Source: Planctomycetota bacterium
Lineage (GTDB): Bacteria; Planctomycetota; UBA1135; UBA2386
Assembly (NCBI GenBank): GCA_965223545.1
Contig: OZ245006.1
Span: forward strand, 736,001-800,000
Length of the DNA stretch: 64,000 nucleotides
Direction: 5' to 3'
The notes under the pieces are model-generated. The model worked only from the letters and a program-made list of their open reading frames with translations. It had not been told where the DNA came from and made no database searches. Positions 1-64,000 of the stretch are shown in pieces. The position numbers and the translations under genes are program-made. The number at the start of each line of letters is the position of its first letter. Position 1 is the stretch's first letter.

Positions 1-2
1 GG

Positions 3-2447
3 CGCGCTCTGCAGGACCCCGATCTGCAGGCGCAGATCAACGACGTCTTCGGCGTGCTGCTGCAGTACGCGGCGGCGATCCCGTTCAAGAACGTCGCCGG
101 CTGGCTCGGTCTCGATACGCCGCAGCGGCTGGTCGACGCGACCGGCCAGCCGCGCTACCAGCGCGTGCTGATGCGCGGCCACGAGGGACCGGTGCACACA
201 GCCATGCTGTCGCCCGACGGCGCGCGCCTGCTGACGCTGGGCGACGACCGCACCGCCCGCTTGTGGAACGTGCGCCCGCGCGACGTGCACGCCCCCGACG
301 ACACCCGCGAGGGCGTGCAGCTGCTGGAGATCGGCGCCGACGCCGCACTGACCGCAGCGGCGTTCTTCCCCGACGGGGAGGAGATCACGCTCGGCAGCGC
401 CGATGGCACGGCGCGCGTGTTCGCGCTGAAGAGCACCGCCAATGGCTCCGCCGTCGAAGCCACCGAGGTCCTGCGGCTCGACGGCCACGAGGGCGCGGTC
501 CGCCACGTCGCCTACTCCCCCGACGGCACCACCCTGCTGACCATCGACGCGGGCGGCCGAGCCCGCCGCTTCGACCGCGCTGGCGCGCTGATCGGGGAGC
601 CGGTGGCACTCACCGGTCACAGTGGCGACATCGTGCGCGTGCAGTGCGCCAACGACGGCATGCTGCTGACCGCCGCCGAGGGTGATGCCAACGCGCGGCT
701 GTGGAACTCCAGCTGGACCCCGGGCGCCGTGCTCGAGCTGGCCGATGCGGCCGCAGCCGCGGAGGCCGAGTTCGTCGACCGCGACGGTGCCACCGTCGTG
801 CGCACACCGGCGGCCGACAACCAGATCACCTACTTCGACACCAACGGCACGCCGCTGACGACCGAGGCCAGTGATCCGCCGGCTTTCACCGCCACGCTCG
901 AGGGCAACGACATCGCCCTGCAGGGCGCCGACGGCCAGGCGCTGACCCTCAGCGGCCACGACGCACCGATCACCCAGATGTTCTTCGGCGCGGATCACAC
1001 GCGCCTGATCAGTGCCTCGGCGGACGGCTCGGCGACGGTGTGGGAGTGGCTGGTGCGCGACCCGACTGGAGCGCTGGTGATCACCAACGTGCCGCTGGTG
1101 GTGATCTGGCTGGTCGTCGCCGCGATCGTGTTCACGATCTACATGCGGTTCGTCAACGTGCGCCTCTTCGGCCACGCGATCGCGGTGGTGCGCGGCAAGT
1201 ACGACGACCCCGACGACGAGGGCGAGGTCAGCCACTTCCAGGCGCTGTCCTCGGCGCTGTCGGGCACGGTCGGACTCGGAAATATCGCAGGGGTGGCGAT
1301 CGCCATCATGGTCGGCGGCCCGGGCGCCACCGTGTGGATGATCGTCGCCGGCTTGCTCGGCATGACCCTCAAGTTCACCGAGTGCACGCTGGGTCAGCGC
1401 TACCGCAAGGTCGACGAGGACGGCCACGTCTCCGGCGGCCCGATGCACTACCTGAAGGAGGGCCTCGACAAGCGCGGCCTGGGCTTCATCGGCGCGCCGC
1501 TGGCGGTGATCTTCACGCTGTTCTGCATCGGCGGCAGCCTCGCCGGTGGCAACAGCTTCCAAGTGAACCAGTCGCTGACGATCCTGGCCGAGCGCGTTCC
1601 CTACTTCAAGGACAACGGCTGGGTCTACGGCGCGATCATGGCCGTGTTCGTCGGCATCGTGATCATCGGCGGGATCAGGCGCATCGCGCAGACCGCCGAG
1701 CGCATCGTGCCGACGATGTGCGGCCTCTACCTGGTCGCCAGCCTGACGATCATCGTCTTCAACATCGAGCACGTGCCGGGCGCGTTCGCCGCCATCTTCG
1801 GCGGCGCGTTCACCGGCGAGGCGATGTACGGCGGCGCCCTAGGCGCGCTGATCATGGGCTTTCGGCGGGCGGCGTTCTCCAACGAGGCCGGCGTCGGATC
1901 GGCGTCGATCGCGCACTCCGCCGCGCGCACGCCGTATCCCGTGCGCGAGGGCATCGTCGCCCTGCTGGAGCCGTTCATCGACACGGTCGTGGTGTGCACG
2001 ATGACCGCGCTGGTGATCAACATCACCGAGGTGCACAAAATGCCGGAGCACGCCCACCTGGTGGCATCCACGCAGGGCGCGGCGCTGACGTCGGAGGCGT
2101 TCCAGACGGTCTCGTTCTTGGCCGGCTGGTTCCCCTGGGTGCTGATGGGCGCGGTGATCCTGTTCGCCTTCTCGACCATGATCACCTGGTCCTACTACGG
2201 CGAGCGCTGCTGGACGCACCTGTTCGGCACGCGATCGTCGATGGCCTACAAGCTGCTGTTCCTGCTGTTCGTCGTGCTCGGCTCGGTGATCCAGGCGACC
2301 AACATCCTCGAGTTCGGCGATCTGATGATCCTGCTGATGGCGTTCCCCAACATCGCCGGCCTGTACTTCCTGGGCTCGGAGGTGAAGGGTGAGCTGCGCG
2401 AGTACGAGGCCAAGCTGCACGGCAACCAGTTGAAGACCTACAAGTAG
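3..2447 (+). CDS. AGCS-family alanine/glycine:cation symporter with an inserted WD40 beta-propeller; 5'-truncated by the window edge
   Basis: Frame is open from base 3 (RALQDPDLQAQINDVFGVLLQY...). AGCS motifs SHFQALSSALSGTVGLGNIAGVA, GGPGATVWM, GGPMHYL, FSNEAGVGSASIAH, EPFIDTVVVCTMT. GH...W(N/E) WD40 repeats lie at about nt 171-1049. Confidence 0.9.
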   Translation, partial: RALQDPDLQAQINDVFGVLLQYAAAIPFKNVAGWLGLDTPQRLVDATGQPRYQRVLMRGHEGPVHTAMLSPDGARLLTLGDDRTARLWNVRPRDVHAPDDTREGVQLLEIGADAALTAAAFFPDGEEITLGSADGTARVFALKSTANGSAVEATEVLRLDGHEGAVRHVAYSPDGTTLLTIDAGGRARRFDRAGALIGEPVALTGHSGDIVRVQCANDGMLLTAAEGDANARLWNSSWTPGAVLELADAAAAAEAEFVDRDGATVVRTPAADNQITYFDTNGTPLTTEASDPPAFTATLEGNDIALQGADGQALTLSGHDAPITQMFFGADHTRLISASADGSATVWEWLVRDPTGALVITNVPLVVIWLVVAAIVFTIYMRFVNVRLFGHAIAVVRGKYDDPDDEGEVSHFQALSSALSGTVGLGNIAGVAIAIMVGGPGATVWMIVAGLLGMTLKFTECTLGQRYRKVDEDGHVSGGPMHYLKEGLDKRGLGFIGAPLAVIFTLFCIGGSLAGGNSFQVNQSLTILAERVPYFKDNGWVYGAIMAVFVGIVIIGGIRRIAQTAERIVPTMCGLYLVASLTIIVFNIEHVPGAFAAIFGGAFTGEAMYGGALGALIMGFRRAAFSNEAGVGSASIAHSAARTPYPVREGIVALLEPFIDTVVVCTMTALVINITEVHKMPEHAHLVASTQGAALTSEAFQTVSFLAGWFPWVLMGAVILFAFSTMITWSYYGERCWTHLFGTRSSMAYKLLFLLFVVLGSVIQATNILEFGDLMILLMAFPNIAGLYFLGSEVKGELREYEAKLHGNQLKTYK

Positions 2448-2484
2448 GTGCGGGCGCGGCCAGCGCTCGAGAAGCAAGAACGCC

Positions 2485-4221
2485 ATGAGCGGATCGCGGT
2501 TTCCCCATTCCCTCGCCCTGATCATGGCGATGATCGTGGCCGCGCAGCTGCTCGGCTACGTCTTGCCGGCTGGGCGCTATGCGGTCGACGTCGAGACGGA
2601 GGAAGTCAAAGAGGACGCCCGCACGCTGACGCTGCCGGCGGGCTCGAAAGCTCTGGTGCCGGACGAGCTGGTCCTGCTCCTGCCCGGCGGAGGCTCGATC
2701 GACCTGCCGGGCGGCCTGTCGGTCGCGTGCGGGGACGCGCCGCCGATCACACTGCCCGAGCAACGCACGCTGCAGGCCGATGGCCTGCGCTACGAGGCGA
2801 CGGTCGAGGAGCTGAAGATCGGCGGCGAGACCTACCAGCTACCGAGAGACGGGGTGCTGCGCTTGCCCCAGGCCGTGGTGCGGCCGCGTGGCAGCTCGCA
2901 GCTGCTGGTGTTTCAGGGCGAGGCCATCGAGCTGCCCGAGGGCACGCAACGCGTCACGCCCAGCAGAAAGATCAAGCCGGGCACCTACGCGCAGGTCGAC
3001 GCCGATCCCTTGCCGTGGCACGCGTCCCTGTCGCGCGTGTCCACCGGCCTGGAGGCCGCGGCGGACATCATCTTCTTCGTGTTTCTGGTCGGCGGGGTCA
3101 TCGCCGTGCTGCGCGCCACCGGCGCGATCGACGCCCTGATCGCGCTCGCCATCCGTGCGCTCGGCGGCAACCCCCTGCTGCTGGTCGGCGGCATGATGAC
3201 CGTGTTCGCAGTCGGCTCGTCGACGATCGGCATGGCCGAGGAGTACATGCCGTTCATCCCGGTCCTCGTCGCGATGTGCCTCGCGCTCAAGCTGGACGCG
3301 ATGGTGGCGCTCGGCATCGTCTACGTCGGTGCCGGCGTCGGCTACGGTTGTGCCGCGATCAATCCGTTCACCGTCGCGATCGCCAAGGACATCGCAGGCG
3401 AACCCCTCCTGCAAGGTGCTGGCGCGCGCTGGGCACTGTTGGCGGTGTTACTCGCCGTCGGCACCCACCACGTGCTGCGCTACGCGCGGCGCGTGGCCGC
3501 GGATCCCAGCCGCAGCCTGGTCGGCGACGTCGACTACTCGAGCGGCTACGACATGCCAGAGGACACCGCGATGACCGGCCGGCGCGTCGCGATCCTGACG
3601 GTGTTCGCCGCCGGCATCGCGCTGTTCGTCTACGGCGTCAGCGAGTGGGAGTGGTTCCTGAAGGAGCTGGCGACCGTGTTTCTCGCCACCGGCCTCCTCG
3701 CCGCAGTGATCGGCCGCCTGTCCCCCAACAAGGTGTGCGAGCGCTTCTGCAGCGGAGCCGCCGAACTCACCACCACCGCCCTACTGATCGGCTTCGCGCG
3801 CACGATCCAGGTGATCTTCGACGAAGCAGCCGTGACCCACACCATCATCGACGGCATCGCCGCCGGCCTCGACCAGCTCGGTCCGCAGCTGGCCGCTCTC
3901 GGCATGCTCGTGGTGCAGAGCGTGTGCAATCTGCTGATCCCCTCGGGCAGCGGCCAGGCCTACGTCACCATGCCGATCATGGCGCCGATCGCCGACCTCA
4001 CCGGCGTCGGCCGCGAGACCGCGGTGTTCGCGTACCAGTTCGGCGACGGCTTCACCAACATGATCGTGCCGACCAACGCCCTGCTGATGGGCATGCTGGG
4101 CCTCGGCAAGGTGCCCTACCAGCGCTGGCTGCGGTTCATCCTGCCCCTGATGCTCAAGATCTACATCGTCGCGGCGGTGTTCTTGTGGTTCTCGGTCGAC
4201 TGGTTCGCGGCGCCCCAGTGA
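2485..4221 (+). CDS. YfcC/DcuC-like (basic amino acid antiporter family) membrane transporter with an enlarged first loop
   Basis: FPHSLALI N-terminus, GMAEEYMPF, INPFTVAIA, IPSGSGQAYVTMPIMAP, AYQFGDGFTNMIVPT; many hydrophobic helices. Confidence 0.85.
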   Translation: MSGSRFPHSLALIMAMIVAAQLLGYVLPAGRYAVDVETEEVKEDARTLTLPAGSKALVPDELVLLLPGGGSIDLPGGLSVACGDAPPITLPEQRTLQADGLRYEATVEELKIGGETYQLPRDGVLRLPQAVVRPRGSSQLLVFQGEAIELPEGTQRVTPSRKIKPGTYAQVDADPLPWHASLSRVSTGLEAAADIIFFVFLVGGVIAVLRATGAIDALIALAIRALGGNPLLLVGGMMTVFAVGSSTIGMAEEYMPFIPVLVAMCLALKLDAMVALGIVYVGAGVGYGCAAINPFTVAIAKDIAGEPLLQGAGARWALLAVLLAVGTHHVLRYARRVAADPSRSLVGDVDYSSGYDMPEDTAMTGRRVAILTVFAAGIALFVYGVSEWEWFLKELATVFLATGLLAAVIGRLSPNKVCERFCSGAAELTTTALLIGFARTIQVIFDEAAVTHTIIDGIAAGLDQLGPQLAALGMLVVQSVCNLLIPSGSGQAYVTMPIMAPIADLTGVGRETAVFAYQFGDGFTNMIVPTNALLMGMLGLGKVPYQRWLRFILPLMLKIYIVAAVFLWFSVDWFAAPQ

Positions 4222-4874
4222 GCGCGTCGCGGGCCGAGCAGCTGCGGCGCCGCGCGGAGGCGCTGCGCGCTCCCCTGTCCGCCACCGCCGCGGATCTGCT
4301 GGTCCGCTACGTCGACGCGATGCTCGCTCTCAACCGCACGGTCAACCTGACCGCGATCCGCGACCCCGACGCCGCCGACGTGCTGCACGCCCTCGACGCG
4401 GCTGCGTGCGGTGCGCTGGCGCTGCGGCCAGCCCGCGTCCTCGATCTCGGCAGCGGCAACGGCTTTCCCGGCGTCGCCGTCGCGGCGCTCCACCCCGGTG
4501 CAGAGGTCACTCTGCTGGAGCGGACACAGAAGAAGGCGCGCGCACTCGAAGCGCTGACCGCGACCGTCGGCCTCGCCAACACCCGCGTGCTCGCCCTCGA
4601 CGCCGCCCAGGCACCAACCCTGCTGCCCGCGCTGCGCACGGCATTCGACGTGATCACCGCGCGCGCGGTGGCGGCGCCGGCGCAGGTCGCCAAGCTCGCC
4701 CAACCCCTGCTGACACGCGATGGCCAGCTGGTGCTGTGGCTCGACGCCGACGCCAGCGTGGCAGAACTCCGCGGCTGGCGCGTCCGCGAGCAGCGCTACC
4801 GGCTGCCCGAACCGTGTGCGCGCACGCGCCGATTGGCGGTGCTGCGCCCCTCGCTCAGCGGGCGAGGAAGGTGA
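4218..4874 (+). CDS. rsmG: 16S rRNA m7G527 methyltransferase
   Basis: NRTVNLTAIRD, LDLGSGNGFPG, ERTQKK, FDVITARAVA. GTG start overlaps the upstream TGA. Confidence 0.9.
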   Translation: MSASRAEQLRRRAEALRAPLSATAADLLVRYVDAMLALNRTVNLTAIRDPDAADVLHALDAAACGALALRPARVLDLGSGNGFPGVAVAALHPGAEVTLLERTQKKARALEALTATVGLANTRVLALDAAQAPTLLPALRTAFDVITARAVAAPAQVAKLAQPLLTRDGQLVLWLDADASVAELRGWRVREQRYRLPEPCARTRRLAVLRPSLSGRGR

Positions 4875-5199
4875 TGCCGAACTTGCCGGTGTGCTCGATC
4901 AGGTTCGAGTCGGTGGCGTAGTTGACCGCCGGGTCGAACTCGGAGTAGCCGAACAGGTGCCGGTCCAGGGTGTTCTGGATGTCGGTCAGGCCGTTGCCGA
5001 AGGCGTTGATGCGGCCATCGCGGCGCGCGCGCACGCCGGCCCAGAACTTCTCGGTCTCGTAGTTGCGGACCAAGGCATCGATGTCCTTGATGCCGCGCGC
5101 CTGCTGGTCGCCGGTGAGGCCAGCGCCCTGACCCTGCCAGGTGAACGTGCTGCACGAGGCCATCAGGGCGAGCGGAAGGAGGAAGGCGAGTTTGCGCAT
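4855..5199 (-). CDS. Small hypothetical lipoprotein (114 aa)
   Basis: MRKLAFLLPLALMASC signal peptide with lipobox; normal globular composition. Its stop overlaps the 3' end of rsmG. Confidence 0.7.
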   Translation of the reverse strand: MRKLAFLLPLALMASCSTFTWQGQGAGLTGDQQARGIKDIDALVRNYETEKFWAGVRARRDGRINAFGNGLTDIQNTLDRHLFGYSEFDPAVNYATDSNLIEHTGKFGITFLAR

Positions 5200-5410
5200 G
5201 CTGCTTTCTCGAACTCGAGTTGGGACGGGCGGTCGCGGCGGCCCGGCCGTCGTCCGACGGCCAAACCTTGGGCTGGGAGCCGAACGGGGCAAGTCCGGCG
5301 CCGAACCGCGCCAAGCGGTGGCGGAAGTTAGCTGTGCCCCACCCCGGAGGCAAGCGTTTTGACCGCCTCTTTGCAGCCGCGAGAGCCGCGCGGTACGTTC
5401 CGACGTCACC

Positions 5411-6700
5411 ATGAGCCGAAGGCCAGCCCCACGCGGCACCGAGGACCTGCTGCCGGAGCGTATCCCCTTCTACGAACACGTCTTCGGCTCTTGCCGTCAA
5501 GTGCTCGAGCGGGCCGCGTACCGCGAGATCCGCACCCCGCTGTTCGAGGACACCAGTCTGTTCGTGCGCTCGTTGGGCGAAGACACCGACGTCGTCGCCA
5601 AGGAGATGTTCACCGCGACCCGCGGCGACACCAGCGTGACGTTTCGGCCGGAGGGAACCGCCTCGGTGGTGCGCGCCTACCTGTCGCACAACCTCGACAA
5701 GACCCGCGCCTTCCAGAAGCTCTACTACATGGGGCCGATGTTCCGCTTCGAGCGGCCGCAGGCCGGCCGGCAGCGGCAGTTCTACCAGATCGGGATCGAG
5801 GCGCTGGGCGCCGCCGATCCACGCCTCGATGCCGAGGTCGCCGCCCTGGCGATGGACTGCTTCGCCGCGATCGGCGTCGCCAACGTCCACCTGCACTTGA
5901 ACAGCATCGGCGACAAAGAGGATCGGCAGGTCTACCGCGAGGTGCTGCGAGCCTTCTTCGAGCCGATCCTGGCGGAGCGCTGCGACGACTGCCGCAGCCG
6001 GTTTGCGCGCAACGTCTTCCGCATGCTCGACTGCAAGCAGCCGCAGTGCCAGGCGAGCAACGCCGCCGCCCCCCACGTGCTCGACCACCTGACGCCGAAG
6101 AGCGCGGAGCGGTTCGCGACGACGCGCGGCGCCCTCGAGGACTTGGGCGTGCCGTATCGGATCGACCACGGCATCGTCCGCGGCCTCGACTACTACACCC
6201 ATACGGTCTTCGAAGTGCGCTGCCCCGATCTGGGTGCGCGCGACGCGATCTGCGGCGGCGGCCGCTACGACCACCTGATCGGTGACCTCGGCGGCCCGGA
6301 CCTCGGCGCGGTCGGCTTCGCCATCGGCGTCACCCCGACCCTGCTCGCCCTCGAGCTGCAGGGGCACGGTGCTGCGGCGGAAGCTCCCGCGGCGCTCTCG
6401 ATCTTCGTCGCCCCGGTGAAGGACGCGCAGCGCGGCGCCGCGTTCGCGCTGGTGCACCGCCTGCGCGCGGCCGGTCTGCAAGCCGACACCGACTACGAGG
6501 GCAAGAGCCTCAAGGCCATGTTCAAGGCGGCCAACAAGCGCGGCGCCAAGCTTCTCCTGGTGCTCGGTGAAGACGAGGTCGCCAACGGCCAGGTACAGGT
6601 CAAGGACTTCGGCAGTGGCGACGAGCAGCGGCTGCCGGCGGGCGATGGTCTCGCGGCCGCGTTGGCCGAGCGGTTGGCGGCGGCAGCGGCGGACGGCTGA
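5411..6700 (+). CDS. hisS: Histidine--tRNA ligase
   Basis: PRGTEDLLP, RPEGTASVVRA, MFRFERPQAGRQRQFYQIG, VRGLDYYT, GGGRYD; anticodon-binding C-terminus. Confidence 0.97.
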   Translation: MSRRPAPRGTEDLLPERIPFYEHVFGSCRQVLERAAYREIRTPLFEDTSLFVRSLGEDTDVVAKEMFTATRGDTSVTFRPEGTASVVRAYLSHNLDKTRAFQKLYYMGPMFRFERPQAGRQRQFYQIGIEALGAADPRLDAEVAALAMDCFAAIGVANVHLHLNSIGDKEDRQVYREVLRAFFEPILAERCDDCRSRFARNVFRMLDCKQPQCQASNAAAPHVLDHLTPKSAERFATTRGALEDLGVPYRIDHGIVRGLDYYTHTVFEVRCPDLGARDAICGGGRYDHLIGDLGGPDLGAVGFAIGVTPTLLALELQGHGAAAEAPAALSIFVAPVKDAQRGAAFALVHRLRAAGLQADTDYEGKSLKAMFKAANKRGAKLLLVLGEDEVANGQVQVKDFGSGDEQRLPAGDGLAAALAERLAAAAADG

Positions 6701-6705
6701 CGGCG

Positions 6706-7344
6706 GTGGCCCACACCGACCAGACCGCACCGCTGTGCCTGTTCGGCGGCGCGTTCGATCCGCCCCACACGAGCCACGCACGGCTGATCCGCACCGCACT
6801 GGACCGCTTGCCCATCGATCGGCTGATCGTGCTGCCGTCCGGCCTCCACCCGCACAAGCGCCACCGCGGCGCGGTCGACCCATCGGTCCGGGTCGAGCTG
6901 TGCCGGTTGGCCTTCGGCGACATCGAGGGGGTGCGCGTCGACGACTGGGACGCGCGCCAGCCCGAGCCGTGCTACACGGTGGAGACTCTGCAGCACTTTC
7001 GAGAATACGAGACCGCCGGCCGGCGTCCCTACTGGTTGATCGGTGCCGACAATCTGCGGCTGCTGCCGTCGTGGCACCGGCACCACGACGTGCTGCGGAT
7101 GGCGGTGCTAGTGACCTTTCCGCGCGCTGGATACCCGGTGGATCCCTCCGTGCTCGACACGCTCGAACTGACCGCAACGGAGCGGCGTGAGCTCAAGGCC
7201 CACGTGCTCGACGGCGAACCCGACGGCGTTTCGGCGACCGACATCCGCGCCCGCCTGCGGCGCGGCGAAGCCACCCAGGACCTGTTGCACCCCGCGGTCG
7301 AGGCCCGCATCCGCGCGCTCGGCTTGTACGGAGCCGGCGGATGA
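6706..7344 (+). CDS. nadD: Nicotinate-nucleotide adenylyltransferase
   Basis: FGGAFDPPHTSH (HxGH variant), YTVETL, LIGADN, SATDIR, GLY C-terminus. Confidence 0.88.
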   Translation: MAHTDQTAPLCLFGGAFDPPHTSHARLIRTALDRLPIDRLIVLPSGLHPHKRHRGAVDPSVRVELCRLAFGDIEGVRVDDWDARQPEPCYTVETLQHFREYETAGRRPYWLIGADNLRLLPSWHRHHDVLRMAVLVTFPRAGYPVDPSVLDTLELTATERRELKAHVLDGEPDGVSATDIRARLRRGEATQDLLHPAVEARIRALGLYGAGG

Positions 7345-8180
7345 ACGCCGCCGCCGGGCTGCTGCTCGGCGCCGGCGTGCTGCTGGTCGCCCTGTTCGTC
7401 AACCGCGCGCTGTGGGGCTTCTTGCCGTACGATCCGCCGGGCGGCACCCGCAAGCGCCACGCGCAGCCGCTGCCGATGGTCGGGGTCGTGCTCGGCGGCG
7501 TCGCCACCGTCATGCTGGCGATGGACGGCACCATCTGGCTCGCGCTCGGGGCCTTTTTGACCACCCTCTGCGGCTGGCTCGACGACCGGCGCAAGGAACG
7601 CGGTGGCGAGCTGGCGGTCGGCACCAAGGCCGGCCTGTTGCTGGTCGCCGCCGCGCTCGCCATCGCTTCGCTGTACGGGACCGCGCTCGACTGGCACATG
7701 TGGCTGCTCGCCACGCTGCTCGTGTTCGCGATCACCAACGCCCTCAACTTCCTCGACAACACCGACGGCGTCGCCGCCGCGGTCGGCGGTCTCGGCCTGG
7801 TGTTGGCCACCGAGGGCCACGGCACGCTGGCCTGGATCGGCTACGCCTTCTTGGCGTTCCTGCCGTTCAACTGGCCGCGCGCGCGGGCGCTGCTCGGCGA
7901 CGCCGGCGCGCTCGTGCTCGGCTACGTGCTGGCGATCACCGCGTTCGGCCGCGGCCTCGAGCGCGACGTCGTGCACTGGACCGCGCTGTTCGCCCCGGTG
8001 GCGATCCCGCTGATCGACTTGGTGCAAGTCGTCTGCGCGCGCCTGATCCTCGGCTTCGCACCGTGGGTCGGCGACCGCCGCCACCTGACGCACATCGCGA
8101 TGAACACGGGCGTGCCGCAGGTGCTGGTCGCGCCGCTGTTCGCCGCCGCCGGCGCCGGTCTGTTCGCCTGGCTGCGCTGA
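7341..8180 (+). CDS. Polyprenyl-phosphate N-acetylhexosamine-1-phosphate transferase (WecA/TagO/MraY superfamily)
   Basis: GWLDDR, TNALNFLDNTDG, LGDAGA, DRRHLTH; multi-TM. Confidence 0.8.
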   Translation: MNAAAGLLLGAGVLLVALFVNRALWGFLPYDPPGGTRKRHAQPLPMVGVVLGGVATVMLAMDGTIWLALGAFLTTLCGWLDDRRKERGGELAVGTKAGLLLVAAALAIASLYGTALDWHMWLLATLLVFAITNALNFLDNTDGVAAAVGGLGLVLATEGHGTLAWIGYAFLAFLPFNWPRARALLGDAGALVLGYVLAITAFGRGLERDVVHWTALFAPVAIPLIDLVQVVCARLILGFAPWVGDRRHLTHIAMNTGVPQVLVAPLFAAAGAGLFAWLR

Positions 8181-8232
8181 CCCCGGTGACGGCGCGCCCG
8201 ATCCGGCTACGATCGGTGGTGCACCGACCCGC

Positions 8233-9012
8233 ATGAGCAACCATCCCGACGGTCCCGTACGGCTCGAGTCCCTTGACGACGGCCGTCTCTGGCGCGTGGT
8301 CCTCGACCGCCCCCCGCACAACCACCTCGACGACGAGATGGTCGCCGCACTGACCGACGTGTTTCGGCGCGCGAAAGAGGCGGCGCCGCTGCGCGCGGTG
8401 GTGTTGGTCGCCAACGGCCCACACTTCTCCCTCGGCGCCGATCCGCACACGCTGCTGCCGGAGCGCGCCGCGCAGACGATCCCGCGCTTCCTCGACTTGA
8501 TCCGCGCGGTGCTCGACGCACCGGTGTTCCGCGCGGCGGTCCTGCACGGCGACTGCATGGGTCGCGGGCTGGAGCTGGCGCGGGTCTGCAACCGCGTCTA
8601 CGCCGCGCCGGACGCACGGGTCGGTCTGCCGGAGATCCAGATGGGCGTGCTGCCGCCGGTGGCCTCGATCGTCCTGCCCGAGCGCATCGGCCGCGGCGCC
8701 GCCGCCGAGCTGTGCGCCACCGGCTACGTCAAGAACGCGCAGGAGGCCAGCTGGATGGCGCTGGTCGACCACGCCGTCGAGGACCCCGAGCCGTTCGCGC
8801 TGAAGGAGATCCGCCACTTCCTGCTGCCGCTGTCGGCCTCGAGCTTGGCCCTCGCGCTGCGCGCCGTCGACCTCGGCTTTCGCGATCGGGTGCTGCGCGG
8901 CCTCGACGCGGTCGAGCGGCTCTACCTCGACGAGCTGGTGCACACGCAAGACGCCGTCGAAGGCGTCCGCGCAAGGCTGGAGCAGCGCGCGCCGCAGTGG
9001 CGCGACCGGTGA
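8233..9012 (+). CDS. Enoyl-CoA hydratase/isomerase (cyclohexa-1,5-dienecarbonyl-CoA hydratase-like)
   Basis: FSLGAD, GRGLELA, LPEIQMGVLPP, LYLDELVHTQDAVEG...P.W C-terminus. Confidence 0.8.
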   Translation: MSNHPDGPVRLESLDDGRLWRVVLDRPPHNHLDDEMVAALTDVFRRAKEAAPLRAVVLVANGPHFSLGADPHTLLPERAAQTIPRFLDLIRAVLDAPVFRAAVLHGDCMGRGLELARVCNRVYAAPDARVGLPEIQMGVLPPVASIVLPERIGRGAAAELCATGYVKNAQEASWMALVDHAVEDPEPFALKEIRHFLLPLSASSLALALRAVDLGFRDRVLRGLDAVERLYLDELVHTQDAVEGVRARLEQRAPQWRDR

Positions 9013-10166
9013 CCGACCCGGGCGGCATCGACCGGCTGGCGCACGCCAAAGACCCGACCATGGTCGACGCCGGCGGCGCGCCGCTGGTGGCGGCGCGCGC
9101 CGAGGGCGCGTGGCTGTGGACCACGAACGGCGACCGCTACGTCGACTGGGTCATGGGCCACGGCGCCGTGCTGCTCGGCCACGGCCACCCGGCGGTGTGC
9201 GCCGCGGTGGCTGCACAGCTCGCCGACGGGACCATCTTTCCCACCCACCACGCACTCGAGCTGGAGGCTGCCGCCGCGATCCACGCCGCGGTGCCGGGCG
9301 CCGAGCGCGTGCTGTTCGGCAAGAACGGCTCGGACGCCTGCACCGCCGCGGTGCGCATCGCGCGCGCGGCGACCGGCCGGCTCGGTGTACTGCACAGCGG
9401 CTACCACGGCTTCCACGACTGGTGCGCGGTGCTCGACCCGCGCGCGCGCGGGCTGCCGCCGGCGTTGGCCGCGCTGATCCACACCCTGCCGTTCGGCGAC
9501 AGCGACGCGCTCGCCGCGGTCCTCGCCAGCGACGCACACCGCATCGCCGCGCTGATCCTGGAGCCGACGCGGACCGAGACGCCGCCGGCGGGCTACCTGC
9601 AGACCGCGGCGGCGCTGTGCCGGCAGCACGGGGTGGTGCTGATCTTCGACGAGATGGTGACCGGCTTTCGGCTGGCGCGCGGTGGGGCGCAAGAACACTA
9701 CGGCGTGCGCGCCGACCTGGTCTGCATCGGCAAGGCGCTCACCAACGGTATGCCGCTGGCGGCGGTCTGCGGCGCGCCTGCGCTGCTGGAGCACGCCACC
9801 GAGATCGGCTACGGCATGACGATGCGCGGCGAAGCGCTGGCGCTGGCGGCGGCGGCCGCGAGCTTGCGCTGCTACGAGCGCGAACCGGTCGCCGCGCACG
9901 TCGCCGCCGTGGGTGCGCGAATGCGCGACGGCTTCGCCTCGCTGTGCGCGGCGCGCGGCGTCGACGGCCAGCTGGCCGGCGAGCCGTCGATGCTGACCCT
10001 GGCGCTGCCGCAGGGCTGGTCGGACCGGTTCCTCGCCGTGTGCCGCGCGCGCGGTGTGCTCAGCCGGGGACACTTGCTGCCGAGTCTGGCGCACGGCGAC
10101 GAGGCGATCGAGCGCACGCTCGCCGCCTTCGCCGCCGCTCTCGACGCCTGCTGCCGGGCGGGCTGA
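9009..10166 (+). CDS. Class III PLP aminotransferase (glutamate-1-semialdehyde aminomutase-like)
   Basis: YVDW.MG.G...LGHGHP, KNGSDA, YHG, LIFDEMVTGFR, IGKALTNGMP. GTG start coupled to the upstream stop. Confidence 0.85.
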   Translation: MTDPGGIDRLAHAKDPTMVDAGGAPLVAARAEGAWLWTTNGDRYVDWVMGHGAVLLGHGHPAVCAAVAAQLADGTIFPTHHALELEAAAAIHAAVPGAERVLFGKNGSDACTAAVRIARAATGRLGVLHSGYHGFHDWCAVLDPRARGLPPALAALIHTLPFGDSDALAAVLASDAHRIAALILEPTRTETPPAGYLQTAAALCRQHGVVLIFDEMVTGFRLARGGAQEHYGVRADLVCIGKALTNGMPLAAVCGAPALLEHATEIGYGMTMRGEALALAAAAASLRCYEREPVAAHVAAVGARMRDGFASLCAARGVDGQLAGEPSMLTLALPQGWSDRFLAVCRARGVLSRGHLLPSLAHGDEAIERTLAAFAAALDACCRAG

Positions 10167-10236
10167 AACCGCAGTTGGACGAAGTCTTTCCGCTTTTCCT
10201 GCAACCCGACCGCGGCCTCCGCCGGTAGAGAGCAGC

Positions 10237-10782
10237 ATGCCCTCTCGGTCGACCACCGACGCCTCCGACGCCGGCTGGGCCGACGGCGAGTGGCCGGCTT
10301 GGCTCGGCCGCCTGCGCCGCTACTTCGGACACCGCGCCCCGGCCGCGGCGGTCGACGACCTCGTGCAGGAGGCTGCCGCGCGGGCGGTGCGCTACCGCGC
10401 AAGCCACGACCGCGAACGGCCACTGTGGCCGTGGCTGCGGCGGGTGGCGGACCGCGTGCTGCTCGATCACCACGCCAAGAGCACACAACGGCCAAAGCCC
10501 CTCGGTCCCGACGAGCCCGCCGCCGCGCCCGGAGCCGACCGCGTCGCGCTCGACGACGACGTCGGCCGCCTGCTCGCGCGGCTGTCGCCGCGCGAGCGCC
10601 AGGCGCTGGTGCGCTTTCACCTGCACGGCGAGACCGTCCACGAGATCGCCGTCGCGTTTCAGACCACGCCCGGCACCGTCAAGTCGCTGCTGTCGCGCGC
10701 GCGGCACCGGCTGGCGGAGTGGCCGGCAATCGAGGGCACGCCGAGACCGCCGCAACGACCTTCGCGAGACCGAGGACCATGA
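10237..10782 (+). CDS. ECF sigma-70 factor
   Basis: DDLVQEA, WPWLRRVA, LSPRERQAL, EIAVAFQTTPGTVKSLLSRAR (regions 2 and 4). Confidence 0.88.
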   Translation: MPSRSTTDASDAGWADGEWPAWLGRLRRYFGHRAPAAAVDDLVQEAAARAVRYRASHDRERPLWPWLRRVADRVLLDHHAKSTQRPKPLGPDEPAAAPGADRVALDDDVGRLLARLSPRERQALVRFHLHGETVHEIAVAFQTTPGTVKSLLSRARHRLAEWPAIEGTPRPPQRPSRDRGP

Positions 10783-11201
10783 CCCGCCCACGCCGTCCGA
10801 CGCCGACCGCCGACCCGCTCTGGGATGCCGTATCCGCCGCTCTCGACGCGCGCCGCGACCCGTTGGCCGATGCGGATCTCCGCGCCCGCTTGGCGGCGCA
10901 ACCGGCCACCATGGCGGCGGTGCACCGGCTGCAGCGACGACTCGCCGCGCTGCCCGACGGACGCGCCGGCACGCGCTGGCGCAGCCGCGTCGTGGCCGCA
11001 GCGGTGCTCGCCGTTCTACTCGGCGGGTGGTTGCTGGTGGACACCGCACCGCGCCGGCCCGACGCCGACGCGGGTACGGGCACCATCCACCGCGCCCGCC
11101 TCGTCGCCCGCCAACTCACGCCGCCACCCCCAAGCCTTCACCGCCGCGTTCTCCAGCCTTCCGCCTCCGTCCATTGGACCGTGCACAGCTCCGTACGATG
11201 A
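10779..11201 (+). CDS. Single-TM protein, probable anti-sigma factor
   Basis: ATGA overlap with the sigma gene; one TM segment VVAAAVLAVLLGGWLLV. Confidence 0.55.
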   Translation: MTRPRRPTPTADPLWDAVSAALDARRDPLADADLRARLAAQPATMAAVHRLQRRLAALPDGRAGTRWRSRVVAAAVLAVLLGGWLLVDTAPRRPDADAGTGTIHRARLVARQLTPPPPSLHRRVLQPSASVHWTVHSSVR

Positions 11202-12241
11202 CCCGATTCCAACCCATCGCCAGCGCTCTTCTGCTCGCCGGGCTCGCGCCCGCACAGGATCCGGCGCTGCGTTCGTCACCCACGTCGATCGACGTGACCG
11301 CGCCACCGATCGCCCCCACCACCGTCGCACCGGACCAGCGGGTGTTCGAGTGGGACGTCGGCGATCTCACCGGCCACGCGGCGCGCGAACAGCACCGACA
11401 AAGCCGCACCGACGCGGTCGGCGATGGCCCGCGCATGGCCGCCTGGCTCGAGCGCCACACCGCGCTCGAGCAGGACGCCACCGCGCGCGCGGCTGACTTG
11501 ACCACCGCGATCAAGACGCTGATCCAACCCGCGTTCGAGAAGAGTCGGCAGCGGCTCGCCGTGGTCGACGAGGAACGCCTGGTACTGATCGGCGATCCCC
11601 GCCAGGCGGCGTGGATCGAGGGATTCGTCGGCGCCGTGCGCGCGTTTCGCGGCGAGCTCCGCCTCGACGCCACGATGTTCATACTGCGCCCGGGCCAACT
11701 CGACCACCTGCTACAGAGCTCCGGGGTCGTCGTCGACGGCGAGCAGTGCCGCCGCATCGAAGCTGCAGTCGTCGAAGTCGCCGACGAGCGCGTCGACACA
11801 CCGCCGCTGACGGTGGCGCCCCTGCAGCGCGCCCACCTCGCGGTCATCAAGCAGGTCGCGTACGTGCGGGACTACTCGGTGGTCATCACCGGCGATGCCG
11901 ACACGACGGTCGCGGATCCCGAGATCGACACGCTGCAGACCGGCGTGACGCTCGACGTAGTCGCCGCACCACTGGACAGCCAGCAGGTCGCTCTACAGTG
12001 CGACCTCGTCCTGCGCGCCGCCGATCGCCCGTTCCCGACGCGCACCTACGACGTCGCGCACGGCCTGGGGCCGGTGACGATCCAGGTGCCCGAAGTGCGC
12101 GAGATCGAGGCCTCGGCGCGCTTCGACTTGAGGCCCGACCAGGCGCTGGTGCTGCGCTCGGTCGAACCAGGCGACGCCGACTCCGAGCAGCGCGAGGTCG
12201 TACTCGTGCTGCGCCTCACGCGCGACGGCGCGCCGCGGTGA
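11198..12241 (+). CDS. Secreted protein with a secretin-like (GspD/PilQ C-terminal-like) domain
   Basis: Signal peptide MTRFQPIASALLLAGLAPA-Q; LQRAHLAVIKQVAYVRDY...VADPEIDTLQTGVTLDV, TIQVPE. Confidence 0.55.
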   Translation: MTRFQPIASALLLAGLAPAQDPALRSSPTSIDVTAPPIAPTTVAPDQRVFEWDVGDLTGHAAREQHRQSRTDAVGDGPRMAAWLERHTALEQDATARAADLTTAIKTLIQPAFEKSRQRLAVVDEERLVLIGDPRQAAWIEGFVGAVRAFRGELRLDATMFILRPGQLDHLLQSSGVVVDGEQCRRIEAAVVEVADERVDTPPLTVAPLQRAHLAVIKQVAYVRDYSVVITGDADTTVADPEIDTLQTGVTLDVVAAPLDSQQVALQCDLVLRAADRPFPTRTYDVAHGLGPVTIQVPEVREIEASARFDLRPDQALVLRSVEPGDADSEQREVVLVLRLTRDGAPR

Positions 12242-12257
12242 TTCGGCCGCGCCTCGT

Positions 12258-14180
12258 TCAGCGCTTCACCAGCCGCAGCGTGTCGTAGAGCCGGTTCTCG
12301 ACGTCGAACGCCTTGAGCTCGAGCTCGTCGCCGCGGATCGCCACGGTGCAGTAGTGGTGCCCGCGGCGCACGGTGTTCTGAAACCACGGCCGGATCGGCC
12401 CCGGCGTCTCCAGCGATCCACCACCGCCGCCGGTGATCATGAAGATCGTGCCGTCCTCGGCCACCTCGCCGCCACGCAGTGGCCACGTCCGCTCGTAGCT
12501 GTGGATGTGACCGTTCCAGACGACGTCGACGCCGTAGCGGTCATAGAGCGGCACCAGGGCGCGCATCCGCGTGTCCCCGTGCGTCGACTTGCCAATCCAC
12601 ATGTCGCCGTAGTCGTTCTCGTCGGACGAGTACGCGGGGTGGTGGTAGCAGACGAAGACCCAGGCGCGGTCCGCGGCGCGCGCCGCGCGCAGCCCCGCCT
12701 CCAGCCATGCGTACTGCTCCGAGCCCGGACCGACGTTGACGTTGGAGTCCAGCATGAAGAACTCCGCGTTGCCGTAGCGAAAGCTGTAGTAGAACTCGGG
12801 GTCCGGCACCGCGATGTAGTCGAAGTAGTGCCGCGCGTTCTGCTCGTGGTTGCCCAGCACGGGGAAGAACGCGACGCGGGAGACCAGCGCCTGCATGCTC
12901 GGAAAGAACGTGCGCGTCCAATGGGACTTGTCGGTGCCGGTGTCGACCAGATCGCCGGCGTGCAGCACGAAGTTGGGTCGCTGGTCGAACGCGTGGCCGG
13001 CGATCTTGCGCGCGACCTCGAGGTTGCCCTGGGTGTCGCTGATCACGGCGAACGCGAACGGCGTCTCTTCGTGCACTGCGGTCTGGAACGTCGAGACCTC
13101 GGTCTCGATCACGCGCTCCTCCGAATCGACGCATTCGATGCGGTAGAAGTAGCCGGTCTGCGGCTCCAGTCCCTCGAGCCGCACCTCGTGCAGATTGCCG
13201 TTCGCCGCCGACGCCGCGCGCCGTTCGCACGCCGCGGTCGTGCCGTAGTGCACGGCGCCCGTGGCGGGCCGGGTCGTCTCCCACAGCACCGTGATGCCGG
13301 TCTGCGTGACATACTGCAGATACGGCGCGACCACGAGCTCGAAGTCGGGGTCGACCCACACGTACGGCGGCGCCGCCGACAGCGCGGCGTGGCTCTCGAA
13401 CTCGTGCGTCACCCACTCGGGTTTGGCGGCGACGTCGTACACCGCGACTTCCCGCAGCCGGCCGTGGTGGCGGTGGTCCTCGTTGTCGTCGCGATAGCTG
13501 GCCAAGCTGAGCACCCCGTCCGCCGGATACAGTATGTCGCCGGACTGCTCGCGGCTCTCGCCCTGCAGAACGCCGTTGACGTACAGCCGCATCACCGCGC
13601 CGTCGTAGGTGGCGACCACGTGGTAGAGCTTGCCGAGCTCGTAGCGCGACCGTGCCGCGAGGTAGGTCAGCGCACCGTCGCCGTCGTCGGCCCCGGTGGT
13701 CGCCAAGCCGAAGGTGAACGATTGCTCGTCGTAGCCCAGCACCCAACCGCGCTCGGCGTCGCCGTTGTCCTGCACCGCCGAGACGATGCCACCCCAGCGC
13801 TGGCGGGTCTGCACGTCCACCCACGCCGACACCGTCAGCAGCTTGTCGGGCAGATGACGGCGCACGTCGCGCAACCCCTCGCCGACCACCGCGCAATCGA
13901 CGCCGCGGAACAGCAGGCTCTCGCCGTGCTCGTCCGCCACCACCGACGGACGCCCCTGCAACACGGCATCCGGCCCGAGACGCGCCTTGAGAACACCACC
14001 GGCGAGCCGCCGGCTGTGGAAGATCCAATGGCACTTCGGATCCGGACCGTCGTGCAGCGAGGGGCTGCGCCCATGTCCTTCGCCCCAATCGCGACCGCTG
14101 CCAGCACAGAGACCGAGCAACAGGACACAACCACTCAACCGCCGCATTCTGCGCAGCCGCCGGACGAGGGGGCACACCAT
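12258..14180 (-). CDS. Secreted metallophosphoesterase with LamG-like and FN3/PAP-N domains
   Basis: DTQG, GDLVD, GNHE, HHP, GHIH motifs; LamG HVVATYDG...LYVNG; PYLQ...W.T. Start is 14180 (TATGCT 7 nt upstream) or 14147. Confidence 0.85.
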   Translation of the reverse strand: MVCPLVRRLRRMRRLSGCVLLLGLCAGSGRDWGEGHGRSPSLHDGPDPKCHWIFHSRRLAGGVLKARLGPDAVLQGRPSVVADEHGESLLFRGVDCAVVGEGLRDVRRHLPDKLLTVSAWVDVQTRQRWGGIVSAVQDNGDAERGWVLGYDEQSFTFGLATTGADDGDGALTYLAARSRYELGKLYHVVATYDGAVMRLYVNGVLQGESREQSGDILYPADGVLSLASYRDDNEDHRHHGRLREVAVYDVAAKPEWVTHEFESHAALSAAPPYVWVDPDFELVVAPYLQYVTQTGITVLWETTRPATGAVHYGTTAACERRAASAANGNLHEVRLEGLEPQTGYFYRIECVDSEERVIETEVSTFQTAVHEETPFAFAVISDTQGNLEVARKIAGHAFDQRPNFVLHAGDLVDTGTDKSHWTRTFFPSMQALVSRVAFFPVLGNHEQNARHYFDYIAVPDPEFYYSFRYGNAEFFMLDSNVNVGPGSEQYAWLEAGLRAARAADRAWVFVCYHHPAYSSDENDYGDMWIGKSTHGDTRMRALVPLYDRYGVDVVWNGHIHSYERTWPLRGGEVAEDGTIFMITGGGGGSLETPGPIRPWFQNTVRRGHHYCTVAIRGDELELKAFDVENRLYDTLRLVKR

Positions 14181-14242
14181 GCCGCAGAGCATAGCCGGCC
14201 GGGGGGCGGACGCGCGGACGCGCAACGCCCTCGGGTTGCGCA

Positions 14243-15784
14243 TCAAGCCACGTAGGTCTGGTCCAGCGTGCGTGCCAAACAACTCTGCCACAGCCACCGG
14301 TCGAGCCGCGACCCGCCGCGACCCTCTCGGACGCCGCGCCGCGCGCGGCCGCGCAACCGCTCGTACAGCCATCGCTGCCAGCGGCCGTCGAACACCTGGT
14401 CGGACGTCGCCAGCGGCAGGTCGTGGTTGATGAGCTGCTTGATCTCGCGCTCGTCGCGCGGCGCCAACCAGTGCATGGTCCGGCAGCCGTCGGCGTGAAA
14501 CCGCGGACGCTCCCGGAGGTAGCCGTCGAGCCGGCGCGGACGCGCCGGTATCGCGGCGTGGGCCCGATCGCCGAGCGGCGTTCCCCAGACCGGTTGGTAG
14601 TAGCGGTAGGTGAAATGGTTGTGCCGGTACGGCAAGCGCGCCAACCGGTCGATCACCCGGAGAGTCTGCTGTCGGTCCTCGCGCGTCTCGCCTGGAAAGC
14701 CGAACAGGAAGTTGTTCATCGGCACGATGCCGCGGGTGAGCATCCGCTCGGTGACGGCGACGATGTCCTCCGGCGTGTGGCGCTTGCCGATCGCGCGCAG
14801 GGTCCGCGCCGATCCCGACTCGCTGCCGAGCTCGACCTTGAGCAGCCCCCCAGCGCGCAGCACGTCCCAGTCCTCTTCGCTGTAGCGGATCAAGTCGATC
14901 GGCGAGCCCAGCGCGAACCAGCCGATGCCGCCACCGTGCGCCGCGATTCGCTGCGCCAGCCCCAGCGCGCGCTGCCGACTCATGAAGAAGTCCAGCTCGC
15001 CGATGTGGAACTGGCGCACGCCATAGCGCGCGGCCAGGTCTCGCATCAGCGCGAACGTCGGCTCGGCGCCGAGGATCTTCGCCGGGTGTTTGCTCCAGGC
15101 GCAGAACCCGCACCCCTTGGTGCACCCGCGCCCGGTGGCGATGGTCAAGGTCGGCTGGTCATTGCCCAAGACGCCGCCGATCTGGATGTAGGGGGCCAGG
15201 TCGATCTGCCGGAAGAAGTCGAGCAACCCCGGGTGGAACCGCTGGCGGCGTTCGACCGGCTGGTGGCGCAACCGACCGCCCTGCTCGCGCCAGATCAGCC
15301 CGGCGACGTCGTCGGGCTCGGTGCCGGCGGCGAGGTGGGCGAGCAAACGCGGCGCCGACTCCTCGCCGTAGCCCTGTAGGAAGAAGTCGGCGGCGGTCTC
15401 GATGTCGAAGAACTCGGGCGGGCAGATGGAGATGAACTCGCCCCCCACGACCACCGGCAGATCCGGGCGCGACCGCTTGAGCCGAGCCGCGATCGCCTCG
15501 GCGTTGTGGCACTGGTTGCTCGGGTAGAGCTCGTTCATCCACACGAACACCGCGCGCGCGCCCTGCAGCTCGCCGAGCAGCTCATCGAAGCGGTCGTCGC
15601 GGTCGAGGTCGTGCTCGGCATCGAAGAACACGACATCGAAACCGGCATGGCACAGGCCGGCGCCAAGGGTGAAGCAGCGGAACGGCACGCCCTGCGGCCC
15701 GGGGTCGTCCTTGTCGGTCCACCGCGGCACCACCAAGGCGACGCGGCCCTGGGAGCGGGACAGGCGAGACGGGACGACTCTCAT
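14243..15784 (-). CDS. Cobalamin-binding radical SAM protein
   Basis: N-terminal B12-binding-like domain (PVVVGG, LQGYGE); TGRGCTKGCGFC; LGSESGS; FLFGFPGET. Confidence 0.85.
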   Translation of the reverse strand: MRVVPSRLSRSQGRVALVVPRWTDKDDPGPQGVPFRCFTLGAGLCHAGFDVVFFDAEHDLDRDDRFDELLGELQGARAVFVWMNELYPSNQCHNAEAIAARLKRSRPDLPVVVGGEFISICPPEFFDIETAADFFLQGYGEESAPRLLAHLAAGTEPDDVAGLIWREQGGRLRHQPVERRQRFHPGLLDFFRQIDLAPYIQIGGVLGNDQPTLTIATGRGCTKGCGFCAWSKHPAKILGAEPTFALMRDLAARYGVRQFHIGELDFFMSRQRALGLAQRIAAHGGGIGWFALGSPIDLIRYSEEDWDVLRAGGLLKVELGSESGSARTLRAIGKRHTPEDIVAVTERMLTRGIVPMNNFLFGFPGETREDRQQTLRVIDRLARLPYRHNHFTYRYYQPVWGTPLGDRAHAAIPARPRRLDGYLRERPRFHADGCRTMHWLAPRDEREIKQLINHDLPLATSDQVFDGRWQRWLYERLRGRARRGVREGRGGSRLDRWLWQSCLARTLDQTYVA

Positions 15785-15868
15785 GCGGGCCGGCGGCCAC
15801 GGTGGGCATCGCGACCCCACAATTGTCGTGCATCGCGCCGCGGACCGTCAACCCGGTGGGTATCGGGT

Positions 15869-16681
15869 TCACAAGTGCGCCGCCACGTCGGCCAACGCGC
15901 CCCGCCAGTGCTCGAAGTCGAGCACGCGCCGCCCGCCAATCCGCTCGAGCGCGTCGACCAGCGCGGGCGAGTCCTCCAGAACGAGCTGCAGCTCGGCATC
16001 GCCGGGACGCGCGGCGGGACGCAGCGCCAACAGCAGCGCGAACATGTCCTCCGCCGAGACGGCGCGAAACACCGCGCAGCCCGGGAACGCGGGATCGAAG
16101 CTCGCGGCACCCCGGTAATCGCCGCCGTCGTCGAGGGCCACGATCACCACGCGCCCCTCCAACTCGCACTGACGCTCGAGCAAGCCCGCCGGCAAGGACA
16201 ACGCCGCCTCCGCCGGCCGCACGTCCATGGGACGCGCCGCGCGCACGGCGACGCCGCCCACCGGCAGGGCTTCGGTGCTGCTCCACTCGACCCGGACGGC
16301 CGCGCTGTCGTGAACCCGGTTCAAGCCCAGCGAGGTGTACAACGCCCGCGCCGACGAGTTGTCCGGCGCGACGTTGAGGCACCACTTGCCGCACCCGGCC
16401 ACCACGAAGCGGCGCGCCGCCTCCAACAACAGCGCCCGGCCCACTCCCTGCCGGCGCCGCTCGCGCACCACCAGCAACTGGCGGACGTAGCCGACGGCGT
16501 CCAAAGGCTGCACGAGGGCGAGCCCCACCGGCTGCCCGTCGCGCTCGCAAACGAACGCAAACGGCACAACATCTCGCTCGTAACGATCGCGACTCGGCAC
16601 CGGGTCGGGAACGTGCAGATCGGGAAACAGCCGGGCGTACAGCGCGTAATCGGCAGCGGTCGCCGGCCGCATGACCTGCAT
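15869..16681 (-). CDS. GNAT family N-acetyltransferase
   Basis: RRRQGVGRALL, LNVAPDNSSARALYTSLG. Confidence 0.85.
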   Translation of the reverse strand: MQVMRPATAADYALYARLFPDLHVPDPVPSRDRYERDVVPFAFVCERDGQPVGLALVQPLDAVGYVRQLLVVRERRRQGVGRALLLEAARRFVVAGCGKWCLNVAPDNSSARALYTSLGLNRVHDSAAVRVEWSSTEALPVGGVAVRAARPMDVRPAEAALSLPAGLLERQCELEGRVVIVALDDGGDYRGAASFDPAFPGCAVFRAVSAEDMFALLLALRPAARPGDAELQLVLEDSPALVDALERIGGRRVLDFEHWRGALADVAAHL

Positions 16682-16683
16682 GC

Positions 16684-17967
16684 CTACTCCGCGTCGGGCT
16701 GCGCGATGGCCACCGCCATCGCGTCGGCGCGGAAGTGCTCCGCCGCGCGCTCGGCGACTTCCTCGGGCGTCACGCTGGCCAGCCGCTGCAGCGCCGAGAA
16801 CGGCGGCAGCGCGTCGAGCGCCTCGCCGGCCTGCGAGAACGCCAAGTTGCGCACCGAGCCGAACGAGCGCACGTAGCGGCCCAGCGTTTTTCGACGCACG
16901 CGGTCGAGGTCTTCCTCGTCGATGCGCAGCGGCTCGAGCACCACGCCACACAGCGCATCGACCACCGCCTCGGGCGCATCGCTCTCGGCGGTCAACGTGC
17001 TGAAGCCAAAGCTCTCGGCGTTCATGTAGCCGACCGCCAGCGAGTCGTCCACCGCGCCCGAGACACGCAGCCCTTCACGCACGTCACTGGCCGCCGAGAA
17101 CCAGCGGTCGAGCGCCAGGTCGGTGAGCAGCTCGCGCCGCAGTCGCTGCTCGATGTCGCCGCCGGGTGTGGTGTCCTTGAAGCCGAGCATCACCTTGGCG
17201 CGGGGCACCTGCAGGGCGCGCACGCGGCGGCAGTCGTCCGGGTCGACCGCATCGAGCTCCTCGCGCCGAATGCCGACCGGTGCGGCGCCCTCTCTCAGGG
17301 CACAGTCGTCGGCGAGCGCGAGGATCGCCTCGGGATCGACCGGGCCGGCCACCGCCAGCGCGGCGTTGCCGGTGCAGTAGAACGCCTCGTAGCAAGCGCG
17401 CAGCTCGGCGACGTCGATCCGTCCGATCGACGCCACGGTGCCGCCGACGGGGTGGCGCACCGGGTGCCGCCGATAGAGCGCGCCGATGCAGTCGAAGAAC
17501 AGCCGGTAGTCCGGCGAATCCTCGTACATGCGCAGCTCTTGCGCGATGATGCCGCGCTCCTTCTCGACGTTCTCCTCGGTCAGATGCGCCCGCGACACGA
17601 GGTGCAGCAGGTCTTGGAGGTTGGCTGCGACCTCGCTCGTCGCGGTGAAGTGGTAGCTGGTGCGAGTGAACCCCGTCATCGCGTTGACCCGCGCGCCCCG
17701 TCGCGAGAAGCGGTCGAACGCCTTGATCTCCTCGTCCTCGAACAGCTTGTGCTCGAGGTAGTGGGCCACTCCCTCGGGGCTCTCGTGGCGGCGGCCACCG
17801 ACGTCGAAGCCGAGATCGGTGCTGCCGTAGCGAAACGTCACCATGGCGGCCGCCTCCGAGAAGCGTTTCGTCGGCACCACGCGCACGGCCAAGCCGCGCC
17901 GCGAGGTCGCGATCCACACTTCTTCGTCGAGCAGCGGCTCGCGCTGCACTTCGAATCGATCGCTCAC
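16684..17967 (-). CDS. M16 family zinc peptidase, catalytic subunit (YmfH-like)
   Basis: GVAHYLEHKLF (HxxEH), NAMT, EKERGIIAQELRMY. Confidence 0.9.
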   Translation of the reverse strand: MSDRFEVQREPLLDEEVWIATSRRGLAVRVVPTKRFSEAAAMVTFRYGSTDLGFDVGGRRHESPEGVAHYLEHKLFEDEEIKAFDRFSRRGARVNAMTGFTRTSYHFTATSEVAANLQDLLHLVSRAHLTEENVEKERGIIAQELRMYEDSPDYRLFFDCIGALYRRHPVRHPVGGTVASIGRIDVAELRACYEAFYCTGNAALAVAGPVDPEAILALADDCALREGAAPVGIRREELDAVDPDDCRRVRALQVPRAKVMLGFKDTTPGGDIEQRLRRELLTDLALDRWFSAASDVREGLRVSGAVDDSLAVGYMNAESFGFSTLTAESDAPEAVVDALCGVVLEPLRIDEEDLDRVRRKTLGRYVRSFGSVRNLAFSQAGEALDALPPFSALQRLASVTPEEVAERAAEHFRADAMAVAIAQPDAE

Positions 17968-19253
17968 GACGCGCCTCCCGCGGTCCCTGCCGCCAACAAG
18001 TAGCTGTAGTCGAGCCAGACGCCCTGCATCGACGCCGCCACCGCCTCGCGGTCGAGGCCGAGGTACAGCTCGGCCTGCTGCTGCGGCGTGCGATCATGCC
18101 CCAGCCGCCACTGCCGCGCGGTGAACTCGAGCCGCTCGCCGACGCTGTCCTCCAGCGCCTGCAGCGTCGACAGCACGCCCAAGCGCGCGGTGTGCAGCTC
18201 CTCATCGGTGAACTCGCCGCGGCTCAGCTGGTCGATCTGCCGCTGGACCTCGGCCTCGACGCGCTCGGCGGCGCTCTCGTCGAGCCCGGTGTGGACTTGC
18301 AGCAAGCCCTTGTGCCGTTCCAGCCCGGCCGATGCGTAGTAGGCCAGCGACTGTTTCTCGCGCACCTCGCGGAACAAGCGCGAGTGCGGCCCACCGCCGA
18401 GCATGCTGGTGAACAGGATCCGCGCCGCCCAGCGCTCGGCATCGTCGCTCGGCGGCAGCCGGTAGATCAGGACGAGCTTGCCCTGCTGCACGGCGGCGAC
18501 CTCGCGGTGCGCACGGCGCGGCCGCGGCGGCGGCTGCGCTGGGTCGGGAACCGGCTCGGCGGCACCGGCCGGCAGGCGGGAGAGAAACGGTTCGATCGAG
18601 CGGACCGGGTCGTCCGGCAGCGCACCGTAGGCCAGCGCACACATCACCCCGCGGCCGGTGAAATCGAGCCGCGCCGCGTCGACATCTGCCTGGCGCACGG
18701 CCTCGATCGAGGCCAGATCGCCGTGCTCGGGGATCGCCATCGGCTCACCCTCGCAGGCGAGCTGCAGCGCCCGCAGCGCCGCGTACTGCCCCTTGTCGTT
18801 GAAGATCGCCCGCACCGCGTGGATGGTCTGCACGCGTTCGCGCTCGAACACGGCTTCGGGCAGGTCGGCTCCAGCGAGCAGCGGCCGCTCGACGAAGTCG
18901 GCGAGAAACTCGAGCCCGGCGGCGAGCAGGTCCGGCTGCCCGGGCGCGTGCGCGCCGGCGATCGAGTCGAGCGAGTAGCGCAGGACGTGGGTCTCGCCGA
19001 TCTTGTGAGTGCCCGGCACCACCGCAGCACCGTAGAGCCCCTCCATCCGCCGCGCCAACGCCGGCCGGTCCCGGTCGCGCTGCGTGCCCTGCAGCAACAG
19101 CGACGGCAGCAGCGAGCGCGCCGCCGCCCTGTCATCCAGCGGTCGCGTCGCCTGCAGTAGGAAGCGAAAGGTCTTGTAGCGACGATCGCGCCGCCAGAGC
19201 ACCGGAACGCCACTCACCTCGGTCACCGCGAAACCGGCGAAGCCATCCTGCAT
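17964..19253 (-). CDS. M16 family peptidase, non-catalytic partner subunit (YmfF-like)
   Basis: YKT, LYGA, QGKL, LGGGPHSRLFREVREKQSLAYYAS; no HxxEH; coupled to the downstream M16 gene. Confidence 0.85.
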   Translation of the reverse strand: MQDGFAGFAVTEVSGVPVLWRRDRRYKTFRFLLQATRPLDDRAAARSLLPSLLLQGTQRDRDRPALARRMEGLYGAAVVPGTHKIGETHVLRYSLDSIAGAHAPGQPDLLAAGLEFLADFVERPLLAGADLPEAVFERERVQTIHAVRAIFNDKGQYAALRALQLACEGEPMAIPEHGDLASIEAVRQADVDAARLDFTGRGVMCALAYGALPDDPVRSIEPFLSRLPAGAAEPVPDPAQPPPRPRRAHREVAAVQQGKLVLIYRLPPSDDAERWAARILFTSMLGGGPHSRLFREVREKQSLAYYASAGLERHKGLLQVHTGLDESAAERVEAEVQRQIDQLSRGEFTDEELHTARLGVLSTLQALEDSVGERLEFTARQWRLGHDRTPQQQAELYLGLDREAVAASMQGVWLDYSYLLAAGTAGGAS

Positions 19254-19343
19254 GCAGCCCATCGTGCAGGGCCCGCCCGCCGTGGGCGAGGGAAAAGGCA
19301 TCGCGCGGCCGGCGTGGTCGCTCCGGCTGATAAGATGCCGCGC

Positions 19344-20276
19344 ATGCTGCCGATCCATCGCGATCACCGCCCGCCCTCCCGGCTGCCGCTGCGCGCGGGC
19401 GCCGCCGCGCTGGCGCTGGCCACTGCGGTGTCGGCGCAGGCCGCGCCAGGGCAGACGCCGCCCGCGGCTGGGGCCGAGAGCACGGCCGACGAGCGCGCTG
19501 CTGTCGAGGTGGACGAGGTCGTCGGCCTGCTGCGCCGGGCCCATCTCGGCGACAACCCGGCCCCGGATGCGCGCGCGTTCCACGGCACGCTGCAGCTGCA
19601 CCACCGTACCGAGGAGTACCAGGCCGACATCCTGCTCGACGTGCGCTACGCCAGGACCGAGCGCTCGGCCTACGTGCGCTACCGCGTGCAGGAGGGCGAC
19701 CGCAGCATCGAGCGCGGCCGCGACAGCGACGGCCCGTGGCACCAGGTCGGCAACGGTGCCGAGAGTCTGAACGCCGCGGAGTTCACCAACGACCGCCGGC
19801 AGGTGCTGCAGCACCTTCAGTTGTGCGACCAGCTGCTGCGGTTCACCGATCCGACCCGGATCGTCGCGGCGATGCGCACCCCGACGGCCGACCGGCAACG
19901 GCTGCGCGTCGGCGCCGGTCGCGAGGAGGAATGCCTGCGGGTGCGCGGCACGATCGACGACTTCCCGCTGTATGCGGCCGCGCCGGAGCAGACCGAGCAC
20001 GGCGTCCACGTCGAGCTCTACGTCGGCGCCGGCGGTCGCTTGCGCGCCGTGCAGGCGATGCCGCTCAACGAGCGGGGCCGCCTCGCCGGGACAGGCGAGC
20101 GCATCTTGATCAAGGAGCTGGCATCGCAGGACGGCCTGCTGCTGCCCACCGACCTGGTCATGCTCGGCATCGGCTACGGCGAACAAGACCGCGTCCTGGC
20201 CAAGGTTCGCTTGGTCACCCTGGAGCTGAAACCCGGCCTTCCCGCCGAGCAGTTCGATCGCAAGCAGCCGTGGTGA
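19344..20276 (+). CDS. Hypothetical secreted protein
   Basis: Signal peptide ...AAALALATAVSA-Q; beta-rich body. Start is 19344 (TAAGAT 7 nt upstream) or 19335. Confidence 0.65.
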   Translation: MLPIHRDHRPPSRLPLRAGAAALALATAVSAQAAPGQTPPAAGAESTADERAAVEVDEVVGLLRRAHLGDNPAPDARAFHGTLQLHHRTEEYQADILLDVRYARTERSAYVRYRVQEGDRSIERGRDSDGPWHQVGNGAESLNAAEFTNDRRQVLQHLQLCDQLLRFTDPTRIVAAMRTPTADRQRLRVGAGREEECLRVRGTIDDFPLYAAAPEQTEHGVHVELYVGAGGRLRAVQAMPLNERGRLAGTGERILIKELASQDGLLLPTDLVMLGIGYGEQDRVLAKVRLVTLELKPGLPAEQFDRKQPW

Positions 20277-20374
20277 GCGGCGGTCCTTGTGTCGCGGGTC
20301 GATCCGCGGCGCCACGAGGCCCATGGCACGGCCCGGACGCGCGCGATGCCAGCGCGGCCCGCGCGCCGGAATCC

Positions 20375-20404
20375 TTGACGTAAGTTACGATGAATAGTTA
20401 GCTT
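20375..20404 (+). promoter_or_regulatory. Sigma70-type promoter candidate TTGACG-N18-TAGCTT
   Basis: Locally AT-rich intergenic segment upstream of the epimerase; GGAG RBS 8 nt before the TTG at 20444. Confidence 0.5.
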
Positions 20405-20443
20405 GCGCGACTCGACTGAACGAACTGTACCGGAGTCCGGACC

Positions 20444-21421
20444 TTGAAGAATTTGATCACCGGCGGCGCTGGCTTCGTCGGCTCCCACCTCTCGGAGCAC
20501 CTGCTCGAACGCGGCGACGAGGTCTACGTCCTCGACAACTTATCGACCGGGTCGATCACCAACCTCGACGGTTGCAAGGAGCACCCGAACTTCCACTACC
20601 ACACCGGCGATTCGCTGAACGCGCCGATCCTGGCCGAGCTCGTCGACCGGTGCGACCGCATCTACCACCTGGCGGCGGCGGTCGGCGTCAAGCTGATCGT
20701 CGAGAACCCGGTGCACACCATCGAGACCAACATCTCGGGCACCGAGACCATCCTGCAGATGGCGGTCAAGAAGAAGAAGCCGGTGCTGATCGCCTCGACC
20801 TCCGAGGTCTACGGCAAGTCGACCGACATCCCGTTCCGCGAGGATGGCGACATGGTGCTCGGCCCGACGTCGAAGGGGCGCTGGGCGTACGCCTGCAGCA
20901 AGGCCGTCGACGAGTTCTTGGCCATCGCCTATCACCGCAGCAAGGACCTGCCCACGGTCGTCGCGCGCCTGTTCAACACCGTCGGCCCCCGGCAGACCGG
21001 GCAGTACGGAATGGTGATCCCGAACTTCGTCAAGCAAGCGCTCTCCGGCCAGCCGATCACCGTCTACGGCGACGGCAAGCAGTCGCGCTGCTTCGGCTAC
21101 GTCGGCGACGTGGTGCCGGCGCTGGTCCAGCTGATGGACACCGCCAAGTGCTACGGCGAGGTCTACAACGTCGGCAACGACCGCGAGATGAGCATCGAAG
21201 ACCTGGCCAAGCTGGTGCGCGACAAGGTCGACTCCTCGCTGGACATCAAGTACGTGCCCTATAGCGAGGCGTACAAGGCCGCCGACTTCGAGGACATGCG
21301 CCGGCGCGTCCCCGACCTGAGCAAGATCAAGCGCGACATCGGCTACCAGCCGACGACCTCGGTCGAGCAGATCGTCGACAAGGTGATCGCCTACTTCCGG
21401 GCGGACCGCTCGGCACGGTGA
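20444..21421 (+). CDS. NAD-dependent nucleotide-sugar epimerase/dehydratase (extended SDR)
   Basis: TGGAGFVG, STSEVYG, YACSK, RLFNTVGPRQ. Confidence 0.92.
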   Translation: MKNLITGGAGFVGSHLSEHLLERGDEVYVLDNLSTGSITNLDGCKEHPNFHYHTGDSLNAPILAELVDRCDRIYHLAAAVGVKLIVENPVHTIETNISGTETILQMAVKKKKPVLIASTSEVYGKSTDIPFREDGDMVLGPTSKGRWAYACSKAVDEFLAIAYHRSKDLPTVVARLFNTVGPRQTGQYGMVIPNFVKQALSGQPITVYGDGKQSRCFGYVGDVVPALVQLMDTAKCYGEVYNVGNDREMSIEDLAKLVRDKVDSSLDIKYVPYSEAYKAADFEDMRRRVPDLSKIKRDIGYQPTTSVEQIVDKVIAYFRADRSAR

Positions 21422-21524
21422 TCGGCGCCGGCGCACCGGCAACGGCGTTGCGCGACCGCAACGCGAGGATCCCTTTGTCTCCCGCCTCCGCCCGGCCGAT
21501 GATCGGCTGGAGCACTCCGCGCCG

Positions 21525-22928
21525 ATGTCGTCGATCCGCGATCCCATGAGCCCGCCCGCCGCCGCCGGCAACGACCCCGCTCAACCCCCGCCCGCCGCGG
21601 CCGGCGCGCCGGAGACCACGTTGTGGGGTTGGGGCCGAGTGCCCGTGCGCGGCCGCGAGCGCCACTCGGAAGACCTCCGCGGTGCCACCCGCGGCGCGGT
21701 CCTCACCCGCGGCTTGGGGCGCAGCTACGGCGACTCCTCGCTGCCGCCGTCGAGCCGAGCCGTCGCTGCCAACAGCACGAATGCCGACCGCATCCTGAGC
21801 TTCGACACGGCGAGCGGCCGGCTGCGGGCCGAGGCCGGCCTGTCGCTGTTCGACCTCAACCAGACCCTGCTTCCCCGCTGCTGGTTCACGCCCGTGTCGC
21901 CCGGGACGCAGTTCGTCACCCTCGGCGGCATGGTCGCCTCCGACGTACACGGCAAGAACCACCACCGCGACGGCTGCATCGGCGAGCACGTGACCGAGCT
22001 GCTGCTGCGCGTCGCCGACGGCCGCTTGGTGCGTTGCTCGCCGTCGATCGAGCGCGACCTGTTTCGCGCGACCGTCGGCGGCATGGGCCTGACCGGCCAC
22101 ATCCTCGAGGTGGAGCTGACCATGCGGCGCGTGCCGTCGCCGTGGATCGTCATGGAGTCCGAGCGCATCCCCGACATCGACGCGTACGTCGAGGGGCTCA
22201 AGCGCGACGGACCGGACTGGCCGTTCACCATGGGCTGGATCGACTGCCTGTCCCGGGGCGCCAAGCTCGGCCGCGGCATCCTCATGCGCGGCCGCTGGGC
22301 GCGACCGGACGAGGCGCGCAAGCCGTTCCGTCCGCTCGGCAACCGGTTGGGGGTCCCTTTCGTTTTGCCCGGCTGGGTGATGGGGCCGTTCAGCGTGCGC
22401 GCCTTCAACACGCTCTACTACAACGCGCATTGGCGGCGGCAGATGCGCCGTGTCGTCCACCCGCAGAAGTTCTTCTACCCGCTCGACGCGATCGAGAACT
22501 GGAACCGCCTGTACGGGCCGCGCGGCTTCACCCAGTACCAGTGCGTGCTGCCGGCCGAGGCCGGCACCGGCGTCGCGCGGCGCTTCCTCGAAGTGCTGAC
22601 CGAGCGCGGCGGCGCGTCGTTCCTGTGCGTGATCAAGGACTGCGGTGCCCAGGGAGTCGGCCTGCTGTCGTTCCCGCGGCCGGGCATCTCGATCGCGGTC
22701 GACCTGCCGATCCGCGACGACACCCAAGAGCTGGTCGACGCGCTCAACGCGTTCGTCATCGGCGAGGGCGGCCGGATCTACCTGACCAAGGACACCTTCA
22801 CCCGGCCAGCGGACTTCCGCCACATGGAGCCGCGGCTGTTGGAGTGGACGCGCGTGCGCGACCAATGGGACCCCGAGCACCGGTTGCGCAGCGCGCAGTC
22901 GGTGCGCCTGTTTGGAGACCGACCATGA
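21525..22928 (+). CDS. FAD-linked oxidase, DprE1-like (polyprenylphosphoryl-ribose 2'-oxidase)
   Basis: RGLGRSYGD, PGTQFVTLGG, DVHGKNHH, FFYPLD, WNRLYGPRGFTQYQ, GRIYLTKD. Confidence 0.85.
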   Translation: MSSIRDPMSPPAAAGNDPAQPPPAAAGAPETTLWGWGRVPVRGRERHSEDLRGATRGAVLTRGLGRSYGDSSLPPSSRAVAANSTNADRILSFDTASGRLRAEAGLSLFDLNQTLLPRCWFTPVSPGTQFVTLGGMVASDVHGKNHHRDGCIGEHVTELLLRVADGRLVRCSPSIERDLFRATVGGMGLTGHILEVELTMRRVPSPWIVMESERIPDIDAYVEGLKRDGPDWPFTMGWIDCLSRGAKLGRGILMRGRWARPDEARKPFRPLGNRLGVPFVLPGWVMGPFSVRAFNTLYYNAHWRRQMRRVVHPQKFFYPLDAIENWNRLYGPRGFTQYQCVLPAEAGTGVARRFLEVLTERGGASFLCVIKDCGAQGVGLLSFPRPGISIAVDLPIRDDTQELVDALNAFVIGEGGRIYLTKDTFTRPADFRHMEPRLLEWTRVRDQWDPEHRLRSAQSVRLFGDRP

Positions 22929-23662
22929 AGGTGGCAATCCTCGGCGGAACCCGCGGCATGGGCCGCGCGCTGGCGCGGGCGATGGCGGCGCGCGGCGACG
23001 CCATCTGCCTGCTCGGCCGCGACGAGAGCGAGCTGCGCCGCTCGCGTGCCGACTTGCTGGCACGCGGCGAGAGCGTCGTGGTCAGCACGGCGACCTGTGA
23101 TCTCGCCGAGCCGAGCGGCTTCGCCGCCGCCCTGACCACCGCCCGCGACAGCCTCGCCGGTCTGGACTGCGTGGTCGTCACCGCCGCTCAGTTCGCGCCG
23201 CAGGAGGAGCTCGAACAGGACCTCTCCCGGACTGCCCAGCTGCTGCAAGCCAACTTCACCAACACCATCCTGTTCTGCGAACACGCGCGGCAGCGGCTGC
23301 TGGAGCACGGCGGCGGCACTCTCTGTGTGTTCAGCTCGGTGGCGGGCGAGCGCGGCCGCAAACCACAGGTGATCTACGGCGCCAGCAAGGCCGGCCTGTC
23401 GGCCTACCTCGAGGGGTTGGACCACCGCTATCACGCCGCCGGTCTGGTCACGATTTGCGTCAAACCGGGCTTCGTCAAGACCGGGATGACGCAGGGGTTG
23501 AAGCCACCGCCGTTCGCCGGCGAGCCCGACGCCGTCGCCCGCGACGTGCTGCGCGCGATCGACCGGCGCAGGCCGGTGTTGTTCACCCCGTGGCCGTGGC
23601 GCTGGGTGATGCTGGTGATCCGCAACCTGCCGCGCTTCGTGATGCGCCGCATCAACTTCTGA
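22925..23662 (+). CDS. Short-chain dehydrogenase, DprE2-like
   Basis: GGTRGMG, SSVAGERGR, YGASKAG, VKPGFVKT; coupled to the DprE1-like gene. Confidence 0.82.
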   Translation: MKVAILGGTRGMGRALARAMAARGDAICLLGRDESELRRSRADLLARGESVVVSTATCDLAEPSGFAAALTTARDSLAGLDCVVVTAAQFAPQEELEQDLSRTAQLLQANFTNTILFCEHARQRLLEHGGGTLCVFSSVAGERGRKPQVIYGASKAGLSAYLEGLDHRYHAAGLVTICVKPGFVKTGMTQGLKPPPFAGEPDAVARDVLRAIDRRRPVLFTPWPWRWVMLVIRNLPRFVMRRINF

Positions 23663-23680
23663 CCGCGGCTCGGCCGCGCT

Positions 23681-25558
23681 TCACAACCGGCGGCGGAAGA
23701 AGCGCTCGAGCTCGGCCCGGTCGAAGGTGAGCACCGTCGGGCGACCGTGCGGACAGTTGTGGGGATGCCGCAGCTTGGCGGCGGCCACCAACAGAGCTTC
23801 GATCTCCTCTTCGCACAACGCATCGCCCGCCATCACCGAGCTGCGGCATGCGCGGCTGTGGAAGCGCTCGAGAATCGCCTCGCGGGCACGCGGACGGGCG
23901 TCGTCGTCGACGTCGCCGAGCAGGAAGGACTCGACCAACGCAGCCGGCCGCGCCTTGCCGAGCACCGCCGGAACGCCCTGAATGGCGACGCTGCCGCCGC
24001 CGAAGTCCTCGACCAGAAAGCCCTCCGCTGCCAGCACGTCACGCGCCTCCAGCAGGTAGGCCTTGTCGGCGGCGGTCAGCTCGAGGACCTCCGGCACCAG
24101 CAGCCGCTGCACCGTCCGCGGCGACGCCGCGTCGCGTTGCTGCAGCTCCTCGAACACGACGCGCTCGTGCAGGGCGTGCTGGTCGACCACGACCAGGCCG
24201 TCCTCGCCCTCCAGCACCAGGTAGAGGTTCATCACCGACAGGAAGCGGTGGCTGGCGAGCCGCGCGAAGGGGTTGGCGCGCGGCGCGGGTTCCGCGGCAG
24301 CTTCGAGGCCGGGAGCGGCAGCCGCCGGCTCCGGCTCGCGACGCTCGACGCGCCCGCCCGCCGCCGGCCGCGGCTCGGACCGCGCCTTGCCGGCGCTCGG
24401 GCCGGGACCACCCGCGGCCCGCCGCCCCGCGGGACGCCCCGGCGCGGCCTCGGGCAACGGCGGCGGTCCGCCGCTTGCCCGGCCGAAGAGATCGCGCGGC
24501 AGATCGGGGAACCCCGACCGCGCCCGCGGCTTGTCCTCCCCGACCGCCAAGGCCGGACCGCTGCGCGAGGCCGCCCGCGACTCGAGCGCGCCCAGCACCG
24601 CATCGTGCAGCAAGCCGGCGACGCGCCTCCCCTCGAGAAAGCGCAGCTCGGCCTTGGTCGGGTGCACGTTGACGTCGACCGCGTCCGGCGGCATCGACAG
24701 CATCAAGAAGTAGATCGGGTACTTGCCGCCCATCGTGAAGGCGCGGTACGCCTGCCGCACCGCATGCGTCGCGCTCTTGTCGCGCGCGTTGCGGCCGTTG
24801 ACGTAGAGCAGCTCCAAGGTCGAGTCCCGACGGGCGCCGTCGGGGTGCACGGTGAGCCCCTCGACCACGTAGTCGCCGCTGCCCCGCGACACGTCGAGCA
24901 GCTCGCCCACCAGCCGGGCGCCGAACGCGCGGCGCACGCGGTCGCGCAGCGATTCTCCCGCCGGCAGGTGCAAGACCCGTTTGCCGTCGACGCTGAGGGC
25001 GAAATCGACGTCGAGGCGGGCCAACGAGAGGCGCACCAGCAGGTCCTGGATGCGCGCCTTCTCGGCGGCCGGCGTGCGCAGGAAGCGCCGCCGCGCCGGC
25101 ACGTTGAAGAACAGATCGCGGACCTCGATCAGAGTCCCCGGCGGCGCGCCGCACGGCCGGGCATCACCGATCGCACCACCGTCGCATCGAATCTCCGCGC
25201 CACTGCTCTCGGCCGGCTGCCGGCTGACGATCTTGGTGCGCGCCACCGAGCCGATCGAGGCCAACGCCTCGCCGCGGAAGCCGAGACTGGCGATGTGGTC
25301 CAGGTCGCTCGACACGGACAACTTGCTGGTCGCGTGGCTGACGAACGCCAGCGGCAAGTCATCGGCGGCGAAGCCACCGCCGTCATCGCGCACCCGGATC
25401 AGCGCGCGACCGCCGTCCTCCAGCTCGACGTGCACGCGCTGGGCACCCGCGTCCAGACTGTTCTCGACCAGCTCTTTGACCACGGAGAACGGCCGCTCCA
25501 CGACCTCACCGGCGGCGATCTGATTGACCACTTCGGGCGGCAGCACGCGGATGCTCAT
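23681..25558 (-). CDS. mutL: DNA mismatch repair endonuclease MutL
   Basis: NQIAAGEVVERP, ENSLDA, HATSK, GFRGEAL, DVNVHPTK, DQHALHERVVFE, ACR, CPHGRP. Confidence 0.97.
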   Translation of the reverse strand: MSIRVLPPEVVNQIAAGEVVERPFSVVKELVENSLDAGAQRVHVELEDGGRALIRVRDDGGGFAADDLPLAFVSHATSKLSVSSDLDHIASLGFRGEALASIGSVARTKIVSRQPAESSGAEIRCDGGAIGDARPCGAPPGTLIEVRDLFFNVPARRRFLRTPAAEKARIQDLLVRLSLARLDVDFALSVDGKRVLHLPAGESLRDRVRRAFGARLVGELLDVSRGSGDYVVEGLTVHPDGARRDSTLELLYVNGRNARDKSATHAVRQAYRAFTMGGKYPIYFLMLSMPPDAVDVNVHPTKAELRFLEGRRVAGLLHDAVLGALESRAASRSGPALAVGEDKPRARSGFPDLPRDLFGRASGGPPPLPEAAPGRPAGRRAAGGPGPSAGKARSEPRPAAGGRVERREPEPAAAAPGLEAAAEPAPRANPFARLASHRFLSVMNLYLVLEGEDGLVVVDQHALHERVVFEELQQRDAASPRTVQRLLVPEVLELTAADKAYLLEARDVLAAEGFLVEDFGGGSVAIQGVPAVLGKARPAALVESFLLGDVDDDARPRAREAILERFHSRACRSSVMAGDALCEEEIEALLVAAAKLRHPHNCPHGRPTVLTFDRAELERFFRRRL

Positions 25559-26628
25559 GCCGTCTCCGCGAAGTAGCCGGCCGCGAAGCGACGCAGCAGC
25601 CAGCCCGGATCCTCGCCCGTCTCCCGTAGATCGCGTTGGGCTTCGTACAGCAGCAGCAGCCCGCGGCGCAGCCGCGGCGTCGGGTTGGTCTGCACTTGAC
25701 GGTGGAACCGATCGACGAACACGCGCACTCCCAACGCCTGCGCGACCTGGCGGGGGGTGTGTCCACGCTCGAGCAACAAGCGCCCCTCGTAGGCCTTTGC
25801 CAGGGCCGTGTACAGCCAGCTGGTGGCGAACGGGAAGACGCCTCCCCGATCGACCAGCGAACCGTCCCGGCTGCGCACGCCGCGGGCCAGCATGGCCTCG
25901 AGCGAGCGCTCGGTGCGCGCCCGATCGAAGTCGAGCAGCGCCTCGGCCAGCTCGAAGGGGTTGGACTCGTAGCCACAGTGCAGCGCCGGTGCCAGCGCTT
26001 CCGGCGGTATGGCTCCCGCCTGGCCACCGAGCAGCGGCGCGAGCCGGACCAGCTCGTTCTGGCACTCGGCCGGATCGCTGCCGACCGTGTGCATCATCAA
26101 CAAGGCGGCTTCGGCGGTCAGCGAGAGGCCCTGCGCGCGCCCACGGTCGACGATCCAGCCGACCATCTCGGCGTCCTGCGGACTGCGCGTCCGGTCGTAC
26201 GGTTCGGTGTACAGCGCGCGAAACTCGAACACCTCGGCGGCCGCGGTGAGGGCCTTGCCCACTTTCGTGCGGCGGTCGAGCTTGACCACTTCGACCACCA
26301 GCGCGCAGCCCTTGGCGATGCGCTCGAGCATCGCGGCGAGGGCGGGCCCGTGCTGCTGCAACCAACCCTCGCCCCGGCGGACGACCACGCAAGCGCCGGC
26401 GCCGAACAGCGACCCGCCGAGCAAGTCGCCGAGCTCGGCGCCGTCGGTGTCGGCGTCACCGCTGATCCGGCGCAGCTCGACCCCGTCGGCAACGGCGGCG
26501 ATGGCCATGTCGACCGCCTGATCGCGGAAGTAGGCCGCCGGCCCGCTGATCAACAGCAGCCGCGGCACGCCGCGGCCGAGCACGGCGCGCAAGCGGCCGA
26601 GCTCGCGTTCCGGGTTGGGGGTCGCCAC
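25555..26628 (-). CDS. holA: DNA polymerase III subunit delta
   Basis: LLLISG...YF, GSLFG, KLDRRTK, EAALLM, NELVRL, NPFELAEA. Size and pattern are typical of HolA; GTG start. Confidence 0.75.
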   Translation of the reverse strand: MATPNPERELGRLRAVLGRGVPRLLLISGPAAYFRDQAVDMAIAAVADGVELRRISGDADTDGAELGDLLGGSLFGAGACVVVRRGEGWLQQHGPALAAMLERIAKGCALVVEVVKLDRRTKVGKALTAAAEVFEFRALYTEPYDRTRSPQDAEMVGWIVDRGRAQGLSLTAEAALLMMHTVGSDPAECQNELVRLAPLLGGQAGAIPPEALAPALHCGYESNPFELAEALLDFDRARTERSLEAMLARGVRSRDGSLVDRGGVFPFATSWLYTALAKAYEGRLLLERGHTPRQVAQALGVRVFVDRFHRQVQTNPTPRLRRGLLLLYEAQRDLRETGEDPGWLLRRFAAGYFAETA

Positions 26629-26645
26629 TTCGGTCGAGCTTTCCG

Positions 26646-27368
26646 TCAGGTGGTCAGATAGTAGTGCACATCGTACAGCGCGTGCGCATACACGGTCACG
26701 CCGAAGCCGCGCACGACGAACATCACGCCCAGGATCAACCCGGCGATCGCGCGGAACACGAACTCGCGCTGGTCGAACGGCGCCGCACCCGGACCCACGT
26801 GGTGGAACAGCGAGAACACCACCGCGCTGACCAGGACCGCGCCGGCGACACCGAACACCTTGTGGAAGCCGAACGACTGCGCGACCCTGGTGAACGCCAG
26901 CGCCAGCACCGACAGCAGGATCAAGCGGAACACCAGCTCTTCGAACAGACCGGCGCCGAGCGAGCCGACCAGATCGCGCAACAGCTGGTTCTGCGGCACC
27001 GCGCCGAGCAGCCGCGCCGACGATGCCTCGAGGCCGCCGGCGAGGGGCCCGAGCACCAGGGCGTAGACCAAGCCCTCGAGCGCCGTCACCAGGGTGACCT
27101 TCAACCACGGCACGCTGCGGCGCAGCAACGACAGCGCGCTCAGCAGCACCGCTATGCCGAACATCAAGCGCAGGATGGTGAAGGCGGTGGGGCCCAACAG
27201 CCGCAGCACCTCGGCCAGCAGCGCTTCGGCGCCGTTGCGCTCCTCCGGCGCCAAGCACAGCCGCAGCCCCTCGTAGGCCAGCCAGAGGGGCAGCACCGCG
27301 AACAAGCCGACCGCGGGATCGCGGGACCACGCGAGGTAGCCCGTGGGTTCGGCGTCAGGATCGGACAC
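26646..27368 (-). CDS. CPBP (Abi/CAAX type II) intramembrane metalloprotease
   Basis: GLFEELVFR, FSLFHH, HALYD motifs; multi-TM. Confidence 0.85.
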   Translation of the reverse strand: MSDPDAEPTGYLAWSRDPAVGLFAVLPLWLAYEGLRLCLAPEERNGAEALLAEVLRLLGPTAFTILRLMFGIAVLLSALSLLRRSVPWLKVTLVTALEGLVYALVLGPLAGGLEASSARLLGAVPQNQLLRDLVGSLGAGLFEELVFRLILLSVLALAFTRVAQSFGFHKVFGVAGAVLVSAVVFSLFHHVGPGAAPFDQREFVFRAIAGLILGVMFVVRGFGVTVYAHALYDVHYYLTT

Positions 27369-28104
27369 GAGCGCGGTAGAGCATGGCGATTCCACCAGTC
27401 AATCCGCGGTACTGCGCCGATTCCAGCCCGGCGTCGCGCATCAACGCCAGGAAGGCGTCGCGCTCGGGAAACTGCATGACCGACTCGGGCAGGTAGTCGT
27501 AGGCACCGTCGCGGTCGCCCGAGATCCAGCGTCCCAACCGCGGCAGCACTTTGCGAAAGTACCACAGGTAGCCGGCGCTCAAGACCGGCACGCGCGGCAC
27601 GCCGAACTCGAGCACCACGACCGCTCCGCCGGGCTTGACGACGCGCGCCATCTCGGCCAGACCGCGCACCGGGTCGCTGACGTTGCGGATGCCGAACGCG
27701 ACCGTCGCCGCATCGAAGCTGTCGTCGGCGAACGGCAGCGCCAGGGCGTCTGCGGTGGCCCAGCGCGGGGCGTGAAGCGCGCGCCGCCCCTTGCCGACCG
27801 CCCCGGCGAGCATCTCGAAGCAGAAGTCGACGCCGGTGACGCGCGCGCCGGCGGCGGCCAGCGAGGCGGCCAGATCGCCGGTGCCGGCACAGACATCGAG
27901 CACCCGGTCGCCGGCCGCGACCTCCGCGGCCCGCACGGCGGCACGCCGCCACAAGCGGTCCACCCCCATCGACAGGAGGTGGTTGGCGCGGTCGTAGCGG
28001 CCGGCGACCCGCGCGAACATCGCGCGGACCGCCGCGCCGTCGGGCGCGCCCGGGGTCGGCGCGGGCGCGCCCTGCTGAGCGCGCCGCGCGGCGGCGTCGG
28101 TCAC
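27355..28104 (-). CDS. ubiE: UbiE/MenG-family quinone C-methyltransferase
   Basis: MFARVAGRYDRANHLLS.G.DRLWR, VLDVCAGTGD, AFGIRNV, AYDYLPESV. Confidence 0.88.
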   Translation of the reverse strand: MTDAAARRAQQGAPAPTPGAPDGAAVRAMFARVAGRYDRANHLLSMGVDRLWRRAAVRAAEVAAGDRVLDVCAGTGDLAASLAAAGARVTGVDFCFEMLAGAVGKGRRALHAPRWATADALALPFADDSFDAATVAFGIRNVSDPVRGLAEMARVVKPGGAVVVLEFGVPRVPVLSAGYLWYFRKVLPRLGRWISGDRDGAYDYLPESVMQFPERDAFLALMRDAGLESAQYRGLTGGIAMLYRARVRS

Positions 28105-31100
28105 TGGCGCCAGTAGGTGCCCAGCACGTTGACGCCAGGCGCGTCGATCGTGGCGAGTCTGCGGCCGCTCGACAGCTCGAACACGTCGACCTTGCCGACA
28201 TCGCCGAGCGCGACGAACAGGAAGTTAGGCACCGAGGGAGGGGCAACGAAGCCCAAGATAGTCTTCACCGCCCCCTTGCCCGAGTGTCCCGTGGGCGGCA
28301 ACGGAATGTTCGGCGCGAGCTGATCCGCCGCCGCACCGTTGTTGACGATCTCGTCGACCGTCATGTCGACCGGCGAATTCCCGGAGAACAGATCCTTGAC
28401 CGGCGTCGTCGCGCCCACGCCACCGAACCGCTGGGTCACCGTCCACTCCTTCTGGCGGAAGGTCGGCGGGACGATGAACCCGCCCTGGTTCTGGTTGGTG
28501 GACAGCGCGCCGACCGGCGACGACGTCAGCGTCAATCGCGAAACCTGGCCGAGACCACCGTCGTCGACGTGGGCGACGAAGACCGCGCCGAAGTTGGTGA
28601 TCGCCGGGGCACCGCCCGACGAGTTGTAGTCGATCCTCAGCTTGCGGGCACGCTTGAACGAGACGTTCGGCACGCTGCCGATGATGTCGTCGAAGCCGAA
28701 GCCGTTGACGCCCGTCGGCCCCGACTCATAGATCGCGATCGTGCCATCGGCGTTCAAGATGTAGGCGTAGTAGATCGTGCTCAGGTTGCCGGTACCGTTG
28801 TAGCGCTCGGTCACGGCGACATCGACCGGCTGGTTGAGGAAGCCGGACACCACCTTGCGCACCGAGAAGTCGGTCGCACTGATGATGCTCGCCGTGTTCG
28901 ACGGCGTGCTCAGCACGATCACATCCTCGTTGTCAGGCTGGTAAACGACCGCGGTCGGACCCGGGTCGACCCGCGACTCGCCAATGATCGTATGGAAGGT
29001 CGGACTCAGCGGGTTGATATCGATGAAGGTCACCGAACCCGAGGAGAAGTTCGACACCGCCAGGTGCATCAGGTTGGGCGAAACCGCCATATCGATCGGG
29101 TCGGTCAGGCGAATCGTGTCCAGCACGGTCATCCGGTTGCTGTTGACGACCAACACCTGCCGGTTGTCCCTGTCGAGCACGTAGAGGAAATGACCGATCT
29201 GCTGCCGCGACGTGAAGGGGCAGAACGGCGTCGGCGGCGGCGGCGAGCCCGGCGGGGGCTGCGGCCCGTAGAACACGCCAGGCATCACTGCGCCGAACAC
29301 GCCGATCTCGCCCGGCTGCGACGAAAACGGGTTGCCGACGTTCAGCAGGTTGACCGGCGACGGGCTGCAGGGCGGCACGCTGACGAACACGGCCCCCGGC
29401 GGACCGGCCGACGAGGTCTGCGTCGGCTCCTGGCCGAAGATCGCGCGCGCCGGGTTGGGCGGCGGGAAGATCAGCGGCGGCGGGTTCGGGTGCGGCGCGA
29501 TGGCGATCGAGTTGCCCGGCTGGTTCAGGAACAGCAGCGGGTTGATCTGGTTGGACGCGTTCGAGTTGCGGTTGATGTTCTGGTTGTTGAACACCAGGTC
29601 CAGCGGGTTGCCCACCTGGATGTCGCCGATCTGGCCGATCAGCGGCTCGCGCAGCAAGCGCGTCTCGCCATTGGTGTCCTGCGTCATCGTGAACACACCG
29701 GCGCTGCCCGCGTTCAGGTTGGAGTCACCCGGCGACAGCGGCGGCACCACGCCCGGCGCGCCGACGTTGGGGTTGTTCGGGAATCGGGTGTTGTTGATGT
29801 CACCGGTGCCTTGCCCGAAACCGTTGAGGTCGATGACACCGAGCCCGGGCTCGGAGCCGCCCATGCCGACGTAGACGACCTCCGGACAGACCGGAGCATT
29901 GACCAAGCCCGGCCCGTCGCCGGTGGTGTAGTCGGTCGTCGCCGTGTTGCCCAGGTTGTTGATCGTCAGTCCACCGACGGTCGGCCCGTTCACGGTGACG
30001 TCGACCTGCGCCTGGCCGGGAATCGGGTAGGCCGGCTGCAACCGGTAGTTGCAGAAGTCGCCGAAGCCGACCGGGTCGGCGTAGTAGATCATCGGGAACG
30101 ACGAAGAGCCGCTCTGCACCTGAATGGTGACGCCGCCCGAATCCGGAATCAGGTTTTCGGGATCGAAGAAGGTGCCGACGTCGGCCGGCTGCACCGGCTT
30201 GTTGAAGCGGACCAAGATCGAGGTCGTGGGATCGACGTTGGTCTCGCCGTTGCCGGGGTTGATCTCCAGGCGGCTGCCCGAGATCACACCGAGCACGTCC
30301 GGAGGATTGGGATCGGCACCGACCGTGGTCGCAGTGCAGACCTCGTGCTCCAGCACCTTGTTCTCCGAGTTCCGCACCGCGTTGGTGACGATCACCCGCA
30401 ACAGGGTGTTGCTGGGGAAGGTCTCGACCGTCGACAGATCGCCATCGGCGTCCGGGACGAAGACGAACGACTGCGGCGCCACCAGATCGGTATCGCCGGT
30501 GAAGCCGGTCGGAAACCCTGCCGCCTCACCGTCCAGCACGACCACCGAGCCGCTCTGGTTTTCGACCGCCTGCACCAGCTCGAGCTGGCCGCCGCGGTTG
30601 AAGTAGGTGTAGCCACCGACGAAGCCACGGCCGTCGATGACCGTGGTCGCCTCCGTGGTCGGGTTGTAGGCCAGCAGGCTGACCGCCGTCGTCAAACCCG
30701 AGTTGGTCTGGTTGGCCAGCTGGTCGCTCAAGATGCTGTTGATGTCCAGCTTGTGGCTGAACCGCATCAGCAGGAACTGGTTGCCCGCCGCGCCGTTCGG
30801 CAGCGTCGCCGTCGTCGAGAACGTGGCCACCGGCAACACCTTGTTGGTGCCGCTGACGTTGTTCTTCAGCGTGTCCAAGTCCTCGATGTTGAGGACGGTC
30901 GTCGTCGGGTTGCCCTGTGCGTCCGCGGCGCGGATCCGATACGGGAAAACCTGACCAAGACCCGTCGAGATCAGCGAAACGCGAAACGCCCCGCGGTTGT
31001 CCGGGTCTCCAGAGCTGCCGCCGTCGCACGCCGGAAGCGCGCACAGGGCAGCAGCCATGAGTCCCAGACCAACCCGATGGGTGATCACGCCGAAGGAGGA

Positions 31101-31112
31101 GGTTCTGTTCAT
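28101..31112 (-). CDS. Large surface lipoprotein (1003 aa) with Ig-like (SbsA-type) domains, a Pro-rich linker and a C-terminal beta-propeller
   Basis: Lipobox ALPAC; INPGNGETNVDPTTSILVRFNKPV; PIDMAVSPN...VSN, PTAVVYQPD repeats; rich in Asn/Thr/Gly/Pro. Confidence 0.7.
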   Translation of the reverse strand: MNRTSSFGVITHRVGLGLMAAALCALPACDGGSSGDPDNRGAFRVSLISTGLGQVFPYRIRAADAQGNPTTTVLNIEDLDTLKNNVSGTNKVLPVATFSTTATLPNGAAGNQFLLMRFSHKLDINSILSDQLANQTNSGLTTAVSLLAYNPTTEATTVIDGRGFVGGYTYFNRGGQLELVQAVENQSGSVVVLDGEAAGFPTGFTGDTDLVAPQSFVFVPDADGDLSTVETFPSNTLLRVIVTNAVRNSENKVLEHEVCTATTVGADPNPPDVLGVISGSRLEINPGNGETNVDPTTSILVRFNKPVQPADVGTFFDPENLIPDSGGVTIQVQSGSSSFPMIYYADPVGFGDFCNYRLQPAYPIPGQAQVDVTVNGPTVGGLTINNLGNTATTDYTTGDGPGLVNAPVCPEVVYVGMGGSEPGLGVIDLNGFGQGTGDINNTRFPNNPNVGAPGVVPPLSPGDSNLNAGSAGVFTMTQDTNGETRLLREPLIGQIGDIQVGNPLDLVFNNQNINRNSNASNQINPLLFLNQPGNSIAIAPHPNPPPLIFPPPNPARAIFGQEPTQTSSAGPPGAVFVSVPPCSPSPVNLLNVGNPFSSQPGEIGVFGAVMPGVFYGPQPPPGSPPPPTPFCPFTSRQQIGHFLYVLDRDNRQVLVVNSNRMTVLDTIRLTDPIDMAVSPNLMHLAVSNFSSGSVTFIDINPLSPTFHTIIGESRVDPGPTAVVYQPDNEDVIVLSTPSNTASIISATDFSVRKVVSGFLNQPVDVAVTERYNGTGNLSTIYYAYILNADGTIAIYESGPTGVNGFGFDDIIGSVPNVSFKRARKLRIDYNSSGGAPAITNFGAVFVAHVDDGGLGQVSRLTLTSSPVGALSTNQNQGGFIVPPTFRQKEWTVTQRFGGVGATTPVKDLFSGNSPVDMTVDEIVNNGAAADQLAPNIPLPPTGHSGKGAVKTILGFVAPPSVPNFLFVALGDVGKVDVFELSSGRRLATIDAPGVNVLGTYWRQ

Positions 31113-31566
31113 CGCAGAGATTGCCGACCGCTGCCGGGTCGCGAGAGGGGTCGAAAAGGGCTTGGACAGTGAAACTTACCCGCTGGCCCCCACCAAACAA
31201 GCCACCGCAAGGGGTCCACCGGAGCTGTCCGACAGCCCATCCCGACACGAGTACGCGCCGGGCGGACCGCCGGAGAGCGTGGTCGTCGCCACGCCATGGC
31301 GGGATCCCCTCACGTGCGCGGTGGCGGCGGGCCCAGGTCGCTCACACGGAGGTTCCGATACCAACTGACTCGCCCGAACGCCGCCACCGGGTGCGGCAAA
31401 CCGCGAATTCTGCCGCTGCCGTCGAAGCCTGGCCCGGAGGCGGGGTCGCGCAGCGCATCGATCGGTGTTGGACATCTCGTCAGCCAGGGTCGGAAACCCA
31501 GCTCTCTTCAAGGGGCGTGCCGCCACCCAAAGCTCGGCAAAGTCGCCCGTTTTGACGGACCGCTGA

Positions 31567-33795
<2,229 letters not shown>

Positions 33796-33805
33796 GACCC
33801 CGCGG

Positions 33806-33936
33806 GACGTACGGAGTCCGGCTCGATTTTCTCGCACGTACGGAGCCAGGCTCCGATTCATCACCCGGCGGCGCCGGGTGATGAATCGGAGCCTGGCTCC
33901 GTACGTGCGAGAAAATCGAGCCGGACTCCGTACGTC
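33806..33936. repeat. Perfect 131-bp palindrome (65-bp arms, 1-nt centre) built from REP-like units
   Basis: 33806-33870 is the exact reverse complement of 33872-33936, checked base by base. It lies between the convergent tgt and GT-C genes. Confidence 0.95.
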
Positions 33937-35503
33937 AGCGCGGTAGGCGATAGACCAGGATCGTCATGTCCTTGGGCCCGGTGGAGACCGGCAGGCGGAG
34001 GACCTGGAGGAAGTGATCGCGGAGCATGCGGTCGGCCTCGCCGGTGCGGTCCATCTCGTCGAGCTCGGGCTCGGTGACGACGGCGAACAGCGCGTAGCCC
34101 TCCTCGCGCGCCCGCTCGATCTGGCGGCCGATGAAGCCGCCCTCGTAGACGCGGCCGTTGTCGAACTTGAAGTCGGCCAGCCCGACGACGTCGACCGGCA
34201 CCCCGACGCGCTCGTCGGAGAACTCGCGCGGATCCAGGTAGTAGCTCAGGCTGGGGTGGTTCGTGGTCAGCACGCGCTTGCGCTGCGCGGGCTCGGCCGC
34301 GACGTACCGGCTCGCCTCGCGCCAGTGCGGCCGGTCCCCCCCGTTGCGGTAGTAGAGGAAGGCCTGGCCCGCGAAGTGCAGCGCCAACACCGCGACCGGC
34401 GTCCAGCGCACGACCGCGCGCGGCCAACCCTGCCGCACGACCGCGCCGAGCTCGGCGCCAGCGCGGTCCATCAACACCGCCGCCAGCAGGCACAACGCCG
34501 GCAGGCAGTAGAACGCGTACTGCGCGGTGACCGTGATCACCCCCAGCGACAGGGCGACCAGCGTGGCCACCGGCACGACGGCCCAGCTGAACAGCAACAG
34601 CGGCCCGTCACCGCGGGGGCGACTCCACAACAACGCCAGCCCGCCTCCGGCCGCCGCCAGCAGCGGCAGGCTGGCGAAGTAGGCCAGCGTCTGCGCCAGG
34701 TGCATCAGCGAGAACCGCGACTTCGAGACCCGGAAGTGCAGCAACAACGGCAGCAGCACGGCGACCGCCAACACCACTGCGCCGAGGACCGCCGTCCACA
34801 GAATCCAGCGGCCGCGCGCCGATCCCGACGCGCGCACGTGCCGCACCCACCACGGCACCGCCAGCGCGGCGAGCATGAAGTAACCGGACGGGTGACTGAG
34901 GCCGGCCAGCAGCGCCACGCCGAAGCCGGTGCTCACCAGCGCGGCCGAGCGCTGGCGCATGCCACGGTGCGCGATGCCGACCGCCAGCAGGACCAGGCAG
35001 CTCGTCAGCGCATAGCTGCGCGCGCACTGGCTCCAGTACAGATGCCACGGCGACAGCGCCAGGAGCCCCGCCGCCAACACCGCCGCGCGCCGCCCCACCA
35101 GGCTGCGACCGACCAGCGCCGTCAGCGGCACGCTCAAGATGCCGAAGAACGCGAACGGCAGCCGCATCCAGCCCTCGCTGCTCGGCATACCCATCGCGTG
35201 CAGCAGCTTCAACAAGCCGTAGGACAGCGGGTAGATCGAGACGCGCGATTCCCAGAAGCGATCGCCCAGCCAAACCGCGTCGCGGTAGGTGTGCGCCTCG
35301 TCGACCCAGAACGACCACTCCCCCAGCCGCAGCAGCCGCAGCGCCGCGGCCAGCGCCGTGACCCCGAACAGAAGCCACAGCTGCCGGCTCGAGAAGGCGG
35401 GATCGGCCGCCGCGCCGCCGGCCGCGGGCGCGGCGTCCGCGGGCGCCGGTCGACCGTCTCCCACTGCTGCGCCGCGCTCCACCACCGCCTCGGTTCCGGT
35501 CAA
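33935..35503 (-). CDS. GT-C fold membrane glycosyltransferase (PMT/ArnT, GT39/GT83-like)
   Basis: WSFWVDEAHT, RLPFAFFG, LSPWHLYWSQCARSYAL; more than 10 TM segments; TTG start. Confidence 0.8.
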   Translation of the reverse strand: MTGTEAVVERGAAVGDGRPAPADAAPAAGGAAADPAFSSRQLWLLFGVTALAAALRLLRLGEWSFWVDEAHTYRDAVWLGDRFWESRVSIYPLSYGLLKLLHAMGMPSSEGWMRLPFAFFGILSVPLTALVGRSLVGRRAAVLAAGLLALSPWHLYWSQCARSYALTSCLVLLAVGIAHRGMRQRSAALVSTGFGVALLAGLSHPSGYFMLAALAVPWWVRHVRASGSARGRWILWTAVLGAVVLAVAVLLPLLLHFRVSKSRFSLMHLAQTLAYFASLPLLAAAGGGLALLWSRPRGDGPLLLFSWAVVPVATLVALSLGVITVTAQYAFYCLPALCLLAAVLMDRAGAELGAVVRQGWPRAVVRWTPVAVLALHFAGQAFLYYRNGGDRPHWREASRYVAAEPAQRKRVLTTNHPSLSYYLDPREFSDERVGVPVDVVGLADFKFDNGRVYEGGFIGRQIERAREEGYALFAVVTEPELDEMDRTGEADRMLRDHFLQVLRLPVSTGPKDMTILVYRLPR

Positions 35504-35613
35504 CGCCTAAATCCCTGCCTCGCGACCACAGCGCGCCAACCGACACCGCCAAACCATGCTCTGACCAAGGATACCGCAGCGCGTCGTGAAAGCGCGCCCG
35601 TTGCCAAGGCCGC

Positions 35614-36756
35614 TTACGGCGCCGGTTCGGGAGGCCAGCGCAGCCACTCGCTCGCCCGGCCGGCATCGAGATCGCGCAGCTGCAGCCAGACCGGAATCGA
35701 CGCCGGCAAGCCGTCGACCAGCGCGTCGAAGCGCGACCGCGCCGCCCCGATCAGGCCGACGCCGTGCGTCGGCGAGGACACCCGCTGCCGCACCGGTCCC
35801 GCCGGAGTCACGACGACCAGCTCGAAGACGCCCTCCGATGGTGTCACCACGACCTCCGGGCCGCGCCCGCGCGGCACCGCGACGCGCAGCTCGCGACCGA
35901 CCAAACCGAGCGCGTCACCCGCGCCGCGGCCCGCCGATTCCGCCCCATCCCCCGCCCCGGCCAGCGGCGCCGGCGCCTCGATGCGCACCTCGGCCCAATC
36001 GGCGGCCCGCAGCGCCGCCGCCTCGTCGGTGCCGGACTCGACACACAGCACCTGCAGCGCGAACGCGTTCCGCGGCGGCCAGAGACTCAGCGCCAGGCCG
36101 CGCCGCAGCTCCTCGTCGAAGTCCGCGGGCACCAGCGCGACGAGGCGCTCGACCCCGCGCGCCAACACCTGCTCGCGGGCCTGCGCCAGGCGCTGCGCGC
36201 GCAACCCCTCGTCCAGCGCCTGGCGGCGCGCCGCGGCAACCGCCAACGCGAGCAAGACCGAGATGCCGAGCAGCCAGATCAGGTTGCGGTCGCGCAAGCA
36301 CGGCGCGGCGCCGGCTGCCAGCGCGGCCACCGGCAGCGGCAGCGCCAACGCCCACCACTGTCCCCACGCAAAGTGCAGGGCCGCCTCGCAACCGAGCGCA
36401 CCGGCCGCACCCGCCGCCAACACGCCGAAGCCGCCGGCGCGGCTGCGCAACCCGGCCGCGAAAGCGAGCAGCAGCGCGACCAGCAGCGTGGTGGCCAGCA
36501 CCAGCGCAGCGCGCGCGGTCGGGGTCCACGCCACTACCCAGCGCGCCGGCCCGTCGGCGTAGGCGCCGGGCACGACTCCGGCTGCGACGAGCTCCAACGG
36601 CAACGGCGGTCGCGTCCACCGCGGCAGCTCGACCAATGCCAGCACCAGCATCCCGCCCAAGAGCGCCAGCCCGAAGCTCCGCCAAGACGACGGCGATGCG
36701 ACGTCGGACACGGGCTGGCCAGCGGGATCCGAGGGAGGCGACAAGGCGGACGGCAT
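35614..36756 (-). CDS. Hypothetical membrane protein
   Basis: Several TM helices followed by a soluble C-terminal domain. Start uncertain (36756 or 36711). Confidence 0.55.
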   Translation of the reverse strand: MPSALSPPSDPAGQPVSDVASPSSWRSFGLALLGGMLVLALVELPRWTRPPLPLELVAAGVVPGAYADGPARWVVAWTPTARAALVLATTLLVALLLAFAAGLRSRAGGFGVLAAGAAGALGCEAALHFAWGQWWALALPLPVAALAAGAAPCLRDRNLIWLLGISVLLALAVAAARRQALDEGLRAQRLAQAREQVLARGVERLVALVPADFDEELRRGLALSLWPPRNAFALQVLCVESGTDEAAALRAADWAEVRIEAPAPLAGAGDGAESAGRGAGDALGLVGRELRVAVPRGRGPEVVVTPSEGVFELVVVTPAGPVRQRVSSPTHGVGLIGAARSRFDALVDGLPASIPVWLQLRDLDAGRASEWLRWPPEPAP

Positions 36757-36826
36757 TGAAACGTCCGGCGACGGTTCGGTCGACGGCTGCTTGGCGCGAG
36801 CGCGCGCTCTGTGTTCTGATGTACCG

Positions 36827-39535
36827 ATGTCGGAAGCCGAGGCGCGGCGCGCGCCAGCGCCCGAGGGCAGCCCGCGGCGGCGCGCGCTGGCGATCGCCAT
36901 CGTGCTGTGCACGCCGCTGCTCTGGCTCGGCCCGTGCCTGCTCGGACCGCGCACCTTCGTGCCGTTCAGCCTGGCGCAGTTCCCACCGGTGGCCGCCACG
37001 CTGACCGCCGACCAGCTGGAAGCCGTCCGGCGCGATCAGAACACCGACGTCTCCGAGATCCAGTTCACCTTCTTGCCCGAGCTCCGCTTCACCAAGCAGG
37101 AGCTTGCGGCGGGCCGCCTGCCGGAGTGGAACCCCTACATCCGCGGCGGCGCGCCCCTGTTGGCGACCTCGGTGGTCGGCTTGCTGTATCCGCCCAACTG
37201 GGTGCTGCTGGCGTTCGAGAATCCCGCCGACGGGCTCGCGCTGCAGTGCTATCTCAGCCTGGCGATCGCCGGCCTGCTGATGCTGGGCCTGTGCCGGGCG
37301 CTCGGCCTGGGCTGGTCGGCGGCGGTGTTCGGCGCGCTGGCGTTCTCGCTGTCGGGGACGTTCAGCGCGAACGCCCACTTCTACCAGCGCCTGGCCGCTC
37401 TCGTGTGGTTGCCCGGCCTGCTGTGGGCGGCACACGCGGTGGCTGCCCGCCGCGGCGGGGCCGCGACCGCGCCAGCGCTCGGGCTGGCGGCCTGCGTGGC
37501 GATGACGTGGCTCGCGGGCTTCCCCAGCTTTGCCGCCGGCGTCTGCCTCGTCTTCGCCCTCTACGCCGCCGACCGCTGCCTGCGGCGATGGCGCCGCGAC
37601 GGCCCCGGCGCCGCGATCCGCCTGGGCGGGATCTACGGCGGTGCACTCGGGCTGGGCTTCGCGCTGGCAGCGGTGCAGCTGCTGCCGATGTTCGCGTTCT
37701 TCCCCGAGTCGAACCGCACGCCCAACCCCACCCTGGCGCAGATCGAGACCCAGACCTACGACCCAGCGGCGCTGCTCGGCTACCTGATGCCGGCCGCCTT
37801 CGGACACCCATCGTCGACGGCGGAGCTGGACTACGACCGCTCGCCCCTCGTGCTGTGGACCTTCGACCGCGCCGATTGGCAGACCAACACGCCGCGGCTG
37901 CCGACGTTCAACTACACCGAGCACACCGTGTTCGCCGGCAGCTTGGTGCTCTGTCTGGCCCTCGTCGGACTCGGCGCGGCCGGCCATCGCGTGCGCTGGG
38001 TCGCGCTGGGCGGTTGGCTGCTGCTCACCGCGCTCGCCGCGGGCAGCGCGGCGTACGCGGCGGTGTATCTGCTGCCCGGTCTGCGCAGTGTTCCACCGCT
38101 GCGGCTGATGGGTCCGGTGAGCGGGCTCGTCGCCCTGCTCGCCGCGCTGGGCTTCGACGCGGTGCGGCGCGGCGCCGGCCGGCGCTGGTCGGACCTCTGC
38201 GCGCTCTTGGCGGCGGCGGTGGCGGCCGGCGCCGCGCTGCTGTGGTGGTGGCTCTCGCGGCACACACCGGCGGAAGCCTTCGACCGCATCGTTCCCGACC
38301 TGCTCGACCACTACCAGCGGATGAATGCGGCGATCGACCGCGCCGGGATCGACGCCTACGTCAGCAGCAGCCGGCCGGACCAGCTGCCGCGAGTACTGGC
38401 CGCCGCCCACGACCGGCTGTCGACCAACGCCATGCATGCCGCGCTCGCCTTCGCGGGCGCCGCCGCCTGGCTGCTCGCCGCGCCGCGGGCCAGTTCGCCC
38501 TGGCGCCGCCCCGTGCTCGCCGCGGGCCTGCTCGCCACCGTCGCCGAGCTGGTGGTGATCGCCACCGGCGTCGCCGGCGGTCGGGTGCTGCGCCACGACA
38601 TCGACGGCCCGGTGCACGCGTTCCTGCGCGAGGCCCGCGACGCGAGCCGCGACGCGGGGGGCTTCACCGTCGCCCGCGCGACGGCGGGAGCCAACGCCGA
38701 GCTCGCCGTGCCACTGCCGCCGTGCACGCTGGTGCCGGAACGCATCCGCGATCTCAACATCTACACCTTCATCGACGGCCGCTCGCACCTGCCGATCCGC
38801 GCCCTCTGGGGGAACGCGCAGTTGCTGCGCGACTTCTGGGTGCACGCGCTGCCCGACGGCGGTCCGCGCGGGCCCCTGCTGCAGCACCCCTACCTCGATC
38901 TGCTCGGCGTGCGCTACGTGTTGGCGACGGCACCCCTGCAGCACGCGGGCCGGCGCGTCGGACCGACCTTGCGCGGGCCGGGCGGGGAGTTCTTCGTCTA
39001 CGAACGCCCGACGCCACTGCCGCGCGCCTTCGTCGTACCCGAGCTGGTCGCCGCCGCCGACGAGGAGGCCGCCGTCGCGTGGCTGACGCGCGACGAGTTG
39101 GCGCCGCGGGCCAGCGCGGTGTTCGCCGGCGACGCGCCGCCGCCGCTGCCGGCGAGCAGCGACCACGCCGACCGGGCCCCGGCCGGCGAACGCACCGTCG
39201 CCTTCGTGCGCGACACCCCCACCGAGATCGAGCTCGAGGTGACCGACGGCGCCGCCGGCTGGTTGGTGCTGGCCGACAGCCACATGTCGGGCTGGACCGC
39301 CACCGTGGAGGGCACTCCCGCTCCGATCCACCGCGTCAATCTGTTCATGCGCGGCGTCGCCCTGCCAGCCGGTGCCGTCCGCGTCGTGTTCCGCTACGAG
39401 ACGCCGCAACTCCGCGCCGGCTTCGCGCTCACCGCAGCGGCGTCGGTGGTCATGATCGTGCTCGCGCTGTGGGCGCGCCGCCGCCGCACCGCCGGCGGGC
39501 CGGCGCCGCACTCTCCCGGCCCCGATCTCAGCTGA
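36827..39535 (+). CDS. YfhO-family polytopic membrane protein (GT-C-like)
   Basis: LPEWNPYIRGGAPLLA, LYPPN, LAAVQLLP, LLGVRYV, PRAF, GWTATV.G, FRYETP plus terminal TM. Confidence 0.82.
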   Translation: MSEAEARRAPAPEGSPRRRALAIAIVLCTPLLWLGPCLLGPRTFVPFSLAQFPPVAATLTADQLEAVRRDQNTDVSEIQFTFLPELRFTKQELAAGRLPEWNPYIRGGAPLLATSVVGLLYPPNWVLLAFENPADGLALQCYLSLAIAGLLMLGLCRALGLGWSAAVFGALAFSLSGTFSANAHFYQRLAALVWLPGLLWAAHAVAARRGGAATAPALGLAACVAMTWLAGFPSFAAGVCLVFALYAADRCLRRWRRDGPGAAIRLGGIYGGALGLGFALAAVQLLPMFAFFPESNRTPNPTLAQIETQTYDPAALLGYLMPAAFGHPSSTAELDYDRSPLVLWTFDRADWQTNTPRLPTFNYTEHTVFAGSLVLCLALVGLGAAGHRVRWVALGGWLLLTALAAGSAAYAAVYLLPGLRSVPPLRLMGPVSGLVALLAALGFDAVRRGAGRRWSDLCALLAAAVAAGAALLWWWLSRHTPAEAFDRIVPDLLDHYQRMNAAIDRAGIDAYVSSSRPDQLPRVLAAAHDRLSTNAMHAALAFAGAAAWLLAAPRASSPWRRPVLAAGLLATVAELVVIATGVAGGRVLRHDIDGPVHAFLREARDASRDAGGFTVARATAGANAELAVPLPPCTLVPERIRDLNIYTFIDGRSHLPIRALWGNAQLLRDFWVHALPDGGPRGPLLQHPYLDLLGVRYVLATAPLQHAGRRVGPTLRGPGGEFFVYERPTPLPRAFVVPELVAAADEEAAVAWLTRDELAPRASAVFAGDAPPPLPASSDHADRAPAGERTVAFVRDTPTEIELEVTDGAAGWLVLADSHMSGWTATVEGTPAPIHRVNLFMRGVALPAGAVRVVFRYETPQLRAGFALTAAASVVMIVLALWARRRRTAGGPAPHSPGPDLS

Positions 39536-39623
39536 TCGCGGCCGGCGCCGGCGGCGACAGCCGATGTTGGCGCGGTCCCGGCGCGCTGGGTAAGGTCCAC
39601 CGCGTTCTACCCGCCGACCCGCC

Positions 39624-40952
39624 ATGACCGATTCCCCCCGCCGCGCCCCTGGGCGCGCCTCCCGGACTTCTCGCCGCGAGTTTCTGGCGACGACCGCCGG
39701 CGCCGCCGCCGGCAGCACCCTGCTCGGCGCGTGCCAGACCTGGGACGCGTCGCGACCGATCCCCAAGGCGGCCCTGCGCCCGCGCGCCGGCGCCGACGAC
39801 GCCCTCCGCATCGGCGTGATCGGCACCGGCGGCATGGGCACCGCACACGCCCTGCGGCTCACCGAGCTGGCGGCGGACGGCAAGGACAAGGTGCAGGTCG
39901 CGGCAGTGGCCGACGTCTGCGGCCCCCGCATGGAGGCGGCCCAAGCCGAGTGCGCGAAGCGGCAGTCGATCGAGGTCGGTGGCTTTCGCGACTACCGCGA
40001 GCTGCTGCGGATGGAGGATCTGCACGGCGTGCTGATCGCCTCGCCGGAGCACTGGCACGCCGAGATGGCGGAGCACGCCATCGCCGCCGGCTTGGACGTC
40101 TACGTCGAGAAGCCGATGACCCTGCGGCTGCCGGAGGCGCTGCGCCTGCGGCAGGTGGCCGCCGCCAACCCCGAGGTGATCGTGCAGGTCGGCACGCAGT
40201 TCTTGATGCACGAGAAGTACCACGTCGCCAGGCAGTGGATCGCCGAGGGCCGGATCGGCAAGCCGACGTTCTCGCAGACGGGCTACTGCCGCAACAGCCG
40301 CGACGGCGAGTGGCTCTACGAGATCAAGGACGAGTGGGTGCCCGGCGACAACCTCGACTGGGACGCGTGGTGCGGGCCGCTCGGCCCCAAGGAATGGGAC
40401 CCGGCGGTGTACGCGCGCTGGCGCCGCTACCGGACCTACTCCACCGGCATCGTCGGCGATCTGCTCGTGCACGTGATGACGCCGATGGTCTTCGCCCTGG
40501 ATCAAGGCTGGCCGGTGCGCGTCGTCGCCTGCGGCGGCCACTACCAGGACACGGCGATGGAGAACCACGACCAGGTCAACGTCACCGTGCAGTTCGAGAA
40601 GGGCCACACGATGACCGTCTGCGGCTCGACCTGCAACGAACAGGGCGTGCCGACGATGATCCGCGGCCACGAGGCGACGCTCTACCTCGGCAGCAAGGAC
40701 TGCGTGATCCGCCCCGAGCGTCCGTTCGCCGAGGAGATCGACGAGGAGACGCAGGACTGCGCGCCGCAGTCCGGCGACCAGGACCGGCTGCGCCTCGATT
40801 GGCTCGCCGCCATGCGCGCGCGCCAGCCGAACTTGAGCGGAGTCGAGCTCGGCGCACAGGTGATGGTCATCGTCGACCTGGCCACGCGGTCGATGTGGGA
40901 AGGCAAGGCGTTCGCGTTCGACCCGCAGTCGATGACTGCGAACCCCGCCTGA
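39624..40952 (+). CDS. Tat-exported Gfo/Idh/MocA oxidoreductase, possibly a Tat lipoprotein
   Basis: SRREFL Tat motif followed by LLGAC; IGTGGMG, PEHWH, VEKPM, GDLLVH. Confidence 0.88.
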   Translation: MTDSPRRAPGRASRTSRREFLATTAGAAAGSTLLGACQTWDASRPIPKAALRPRAGADDALRIGVIGTGGMGTAHALRLTELAADGKDKVQVAAVADVCGPRMEAAQAECAKRQSIEVGGFRDYRELLRMEDLHGVLIASPEHWHAEMAEHAIAAGLDVYVEKPMTLRLPEALRLRQVAAANPEVIVQVGTQFLMHEKYHVARQWIAEGRIGKPTFSQTGYCRNSRDGEWLYEIKDEWVPGDNLDWDAWCGPLGPKEWDPAVYARWRRYRTYSTGIVGDLLVHVMTPMVFALDQGWPVRVVACGGHYQDTAMENHDQVNVTVQFEKGHTMTVCGSTCNEQGVPTMIRGHEATLYLGSKDCVIRPERPFAEEIDEETQDCAPQSGDQDRLRLDWLAAMRARQPNLSGVELGAQVMVIVDLATRSMWEGKAFAFDPQSMTANPA

Positions 40953-40953
40953 C

Positions 40954-41880
40954 GTGGACGCGGCGGCGATCGCCCCGACGCGGCCGGTGCGCCATGCGCA
41001 CTGGGCCATGGCGACCCGGTTCGAGCTGCTGCTCGCCACCGCCCGCGGCGACACCGCGGCGCTCGCCGAAGCTGCGTTCGACGCCATCGACGAGTGCGAG
41101 CAGCGCCTCAGTCTGTTCCAGCGGGGCAGCCTGCTGACGCACGTGAACGCCAACGCCGGCGCGCGCTGGGTCTCGGTCGACGCCGATACGTTCGCGCTCC
41201 TGGAGCGCTGCGCGGCAGTGCACGACGCCTCGCGCGGCGCGTTCGATCCGACCATCGCCGGGGCGATGACGGCGCTGGGGCTGCACTCTGGCGCCACCAC
41301 TCCACGCGCCGCGGCCGACCGGGCCGCCGCGGGAGCAGCCGCCGGCATGCGCGCGCTGCGGCTGGACCCGCAACGCGGCGCCGTGCGCTTCGTCCACCCC
41401 GGCATCGCCCTCGACCTCGGCGGCATCGGCAAGGGGCACGGTGTCGATCTCGCGACGGCGGCGCTCGCGGAGTGTGGCGTGGAGACGTTTCTCCTGCACG
41501 GTGGCTGCAGCGCGGTGATGGCGCGCGGCGCGCCGCCCGGTGGCGACGCCTGGCGCGTTGCCACCCACCCCGCCGCCGGCGCTCCGCACGCGCGGCTGCG
41601 CGACCGCGCGCTGGCGGTGTCGTCCGCCGACGGCCGCCGGCACGCCGGCACACCGGACCTGCATCATCTCTTGCACCCCGCATCCGGCCGTCCCGCCGGC
41701 TTCGGCGGCACCGTTGCGGTCACCGCCGCCGAGGCGGCGCTCGCCGACGCGTGGGCGACCGCGCTGGCGGTGCACGGCGCGCTACTGCCACTACCTCCTG
41801 GTGTGCACGCCGTGCTGCGCCACGCCGACGGCACGCTCGAGCCGTCGCCGGACGCCGACGCCGACTTCGAACTCCCGTAG
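40954..41880 (+). CDS. apbE: FAD:protein FMN transferase (ApbE family), no obvious signal peptide
   Basis: AMATRF, GAFDPT, LDLGGIGKG, HHLLHP.SG, ADAWATAL. Confidence 0.85.
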   Translation: MDAAAIAPTRPVRHAHWAMATRFELLLATARGDTAALAEAAFDAIDECEQRLSLFQRGSLLTHVNANAGARWVSVDADTFALLERCAAVHDASRGAFDPTIAGAMTALGLHSGATTPRAAADRAAAGAAAGMRALRLDPQRGAVRFVHPGIALDLGGIGKGHGVDLATAALAECGVETFLLHGGCSAVMARGAPPGGDAWRVATHPAAGAPHARLRDRALAVSSADGRRHAGTPDLHHLLHPASGRPAGFGGTVAVTAAEAALADAWATALAVHGALLPLPPGVHAVLRHADGTLEPSPDADADFELP

Positions 41881-41890
41881 ATCACGACGC

Positions 41891-43141
41891 ATGATCCCAC
41901 CAAGCTCCGACGCCGACCGGCGCCAGTTCCTCACCACCTCCGCCGCGGCGATGGGCGCCTTCGCGCTCGACCCGCGCGCCGGTCTGCTGGGCCCTCTGCC
42001 GTACGGCCGCGCCCCACTCGGCGTCGGCTTGATCGGCGCCGGCAAGCAAGGCCGCGCGATCCTCGCCGAGCTGCAGAAGATGGAGCAGGCTGCGGTGGTC
42101 GCGGTGTGTGATACCTCGGAGGCGCGCGTGCGCTCGGGACTGCGCCGCGCGCGCGGCGCGCAGGGTTTTGCCGACGCCGAGCAGCTGCTCGGCCACGACG
42201 GCGTCGAGGCCGTGATCGTCGCCACCCCGACACACCAGCACCGCGCGGTCGCGGTCGCCGCGTTGCAAGCGGGCAAGCACGTCTATTGTGAAGCGCCGCT
42301 GGCGGCGACCATCGAGGACGCGGTCGCGATCGCAGAGGCGGCGCGCGCTAGCAAGACCACCTTCCAGACCGGACTGCTGGCGCGCAGCAACCCGATCTAC
42401 CAGCTGGCGCGCTCGTTCTACCGCGCCGGCGCGCTGCGCGAGCTGATCAGCTTGAGCGCCGAGGCGCACGAGAAGACGACCTGGACCGTGCCGTCCTCCG
42501 ACCCCGAGCGCGCCCGCGAGCTCAACTGGCGGCTGGACGCGGCACACAGCACCGGCCTGGCGGGCGAGGTGGGCAGCCACCAGTTCGACGCCTTCCACTG
42601 GTTCGTCGGCAGCTATCCGGTCGCGGTGCACGGCCATGGCGCGGTCCGCCTGCACAAGGACGGACGCGAGGTCGCCGACACGGCGACCTGCTCGCTGCAG
42701 TTTGCCGACGGCGTCCAGCTGACCTGGGACGCCTCGCTGTGCAACAGCTACGGCGGCACCTTCGAGACCTACCGCGGCTCGATGGCGGCGTTCAGGCTGG
42801 CTTGGAACGCGGGCTGGATGTTCAAGGAAGCCGACGCACCGACACAGGGTTGGGAGGTGTACGCCAACCGCGAGGCGTTCCACAACGACGAGGGCATCAC
42901 GCTGATCGCCGACGCGACCAAGCTGGCCAAGGCCGGCAAGCTCAAGGAGGGCGTCGGGCTGCCGAACCCACCGCTGTACTACGGACTCGCCGACTTCGTG
43001 CGCAGCGTCACCGAGCAGCAAGAGGTGGTGTGCTCGGTCGAAGAGGGCGTGCGCGCCGCCGTGATCGGCATCCTCGCCAACCGCGCCGTGGTCACCGGTG
43101 ACCACGTCGAGATCCCGCCCGAGCTCCTCGAGCTGCGCTGA
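41891..43141 (+). CDS. Second Gfo/Idh/MocA-family protein with Tat motif; EKP motif changed to EAP
   Basis: DRRQFL; IGAGKQG, ATPTHQH, HVYCEAP, GSHQFD. Confidence 0.85.
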   Translation: MIPPSSDADRRQFLTTSAAAMGAFALDPRAGLLGPLPYGRAPLGVGLIGAGKQGRAILAELQKMEQAAVVAVCDTSEARVRSGLRRARGAQGFADAEQLLGHDGVEAVIVATPTHQHRAVAVAALQAGKHVYCEAPLAATIEDAVAIAEAARASKTTFQTGLLARSNPIYQLARSFYRAGALRELISLSAEAHEKTTWTVPSSDPERARELNWRLDAAHSTGLAGEVGSHQFDAFHWFVGSYPVAVHGHGAVRLHKDGREVADTATCSLQFADGVQLTWDASLCNSYGGTFETYRGSMAAFRLAWNAGWMFKEADAPTQGWEVYANREAFHNDEGITLIADATKLAKAGKLKEGVGLPNPPLYYGLADFVRSVTEQQEVVCSVEEGVRAAVIGILANRAVVTGDHVEIPPELLELR

Positions 43142-43150
43142 GCCAACCCC

Positions 43151-43912
43151 GTGCAAGAACCCACGCCCGCGCCCTTGCTGCGCAGCCTGCCCGTCCTCGG
43201 CCGCCTCGGCCTCTCGCTGCTCCTGCTGGTGATCCTCGGTGGCTTGGTCGCATCGGCGAGCCACATCGTGCTGCACCACCAAAACCGCGATGAGCGCCCC
43301 GGCCTGTCGCTGGCCGACGTCGAAGGCGTCTACCACGGCGTGCAGGCCACGGCACCGCTGCTGACCGCCCTGCGCCGCGACCACCCGCCCGATCTTCCCG
43401 CCGCCGAGCGCACCGCGCTGCTCGACTGGCTGGCCAGCGACCACATCAGCGAGAGCTACGACAACCTCGACCTCGGCGAGAACGCGCCCGCCGAGATCCT
43501 CGACCGGGCTTGCCTGCAATGCCACGCGCGCAACGCCGAGGACCCGATCGGCCAGTCCATCCCCCTCGAGTACTGGGACGACGTCCGCGGCGTCGCGTTC
43601 TCCCGCAACGTCGAGCCCATGGCCGAGGAGATCCTGGTGGCGTCGGCGCACACCCACGCCCTGGGCATGGGCGCGCTGTCGCTGGTGTTGTGTCTGCTCG
43701 CGGCCCTGGGCCGGACACCGCCGCTGCTGACCGGTCTGTTGATGCTGGGCTCCGGCGCCGGCTTGGCGCTCGATCTCGGCTCGTGGTTTCTGGCGCGCGA
43801 CACCGTGGCGTTGATACCCGTGCTGATCGCCGGCGGCATCGCTTGGCTGGCCAGCACCGCGCTGCTCTGCCTGGTCCTGCTGCTCGACCTCTGGCTGCCC
43901 CGCCGCGCATGA
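43151..43912 (+). CDS. Membrane protein with a single c-type heme-binding motif
   Basis: N-terminal TM; soluble domain with CLQCH; HTH(AL)GM segment followed by three TM helices. Confidence 0.65.
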   Translation: MQEPTPAPLLRSLPVLGRLGLSLLLLVILGGLVASASHIVLHHQNRDERPGLSLADVEGVYHGVQATAPLLTALRRDHPPDLPAAERTALLDWLASDHISESYDNLDLGENAPAEILDRACLQCHARNAEDPIGQSIPLEYWDDVRGVAFSRNVEPMAEEILVASAHTHALGMGALSLVLCLLAALGRTPPLLTGLLMLGSGAGLALDLGSWFLARDTVALIPVLIAGGIAWLASTALLCLVLLLDLWLPRRA

Positions 43913-44760
43913 CCGAGCCGTCCTACTGCGAAGCCGACGACGGCGTGCGGCTGGCCTACCGGCGTTACGGCTCCGGACCCGTGCGCGTGATCGCCCCCGC
44001 GCTGAGCTGGATGGCGGCCGACCTCGAGCTGCTCGCCGAGGCAGCCGGCACGGTGTTCTACGACGTCCGCGGCCAGGGCAGCTCGGCCGCGGTCGCCGAC
44101 GATCAAGTCGGCCTGCAGCGCGACGTCGCCGACTTGGACGCCGTGCGCCGGAGCGTCGGCGCCGGCCAAGTGGCGCTGCTGGGTTGGTCGTACTACGGCG
44201 CCATCGCGCTGCAGTACGCGCTGGCGCACCCCGCCCAGGTAACCCGCCTGGCGCTGTTCGCGCCGGTGGCGCCCCGCGCGCAGCCGTATTGGCGGCAGTA
44301 CTTGCACGCGTTCGGCCAACGCCTCGACAGCGGCCGGCTCGGCGACCTCGAGGCCGCGCGCAAGGCCGGCACGCCGAGGTCGGATCCGAGCGGCTGGTGC
44401 CGGGCGCACATCGACCTGCTGCTGCGCATCTACGTGGAGAACCCCGAGTGTTTGGCGCGGATGCGCGCGTCGCCGTGCGTGGCGCCCAACCTCGACCCCG
44501 AGCGGGTCAACCGGCAGACCCTGCGCGTCATGGAGGGGATGGGCGACTACGACTGGCGCGCCGCGATGCGCGCGCTCGAGTGCCCGGTGCGGATCTGGCA
44601 CGGCGACCGCGATCCGGTGCCGTTGGCGGGATCGCACGAGTGGTGTGAGGCGCTGCCCGACGCGCGGCTCGTGCCGTTGGCCGGCTGCGGCCACATGCCG
44701 TGGCTGGAGCAACCGGACGCCTGCCTGCCCGCGCTGCAGGCGTTCTTGACCAGCGGTTGA
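43909..44760 (+). CDS. Alpha/beta hydrolase (proline iminopeptidase-like)
   Basis: YDVRGQG.S, GWSYYG nucleophile elbow, HGDRD, GHMPW.E. Confidence 0.85.
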   Translation: MTEPSYCEADDGVRLAYRRYGSGPVRVIAPALSWMAADLELLAEAAGTVFYDVRGQGSSAAVADDQVGLQRDVADLDAVRRSVGAGQVALLGWSYYGAIALQYALAHPAQVTRLALFAPVAPRAQPYWRQYLHAFGQRLDSGRLGDLEAARKAGTPRSDPSGWCRAHIDLLLRIYVENPECLARMRASPCVAPNLDPERVNRQTLRVMEGMGDYDWRAAMRALECPVRIWHGDRDPVPLAGSHEWCEALPDARLVPLAGCGHMPWLEQPDACLPALQAFLTSG

Positions 44761-44793
44761 GCCGCCCGCCGATCCGCGGCTACGCTGCCCCCG

Positions 44794-45558
44794 ATGAGCA
44801 CGGATCCCTGGCTCGCCGCCCGCGGGCGGCGCCCCGACGCGCGCGTGCGCTTGTTCTGCCTGCCACACGCCGGCTCGGGCGCGGTCGCCTACCAGCCGTG
44901 GATCGACGGCCTGCCCGACCACGTCGACGTCTGTCGCGTGCAGCTGCCGGGCCGCGAGACACGCTTCGTCGAGCCAGCGCTCGACAGCATCGAGCCGCTG
45001 GTCGAAGCACTGCTGCAGGGACTGTCGCCGCACCTCGACCGGCCGTGGGCAGTGTTCGGCCACAGCATGGGCGCCATCGTCGGCTTCGAGCTGGTCCGCG
45101 CCGCGCGCGCCGCCGGTGCGCGCACCCCGCTCGTCTTGTTTGCCAGCGGCCACCGCGCACCCCACCTGCCCCGGCCGCGGCCGGCCGTCGCCTACGCCTC
45201 GCAGGAGCGCTTCCTCGCCGAGGTGCGGTGGATGGGCGGCACGCCGGACGAAGTGCTGTCCGATCCCGAGATGCTGGACATCGTGTTGCCGACGCTGCGC
45301 GCCGACGTCAACGTCTGGGAGACCTACGTCTACCGCGAGCAGCCGCCGCTCGAGTGCGCGCTCACCGCGCTGGGCGGCCGCGAGGACCGTGTCGCCACTC
45401 CGGCGGAAATCGAGGGTTGGGCGCAGCACACCGCCGGCCGTCACGGCCACCACGTCCTCGAGGGGGACCACTTCTTCCTCGAGACCGACCGCGATGCCCT
45501 GTTGCGCATCGTCGCCACCGACCTCGACGCGGCGCTGGCCGAGCGGGGTGAAGGTTGA
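44794..45558 (+). CDS. Type II thioesterase (GrsT/RifR-like)
   Basis: LFCLPHAGSG, QLPGRE.R, FGHSMG, LRAD, GDHFF. Confidence 0.9.
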   Translation: MSTDPWLAARGRRPDARVRLFCLPHAGSGAVAYQPWIDGLPDHVDVCRVQLPGRETRFVEPALDSIEPLVEALLQGLSPHLDRPWAVFGHSMGAIVGFELVRAARAAGARTPLVLFASGHRAPHLPRPRPAVAYASQERFLAEVRWMGGTPDEVLSDPEMLDIVLPTLRADVNVWETYVYREQPPLECALTALGGREDRVATPAEIEGWAQHTAGRHGHHVLEGDHFFLETDRDALLRIVATDLDAALAERGEG

Positions 45559-46418
45559 ACACGACCGGCGACGCCGACGAGTTTTGCCGCGAGCAGCAGG
45601 CGGCCTGGGACTCGGCCGCACCCAGCTGGCACCGCTGGTGGCACGTCTTCGAGAACAGCTGCCAGGGCGTCAACGACCAGCTCGTCGCCGCTGCCCGCGG
45701 CGACGACGTGCGGCGTTGGTTGGACATCGCGTGCGGCATCGGTGAGCCAGCGCGCACCGCCGCCGCGGCAATCGGCGCGGAAGGCCACGTGCTCGCCTGC
45801 GACCTCGCCCCGCAGATGATCGAGCACGCGGCCCGCTTCGCGCCGGCACCCGGCGCCGCGCCGATCGAGTGGCGCGTCGCCGACGCCGAGACGGTGGAGC
45901 TCGCCGACCAGAGCTTCGATGCGGCCACCTGCCGCTGGGGGCTGATGCTGATGCGCGCCCCGGAGCTCGCCGTGCAGCGGGTGGCCGCGGCGCTGCGACC
46001 GGGCGGCCGGTTCGCGGTGGCGGTGTGGGACGCGCAGGCCCACGTTCCGTTCCTGGCGCGCCCCCGCCAGGCGATCTCGCGCGTCGTTCCGCTGCCCGAG
46101 CTGGACGCCGACGCACCCGGCCCGTTTCGCCTGCACCGGCCCGGCCAGCTGCAGGCATTGCTGGCCGCTGGCGACCTCGAGCCGGGCGAGGAGTGGACGG
46201 CGGAGGTCGCGCTCGAATTCGGTTCTGCCGGTGCGTTCGCCGCATTCGTGCAGCAGATGTCGACCGCCACCGCCAAGCTGCTCGCCCGCCACGACCCGGC
46301 GACGCGCGCACGGGCGTGGGCGGCAGTCGAAGCCGACGCCGCCGAGCAGGCCGCCGGCGACGGCCGCCTGCGCTTCGACAACCGTGTTCGGCTTTGCGTG
46401 GGCCAGCGACGCGGCTGA
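45555..46418 (+). CDS. Class I SAM-dependent methyltransferase
   Basis: LDIACGIGEP, ADAE, SFDAATCRWGLM, LRPGGRF, PGPF; TTG start coupled to the thioesterase. Confidence 0.85.
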   Translation: MNTTGDADEFCREQQAAWDSAAPSWHRWWHVFENSCQGVNDQLVAAARGDDVRRWLDIACGIGEPARTAAAAIGAEGHVLACDLAPQMIEHAARFAPAPGAAPIEWRVADAETVELADQSFDAATCRWGLMLMRAPELAVQRVAAALRPGGRFAVAVWDAQAHVPFLARPRQAISRVVPLPELDADAPGPFRLHRPGQLQALLAAGDLEPGEEWTAEVALEFGSAGAFAAFVQQMSTATAKLLARHDPATRARAWAAVEADAAEQAAGDGRLRFDNRVRLCVGQRRG

Positions 46419-46567
46419 ACCGTCCGGTCGGGGCGTGCAAACGCTGCCGGCATTCTGTACAGCATTCTCGGGCTCTCTCTCCCTCAAGCCGGCGCCGCCG
46501 CCGCCCCGAAGTACGCACAGGTACTGCCTTGCCCGACCCGACCCCGAGCCTGTCGTCAGGATCGACG

Positions 46568-47713
46568 ATGATCCCGTTCTCGCCCCCGAACCTCGAAGAG
46601 GAAGAGATCCAGGAAGTGATCGACACCTTGCGGTCCGAGTGGATCACCACGGGGCCCAAGACCCGGCAGTTCGAGCAGCAGTTCGCCGAAGCGGTGGGCG
46701 CGCCGGCGGCGCTGGCGCTCAACTCGTGCACCGCCGGCCTGCACCTGGCGCTCGTCGGCCACGGCATCGGTCCGGGCGACGTGGTCGCGACGACGCCGAT
46801 GACGTTCGCCGCGACCGCCAACGTCGTCGAACACGTCGGCGCTGAATCGATCCTCGTCGACGTCGAGCCCGACACCCTCAACATCGATCCCGAGCGGCTG
46901 CGCAACGCGCTCCACGACCGGGTGAAGGCGATCAGTGTGGTCCACTACGCCGGCCACCCCGTCGATCTCGACGCGATCACGGCGATTGCGAACGAGCGAG
47001 GCATCCCGGTGATCGAAGATGCGGCGCACGCCCTGCCGGCGAGCTACCGCGGCGAGCCGATCGGCGCGCGCGGCAACCTGACCGCCTACAGCTTCTACGC
47101 CACCAAGAACATCACCACGGCCGAGGGCGGCATGCTGACCGGCTCGGCGGAGATGATCGAGCAGCTGCGCTCTTGGAGCCTGCACGGCCTGAGCAAGGAC
47201 GCCGCCAAGCGCTACGAGCGCGGCGGCTCGTGGAAGTACGAAGTCCTCGCCCCGGGCTTCAAGTACAACATGACCGACGTCCAGGCCAGCCTCGGCACCT
47301 GGCAGCTGCGCAAGGCCGAGCGGTTCCACGAAGTGCGGCGCAGCATCACGGACCGCTACAACGCGGCGTTCGGTGCGCTGCCCGAGCTGCAGACGCCGAC
47401 CGAGCGCGACGGCGTGCAGAGTGCGCTGCACCTGTACGTCCTACGCCTGCAGCCCGACCGCCTGCGCATCGACCGCGACGAGTTCATCGAACAGCTGCGC
47501 GAGCGCAACATCAGCACTTCGGTGCACTTCATTCCGATCCACCTGCATCCCTACTACCGCGACCGCTACGGCTACCAGCCGACGGACTTCCCCGTCGCCT
47601 ACGCCGAGTACCAGCGCATGCTGTCGCTGCCGCTGTTCTCGCGAATGACGGACGATCAGGTCGAGCGGGTGATCGAGGCGGTGCGCGACGTCGTCGAGCA
47701 GAACCGCCGATGA
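46568..47713 (+). CDS. DegT/DnrJ/EryC1/StrS nucleotide-sugar aminotransferase
   Basis: WITTGP, NSCTAGLHLAL, EDAAHA, SFYATKNITT.EGG, GFKYNM. Confidence 0.93.
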   Translation: MIPFSPPNLEEEEIQEVIDTLRSEWITTGPKTRQFEQQFAEAVGAPAALALNSCTAGLHLALVGHGIGPGDVVATTPMTFAATANVVEHVGAESILVDVEPDTLNIDPERLRNALHDRVKAISVVHYAGHPVDLDAITAIANERGIPVIEDAAHALPASYRGEPIGARGNLTAYSFYATKNITTAEGGMLTGSAEMIEQLRSWSLHGLSKDAAKRYERGGSWKYEVLAPGFKYNMTDVQASLGTWQLRKAERFHEVRRSITDRYNAAFGALPELQTPTERDGVQSALHLYVLRLQPDRLRIDRDEFIEQLRERNISTSVHFIPIHLHPYYRDRYGYQPTDFPVAYAEYQRMLSLPLFSRMTDDQVERVIEAVRDVVEQNRR

Positions 47714-48942
47714 GCACGGTGGCCAGCGAGACCGCACAGGTCGGGGCCGACTCCGCCGACGCCGGCCGGCCATCGGTGTGGCACATCGGCGGCTCCGATG
47801 TCTACTTCCGCATTCCGCTGCTGCTGCGGCTGCGGCAGGCGGGGTTCGAGGTGGCCGCCGCCGGCACCAGCGACCCCGCCCAGTTCGAGGCCGTCGACAT
47901 CCCGTTCCACCACTACGACCTGAAGCCGGGGCTGGGGCCACTCGCCGACCACCGCGCGCGCCAACAGCTGACCGAACTGTTCGAACGGCACCGCCCGACG
48001 GTGGTCCACGCCTTCGACACCAAGCCGTGCGTGCTGGTGCCGTTGGCGCGGGCGCGGGTCCCCGCGGTGCGCTGCGTGCGCACGGTCACCGGGATGGGAC
48101 GCCTGTTCGCCGAGGACAGCCGCACGGCCGCCCTACTGCGCGTGGTGTACCGCCGCGCCCAGCGCCGCGTCGCGCCGATCACCGACGTGACGGTGTTTCA
48201 GAACGAGGACGACCAGCGCTACTTCCGCGAGCAGGACCTGTTGCGGGGGTGTCGCCATGAGCTGGTGCGGGGGTCGGGTGTCGACGTCGACGCGCTGCAC
48301 GCGGCGCGGCCGGACGCGCGCGCCTGCGCCGCCCTGCGCGCCGAGCTCGGTCTCGACGACCGCTTCGTGGTGTTGATGGTCAGCCGGCTGACCGCCACCA
48401 AGGGCGTGCGCGAGTACCTGCAGGCGGCGACCCAGCTCGCCAGCAGCGGCGCCACCCTGGTGCTGGTCGGACCGGTGGACGAGTTCGACGCCGACGCGCA
48501 GCGCCTGCTCGCCGAAGTCGAGGACCACCCGCACGTGCGCTACCTCGGCAAGCGCAGCGATGTGCCGAGTCTGCTGGCCATCGCCGACGCCTTCGCGCTG
48601 CCGACCTACTACCGGGAAGGCCTGCCGCGCGTGCTGCTCGAGGCCGCGGTCATGGGCGTACCCCTGATCACCACGAGTGTGCCCGGATGCCGGGACGTCG
48701 TTCCGGAAGCCAAGTACGGCATGATCATCGAGCAACGCTCGGCCGACGCCATCGCCACCGCGGTGACGACCCTGATCGGCGATCCCCCGCTGCGGGCCGA
48801 GCTGGTCGCCAACGCCCGAGACCGCGTGCAGTCCGCGTTCTCGCTCGACCACGTCGCCGCGCAGTATGCCGAGATCTACCGCAGCCTGTCGCCGCAAAGC
48901 GGTGCCCGGGCGCGCGGTGACGCGCCCGCATCGGAGCGCTGA
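47710..48942 (+). CDS. GT4 family glycosyltransferase (CapM/PglA-like)
   Basis: TVTGMG, FQNEDD, GSGVD, KGVREY, YREGLPRVLLEA, VPGCRD. Confidence 0.9.
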   Translation: MSTVASETAQVGADSADAGRPSVWHIGGSDVYFRIPLLLRLRQAGFEVAAAGTSDPAQFEAVDIPFHHYDLKPGLGPLADHRARQQLTELFERHRPTVVHAFDTKPCVLVPLARARVPAVRCVRTVTGMGRLFAEDSRTAALLRVVYRRAQRRVAPITDVTVFQNEDDQRYFREQDLLRGCRHELVRGSGVDVDALHAARPDARACAALRAELGLDDRFVVLMVSRLTATKGVREYLQAATQLASSGATLVLVGPVDEFDADAQRLLAEVEDHPHVRYLGKRSDVPSLLAIADAFALPTYYREGLPRVLLEAAVMGVPLITTSVPGCRDVVPEAKYGMIIEQRSADAIATAVTTLIGDPPLRAELVANARDRVQSAFSLDHVAAQYAEIYRSLSPQSGARARGDAPASER

Positions 48943-48980
48943 CCCGACCGAGACCGATCGGCCAGCGCGCTGCGCCCAGG

Positions 48981-50033
48981 TCAGTTCCTCACGCGGTCGT
49001 CGACGAAGAAGCCGAACTGCACGCGGACGATCTGCGCGATGAGCGACCGCGTCCAGGACGCCGCGGTGTGCTCCACCGCGATCACGTCCCCCGGCTTGAT
49101 CTGCAGCGCCGAGGCCGCGACCAGGCCATCGCCGGCGATCGAGAAGGTCGCGGGCAAGATCGTGCCGTCGGCATCGCGGCGGAAGACGGTGGCGAACGGT
49201 GGATCGGCGATCAGATCGACGCCGCCGGCGAACGCCAACGCCTGCATCAGGTTGTAGTCGGTCTCCGGCGGATACGGGTAGGCGCCGGGGTTCTGGACCA
49301 GGCCGACGATGGTGAAGGTGTCGGGCTCGTAGCGCTCGACCTCGATGGTCTCCCCGCCGTACAGCCCGACGTCGGCGAACGGGATGTTGAGGCCGCGCAC
49401 CGGCAGCACGACGTCTTCCACGCCGGCGCCGTCGGCACGCCGCACGCGGATGCGCCGCGCGCCGACGATCAAGTTGTTGGGCTTGAGGATGCCACCCGCC
49501 GCCGCCAGCGCGCCATACAGCGACAGCTGGTTGCTGCGCAGCTCGTGCACTCCGGGCTGCTCGACGGCGCCGACCACGTTGACGGGAAGCGTGTGGTGCT
49601 CTTGCACGCGCACGACTACCGAAGGCCGCCGCACCAACACCGACGGGTAGACCGCCTCGACGATGGCCCGCTCGACGTCCAGCACCGTCTTGCCCCGCGC
49701 CTTCACGCGGCCCGCCGCACCGACGTGGACGAAACCCTCGTCGTCGACGCGGACCGCGCGGCTCAGCTCGCCCGCCGCCTGGGCATCGTCCGCCGGAGTG
49801 GCGAACAGCCCCCAGGGGCCGGTCACCTCGAGGAGGTCACCGGCCACCAAGCGGTAGCGCCCGGGCGATGGCAGCCCGCGGGCGAGCTCCTCGCGATCCA
49901 GCTCGAGCTCGACCGGGCCAGCGTTGAGGAAGCGGCGCAGCTCGTCCTCGTCGAGGGGGTAGCGCGGCGCGGCGCAGGCGGCGAGCCCGGCCAACAGCAC
50001 GGCCACGGTGGTTGCGAATCGCGGCATGCTCAT
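48981..50033 (-). CDS. Polysaccharide export (OPX/Wza-like) lipoprotein with SLBB domains
   Basis: Lipobox LAAC; YRL..GD.L.V, VRVDDEG, VVGAVEQPG, ALAAAGG, IKPGDVI.V. Confidence 0.85.
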   Translation of the reverse strand: MSMPRFATTVAVLLAGLAACAAPRYPLDEDELRRFLNAGPVELELDREELARGLPSPGRYRLVAGDLLEVTGPWGLFATPADDAQAAGELSRAVRVDDEGFVHVGAAGRVKARGKTVLDVERAIVEAVYPSVLVRRPSVVVRVQEHHTLPVNVVGAVEQPGVHELRSNQLSLYGALAAAGGILKPNNLIVGARRIRVRRADGAGVEDVVLPVRGLNIPFADVGLYGGETIEVERYEPDTFTIVGLVQNPGAYPYPPETDYNLMQALAFAGGVDLIADPPFATVFRRDADGTILPATFSIAGDGLVAASALQIKPGDVIAVEHTAASWTRSLIAQIVRVQFGFFVDDRVRN

Positions 50034-51922
50034 CGGTCTCCCGCGTCGCGGCTGCGGGCGTAGTCGAAGTCGGTCAGGACGTACTGGTCGTCGGCGAGCC
50101 CGCGCGGCAGCGCACCGTAGGCGCCGACGCCGAGTCCCAGATCCCGATGGCGCGGCAGCTGGTTGAGTACGGTCCCCAGCAGCGGCACGCGCGCCGCGCG
50201 CATCACTTCGCTGGCGGCGGCGACGCGGTCGCTGGTGCTGCGGCCAGCCCGCGCGACCAGGATCGCCGCGTCGCAGTGGCTCGCCAACACGCGCGCGTCG
50301 GCCTGCCCGAGCACGGGCGGGGCATCGATGATGACCCGGTCGTAGTCGCTCTTGAGGTTCTGCACCACGCGGGAGAACCGGGCGGTGTGCAGCAGCTCCG
50401 GCGAGTTCGGCCGGATGCCGCCCGCCGAAAGCACGTCCAGGCGGCGCACCGCGGTATCGATGATGACGGCGTCGGGGTTGGCGCGACCGATCAACAGCTC
50501 GACCAAACCGATCTCGGCGGCGGCACCGAGCTCGAACAAGCGCCGCTGGCCGGGCATCCGCAAGTTGGCGTCCAGCAGCAGAACGCGTTCGCCGGAGCGG
50601 GCGAACGCGATCGCCAGCCCGGCCGCCACCAGCGACGCCCCATCGCGCCGATCCGGCGCGGCGACGACCAACGACTGGCCGACGCTGCCGGGCGCCGCCG
50701 AGACGACCGCGGCGCGCACGGCCCGCATCGCCTCGGCGTAGTCCGACGAGGAAAACCAAGTCGCCACCGCCGAACGCGCCTTGACGCGCACCACCGGCAC
50801 GCCGCCCAAGACGCGGATCCCGGTCGCGGAGAACAACCCGCGCGGACTGCGCACCCGCCGATCGAGAGAGCCGCCCAAGAACGCGGCCACGGTCGCCAAG
50901 ACGAGCCCCAGCAGCAGACAGATCGCCACCAGCACGGTCTTGGATACCGCCACCGTCGCGGTGCGCGGCGCGGCCTCCTCGAGGACCCGGATCACGCCGA
51001 GCGCGCCGTCGTGGCCGGTCGTCGGTGCAGTCAAGCTGAAGTCCAGCACGCGCTGGTGCAGCGCGTCGGACAGCCCGCGGGCCTGATCGACGCGCATGCG
51101 CTGCACCTCGGCGTCGAAGAAGCCGTCCGCCGACTCGGTGACCCCCGTCGAAAGGCGCTGCTGCAGGTCGGCGATCGATGCGTCCAGGCCGCGGATCACA
51201 TCGTGGTCGGCGGTGAGCTCGGCCGACAACGCGCGGCGGCGGTCCTGCAGCCGCAGCAGCTCGCGCCGCGTCTCCAGCTGCAACGCGTCCTCGGGCCCGG
51301 CGCCCCCGGGCGGCACGGCGTCCGGGTGCTCGGCCAGGGTCTCCAGCAGACGCTCTTGCTCCTCGCGCAAGCGCCCTTCCTGCCGCGCCAGCTCGTCGAC
51401 CAACCGCTCCTGCCGCTCGCCCAGCAGCTGCCGGTGCGCCGCCTCGCACTGCGCGCGGTACACCTCGACGATGCGGTTGATCACCCGGCACGCCTCGTCG
51501 CGGTGCGGCGACGTCATCGCCAGCGTGATCAAGCCGTCGTCGCCGCCGACGTCGACGGACACGTTCTTCTTCAACCAGGTGAGGTGGTTGTCCTCACCGG
51601 CGAGCAGCGCGCCGTCGCCGATCGCCGGCTCCTCCAGCACCGTCTCCAGCACCGAGCGGGCGGTCAGCTTGGCGGCGTGCGCGGCATTGACCGCGGCGGC
51701 GTCGGCCGCGGTCAACACCGGCCCTTGGCCGGTGGAGTTGGCGATGCCCAGATCGGTCTCGACGACCGACTGCACCCGCCACACGGGAGGCGTGGTGCTG
51801 ACGAACAGCAACCCGCCGGCGGCGACGAGGATCAACACGCCGATCGCCCACCAGCGGCCGCGCCACAGGGTGGCGACCAACTCGGTGAACGTCAGCTCGT
51901 TGGGTAGAGCGCGGGAGTCCAA
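50030..51922 (-). CDS. Polysaccharide co-polymerase/BY-kinase (Wzc-like) with degenerate Walker A
   Basis: Two TMs flanking a coiled-coil periplasmic domain; EAMRAVR, VLLLDANLRMP, VIIDAPP, GTVLN; Tyr-containing tail. Confidence 0.85.
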   Translation of the reverse strand: MDSRALPNELTFTELVATLWRGRWWAIGVLILVAAGGLLFVSTTPPVWRVQSVVETDLGIANSTGQGPVLTAADAAAVNAAHAAKLTARSVLETVLEEPAIGDGALLAGEDNHLTWLKKNVSVDVGGDDGLITLAMTSPHRDEACRVINRIVEVYRAQCEAAHRQLLGERQERLVDELARQEGRLREEQERLLETLAEHPDAVPPGGAGPEDALQLETRRELLRLQDRRRALSAELTADHDVIRGLDASIADLQQRLSTGVTESADGFFDAEVQRMRVDQARGLSDALHQRVLDFSLTAPTTGHDGALGVIRVLEEAAPRTATVAVSKTVLVAICLLLGLVLATVAAFLGGSLDRRVRSPRGLFSATGIRVLGGVPVVRVKARSAVATWFSSSDYAEAMRAVRAAVVSAAPGSVGQSLVVAAPDRRDGASLVAAGLAIAFARSGERVLLLDANLRMPGQRRLFELGAAAEIGLVELLIGRANPDAVIIDTAVRRLDVLSAGGIRPNSPELLHTARFSRVVQNLKSDYDRVIIDAPPVLGQADARVLASHCDAAILVARAGRSTSDRVAAASEVMRAARVPLLGTVLNQLPRHRDLGLGVGAYGALPRGLADDQYVLTDFDYARSRDAGDR

Positions 51923-52003
51923 GAGGGGAGTTTCGGGTTCGGGGAGCCTTCGGAGTTCTCTTCGGCGGCCGGCGGCACGGGGCTTGAAGATGGCGAACCG
52001 CGC

Positions 52004-52031
52004 AGCCTACCCCAGCCGCCGCCGGTGCCAA
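52004..52031 (-). promoter_or_regulatory. Promoter candidate TTGGCA-N16-TAGGCT upstream of the wzc-like gene
   Basis: Minus-strand hexamers in the 135-bp intergenic gap; GGTAGGCT recurs upstream of the dehydratase gene. Confidence 0.35.
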
Positions 52032-52057
52032 GCCAGGACACCGGTCGGGCGCCGTCT

Positions 52058-54115
52058 TCAGGCCGATGCGCCGGCGGGCACGGCGCCCGCGCTGTCTGCG
52101 CTGCCGCGACCACCGCGTTCCGGCTGGTACTCCGGGAGCACGGCGGCCAGGGCACGCCGGAGATCGTCCGCCGCTTGCCCGGGCGCACCCAGCTCGGCGA
52201 CCACCTCTTCGATGTTGCGGTGGAACGATGCCTGCCCGCGCCACACGAACACCTTCTGGCAACGCGTCGCGTCGACCAATTCGTCGGTGAAGCCGAGCTC
52301 TTCGTACATTTTCTCACCCGGGCGAATGCCGGTGAACTGAATCTCGACGTCGACGCCCGGCTCGAGGCCGGACAGTCGAATCATCTGCTCGGCCAAGTCG
52401 ACGATGCGCACCGGCTCGCCCATGTCGAGCACCATGACGTCGCCCCCCTGCGCCAAGCCGGCCGCTTCGAGCACCAGCCGCGACGCCTCGGGAATCGTCA
52501 TCACGAAGCGCGTCATGTCTTGGTGCGTGACCGTCACCGGCCCACCCTTCGCGATCTGCTCGCGGAACAGCGGAATCACGCTTCCCGCCGAGCCGAGCAC
52601 GTTGCCGAAGCGCACCGCGACGAAACGCGTGCTGCTGCTGCGCTGCAGGTGCTGGACGTAGAGCTCGGCGAGGCGCTTGGTCGCGCCCATCACCGAGGTC
52701 GGGTTGACCGCCTTGTCGGTGGAGATCTGCACGAAGCGCTCGGCGCCGTACTCGTGCGCCAAGTCGGCCACTTGCTTGGAGCCGAGCAGGTTGTTCTTGA
52801 TCGCCTCGCCCGGATTGGCCTCCATCATCGGCACGTGCTTGTGCGCCGCCGCGTGGAACACGATCTGCGGCCGGTGCTGCTCGAACACCGCCCGCATCCG
52901 CGCGGCATCGCCGATGCTGCCGATCATCGGCACGATCTCGGTCTGCAGCGCCTTGGCCGACAGCTCGCGGTCGATGTGGAACAGGTTGTTCTCGCAGCTC
53001 TCGACCAGCACCAGCCGCCGTGGCGCCAGCGCCAACAGCTGGCGGCACAGCTCCGAGCCGATGCTGCCGCCGGCGCCGGTGACCAACACGATCTTGTCCG
53101 GCACGATCTTCTCGGCCGCCGAGTCCTCGATCACCACCGGCTCGCGCCCCAGCAAGTCCTCGATGGCGACGTCGCGCATCTGCGAGATGCTGAAGCGCCC
53201 GCTCAGCAGGTCGTGCAGCGCCGGAATGATCTTGGCTTTGAGCCCAGCCGCTTCGCACTCGGCAGTGATCCGCTTGACCAGATCACCGCGCGCACCGGCG
53301 ATGGCGATCAACGCCACTTCCGCCCCGGTGCGCTTGGCGACCCGATGCAGATCACCGACCCGTCCCTGCACCGGGATGCCGTGCACGGCGCGCCCCTGCT
53401 TCTTCGGGTCATCGTCGAGGAACGCGACCGGGACCAGGCCGACGTCGGCGCGGCGCTCGAGCTCGCGCGCGAGCAGGTGCCCGGCGTGACCGGCGCCGAT
53501 GAGGATCGCGGGAACGACGCGGCCGCGCTGGATGCGGTGCCGCAACAACCCGCGCTCGATCTGCATGCGCCGCACGACGCGGATCCCCGCGATCCCCAAC
53601 AACATGAGGACCGCGTCGATCGCGATCACGCCGAGCGGCAGCGCGGTGGCCGAGAGCCCCAGCGGCAGCTGCTGGCCCGCGACCGAGAAGCGCAGCACGG
53701 TGAGCACCAACACCGAGGCCGCGGTTCCGTACATCACCGGCGGCAGCTCGCGCAGACTGACGAGGCTCCAGGGGCAACGCGTCACGCCGAAGGCCCACAA
53801 CGCCAGAAACTGCCCCCCGATCACCCACGGCATCGCCTGCCAGAGCTGCTCGGCGTAGCGCGGCTCCAGCTGCCAGTCGAAGCGGAACAGGAACGCCAGA
53901 CACAACGCCACCGCCAACACCGCCAGGTCGACCAGCGCGCGCAGCGGCGGCGCCATCATCGTCGGCACGTAGTAGTACAACGGCGACCGGCTCGGCCGGC
54001 CACCGGGGGATTCGTCGACCGGGCCGCCCAGATCGATCCGACGCACCGCCCGCGCCGAGGGAATCCACGGAGCCCCGGAGGTCCGTTCTTCTTCTTGGGT
54101 TGTTCCGCGCTTCAT
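52058..54115 (-). CDS. Membrane-anchored UDP-GlcNAc 4,6-dehydratase (PglF/WbpM/CapD family)
   Basis: Four N-terminal TMs; IGAG.AG, TGAGGSIGSEL, FHAAAHKHVP, STDKAVNPTSVMGATK, VRFGNVLGS, RPGEK. Start uncertain (54115 or 53959). Confidence 0.92.
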   Translation of the reverse strand: MKRGTTQEEERTSGAPWIPSARAVRRIDLGGPVDESPGGRPSRSPLYYYVPTMMAPPLRALVDLAVLAVALCLAFLFRFDWQLEPRYAEQLWQAMPWVIGGQFLALWAFGVTRCPWSLVSLRELPPVMYGTAASVLVLTVLRFSVAGQQLPLGLSATALPLGVIAIDAVLMLLGIAGIRVVRRMQIERGLLRHRIQRGRVVPAILIGAGHAGHLLARELERRADVGLVPVAFLDDDPKKQGRAVHGIPVQGRVGDLHRVAKRTGAEVALIAIAGARGDLVKRITAECEAAGLKAKIIPALHDLLSGRFSISQMRDVAIEDLLGREPVVIEDSAAEKIVPDKIVLVTGAGGSIGSELCRQLLALAPRRLVLVESCENNLFHIDRELSAKALQTEIVPMIGSIGDAARMRAVFEQHRPQIVFHAAAHKHVPMMEANPGEAIKNNLLGSKQVADLAHEYGAERFVQISTDKAVNPTSVMGATKRLAELYVQHLQRSSSTRFVAVRFGNVLGSAGSVIPLFREQIAKGGPVTVTHQDMTRFVMTIPEASRLVLEAAGLAQGGDVMVLDMGEPVRIVDLAEQMIRLSGLEPGVDVEIQFTGIRPGEKMYEELGFTDELVDATRCQKVFVWRGQASFHRNIEEVVAELGAPGQAADDLRRALAAVLPEYQPERGGRGSADSAGAVPAGASA

Positions 54116-54427
54116 CGTTGCAAGAGGGGCGACCTGCCGAGAGGCCAGGCGTTCCCCGAAGTGGACCGGTGTTATCCGCAAACCGGGAGCCTTTCGGCGC
54201 GGCACCGCGACCACCGGTGCCCTCCGGTGGTCGGGCGGGTAGCCTACCCAATCCTCGGCACGCCCGGGGCCAGGGCGCACCCCCCATTTCGGCCTCGGGA
54301 TTGGCCCGAGGCGCCATCCTAGCCGCAGCCTACCTCAAACGCCGCTCCCACGGCAGTTTCCGCGCCGGTTCCATGTTGCGGCCCACCGTCTTTGTTTGCG
54401 ACTTGCCTCCGGCCGCCTCCGGCGGAG

Positions 54428-55582
54428 TCAGCACCGACTCCAGATGGCGGCCGCTGCGGCGGCAAGCGAGTCGTCTTCACGCACCCGGACCACATGCATC
54501 AGCGGGTCGACCGCTTGAACGGCACCGCGATCGGAGGCATCGCCGTCCTCGAGCGCCAGGACGAGATCCGCGCCGCGCTCCGGCGCCCCGGCACCCGCGC
54601 TCGGCGCGAGGACCAGGTGTCCCCGCGCGCGCAGCCGCGACGCCCGCCGCCATGGGGTCGAGCCGGAGCCGACGACCGTCGGCCACGCCACGACGTCGAA
54701 CTTCGCAGCGAACAAACCGCGCAAGCCGGACACCAGCGACCGCGCCACCGCCCGATCGCTCGCCCGCACCAAGACCAGCATGCCGCCGGCTGCAGCACTG
54801 CGGGCGCGGACCCATGGCACGCCTTGCAGCCGGAGACCCAATGCCCGCCAGACCAGGCTCAGCTCACGCCCCCAACGCCGCGCCGCCGCCGCCGGCCCCG
54901 TCCACGCGACGTGGTCGGCGAGCGCCCGCCAAGCCACCGCGCGCACGCCGAGCAGCGTGTCGACCCTCAGCTCGCGTGCGGCGGTGCTGACCGCGCGCGC
55001 GCCGTCTGCCCCGAGCCAACTGCGCGCGCAAGCCTCGACCTCGGTCAAGTCGCAGTCGCGCAACAGCGCGTCGAGATCGCCAGCGGTCTTCTCGATCCAC
55101 CGGCGCTGCACCTTCGGCTGCCAACGGTCGCGCCAACGCCACAACACCGCCCGCCGCAGGAGCAGCAAGACCACTTCCATCGCCGGTGCGGCTCCCGACA
55201 CCGACGTGCCCGGGATCGGGCAGCGCGCGGCCAGCACCTCGTGCTCGAACGGCAGGCGCAGCCGGTTGAGACGAGGCTCACCGGCGACCATCCGGTAGTG
55301 GACATGGAAGTGCACGAAGCAGCACTGGGCGGCATCGAACGCGAAGTAGTCCTCGAGGCCCGCATCGGCGCGCAGCGCATGCGTGCGCGGCCGCCGAAAC
55401 CCGCTCGCCAACAACGCCGTCGCCAGCGCGGGCGCGTGCTCCGGCTCGACCAACAGATCGATGTCGCCGCGGCCGGCGAGCCCGTCGGCCAGCCGCCGGG
55501 TACCCCGCCACAGGCAGTACGACACCTCGGCATCGGCGAGGTGGGCGAACGCCATCTCGGCGGGCGAACGGGCATCGCTCAT
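54428..55582 (-). CDS. Hypothetical protein: nucleotidyltransferase-like N-domain plus degenerate P-loop kinase C-domain
   Basis: YCLW...GRGDIDLLV (G-D-x-D), HFHVH. The C-terminus aligns by eye with 59183-60610 but lacks GxGKS. Confidence 0.6.
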   Translation of the reverse strand: MSDARSPAEMAFAHLADAEVSYCLWRGTRRLADGLAGRGDIDLLVEPEHAPALATALLASGFRRPRTHALRADAGLEDYFAFDAAQCCFVHFHVHYRMVAGEPRLNRLRLPFEHEVLAARCPIPGTSVSGAAPAMEVVLLLLRRAVLWRWRDRWQPKVQRRWIEKTAGDLDALLRDCDLTEVEACARSWLGADGARAVSTAARELRVDTLLGVRAVAWRALADHVAWTGPAAAARRWGRELSLVWRALGLRLQGVPWVRARSAAAGGMLVLVRASDRAVARSLVSGLRGLFAAKFDVVAWPTVVGSGSTPWRRASRLRARGHLVLAPSAGAGAPERGADLVLALEDGDASDRGAVQAVDPLMHVVRVREDDSLAAAAAAIWSRC

Positions 55583-57054
55583 GCTTTCCCCCCGGCCGAA
55601 CGGCGCCGCAGCTTCGACGAGAGCCACATCCCCGACTGGCCCAGGACGGGCGCGGGCGCCAGGCGCGCGGCGATCGCCACCGGCACCCCGACGCCGGCAA
55701 GCGTGCCCATGAGCACGCCGAGCGGCGACCACGCCGCCGAGCGGAACAGGGTGGCCAGCAGCCAGCCGCCGGTGACGACCGGCGCGGCCAACAGCAGGCC
55801 GTGCACGTGCCACGAGGCGAACACCGACCACCGGATCTGCAGCGCTGCCAAGCTCATCTGGGCCATCACCAGGTAGTTCGCGATGATCGCCACGCCGATC
55901 CCCGCCGCCACTCCAGCGACACCGAACCCGGTGCCCGCCAGCGCTCCGGCGACGACGAGCGCGGTGAACAGCGCCAGCCGCGCGGACCGCTCGTAGACCT
56001 TGCCGGTCGCGCGCGCCAGCGAATCGCTGATCTTGTAGCCGGTGCGGAACACGAGCACCGCAGCCAAGATCTGGAACGGCAGCACCGCGGCATCCCAACC
56101 CGGGCCGAGCACGACCCGCACACACTCCGGGCCGAGCACGACCCCGAGACCACCGGCGGCGGTCATCAGCGACGCGACCAAGCCGATGCCGCGGGAATAC
56201 GTCTCCGCCAACCGTTCGCGGTCGTCTTGAAAGCGCGCCATCATCGGAAACAGCACCCGGTCGAGCACTTCGCCGACGTACATCGCCGGCATCGTCATCA
56301 GCTGGTGTGCGCGGCCGTAGACGCCGAGATCGACCGCGGTCATGCACCGGCCGATGACGACGCGGTCCGCCTGCCCCGCCGAGTACGCGAACAGCCGGCT
56401 GAGCATGAACCCCCCGCCGAAGTACATCAGCTCCGCGGTCGGGCGCCGGCGCGGCAGGATGCCACGCGGATGCGGCCGCGCCGCCACCAGCACGACCGAT
56501 TTGACCGCGGCCTGCGCCAGCTCGGCCGCGGCCAAAGACCAGATTCCGGCACCCGCCATCGCCAGCCCGATGCCGACCGGCATGTACACCGCGGTGAACG
56601 AGAGCAGCTCCGACAGGGCGATGGGGCGCAGCTCCAGATCGCGCTGCAGCAGCGCTTCGGGCACCACGCTCGGCGCCTGCAGCAGGATGGCGAACGCCAT
56701 CCAGCGCAGCAGCTCGAGCAACGACGGCATCTCAAACCACGCCGCGACGGCCGGCGCGCCGATCCACATCGCCGCGACGAACAAGAGCGCGCCGTGCGCC
56801 GACAGCGCGAACGCCGTGCGCACGTGCTCCTCGCCGATCGCGCCACGCTGCACCAGCGCCGGCCCGACCACGACCTGACTCAGCAGGCGGCCGAGACCGA
56901 CCAGCACCCGCGCCGCGGTCACCACGCCGAGCTCGGCAGGGGTCAGGTAGCGGGCCAGCACCGCCAGCAGGACGAACTGGCCGAGACCCTGCGAGCCGAA
57001 CCCCACCGCGGCCCAGGCGAGCCAGCGGACCCCCTTGGAAGGGCCCGCGCTCAA
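55579..57054 (-). CDS. Polysaccharide flippase (Wzx/PST family)
   Basis: LARYLTP.ELG, ALVQR, LLQRDL, GIWSL, D..VIGR, LGVY.RA, LFP; about 12-14 TM. Start approximate. Confidence 0.88.
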   Translation of the reverse strand: MSAGPSKGVRWLAWAAVGFGSQGLGQFVLLAVLARYLTPAELGVVTAARVLVGLGRLLSQVVVGPALVQRGAIGEEHVRTAFALSAHGALLFVAAMWIGAPAVAAWFEMPSLLELLRWMAFAILLQAPSVVPEALLQRDLELRPIALSELLSFTAVYMPVGIGLAMAGAGIWSLAAAELAQAAVKSVVLVAARPHPRGILPRRRPTAELMYFGGGFMLSRLFAYSAGQADRVVIGRCMTAVDLGVYGRAHQLMTMPAMYVGEVLDRVLFPMMARFQDDRERLAETYSRGIGLVASLMTAAGGLGVVLGPECVRVVLGPGWDAAVLPFQILAAVLVFRTGYKISDSLARATGKVYERSARLALFTALVVAGALAGTGFGVAGVAAGIGVAIIANYLVMAQMSLAALQIRWSVFASWHVHGLLLAAPVVTGGWLLATLFRSAAWSPLGVLMGTLAGVGVPVAIAARLAPAPVLGQSGMWLSSKLRRRSAGGKA

Positions 57055-57206
57055 CGCCCGCCCCCACCGAGTGGCCAGACCGCTCGCCCGGGGACGGCCG
57101 CCCCCACGGCAGCTTGCGCTTGCCACCCGCCGATGCCGATGACACAGTCGGGACGCTGCCCTGGCGCGGCGCCCCGCGGGGCTGCCAAGCCCGCCGAGAA
57201 CACGCC

Positions 57207-58442
57207 ATGCACACCGCCGTCGCCGTCATCACCATGATCACCATGGTGCTGTTGCCGCTGCAGTGCGTGGAGCTGCCGCTCAACACCTCGATCCTCGACT
57301 GGTGGAACGCGGCGACGCTGCCGTTGCTGCTGGCCTGGCTGCTGCGCGGCGACCGCCCGGTGCACTTGCCGCTGTTCACCTGCAACGTGCTGATCTGGGT
57401 GTCGGCCCTGGTCGCCAGCTGCGTGTCGCTGTTCCCGACGATGGGGCTCGTCGCCACCATCAAGGAGATCTATCTCTACGCGTGGTTCGTCACCCTGGTC
57501 GGCGTGTTCGCGTACCTCGAGCCGCGCTGGCAACAGCGCATCCTCGCGGTCTGGGTCACGGTCGCTTGCGGCCACGGTCTGTTGATCCTCGCGCAATTCG
57601 AGAGCCCGGCTCTGCTCGACGCAATGAATGCCCGGCTGCGCGGCATCGGTCATCTCGACCCGCACCGACCGTCGGGGCTGATCAACAACTGCAACGCCGC
57701 CGCGGTCTACCAGCTGATGGCGTTCCCGGCGGTGATGATGTGGCGCACTCCGGTCTGGCTGCGCGTCGGCGCCCTCGCGGTGCTGTCGCTCAGCTTGGTC
57801 GGCACGGGTTCGATGGGCGCGCTCGCTGCCGCGATCGCCGGTGCCGCGTTCGGCCTTGCGCTGATTCCAATGCTGTACCGCGACTGGGCGCTGACGATGC
57901 GCTGCATCGTCGCCGCGCTGGTCGGCGGCGCAGTGCTGCTCGGCGTCGGCGCGGTCTGGCTGAGCAACGACCCGGAGCTGGCAGCCCAGCTCGAGGCCAT
58001 GCTGTTCGGCCGCACCGACCGCTCGGCCGGCAGCCGGTTCGAGCTCTGGGGCGCGGGGCTGGCCCTGTGGGCAGAGGGCGGCCACGTGCTCGGCATCGGC
58101 CCGGAAACCTATTGGCAGATCGCGCACAAGGAGCTGCACAACGACGCCATCGCGTTCACCGTCGAACGCGGCATCCTCGGCGTGATCGCGGTGGTCGCAC
58201 TGCCCTCGGTCGTCCTGGTGCGCGCCTTCCACGCCGTGCGGCTGGCGCCGGGAGAACGCGCGCGGCTGGTGTTTCCAGCACTGGTCGTCGCCGCAGTGGT
58301 CGAGTCGCTGACCCACGAGATCCTGCACTGGCGCCAGCTCTGGCTGGCGCTCGCACTGATGGAGGGAGTCATCGCCAGGCACGCGGTGGTCCAGCGCTCC
58401 GCCGGACCGCAACGGTGGCAACTGTCGCCGTCGCCCGCCTGA
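57207..58442 (+). CDS. O-antigen ligase/Wzy polymerase family protein
   Basis: R.SGLINN.N, TGSMG, SRFELW, LGIGP, HN......VERG.LG; multi-TM. Confidence 0.8.
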   Translation: MHTAVAVITMITMVLLPLQCVELPLNTSILDWWNAATLPLLLAWLLRGDRPVHLPLFTCNVLIWVSALVASCVSLFPTMGLVATIKEIYLYAWFVTLVGVFAYLEPRWQQRILAVWVTVACGHGLLILAQFESPALLDAMNARLRGIGHLDPHRPSGLINNCNAAAVYQLMAFPAVMMWRTPVWLRVGALAVLSLSLVGTGSMGALAAAIAGAAFGLALIPMLYRDWALTMRCIVAALVGGAVLLGVGAVWLSNDPELAAQLEAMLFGRTDRSAGSRFELWGAGLALWAEGGHVLGIGPETYWQIAHKELHNDAIAFTVERGILGVIAVVALPSVVLVRAFHAVRLAPGERARLVFPALVVAAVVESLTHEILHWRQLWLALALMEGVIARHAVVQRSAGPQRWQLSPSPA

Positions 58443-58460
58443 CGCGGTGGCCACCCGCAT

Positions 58461-59186
58461 CTAAACCGCGGTCCCCGAAGCCTTCGGAGCCAGCGCTCCC
58501 ACCCTGTCAGCCAGCCGGGCAGCCTCCCGCTCCAGACTCACCGGCGCGCCGTTGTCGACCACCGTCAACGGCACTCCGGTGTCGCGACCCAGGGCGACGA
58601 CGCGAGTCAGCAGCGCCGCGCACCGGCTCAGGATCTGCGGATCTCGATCCAGCTGGCGATCCACCCGCGAATCGCGCTCCGGCCGGGCGCGGATGCGCGC
58701 CTCGACCAGCGCCAAATCGACCTCGACGAACACGAACAGGTCGGGCAGCGGCGTCGCCAACACCGGCGAGCTCAGCACTTGCAGCGCCCGGTCGGCGTCG
58801 CCCTCAAGCGCCAACGACAGCACCGCCTGCAGCAATCCCTGGTCGAAGAAGTGGATACCGCCCCGCCTCTGCGCGCGACGGGTCAGGCCGCGCACCAGCC
58901 AGAGATTGAACAACAACTTCGCGCCCGAACGCGTCGTCGGCTGGCGGGTCGAGCGCACGAACGACCACGCTTGCAGCGATCGGCGGGGGTGCCGCATCAG
59001 CTCGACAGCCACGTGGCCGAGCTTGGCGAGGACTCGTAGGGGACGCCTTCTACCGTGCGCGAGGTGGTAGCAGGTCTGGTCGACCACGACGCCACGGGCG
59101 GCGAGCTCGCGGGCCGCGGCCCGCGATAGCGCCGACTTGCCGGAGCCCGGCATGCCGACGAACTCGACGCAGACGCCGCGCGTCAT
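58461..59186 (-). CDS. P-loop nucleoside-monophosphate-kinase-like protein
   Basis: VEFVGMPGSGKS, FFDQG, PDLFVFVEVD...RIRAR. Confidence 0.7.
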   Translation of the reverse strand: MTRGVCVEFVGMPGSGKSALSRAAARELAARGVVVDQTCYHLAHGRRRPLRVLAKLGHVAVELMRHPRRSLQAWSFVRSTRQPTTRSGAKLLFNLWLVRGLTRRAQRRGGIHFFDQGLLQAVLSLALEGDADRALQVLSSPVLATPLPDLFVFVEVDLALVEARIRARPERDSRVDRQLDRDPQILSRCAALLTRVVALGRDTGVPLTVVDNGAPVSLEREAARLADRVGALAPKASGTAV

Positions 59187-60610
59187 CGCAGCGCCGCCCA
59201 GAGCGCCGCGCGAACCTGCCGCTGGACGTCCTCGATCGGCGCATCGGCATCGATGACCGCGATGGCAGCACCGCCGAAGCGCATCCGTTGGACCGCATCG
59301 ATCCGGCGGCGGACCTCTTCCCGACTCATCTCCGGCCGGCGCGCCAGCGAGACGTCTTCGGTGACGCACAGCTTGAGCACGAGATCCGGAGGCTTCTGCT
59401 CAGCTTGGCTGTAGGCGCGCCGCTCCCACGCCGCGATTCGGCGCACCCAACCCCAGCGATGCGTCTCCCACGCGGACAGAATCGGTCCGTCGTTGAAGCC
59501 CATGATCTCGTTCTGCGGGTAGCGATCGGAGACCACGACGTGCCCCGCATCGCGCGCGCGCCAGGCGGCACGCAGCTTGCCGCGCTTCTCGTGGCTGAGC
59601 ACCAGAGCCCAGAGCACACGGGCCGCGCGCAGCGGCCACGAGCGCCGCTCGGGGGACGGCGCGGCTTCGCTCGCCGCCGTCTTCTTGGTGGTCGGCTCGG
59701 GCGCCTTTGCCGGCGCCTTCTTCCGACGCCGCAAAAGGCGCAGCACCCAGACCATCGGGCGACGCAGCCAGGAGCTGGGGCCGTCGCCGCTGCCCAGGTA
59801 GGCGGGCTCGAGGCGCAGCACCGGCGCCAGCCATTGCTGCAGCGCCTCCACGGTCGTCGATTTGCCCGCGCCATCACAGCCGAGCAGCGCAATAAGCCGG
59901 CCCGCACCGGCCATCGGCACCGGCAACGCGGACGTCGCAGGCGCGCCCGGTGCCCTCGGCAAAGCTGAGGTGGTCGGCGCGGCGGCGCGGAGCCAGGTCG
60001 CCAGGGCCGCCGCCCCCGCGCCACCGTCGACAAGCGCGGCCACGGCGGCGCCACACGCCGCGCCACCCCACGTGGTCATTCGACTTGCGACCTCCTCTGC
60101 CTCGACCCCCGGCGCGAGCGCCGCCAGCTTCGCGCGCAGCTGCGCCGCGGCTTGCTCATCGGTGCCAGCTTCGACCGCCCAGCGCAGCGCGGTCAGCGCG
60201 AACACGCTCGCCAATGGTAGCACCCCACGGTCGACTGCTTCGCGCAACGCGCCGGCGTTGGGTAGCTCGTACGCAGTGGATCCCACCGCGTAGCGCAGCC
60301 CCTCCGCGACGGTGACCACAGTCGGCAGTTCGCCTTCGCTCCAGTGGGCGAGGCTCACACCGCACAAGCCAGCAGCGATGCCGCGGAGCTCGATCGCGCC
60401 AACCGCGCGCAGTGCATCCACCGCGCTGCCGCGAGCCGATCCTTCGATCAGCACAGCGAGCCGCGGCACGCCGTCGCCGAGCACGCCGTCCTCCCACACG
60501 GTCGCCGGGACCCCGGCCGCGGCCAATGCATCGATCACCGCCCCCCATCGCTCTTCCACAGCGTCCTCGCCGGCCACCGCGACCGCCGTTAGTCGTCCCG
60601 CCGCAGCCAT
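59183..60610 (-). CDS. Thymidylate-kinase-like protein with a degenerate nucleotidyltransferase-like N-domain
   Basis: IALLGCDGAGKSTT, YLGSGDG, VVSDRYPQ, PDLVLKL, IDAD. Confidence 0.7.
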   Translation of the reverse strand: MAAAGRLTAVAVAGEDAVEERWGAVIDALAAAGVPATVWEDGVLGDGVPRLAVLIEGSARGSAVDALRAVGAIELRGIAAGLCGVSLAHWSEGELPTVVTVAEGLRYAVGSTAYELPNAGALREAVDRGVLPLASVFALTALRWAVEAGTDEQAAAQLRAKLAALAPGVEAEEVASRMTTWGGAACGAAVAALVDGGAGAAALATWLRAAAPTTSALPRAPGAPATSALPVPMAGAGRLIALLGCDGAGKSTTVEALQQWLAPVLRLEPAYLGSGDGPSSWLRRPMVWVLRLLRRRKKAPAKAPEPTTKKTAASEAAPSPERRSWPLRAARVLWALVLSHEKRGKLRAAWRARDAGHVVVSDRYPQNEIMGFNDGPILSAWETHRWGWVRRIAAWERRAYSQAEQKPPDLVLKLCVTEDVSLARRPEMSREEVRRRIDAVQRMRFGGAAIAVIDADAPIEDVQRQVRAALWAALR

Positions 60611-61545
60611 GCGACGAACCGCTCGATGCCCTCGTCGAATCCCACCGCCGGCGCGAAACCGAGGGCCGTGCGCGCGGCGTCGGTCTGCGCCCAGGTGCGG
60701 GTGACGTCACCGACCTGCCGCGGCTGCCAGTCGACCACGGCCTCGACCTCGAGCGCGCGCTCCAGCGTCTCGATCATCTCTTTGACCGAAACCACGCGCC
60801 CGCCGCCGAAGTTGAGAATGGCGAAGCCGAGCGGATGGTCCGCGGCACGGGTCAGGCCCTCGACGAGATCGTCGACGTAGGTGAAGTCGCGCACCGCCGA
60901 ACCGTCGCCGAACACCGGGATCGGCGTGCCGGCGCGCATCCGATCGGCAAACTTGCGGATCGCCAGGTCGGGCCGCTGCCGCGGGCCGTACGCGGTGAAG
61001 ATCCGGATGCAGGACACCGACAGGCCGTGCGCGTGGTGGAAGGTGTGGGCCACCAACTCGCCGGCGCGCTTGGTCGCCGCGTACGGCGACACCGGCCGCT
61101 CGACCGGGTCGGTTTCGCAGAACGGCCCGTCCTCGCGCTCGCCGTACACCGACGACGACGAGGCGAACACGAACTGCGGCTTGCCGAACTTGGCCGCGGC
61201 CTCGAGCAGCACCGAGGTGCCGTGCACGTTGACCGAGGCGTACTCCGCGGGGCGCTCCAAGCTGGGCCGCACCCCGGCCAGGGCGGCGAGGTGCACGACG
61301 GCGTCGAACTTGCCGGCCTCGAACACACGGTCGACGACTGCCGCGTCGCGGATGTCGCCCCGGACCAGCGAAAACGCGGGGTTCTGGTTGGCGCGCTCCA
61401 GGTTGCGCAGCTTCTGCGCCTCGGGGTAGTAGGGGTCGAAGTTGTCGAGACCGACGACGGTCCGTCCTTCGGACAGCAGCCGCTCGGTCAACGTCGAGCC
61501 AATGAAGCCGGCGGCGCCGGTGACCAGCACTCGTTTCGCGCTCAT
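60589..61545 (-). CDS. UDP-glucuronate 4-epimerase-like NAD-dependent epimerase
   Basis: TGAAGFIG, HLAALAGVRPSL, SSSSVYG, YAATK, YGPRQRPDLA. Confidence 0.9.
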   Translation of the reverse strand: MSAKRVLVTGAAGFIGSTLTERLLSEGRTVVGLDNFDPYYPEAQKLRNLERANQNPAFSLVRGDIRDAAVVDRVFEAGKFDAVVHLAALAGVRPSLERPAEYASVNVHGTSVLLEAAAKFGKPQFVFASSSSVYGEREDGPFCETDPVERPVSPYAATKRAGELVAHTFHHAHGLSVSCIRIFTAYGPRQRPDLAIRKFADRMRAGTPIPVFGDGSAVRDFTYVDDLVEGLTRAADHPLGFAILNFGGGRVVSVKEMIETLERALEVEAVVDWQPRQVGDVTRTWAQTDAARTALGFAPAVGFDEGIERFVAWLRRDD

Positions 61546-62255
61546 GCTCTGCACTCCCGCCCGGCCGTGACGGCCGCGATCGTCTCACTCTCGATCCACC
61601 CCGCTTGCCGCGCCCACTCGAGCTCGGGCGGCAGCGGAAACTGGCGCCGGCCGGCGGCGACCGCGGCGATGACCGCCCCGGTGCGTGCGATGACCGCCAG
61701 GTCGTAGCCGAACGAGGCGCGCGCCAGGTAGGCGCGCTCGATAGCCATCTTGAGCGGCAGCAGCCGCTCGACGTAGGCCGTTTCGGGGTCCTCGCCGCTG
61801 AGCAAGGCATCCCCGTGCGTGTAGTTGAAGATGCTGCCCGGGCTGGCCAAACCCGGCCGCACCGCCAGGGTCGCGCGATAGTCCACGGTGTAGTGCCGCT
61901 CGACGATCGCCGGATCCTCGGGCCGCGGCCCGACCAGCGTCATCGCACCGCGCAACACGTCCCACAGCTGCGGCAGCTCGTCGACCTTGGTCGTGCGCAG
62001 CAGCCGTCCGACCGCGAACACCCGCGGGTCGCGCGCGCCGGTGATCACGCTGCCGCGCGCGCCGGGGCTGGTGACGTGCATGGTGCGGAACTTGTGCATG
62101 GTGAACGGCGCTCCGCCGCGCCCGACGCGCTGCGCCCGATAGAGCACCGGGCCGCGACTGCTGAGCGCGACGCCGAGCGCCGCGACCAGGAGGAGCGGCG
62201 ACAAGGCGATCAGCAAGACCGCCGATGCCAGCATGTCAAACGCCCGCTTGGCCAT
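61542..62255 (-). CDS. Priming phosphoglycosyl transferase (small PglC/WbaP-type)
   Basis: KRAFD, KFRTM, DPRV..VG, DELPQLW.VL.G.M.LVGPRPE, RPG. Confidence 0.92.
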   Translation of the reverse strand: MAKRAFDMLASAVLLIALSPLLLVAALGVALSSRGPVLYRAQRVGRGGAPFTMHKFRTMHVTSPGARGSVITGARDPRVFAVGRLLRTTKVDELPQLWDVLRGAMTLVGPRPEDPAIVERHYTVDYRATLAVRPGLASPGSIFNYTHGDALLSGEDPETAYVERLLPLKMAIERAYLARASFGYDLAVIARTGAVIAAVAAGRRQFPLPPELEWARQAGWIESETIAAVTAGRECRA

Positions 62256-62916
62256 TGCGCCGGATCCTGCGCACCGTCATGAACACTTCCGCAGCGTCGA
62301 GACAGCACTGGTTGCCCCACGCCTTGGCCTTGTGGGTGAGCGCCTCGAGCGAGCGCGGGTGCGGATAGTCGCGCAGCTCGCTCTCGTAGCAGCGCATCGC
62401 GGCGAGCTTCTTGTCGAGCACCGAGGAGATGTCGATCCACGTGTCGGGCGCGAAGCTGCGCGGGTACGCCCATTCGGTACTGCTGGCGGTGTCGAACGCG
62501 TACACCGCCTCGATGCAGGGCTCGGTCGGCCGTGCCGCCACCAAGATCGCCTTGAACAACAGCTCGTGGTCGCGGTTGATGTCGCCACCGTACTGGCAGT
62601 ACACGACACGCGGCTGCAGCTCGCGGACGATCGCCTCGATCGGCGTGATCACGTCGGTGAGGGTGAGCGTGTCCAGGTGCTGGTCGGGAAAGCGCAAGAA
62701 GCGCACGTCGCGGACCCCGAGCACGTCGGCGGCGGCGCGGGCGTGCTGCTCGAGACCGACCTCCGCCTCCGAGTAGCGCAGGGACTCGCCCTCGCAGGCG
62801 ATCACACTGGTCACCACGTCGCCCTGCGCGGCGTGCAGGGCGGCGGTCCCCGCACACCCCAGCAGCTCGTCGTCGGGGTGCGCGGCGAGGATCAGGACGT
62901 TGGCGGGCTCACTCAT
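62236..62916 (-). CDS. PIG-L/LmbE family deacetylase (or deformylase)
   Basis: AAHPDDELLG, FPDQ, DINRDH, KLAAMRCY.SE, HPRS, AEVF. Confidence 0.88.
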   Translation of the reverse strand: MSEPANVLILAAHPDDELLGCAGTAALHAAQGDVVTSVIACEGESLRYSEAEVGLEQHARAAADVLGVRDVRFLRFPDQHLDTLTLTDVITPIEAIVRELQPRVVYCQYGGDINRDHELLFKAILVAARPTEPCIEAVYAFDTASSTEWAYPRSFAPDTWIDISSVLDKKLAAMRCYESELRDYPHPRSLEALTHKAKAWGNQCCLDAAEVFMTVRRIRRNGQAGV

Positions 62917-63859
62917 CGGCGAACACCTTGCCCTCCCAAGGGAGGGCGCACAACTCCGGTCCCCGGGTTACCGCGCCGCTCTCGTCCTCGACCTCCAACA
63001 CCGCGAGCACGCCCTCGCCGGTGGCGACCAGCCAGCCGCAGGCCGCCGGCTCCGGGCTGACCACCGGCCCGAGCACGGTGCCCGGCGCGCCCCAGTCGCG
63101 GCCGGCGGGCGGCAGCAGCGCGGCTTGCCACACGGTGTAGCGCTGGCCTTCGATGAAGGAGAACGCCCCGGGGTAGGGCCGGGTCAGGCCGCGCACCATG
63201 TCGTAGACCGCGCGCGCGGACTGCTGCCAGTCGAGCAGGCCGTCGGCCGGCCGCCGCCGCGGCAGAATGGGCTCGTCGGTGTGCTGCTGCGGCCGGCCGC
63301 TCCGCTCGCCGCGCAGCAGGCGCGACCAGAGCGCCACGATCATGTCGCGGTTGGCTTCGGCGACCTTCTCGTACAGCGTGGCACAGGTGTCGAACGGCGT
63401 CACCGGGAACGAGCGGCTGTCGATGATGTCACCGCTGTCGACCCCCTCCGCCAGCCACATCAGCGTGTTGCCCGAGGTCTTCTCGCCGCGGATCAGCGTC
63501 CAGTTGATCGGCGCGCTGCCGCGGTTGTGCGGCAGCTCGGAGGCGTGCGCACCGATCAGCCCCACCCGGATCAAGTCCATCGCCGGCTTGCGCACGATCT
63601 GGCTCCAACCGATCACGAACAGGACGTCGAGCTGCTGCTCTTCGAGCAGCGCGAGCGCGGCCTCGTCGTTGATGTTGCGCACCGTGTGGGGCTCGATGCC
63701 GAACTCGGCACACAGCGCCGGGTAGTCGGCGACGCCGCTGCGCTTTCCCGCCAGCTCGGGGTCCAGCGTGATGACGCACGCGACGTCCTCACCGGCCGCG
63801 AGCAACGCCCGCAACGCCGGAATGCCCTCGACGTGGAATCCGAGCCAACCGATCCGCAT
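62909..63859 (-). CDS. N10-formyl-THF-dependent formyltransferase (Fmt/ArnA-N-like, probably sugar-acting)
   Basis: IGWSQI, HASELP.NRG.APINW, GVDSGDI, RGLTRPYPGAF; GAGG RBS. Confidence 0.88.
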   Translation of the reverse strand: MRIGWLGFHVEGIPALRALLAAGEDVACVITLDPELAGKRSGVADYPALCAEFGIEPHTVRNINDEAALALLEEQQLDVLFVIGWSQIVRKPAMDLIRVGLIGAHASELPHNRGSAPINWTLIRGEKTSGNTLMWLAEGVDSGDIIDSRSFPVTPFDTCATLYEKVAEANRDMIVALWSRLLRGERSGRPQQHTDEPILPRRRPADGLLDWQQSARAVYDMVRGLTRPYPGAFSFIEGQRYTVWQAALLPPAGRDWGAPGTVLGPVVSPEPAACGWLVATGEGVLAVLEVEDESGAVTRGPELCALPWEGKVFADE

Positions 63860-64000
63860 ACCTCTACTCGTCTACCTGCCGCGCTCTCTTGGTCCCCCTT
63901 GTTTCGTCGGCGCCGACGACCCGGCAACCGTAACCCGAACCGGCATCCGCCGATCTCGAAATCGCCCCCCGCCGCCGCCCGCCCCTTGTGATGGAGCTCC

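Follow-up and report, generated by a model that had tools for sequence, protein, structure and literature searches.

YghR, YghS and YghT, encoded with YghQ in E. coli, are uncharacterised kinase paralogues that adjoin a flippase-like gene, an arrangement shared with the loci described here. They carry the same GxDGxGKS, DR[YF]PQ, DG and PD motifs as the kinase half of the protein family to which genes A and B of this study belong, but they lack its nucleotidyltransferase (NTase) half, with no match to the profile of that half, and the P-loops are kept in all three. Their locus is a serine-palmitoyltransferase/ACP/LptFG cluster and not a Wzy polysaccharide locus. Since the Ygh kinases neighbour both a flippase-like gene and a serine palmitoyltransferase, and no glycosyltransferase is annotated there, lipid-linked substrates are suggested. 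In the pseudomycoidin lasso-peptide study of PsmK and PsmN, the D-x-D motif of PsmN is required for the addition of a hexose to the phosphate made by the kinase, and PsmN is modelled on structure 4xje (PMC6993621). PsmK and PsmN combine a kinase with an uncharacterised NTase modelled on ANT(2''), and A likewise matches 4xje and, weakly, PF14907; they differ from A and B in the HprK-family kinase, the peptide substrate, the separate genes and the lack of a flippase. Pneumococcal LicA, LicC and LicD are presented in a further study as the kinase, activation and transfer steps that place a phosphodiester on the lipid-linked repeat unit, with the MOP flippase TacF as gatekeeper (PMC13385700). No matches to the LicD, LicA or LicC families were found for A, B or K; the LicD profile matched neither A (E≤0.1) nor 40 members of its family (E≤0.01), and LicD/FKRP-type domains are absent among the structural matches listed for A, a list much of which is occupied by the kinase domain. 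LicA has a choline-kinase type of fold, unlike the kinases here.

Thymidylate kinases (PF02223, TIGR00041) have their fold, P-loop and DR motif in common with the kinase half of the fusion, which is only 18–24% identical to them, carries a large insert of basic amphipathic character, is joined to an NTase and has a patchy occurrence in polysaccharide loci. MenT1 and MenT3 (AbiEii-like) and ANT(2'')/LnuA share with A the Pol-beta-superfamily fold, the D-x-D motif and a helical C-lobe, but A is only 10–19% identical to them, belongs to a family with its own YCHWKSN and HxHxH motifs and lies in a polysaccharide context without a toxin-antitoxin layout. In duplication-degeneration-complementation, or fission of a bifunctional enzyme, each of two copies keeps one catalytic site. 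The same is seen in A and B, and graded intermediates are visible in their family.

The window, the 64,000-nucleotide stretch of DNA that was analysed, contains genes A, K and B as open reading frames of a Wzx/Wzy polysaccharide locus (Table 1), where the preliminary description had placed them. Four-nucleotide ATGA overlaps occur at both the wzx/A and the B/K junctions, in agreement with the couplings of A to the flippase and of K to B proposed there. Between wzx and K, wzy is read from the opposite strand, which the preliminary description did not mention. Since the inverted wzy separates A from B and K, co-transcription of A with B and K is probably excluded. The contigs of two public runs, which may be the source sample, showed 0 differing letters and 0 gaps relative to the region. 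No frameshifts were present in the short-read contigs spanning it, and tblastn found no concealed intact half in other frames of A or B.

Table 1. Features of the polysaccharide locus in window coordinates
Feature	Position	Strand	Remarks
Downstream locus genes	46511..54280		DegT aminotransferase and GT4 on +; Wzc-like co-polymerase and CapD-like dehydratase on -
Wza-like export lipoprotein	within 46511..54280	-	named by eye; no Pfam match at 1e-12
Gene A	54428..55582	-	384 aa; NTase fold ~6-208, helical linker, reduced pseudo-kinase core ~265-384
A, dead P-loop ASDRAVAR	54740..54763	-	residues 274-281; aligned to family GxDGxGKS
A, metal-binding motif G39-D40-I41-D42	55457..55468	-	D40 and D42 invariant in family alignment
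wzx flippase	55579..57126	-	PF13440; MOP/TuaB-WzxC-like; stop overlaps A start (ATGA)
Wzy/O-antigen-ligase-family membrane protein	57207..58442	+	PF04932; divergent from wzx, convergent with K
Gene K	58461..59186	-	241 aa; NMP-kinase fold, stand-alone
Gene B	59183..60610	-	475 aa; eroded NTase half ~1-232, intact YghR/S/T-type thymidylate-kinase-fold half ~233-475
B, D362-R363-Y364 (DRY)	59519..59527	-	
B, intact P-loop G244-CDGAGKS-T252	59855..59881	-	
NAD-dependent epimerase	60589-61554	-	upstream part of locus (60589..63859)
Initiating sugar transferase	61542-62255	-	upstream part of locus
PIG-L deacetylase	62236-62916	-	upstream part of locus
Formyltransferase	62909-63859	-	upstream part of locus

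By sequence comparison, A and B both belong to a family of approximately 510-residue fusions of an NTase-fold to a thymidylate-kinase-fold domain, the intact members of which are spread over many phyla. The preliminary description had aligned A with B by eye. The direct comparison is not significant (best BLAST E 1.5; half shuffles with Z of -0.9 and 1.9), and the alignment therefore cannot be proven directly. However, the two genes are connected through the profile of 40 intact relatives, which A matches with 180 bits over profile positions 25–323 (hhalign 99.9%) and B with 288 bits over positions 243–513, and all six motif pairs picked by eye are consistent with the family-profile alignments. 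The duplicated fusion proposed earlier was upheld as to a common fusion origin, but not as to A and B being duplicates of each other: each gene has only one informative half, and the nearest relatives of the NTase half of A and the kinase half of B differ.

Neither A nor B holds both catalytic motif sets in one chain, and they are half-dead variants of the family. When 19 invariant residues were scored in each half, A kept 17/19 in the NTase half, at about 30% overall identity, and 7/19 in the kinase half, and B kept 7/19 and 19/19, respectively. The counts and the sequences agree with the earlier reading that A retains G-D-x-D and has lost the P-loop, whereas B retains GxDGAGKST and DRY and has lost G-D-x-D. 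The NTase half of A preserves D40-x-D42, H91/H93/H95 and P133-x-x-E136, and its YCHWKSN motif has undergone K26R and N28T-type changes. Its model is closest to MenT1 (Z 10.9, rmsd 3.7, 163 aligned), and JHP933 and MenT3/TglT are also among the best structural matches, with low Foldseek TM-scores (0.3 by query); the comparison with ANT(2'') 4xje gave Z 9.7 and rmsd 3.8 over 154 aligned residues. The alignment behind the model consists mostly of intact relatives, and the predicted fold is therefore biased. The modelled fold together with D-x-D assigns A to the Pol-beta-type nucleotidyltransferase superfamily. E136 is invariant in the family, and the HxHxH motif is specific to it, on what is probably the strand where the third catalytic acid would be expected. 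A is related to PF14907 (NTP_transf_5, PsmN-like) but is not a member, as its 19.6 bits (E 7e-4) are below the gathering threshold of 31.2; the profile matches 16 of the 40 family members at E≤0.01, the best at 4e-5. The kinase half of A also lacks the DRY motif and the greater part of a basic amphipathic insert of about 75 columns, losses that the preliminary description did not record. This half still scores 6.4 bits against the C-half profile of the family, more than any of 300 shuffles, and its predicted fold is a reduced P-loop core (Z 10–11). A forms a long branch (1.1–1.3 changes per column), and the protein search returned no close relatives.

B contains RLAVL at the position of the family D-x-D. 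Its dead NTase half is marginal alone (1.5 bits; 2/300 shuffles equally high) and is linked to the family via the relative P0006 (35 bits, 0/300 shuffles); a joint profile of B and P0006 matched the family N-half with E 5.5e-5 and a probability of 38%. In the clade of B (P0002, P0006, P0007 and P0026; 97/96) the N-halves are eroded in all members, with about 112 residues left in P0007. The C-half of B gives full-length profile matches to YghR/S/T (127–135 bits, E 1e-37 to 1e-39) with motifs in common. B is below the cut-offs for the thymidylate kinase family itself (22.4 bits against 27 for PF02223, 18 against 83 for TIGR00041). An intact family member was modelled with a pLDDT of 89, and the nearest structures to its kinase half are thymidylate kinases (Z 17.0, rmsd 3.6, 174 aligned).

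K has an intact P-loop (GMPGSGKS), a DQG motif and R164/R168. Its profile scores the Ygh proteins with 8–17 bits in the P-loop region only, and K is, judged by such profiles, an NMP-kinase-fold family distinct from the YghR/S/T type. The third kinase noted in the preliminary description is thus present, but it is not special to this locus, because K is a conserved partner within the intact cassette. The usual gene order is wzx-fusion-K, with K next to the fusion in 46/71 cases and wzx directly before it in 35/74. In the window, this order is distributed over the two genes, as the junction with wzx is retained at A and that with K at B. The fusion and K are joined in a single open reading frame in locus L079. 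At least 330 species-representative genomes encode the cassette. All 56 family loci of at least 12 kb contain a polysaccharide gene, compared with 49 of 403 20-kb bins of the window's own genome, so that the enrichment in polysaccharide loci that had been set as a test was found. The sugar genes vary widely between the loci, which is compatible both with a universal substrate (the flippase or the carrier lipid) and with sugar decoration. The statement that no characterised system of this kind was known to the first observer agrees with the papers searched, in which neither a characterised equivalent of the NTase-kinase cassette nor a report on the cassette or on a reciprocal split was found.

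A census of 160 family genes, which carried out the suggested survey of intact and split forms, identified 124 intact, 14 NTase-only, 13 kinase-only and 9 partial genes, and none dead in both halves. A single Gemmatimonadota lineage contains 12 loci with reciprocal pairs, which were retrieved by an A-type query and form 5 clusters at 95%; in no locus have two copies lost the function of the same half. The Gemmatimonadota genes A' and B' are sister paralogues (96/85). K follows B' in 10/12 loci, mapped or by hit, and the other 2 stop at a contig edge; an extra gene separates wzx from A'. Locus L131 has a similar gene set with a single intact fusion. The dead halves of the Gemmatimonadota genes are under relaxed purifying selection, with dN/dS of 0.37 (0.19–0.51) and 0.53 (0.37–0.85); the live halves have values of 0.27 and 0.30. 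Free trees favour, but do not prove, an independent origin of the window and Gemmatimonadota pairs, with AU p values of 0.19 for joining A with A' and 0.32 for joining B with B'. Erosion of the NTase half is graded, as intermediates have 12/19, 9/19 and 7/19 invariants remaining, and kinase-dead copies have lost the same insert in at least two independent events. No second genome with the pair was found among 339 of the window's order or class (338 others of the order). Half-dead copies for which no partner was detected occur in two incomplete genomes (G470, G478), half-dead copies lie beside an intact one in L078 and G781, and two intact copies are retained in 8 loci. Therefore, the decay of one half is not always reciprocal.

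The best explanation, to which we give an even chance, takes A and B as two copies of a flippase-linked NTase-kinase fusion with opposite motif losses. A would probably act as the transferase, and B, together with K, would perform the kinase steps, in a predicted phospho-tailoring reaction that modifies the sugar unit on its lipid carrier ahead of flipping by Wzx. This division of labour is suggested by the opposite losses, with the retained motifs of A and B read as activity. A second copy, gained by duplication or acquisition, may have been followed by degeneration and complementation, so that the pair would represent gene fission caught midway. Basic amphipathic inserts, with net charges of +15 in B and +14 in K and 11-residue hydrophobic moments reaching 0.72 and 0.85, respectively, may hold the two kinases at the inner membrane face. 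A kinase would phosphorylate either a small donor or the repeat unit on undecaprenyl, and A, through its PsmN/ANT(2'')-like domain, would then cap the phosphate with an NMP or a sugar, resulting in a phosphodiester substituent. The flippase may monitor this substituent in the way that TacF monitors phosphocholine. Part of the reason why the dead halves are retained is likely a scaffolding role in folding or docking. An obligate complex of A and B is possible, but the explanation does not require it. We speculate, with considerable doubt, that flippase, fusion and K work together across phyla as a hitherto undescribed, ATP-driven licensing machine, which would phosphorylate and cap lipid-linked glycans, and bacterial sphingolipids via YghQRST, before they are flipped. 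The fusion would be an oligomer with catalysis in trans, repeatedly split into NTase/pseudo-kinase and pseudo-NTase/kinase subunits as a natural separation-of-function pair.

The stability of the wzx-fusion-K order across phyla despite differing sugar genes could also mean that the cassette serves flippases of this type as an ATP-dependent accessory or checkpoint, with Wzx itself or the carrier lipid as its target and the pseudo-domains as subunits of a flippase-bound complex. In E. coli, the three homologous kinases neighbour a flippase-like gene within a sphingolipid cluster that has neither annotated glycosyltransferases nor an NTase half; this is consistent with such a role, as are the purifying selection on the dead halves and the single open frame of wzx and fusion in L023, where the start may be separate. 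Nevertheless, a D-x-D NTase half, needless for a pure flippase motor, is kept in 138/151 complete family genes, wzx was seen in only 34/56 long loci, and well-studied Wzx systems are not known to need such partners; we consider this role rather unlikely. Synthesis of a soluble donor would have parallels in PAPS and Campylobacter phosphoramidate synthesis: a small molecule would be phosphorylated by K or B and converted to its NDP form by A, and a second kinase may add a 3'-phosphate. The required set of one NTase and two NMP-kinase-fold domains is present, APS kinases are among the matches for the K profile and the A C-domain, and the fusion kinase retains a thymidylate-kinase-like DRY motif. 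We regard this pathway as unlikely, since neighbour clusters and Pfam scans, with several neighbours lacking a match at 1e-10, contained no conserved downstream phosphotransferase, the closest folds to A are acceptor-modifying NTases (MenT1, ANT(2''), LnuA), and both kinases carry basic amphipathic inserts.

It is very unlikely that A, B or both are decaying relics of a disused cassette whose reciprocity arose by chance. The long isolated branch of A, the rearranged locus, the unpartnered half-dead copies and the absence of the pair from the 338 other genomes of the order would fit such decay. However, the invariants of the live halves are almost completely retained, both genes are open frames with normal third-position GC, the identical pattern is under selection in another phylum, and 0/151 complete genes are dead in both halves. 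The top matches of the A N-domain also raise the prospect of a kinase-controlled MenT/AbiEii-like toxin or nucleotide-signalling unit merely housed in polysaccharide loci, the more so as entries for these matches mention phosphorylation of the protein or its co-expression with a kinase. This is highly improbable, given the low TM-scores, the similar scores of ANT(2'') and other NTases, the consistent Wzx/Wzy context with translational coupling to wzx, and the lack of any antitoxin-like partner among the genes seen.

If the cassette tailors or licenses lipid-linked repeat units, it would supply a missing step in Wzx/Wzy polysaccharide assembly, and it has relatives in E. coli, YghR/S/T, that lack an assigned function. 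In the split form, A and B would naturally separate the two activities and show which of them pairs with the flippase and which with K, which makes the question testable by clean complementation. The graded series of eroded halves would provide a clear bacterial example of enzyme fission through reciprocal degeneration.

Genes A, B and K lie where the preliminary description placed them, and the couplings that it proposed, of A to the flippase gene wzx and of K to B, are borne out by ATGA overlaps at the wzx/A and B/K junctions. The product of the wzx neighbour of A matches PF13440 with 204 bits. Other neighbours encode a Wzy_C protein, an initiating sugar transferase, an epimerase, PIG-L, a formyltransferase, CapD-like and Wzc-like proteins, GT4 and DegT. 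The wzy-like gene between wzx and K runs against the rest of the locus, and DegT/GT4 share its forward strand; the locus looks rearranged. With the wzy-like gene inverted between them, wzx-A and B-K are probably transcribed as separate units. A promoter scan of the region, which is uninformative at 71% GC, found no sigma-70 site. Loci of a distant subfamily in the phylum of L037, a Gemmatimonadetes record, contain the nearest relatives (56–75% identity) of the DegT, formyltransferase, PIG-L and sugar transferase of the window, which hints that the window locus is a mosaic.

A frameshift artefact as the cause of the dead halves is ruled out. The region is present in contigs of two public runs, possibly derived from the source sample, with zero letter differences and zero gaps, and runs X5 and X6, with a low share, contained short pieces only. 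Third-position GC is normal throughout A, B and K, and tblastn did not find an intact half in another frame.

Direct BLAST comparisons of A with B (best E 1.5) and of K with B were not significant, and shuffle tests of the halves of A and B gave Z-scores of -0.9 and 1.9. A sequence search of the PDB returned no match for A and, for B, nothing beyond P-loop-level matches, and a protein search with A as the sole query found A itself and nothing else. The search with B identified 45 relatives, mostly 490–560 residues long, which share the N-terminal block YCHWKSNEH..G.TDLD..HLHLHY and the C-terminal block GxDGxGKS..DRYPQ..GFNDG. A profile of 40 of these relatives, built without A, B or P0006, the closest full-length relative of B, matched A with 180 bits (positions 25–323) and B with 288 bits (positions 243–513). 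The alignment of A with B claimed by eye thus stands as a match of both to an independent family profile, but not as a direct pairwise match. The opposite loss of motifs was described correctly: each half has 19 residues with a conservation of 90% or more across 164 intact rows, of which A keeps 17 in the nucleotidyltransferase (NTase) half and 7 in the kinase half, and B keeps 7 and 19, where the counts for the dead halves rest on poor alignment.

The C-terminal 120 residues of A scored above 300 of 300 shuffles against the family C-half, and their predicted model is a reduced P-loop core without the insert and DRY. The erosion of the N-half of B is far stronger. Alone, it matched the family N-half with 1.5 bits, and 2 of 300 shuffles scored equally high. 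Its comparison with P0006, the N-half of which matches the family with 35 bits, gave a Z-score of 3.2, and the N-halves of B and P0006 together are colinear with the family N-half (E 5.5e-5, probability 38%). Judged from these alignments, the N-half of B is likely an NTase remnant. In the ESM Atlas, A fell into unnamed clusters of 334–363 residues (0.95–0.96) and K into clusters labelled AAA_33/TMK, which are leads only.

The family has at least 330 relatives among at least 603 pattern matches in species-representative genomes, a scan that favours intact copies. Its distribution is patchy, with 4 of 339 genomes in the order of the window, 7 of 401 in its phylum and 34 of 401 in that of L037. 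A scan at class level covered the same 339 genomes. The 79 loci kept are from Cyanobacteriota, Bacillota, Pseudomonadota, Actinomycetota, Bacteroidota, Gemmatimonadota and others. Single intact cassettes occur, among others, in the Nostoc/Calothrix, Microvirga and Pontibacter loci (L057-L064, L010, L085). A Pfam scan of 162 neighbours in 14 loci, including two of the own genome, showed Wzx/Wzy genes throughout the foreign loci. Enrichment in polysaccharide loci was recovered, since wzx, GT4, sugar transferase or wzc is present in 56 of 56 loci of at least 12 kb vs 49 of 403 own-genome 20-kb bins, although the profiles for this comparison were built from the same loci. K directly follows the fusion in 46 of the 71 cases that left room for a next gene, wzx directly precedes it in 35 of 74, and in locus L079 the fusion and K share one ORF. 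The ancestral unit is most likely wzx-fusion-K.

Other arrangements were also observed (see table). The distant fusion of the own genome lies, together with GT4 and Wza/Wzc-like genes, in a second polysaccharide locus. The distant subfamily (YCQWKG..GxGDID; LCERYP; L093, L095-L099, L101, L102, L105-L123) has its own small kinase and is common in the L037 phylum. Stand-alone, Ygh-like homologues of the kinase half, about 220–270 residues long, occur in the phylum of the window, often two per genome (G341:C250, G341:C122, G355:C79, G414:C34, L089, L090).

Coordinates of the genes and clusters discussed (window positions unless a locus or contig is named)
Feature	Position	Strand	Length (aa)	Description
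A	54428-55582	-	384	NTase motifs kept, kinase dead
B	59183-60610	-	475	kinase motifs kept, NTase dead
K	58461-59186	-	241	stand-alone NMP-kinase-fold gene
wzy-like gene	57207-58442	+		between wzx and K
DegT/GT4	46511-48942	+		
Genes directly before DegT	43510-46418			alpha/beta hydrolase, type II thioesterase, methyltransferase; no NRPS/PKS visible within the part scanned
Own-genome fusion	C1:6295329-6296804 (L087:10330-11793)		488	third, distant NTase-kinase fusion; SDVD, FLQID, APDGGGKS; both motifs intact
Triple fusion	L079:9920-12199		760	NTase-kinase-K as single ORF
NTase-dead copy	L078:1271-3595		775	K-like kinase fused N-terminally
wzx + fusion	L023:1325-4603		1093	single open frame; may be two genes
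PF14907 protein	L029:17319-20093		925	true PF14907 domain, after two tandem fusion-K cassettes, Christensenellales locus
Sulfation genes	L070:5698-7416; L078:5208-6218 and 16044-18566			ATP sulfurylase/APS kinase and sulfotransferase genes, adjoining the cassette in some loci
E. coli cluster	NZ_CM148631.1 (L160:1510-14480)			serine palmitoyltransferase/ACP/acyl-AMP ligase/LptFG, adjoining yghQRST; deleted around IS5 in K-12

A survey of intact fusions against split pairs, suggested in the preliminary description, classified 160 family genes in the fetched loci as 124 intact, 14 NTase-only, 13 kinase-only and 9 partial; no gene was dead in both halves. A reciprocal pair, A' and B', is present in 12 loci in the order wzx-(one gene)-A'-formyltransferase/PIG-L-GT4-B'-K; in L136, the contig end cuts B'. 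Ten of the 12 loci were identified by scanning metagenomes with a query of the A type, and all 12 form five clusters at 95% within one lineage, which includes L037. A protein search found 49 relatives of A' with the NTase motif and without the P-loop, down to 56% identity. Across five lineages, dN/dS is 0.27 and 0.37 for the NTase core and the dead kinase half of A', and 0.53 and 0.30 for the dead NTase core and the kinase half of B', as calculated by the Nei-Gojobori method and inflated by high GC (control intact cyanobacterial genes, 0.07–0.19). Therefore, the dead halves are constrained, but relaxed in B'. Reciprocity is not strict: two intact copies are kept in eight loci, a half-dead copy accompanies an intact one in L078 and G781, and in the incomplete genomes G470 and G478 the partner of a half-dead copy was not found.

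In the trees (LG+G4, 42 rows), A' has B' as its sister in that of the N-half (support 96/85), and the Gemmatimonadota pair therefore arose by duplication. B of the window is within its own clade of N-eroded proteins (support 97/96, in a tree in which the bootstrap had not settled). A is a long branch near intact actinobacterial copies in one tree, and its placement is unsupported in the N-half tree. The free trees favour independent origins of the window pair and A'/B'. Forced joins of A with A' (p 0.19) or of B with B' (p 0.32), as a shared origin would require, were nevertheless not rejected. The forced join of these with the kinase-dead copy of L092 was rejected (p 0.003), which implies two or more separate losses of the kinase, each with loss of the insert.

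The predicted model of an intact member (pLDDT 89, pTM 0.86) has thymidylate kinases as the best structural match of its C-half (Z 17.0), and B is below the Tmk family cut-offs. E. coli YghR/S/T match the family C-half profile over their whole length with 127–135 bits and do not match the N-half profile. Where the E. coli locus is undisrupted, their genes are next to yghQ, a flippase-like gene, and to a cluster in which serine palmitoyltransferase, ACP, acyl-AMP ligase and LptF/G are annotated but a glycosyltransferase is not. This setting suggests a role of the Ygh kinases in a sphingolipid pathway. Searches of the open full-text literature found no paper on such a role, and the ygh genes are called uncharacterized in a table of PMC9278758. 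The fold of the A N-domain matches MenT1, JHP933, ANT(2'') and LnuA, and its match to PF14907 is weak. LicD and FKRP were not among the matches listed in the fold searches, which is compatible with a likeness to them. K belongs to an NMP-kinase-fold family of its own, in which the P-loop glycines and lysine, DQG and two arginines are invariant; the window K has them all. Behind the P-loop, the kinase half of B and K each have an amphipathic, strongly basic insert, which suggests membrane binding. Predicted complexes of B with A, scored with no controls alongside, gave 0.24, 0.49 and 0.01 (median 0.24 vs a mark of 0.32), values that speak for binding as little as against it; an obligate A-B complex is one possibility.

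A mechanism can be proposed in which one copy keeps the transferase site, here coupled to wzx, and the other the kinase site, coupled to K. At the inner membrane face, the lipid-linked repeat unit would be the substrate of the kinases, and the NTase-fold domain would cap the kinase-made phosphate with an NMP or sugar. PsmN, modelled on the ANT(2'') structure that A also matches, adds a hexose to a phosphate made by a kinase and requires its D-x-D for this step (PMC6993621). The phosphocholine decoration that LicA/C/D place is monitored by TacF, a MOP flippase (PMC13385700). Caulobacter ceramide is described as receiving a phosphodiester head group by a route that starts with a kinase (PMC11324152). 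PsmN and TacF are precedents for the logic of the proposed chemistry, not for identity. The reciprocal split of A and B is very probably real, phosphate capping on a lipid-linked unit is held with moderate confidence, and both together have about an even chance of being correct.

In agreement with the remark in the preliminary description that no characterised system of this kind is known, no paper on the NTase-kinase fusion family was among those listed in searches of the open full-text literature. The Pol-beta-fold NTase, the Ygh/TMK-fold kinases and subfunctionalisation are of known kinds; the cassette is uncharacterised, with the reciprocal split as a new form. The progressive loss of the N-half in the clade of B suggests that the end point may be two independent enzymes.
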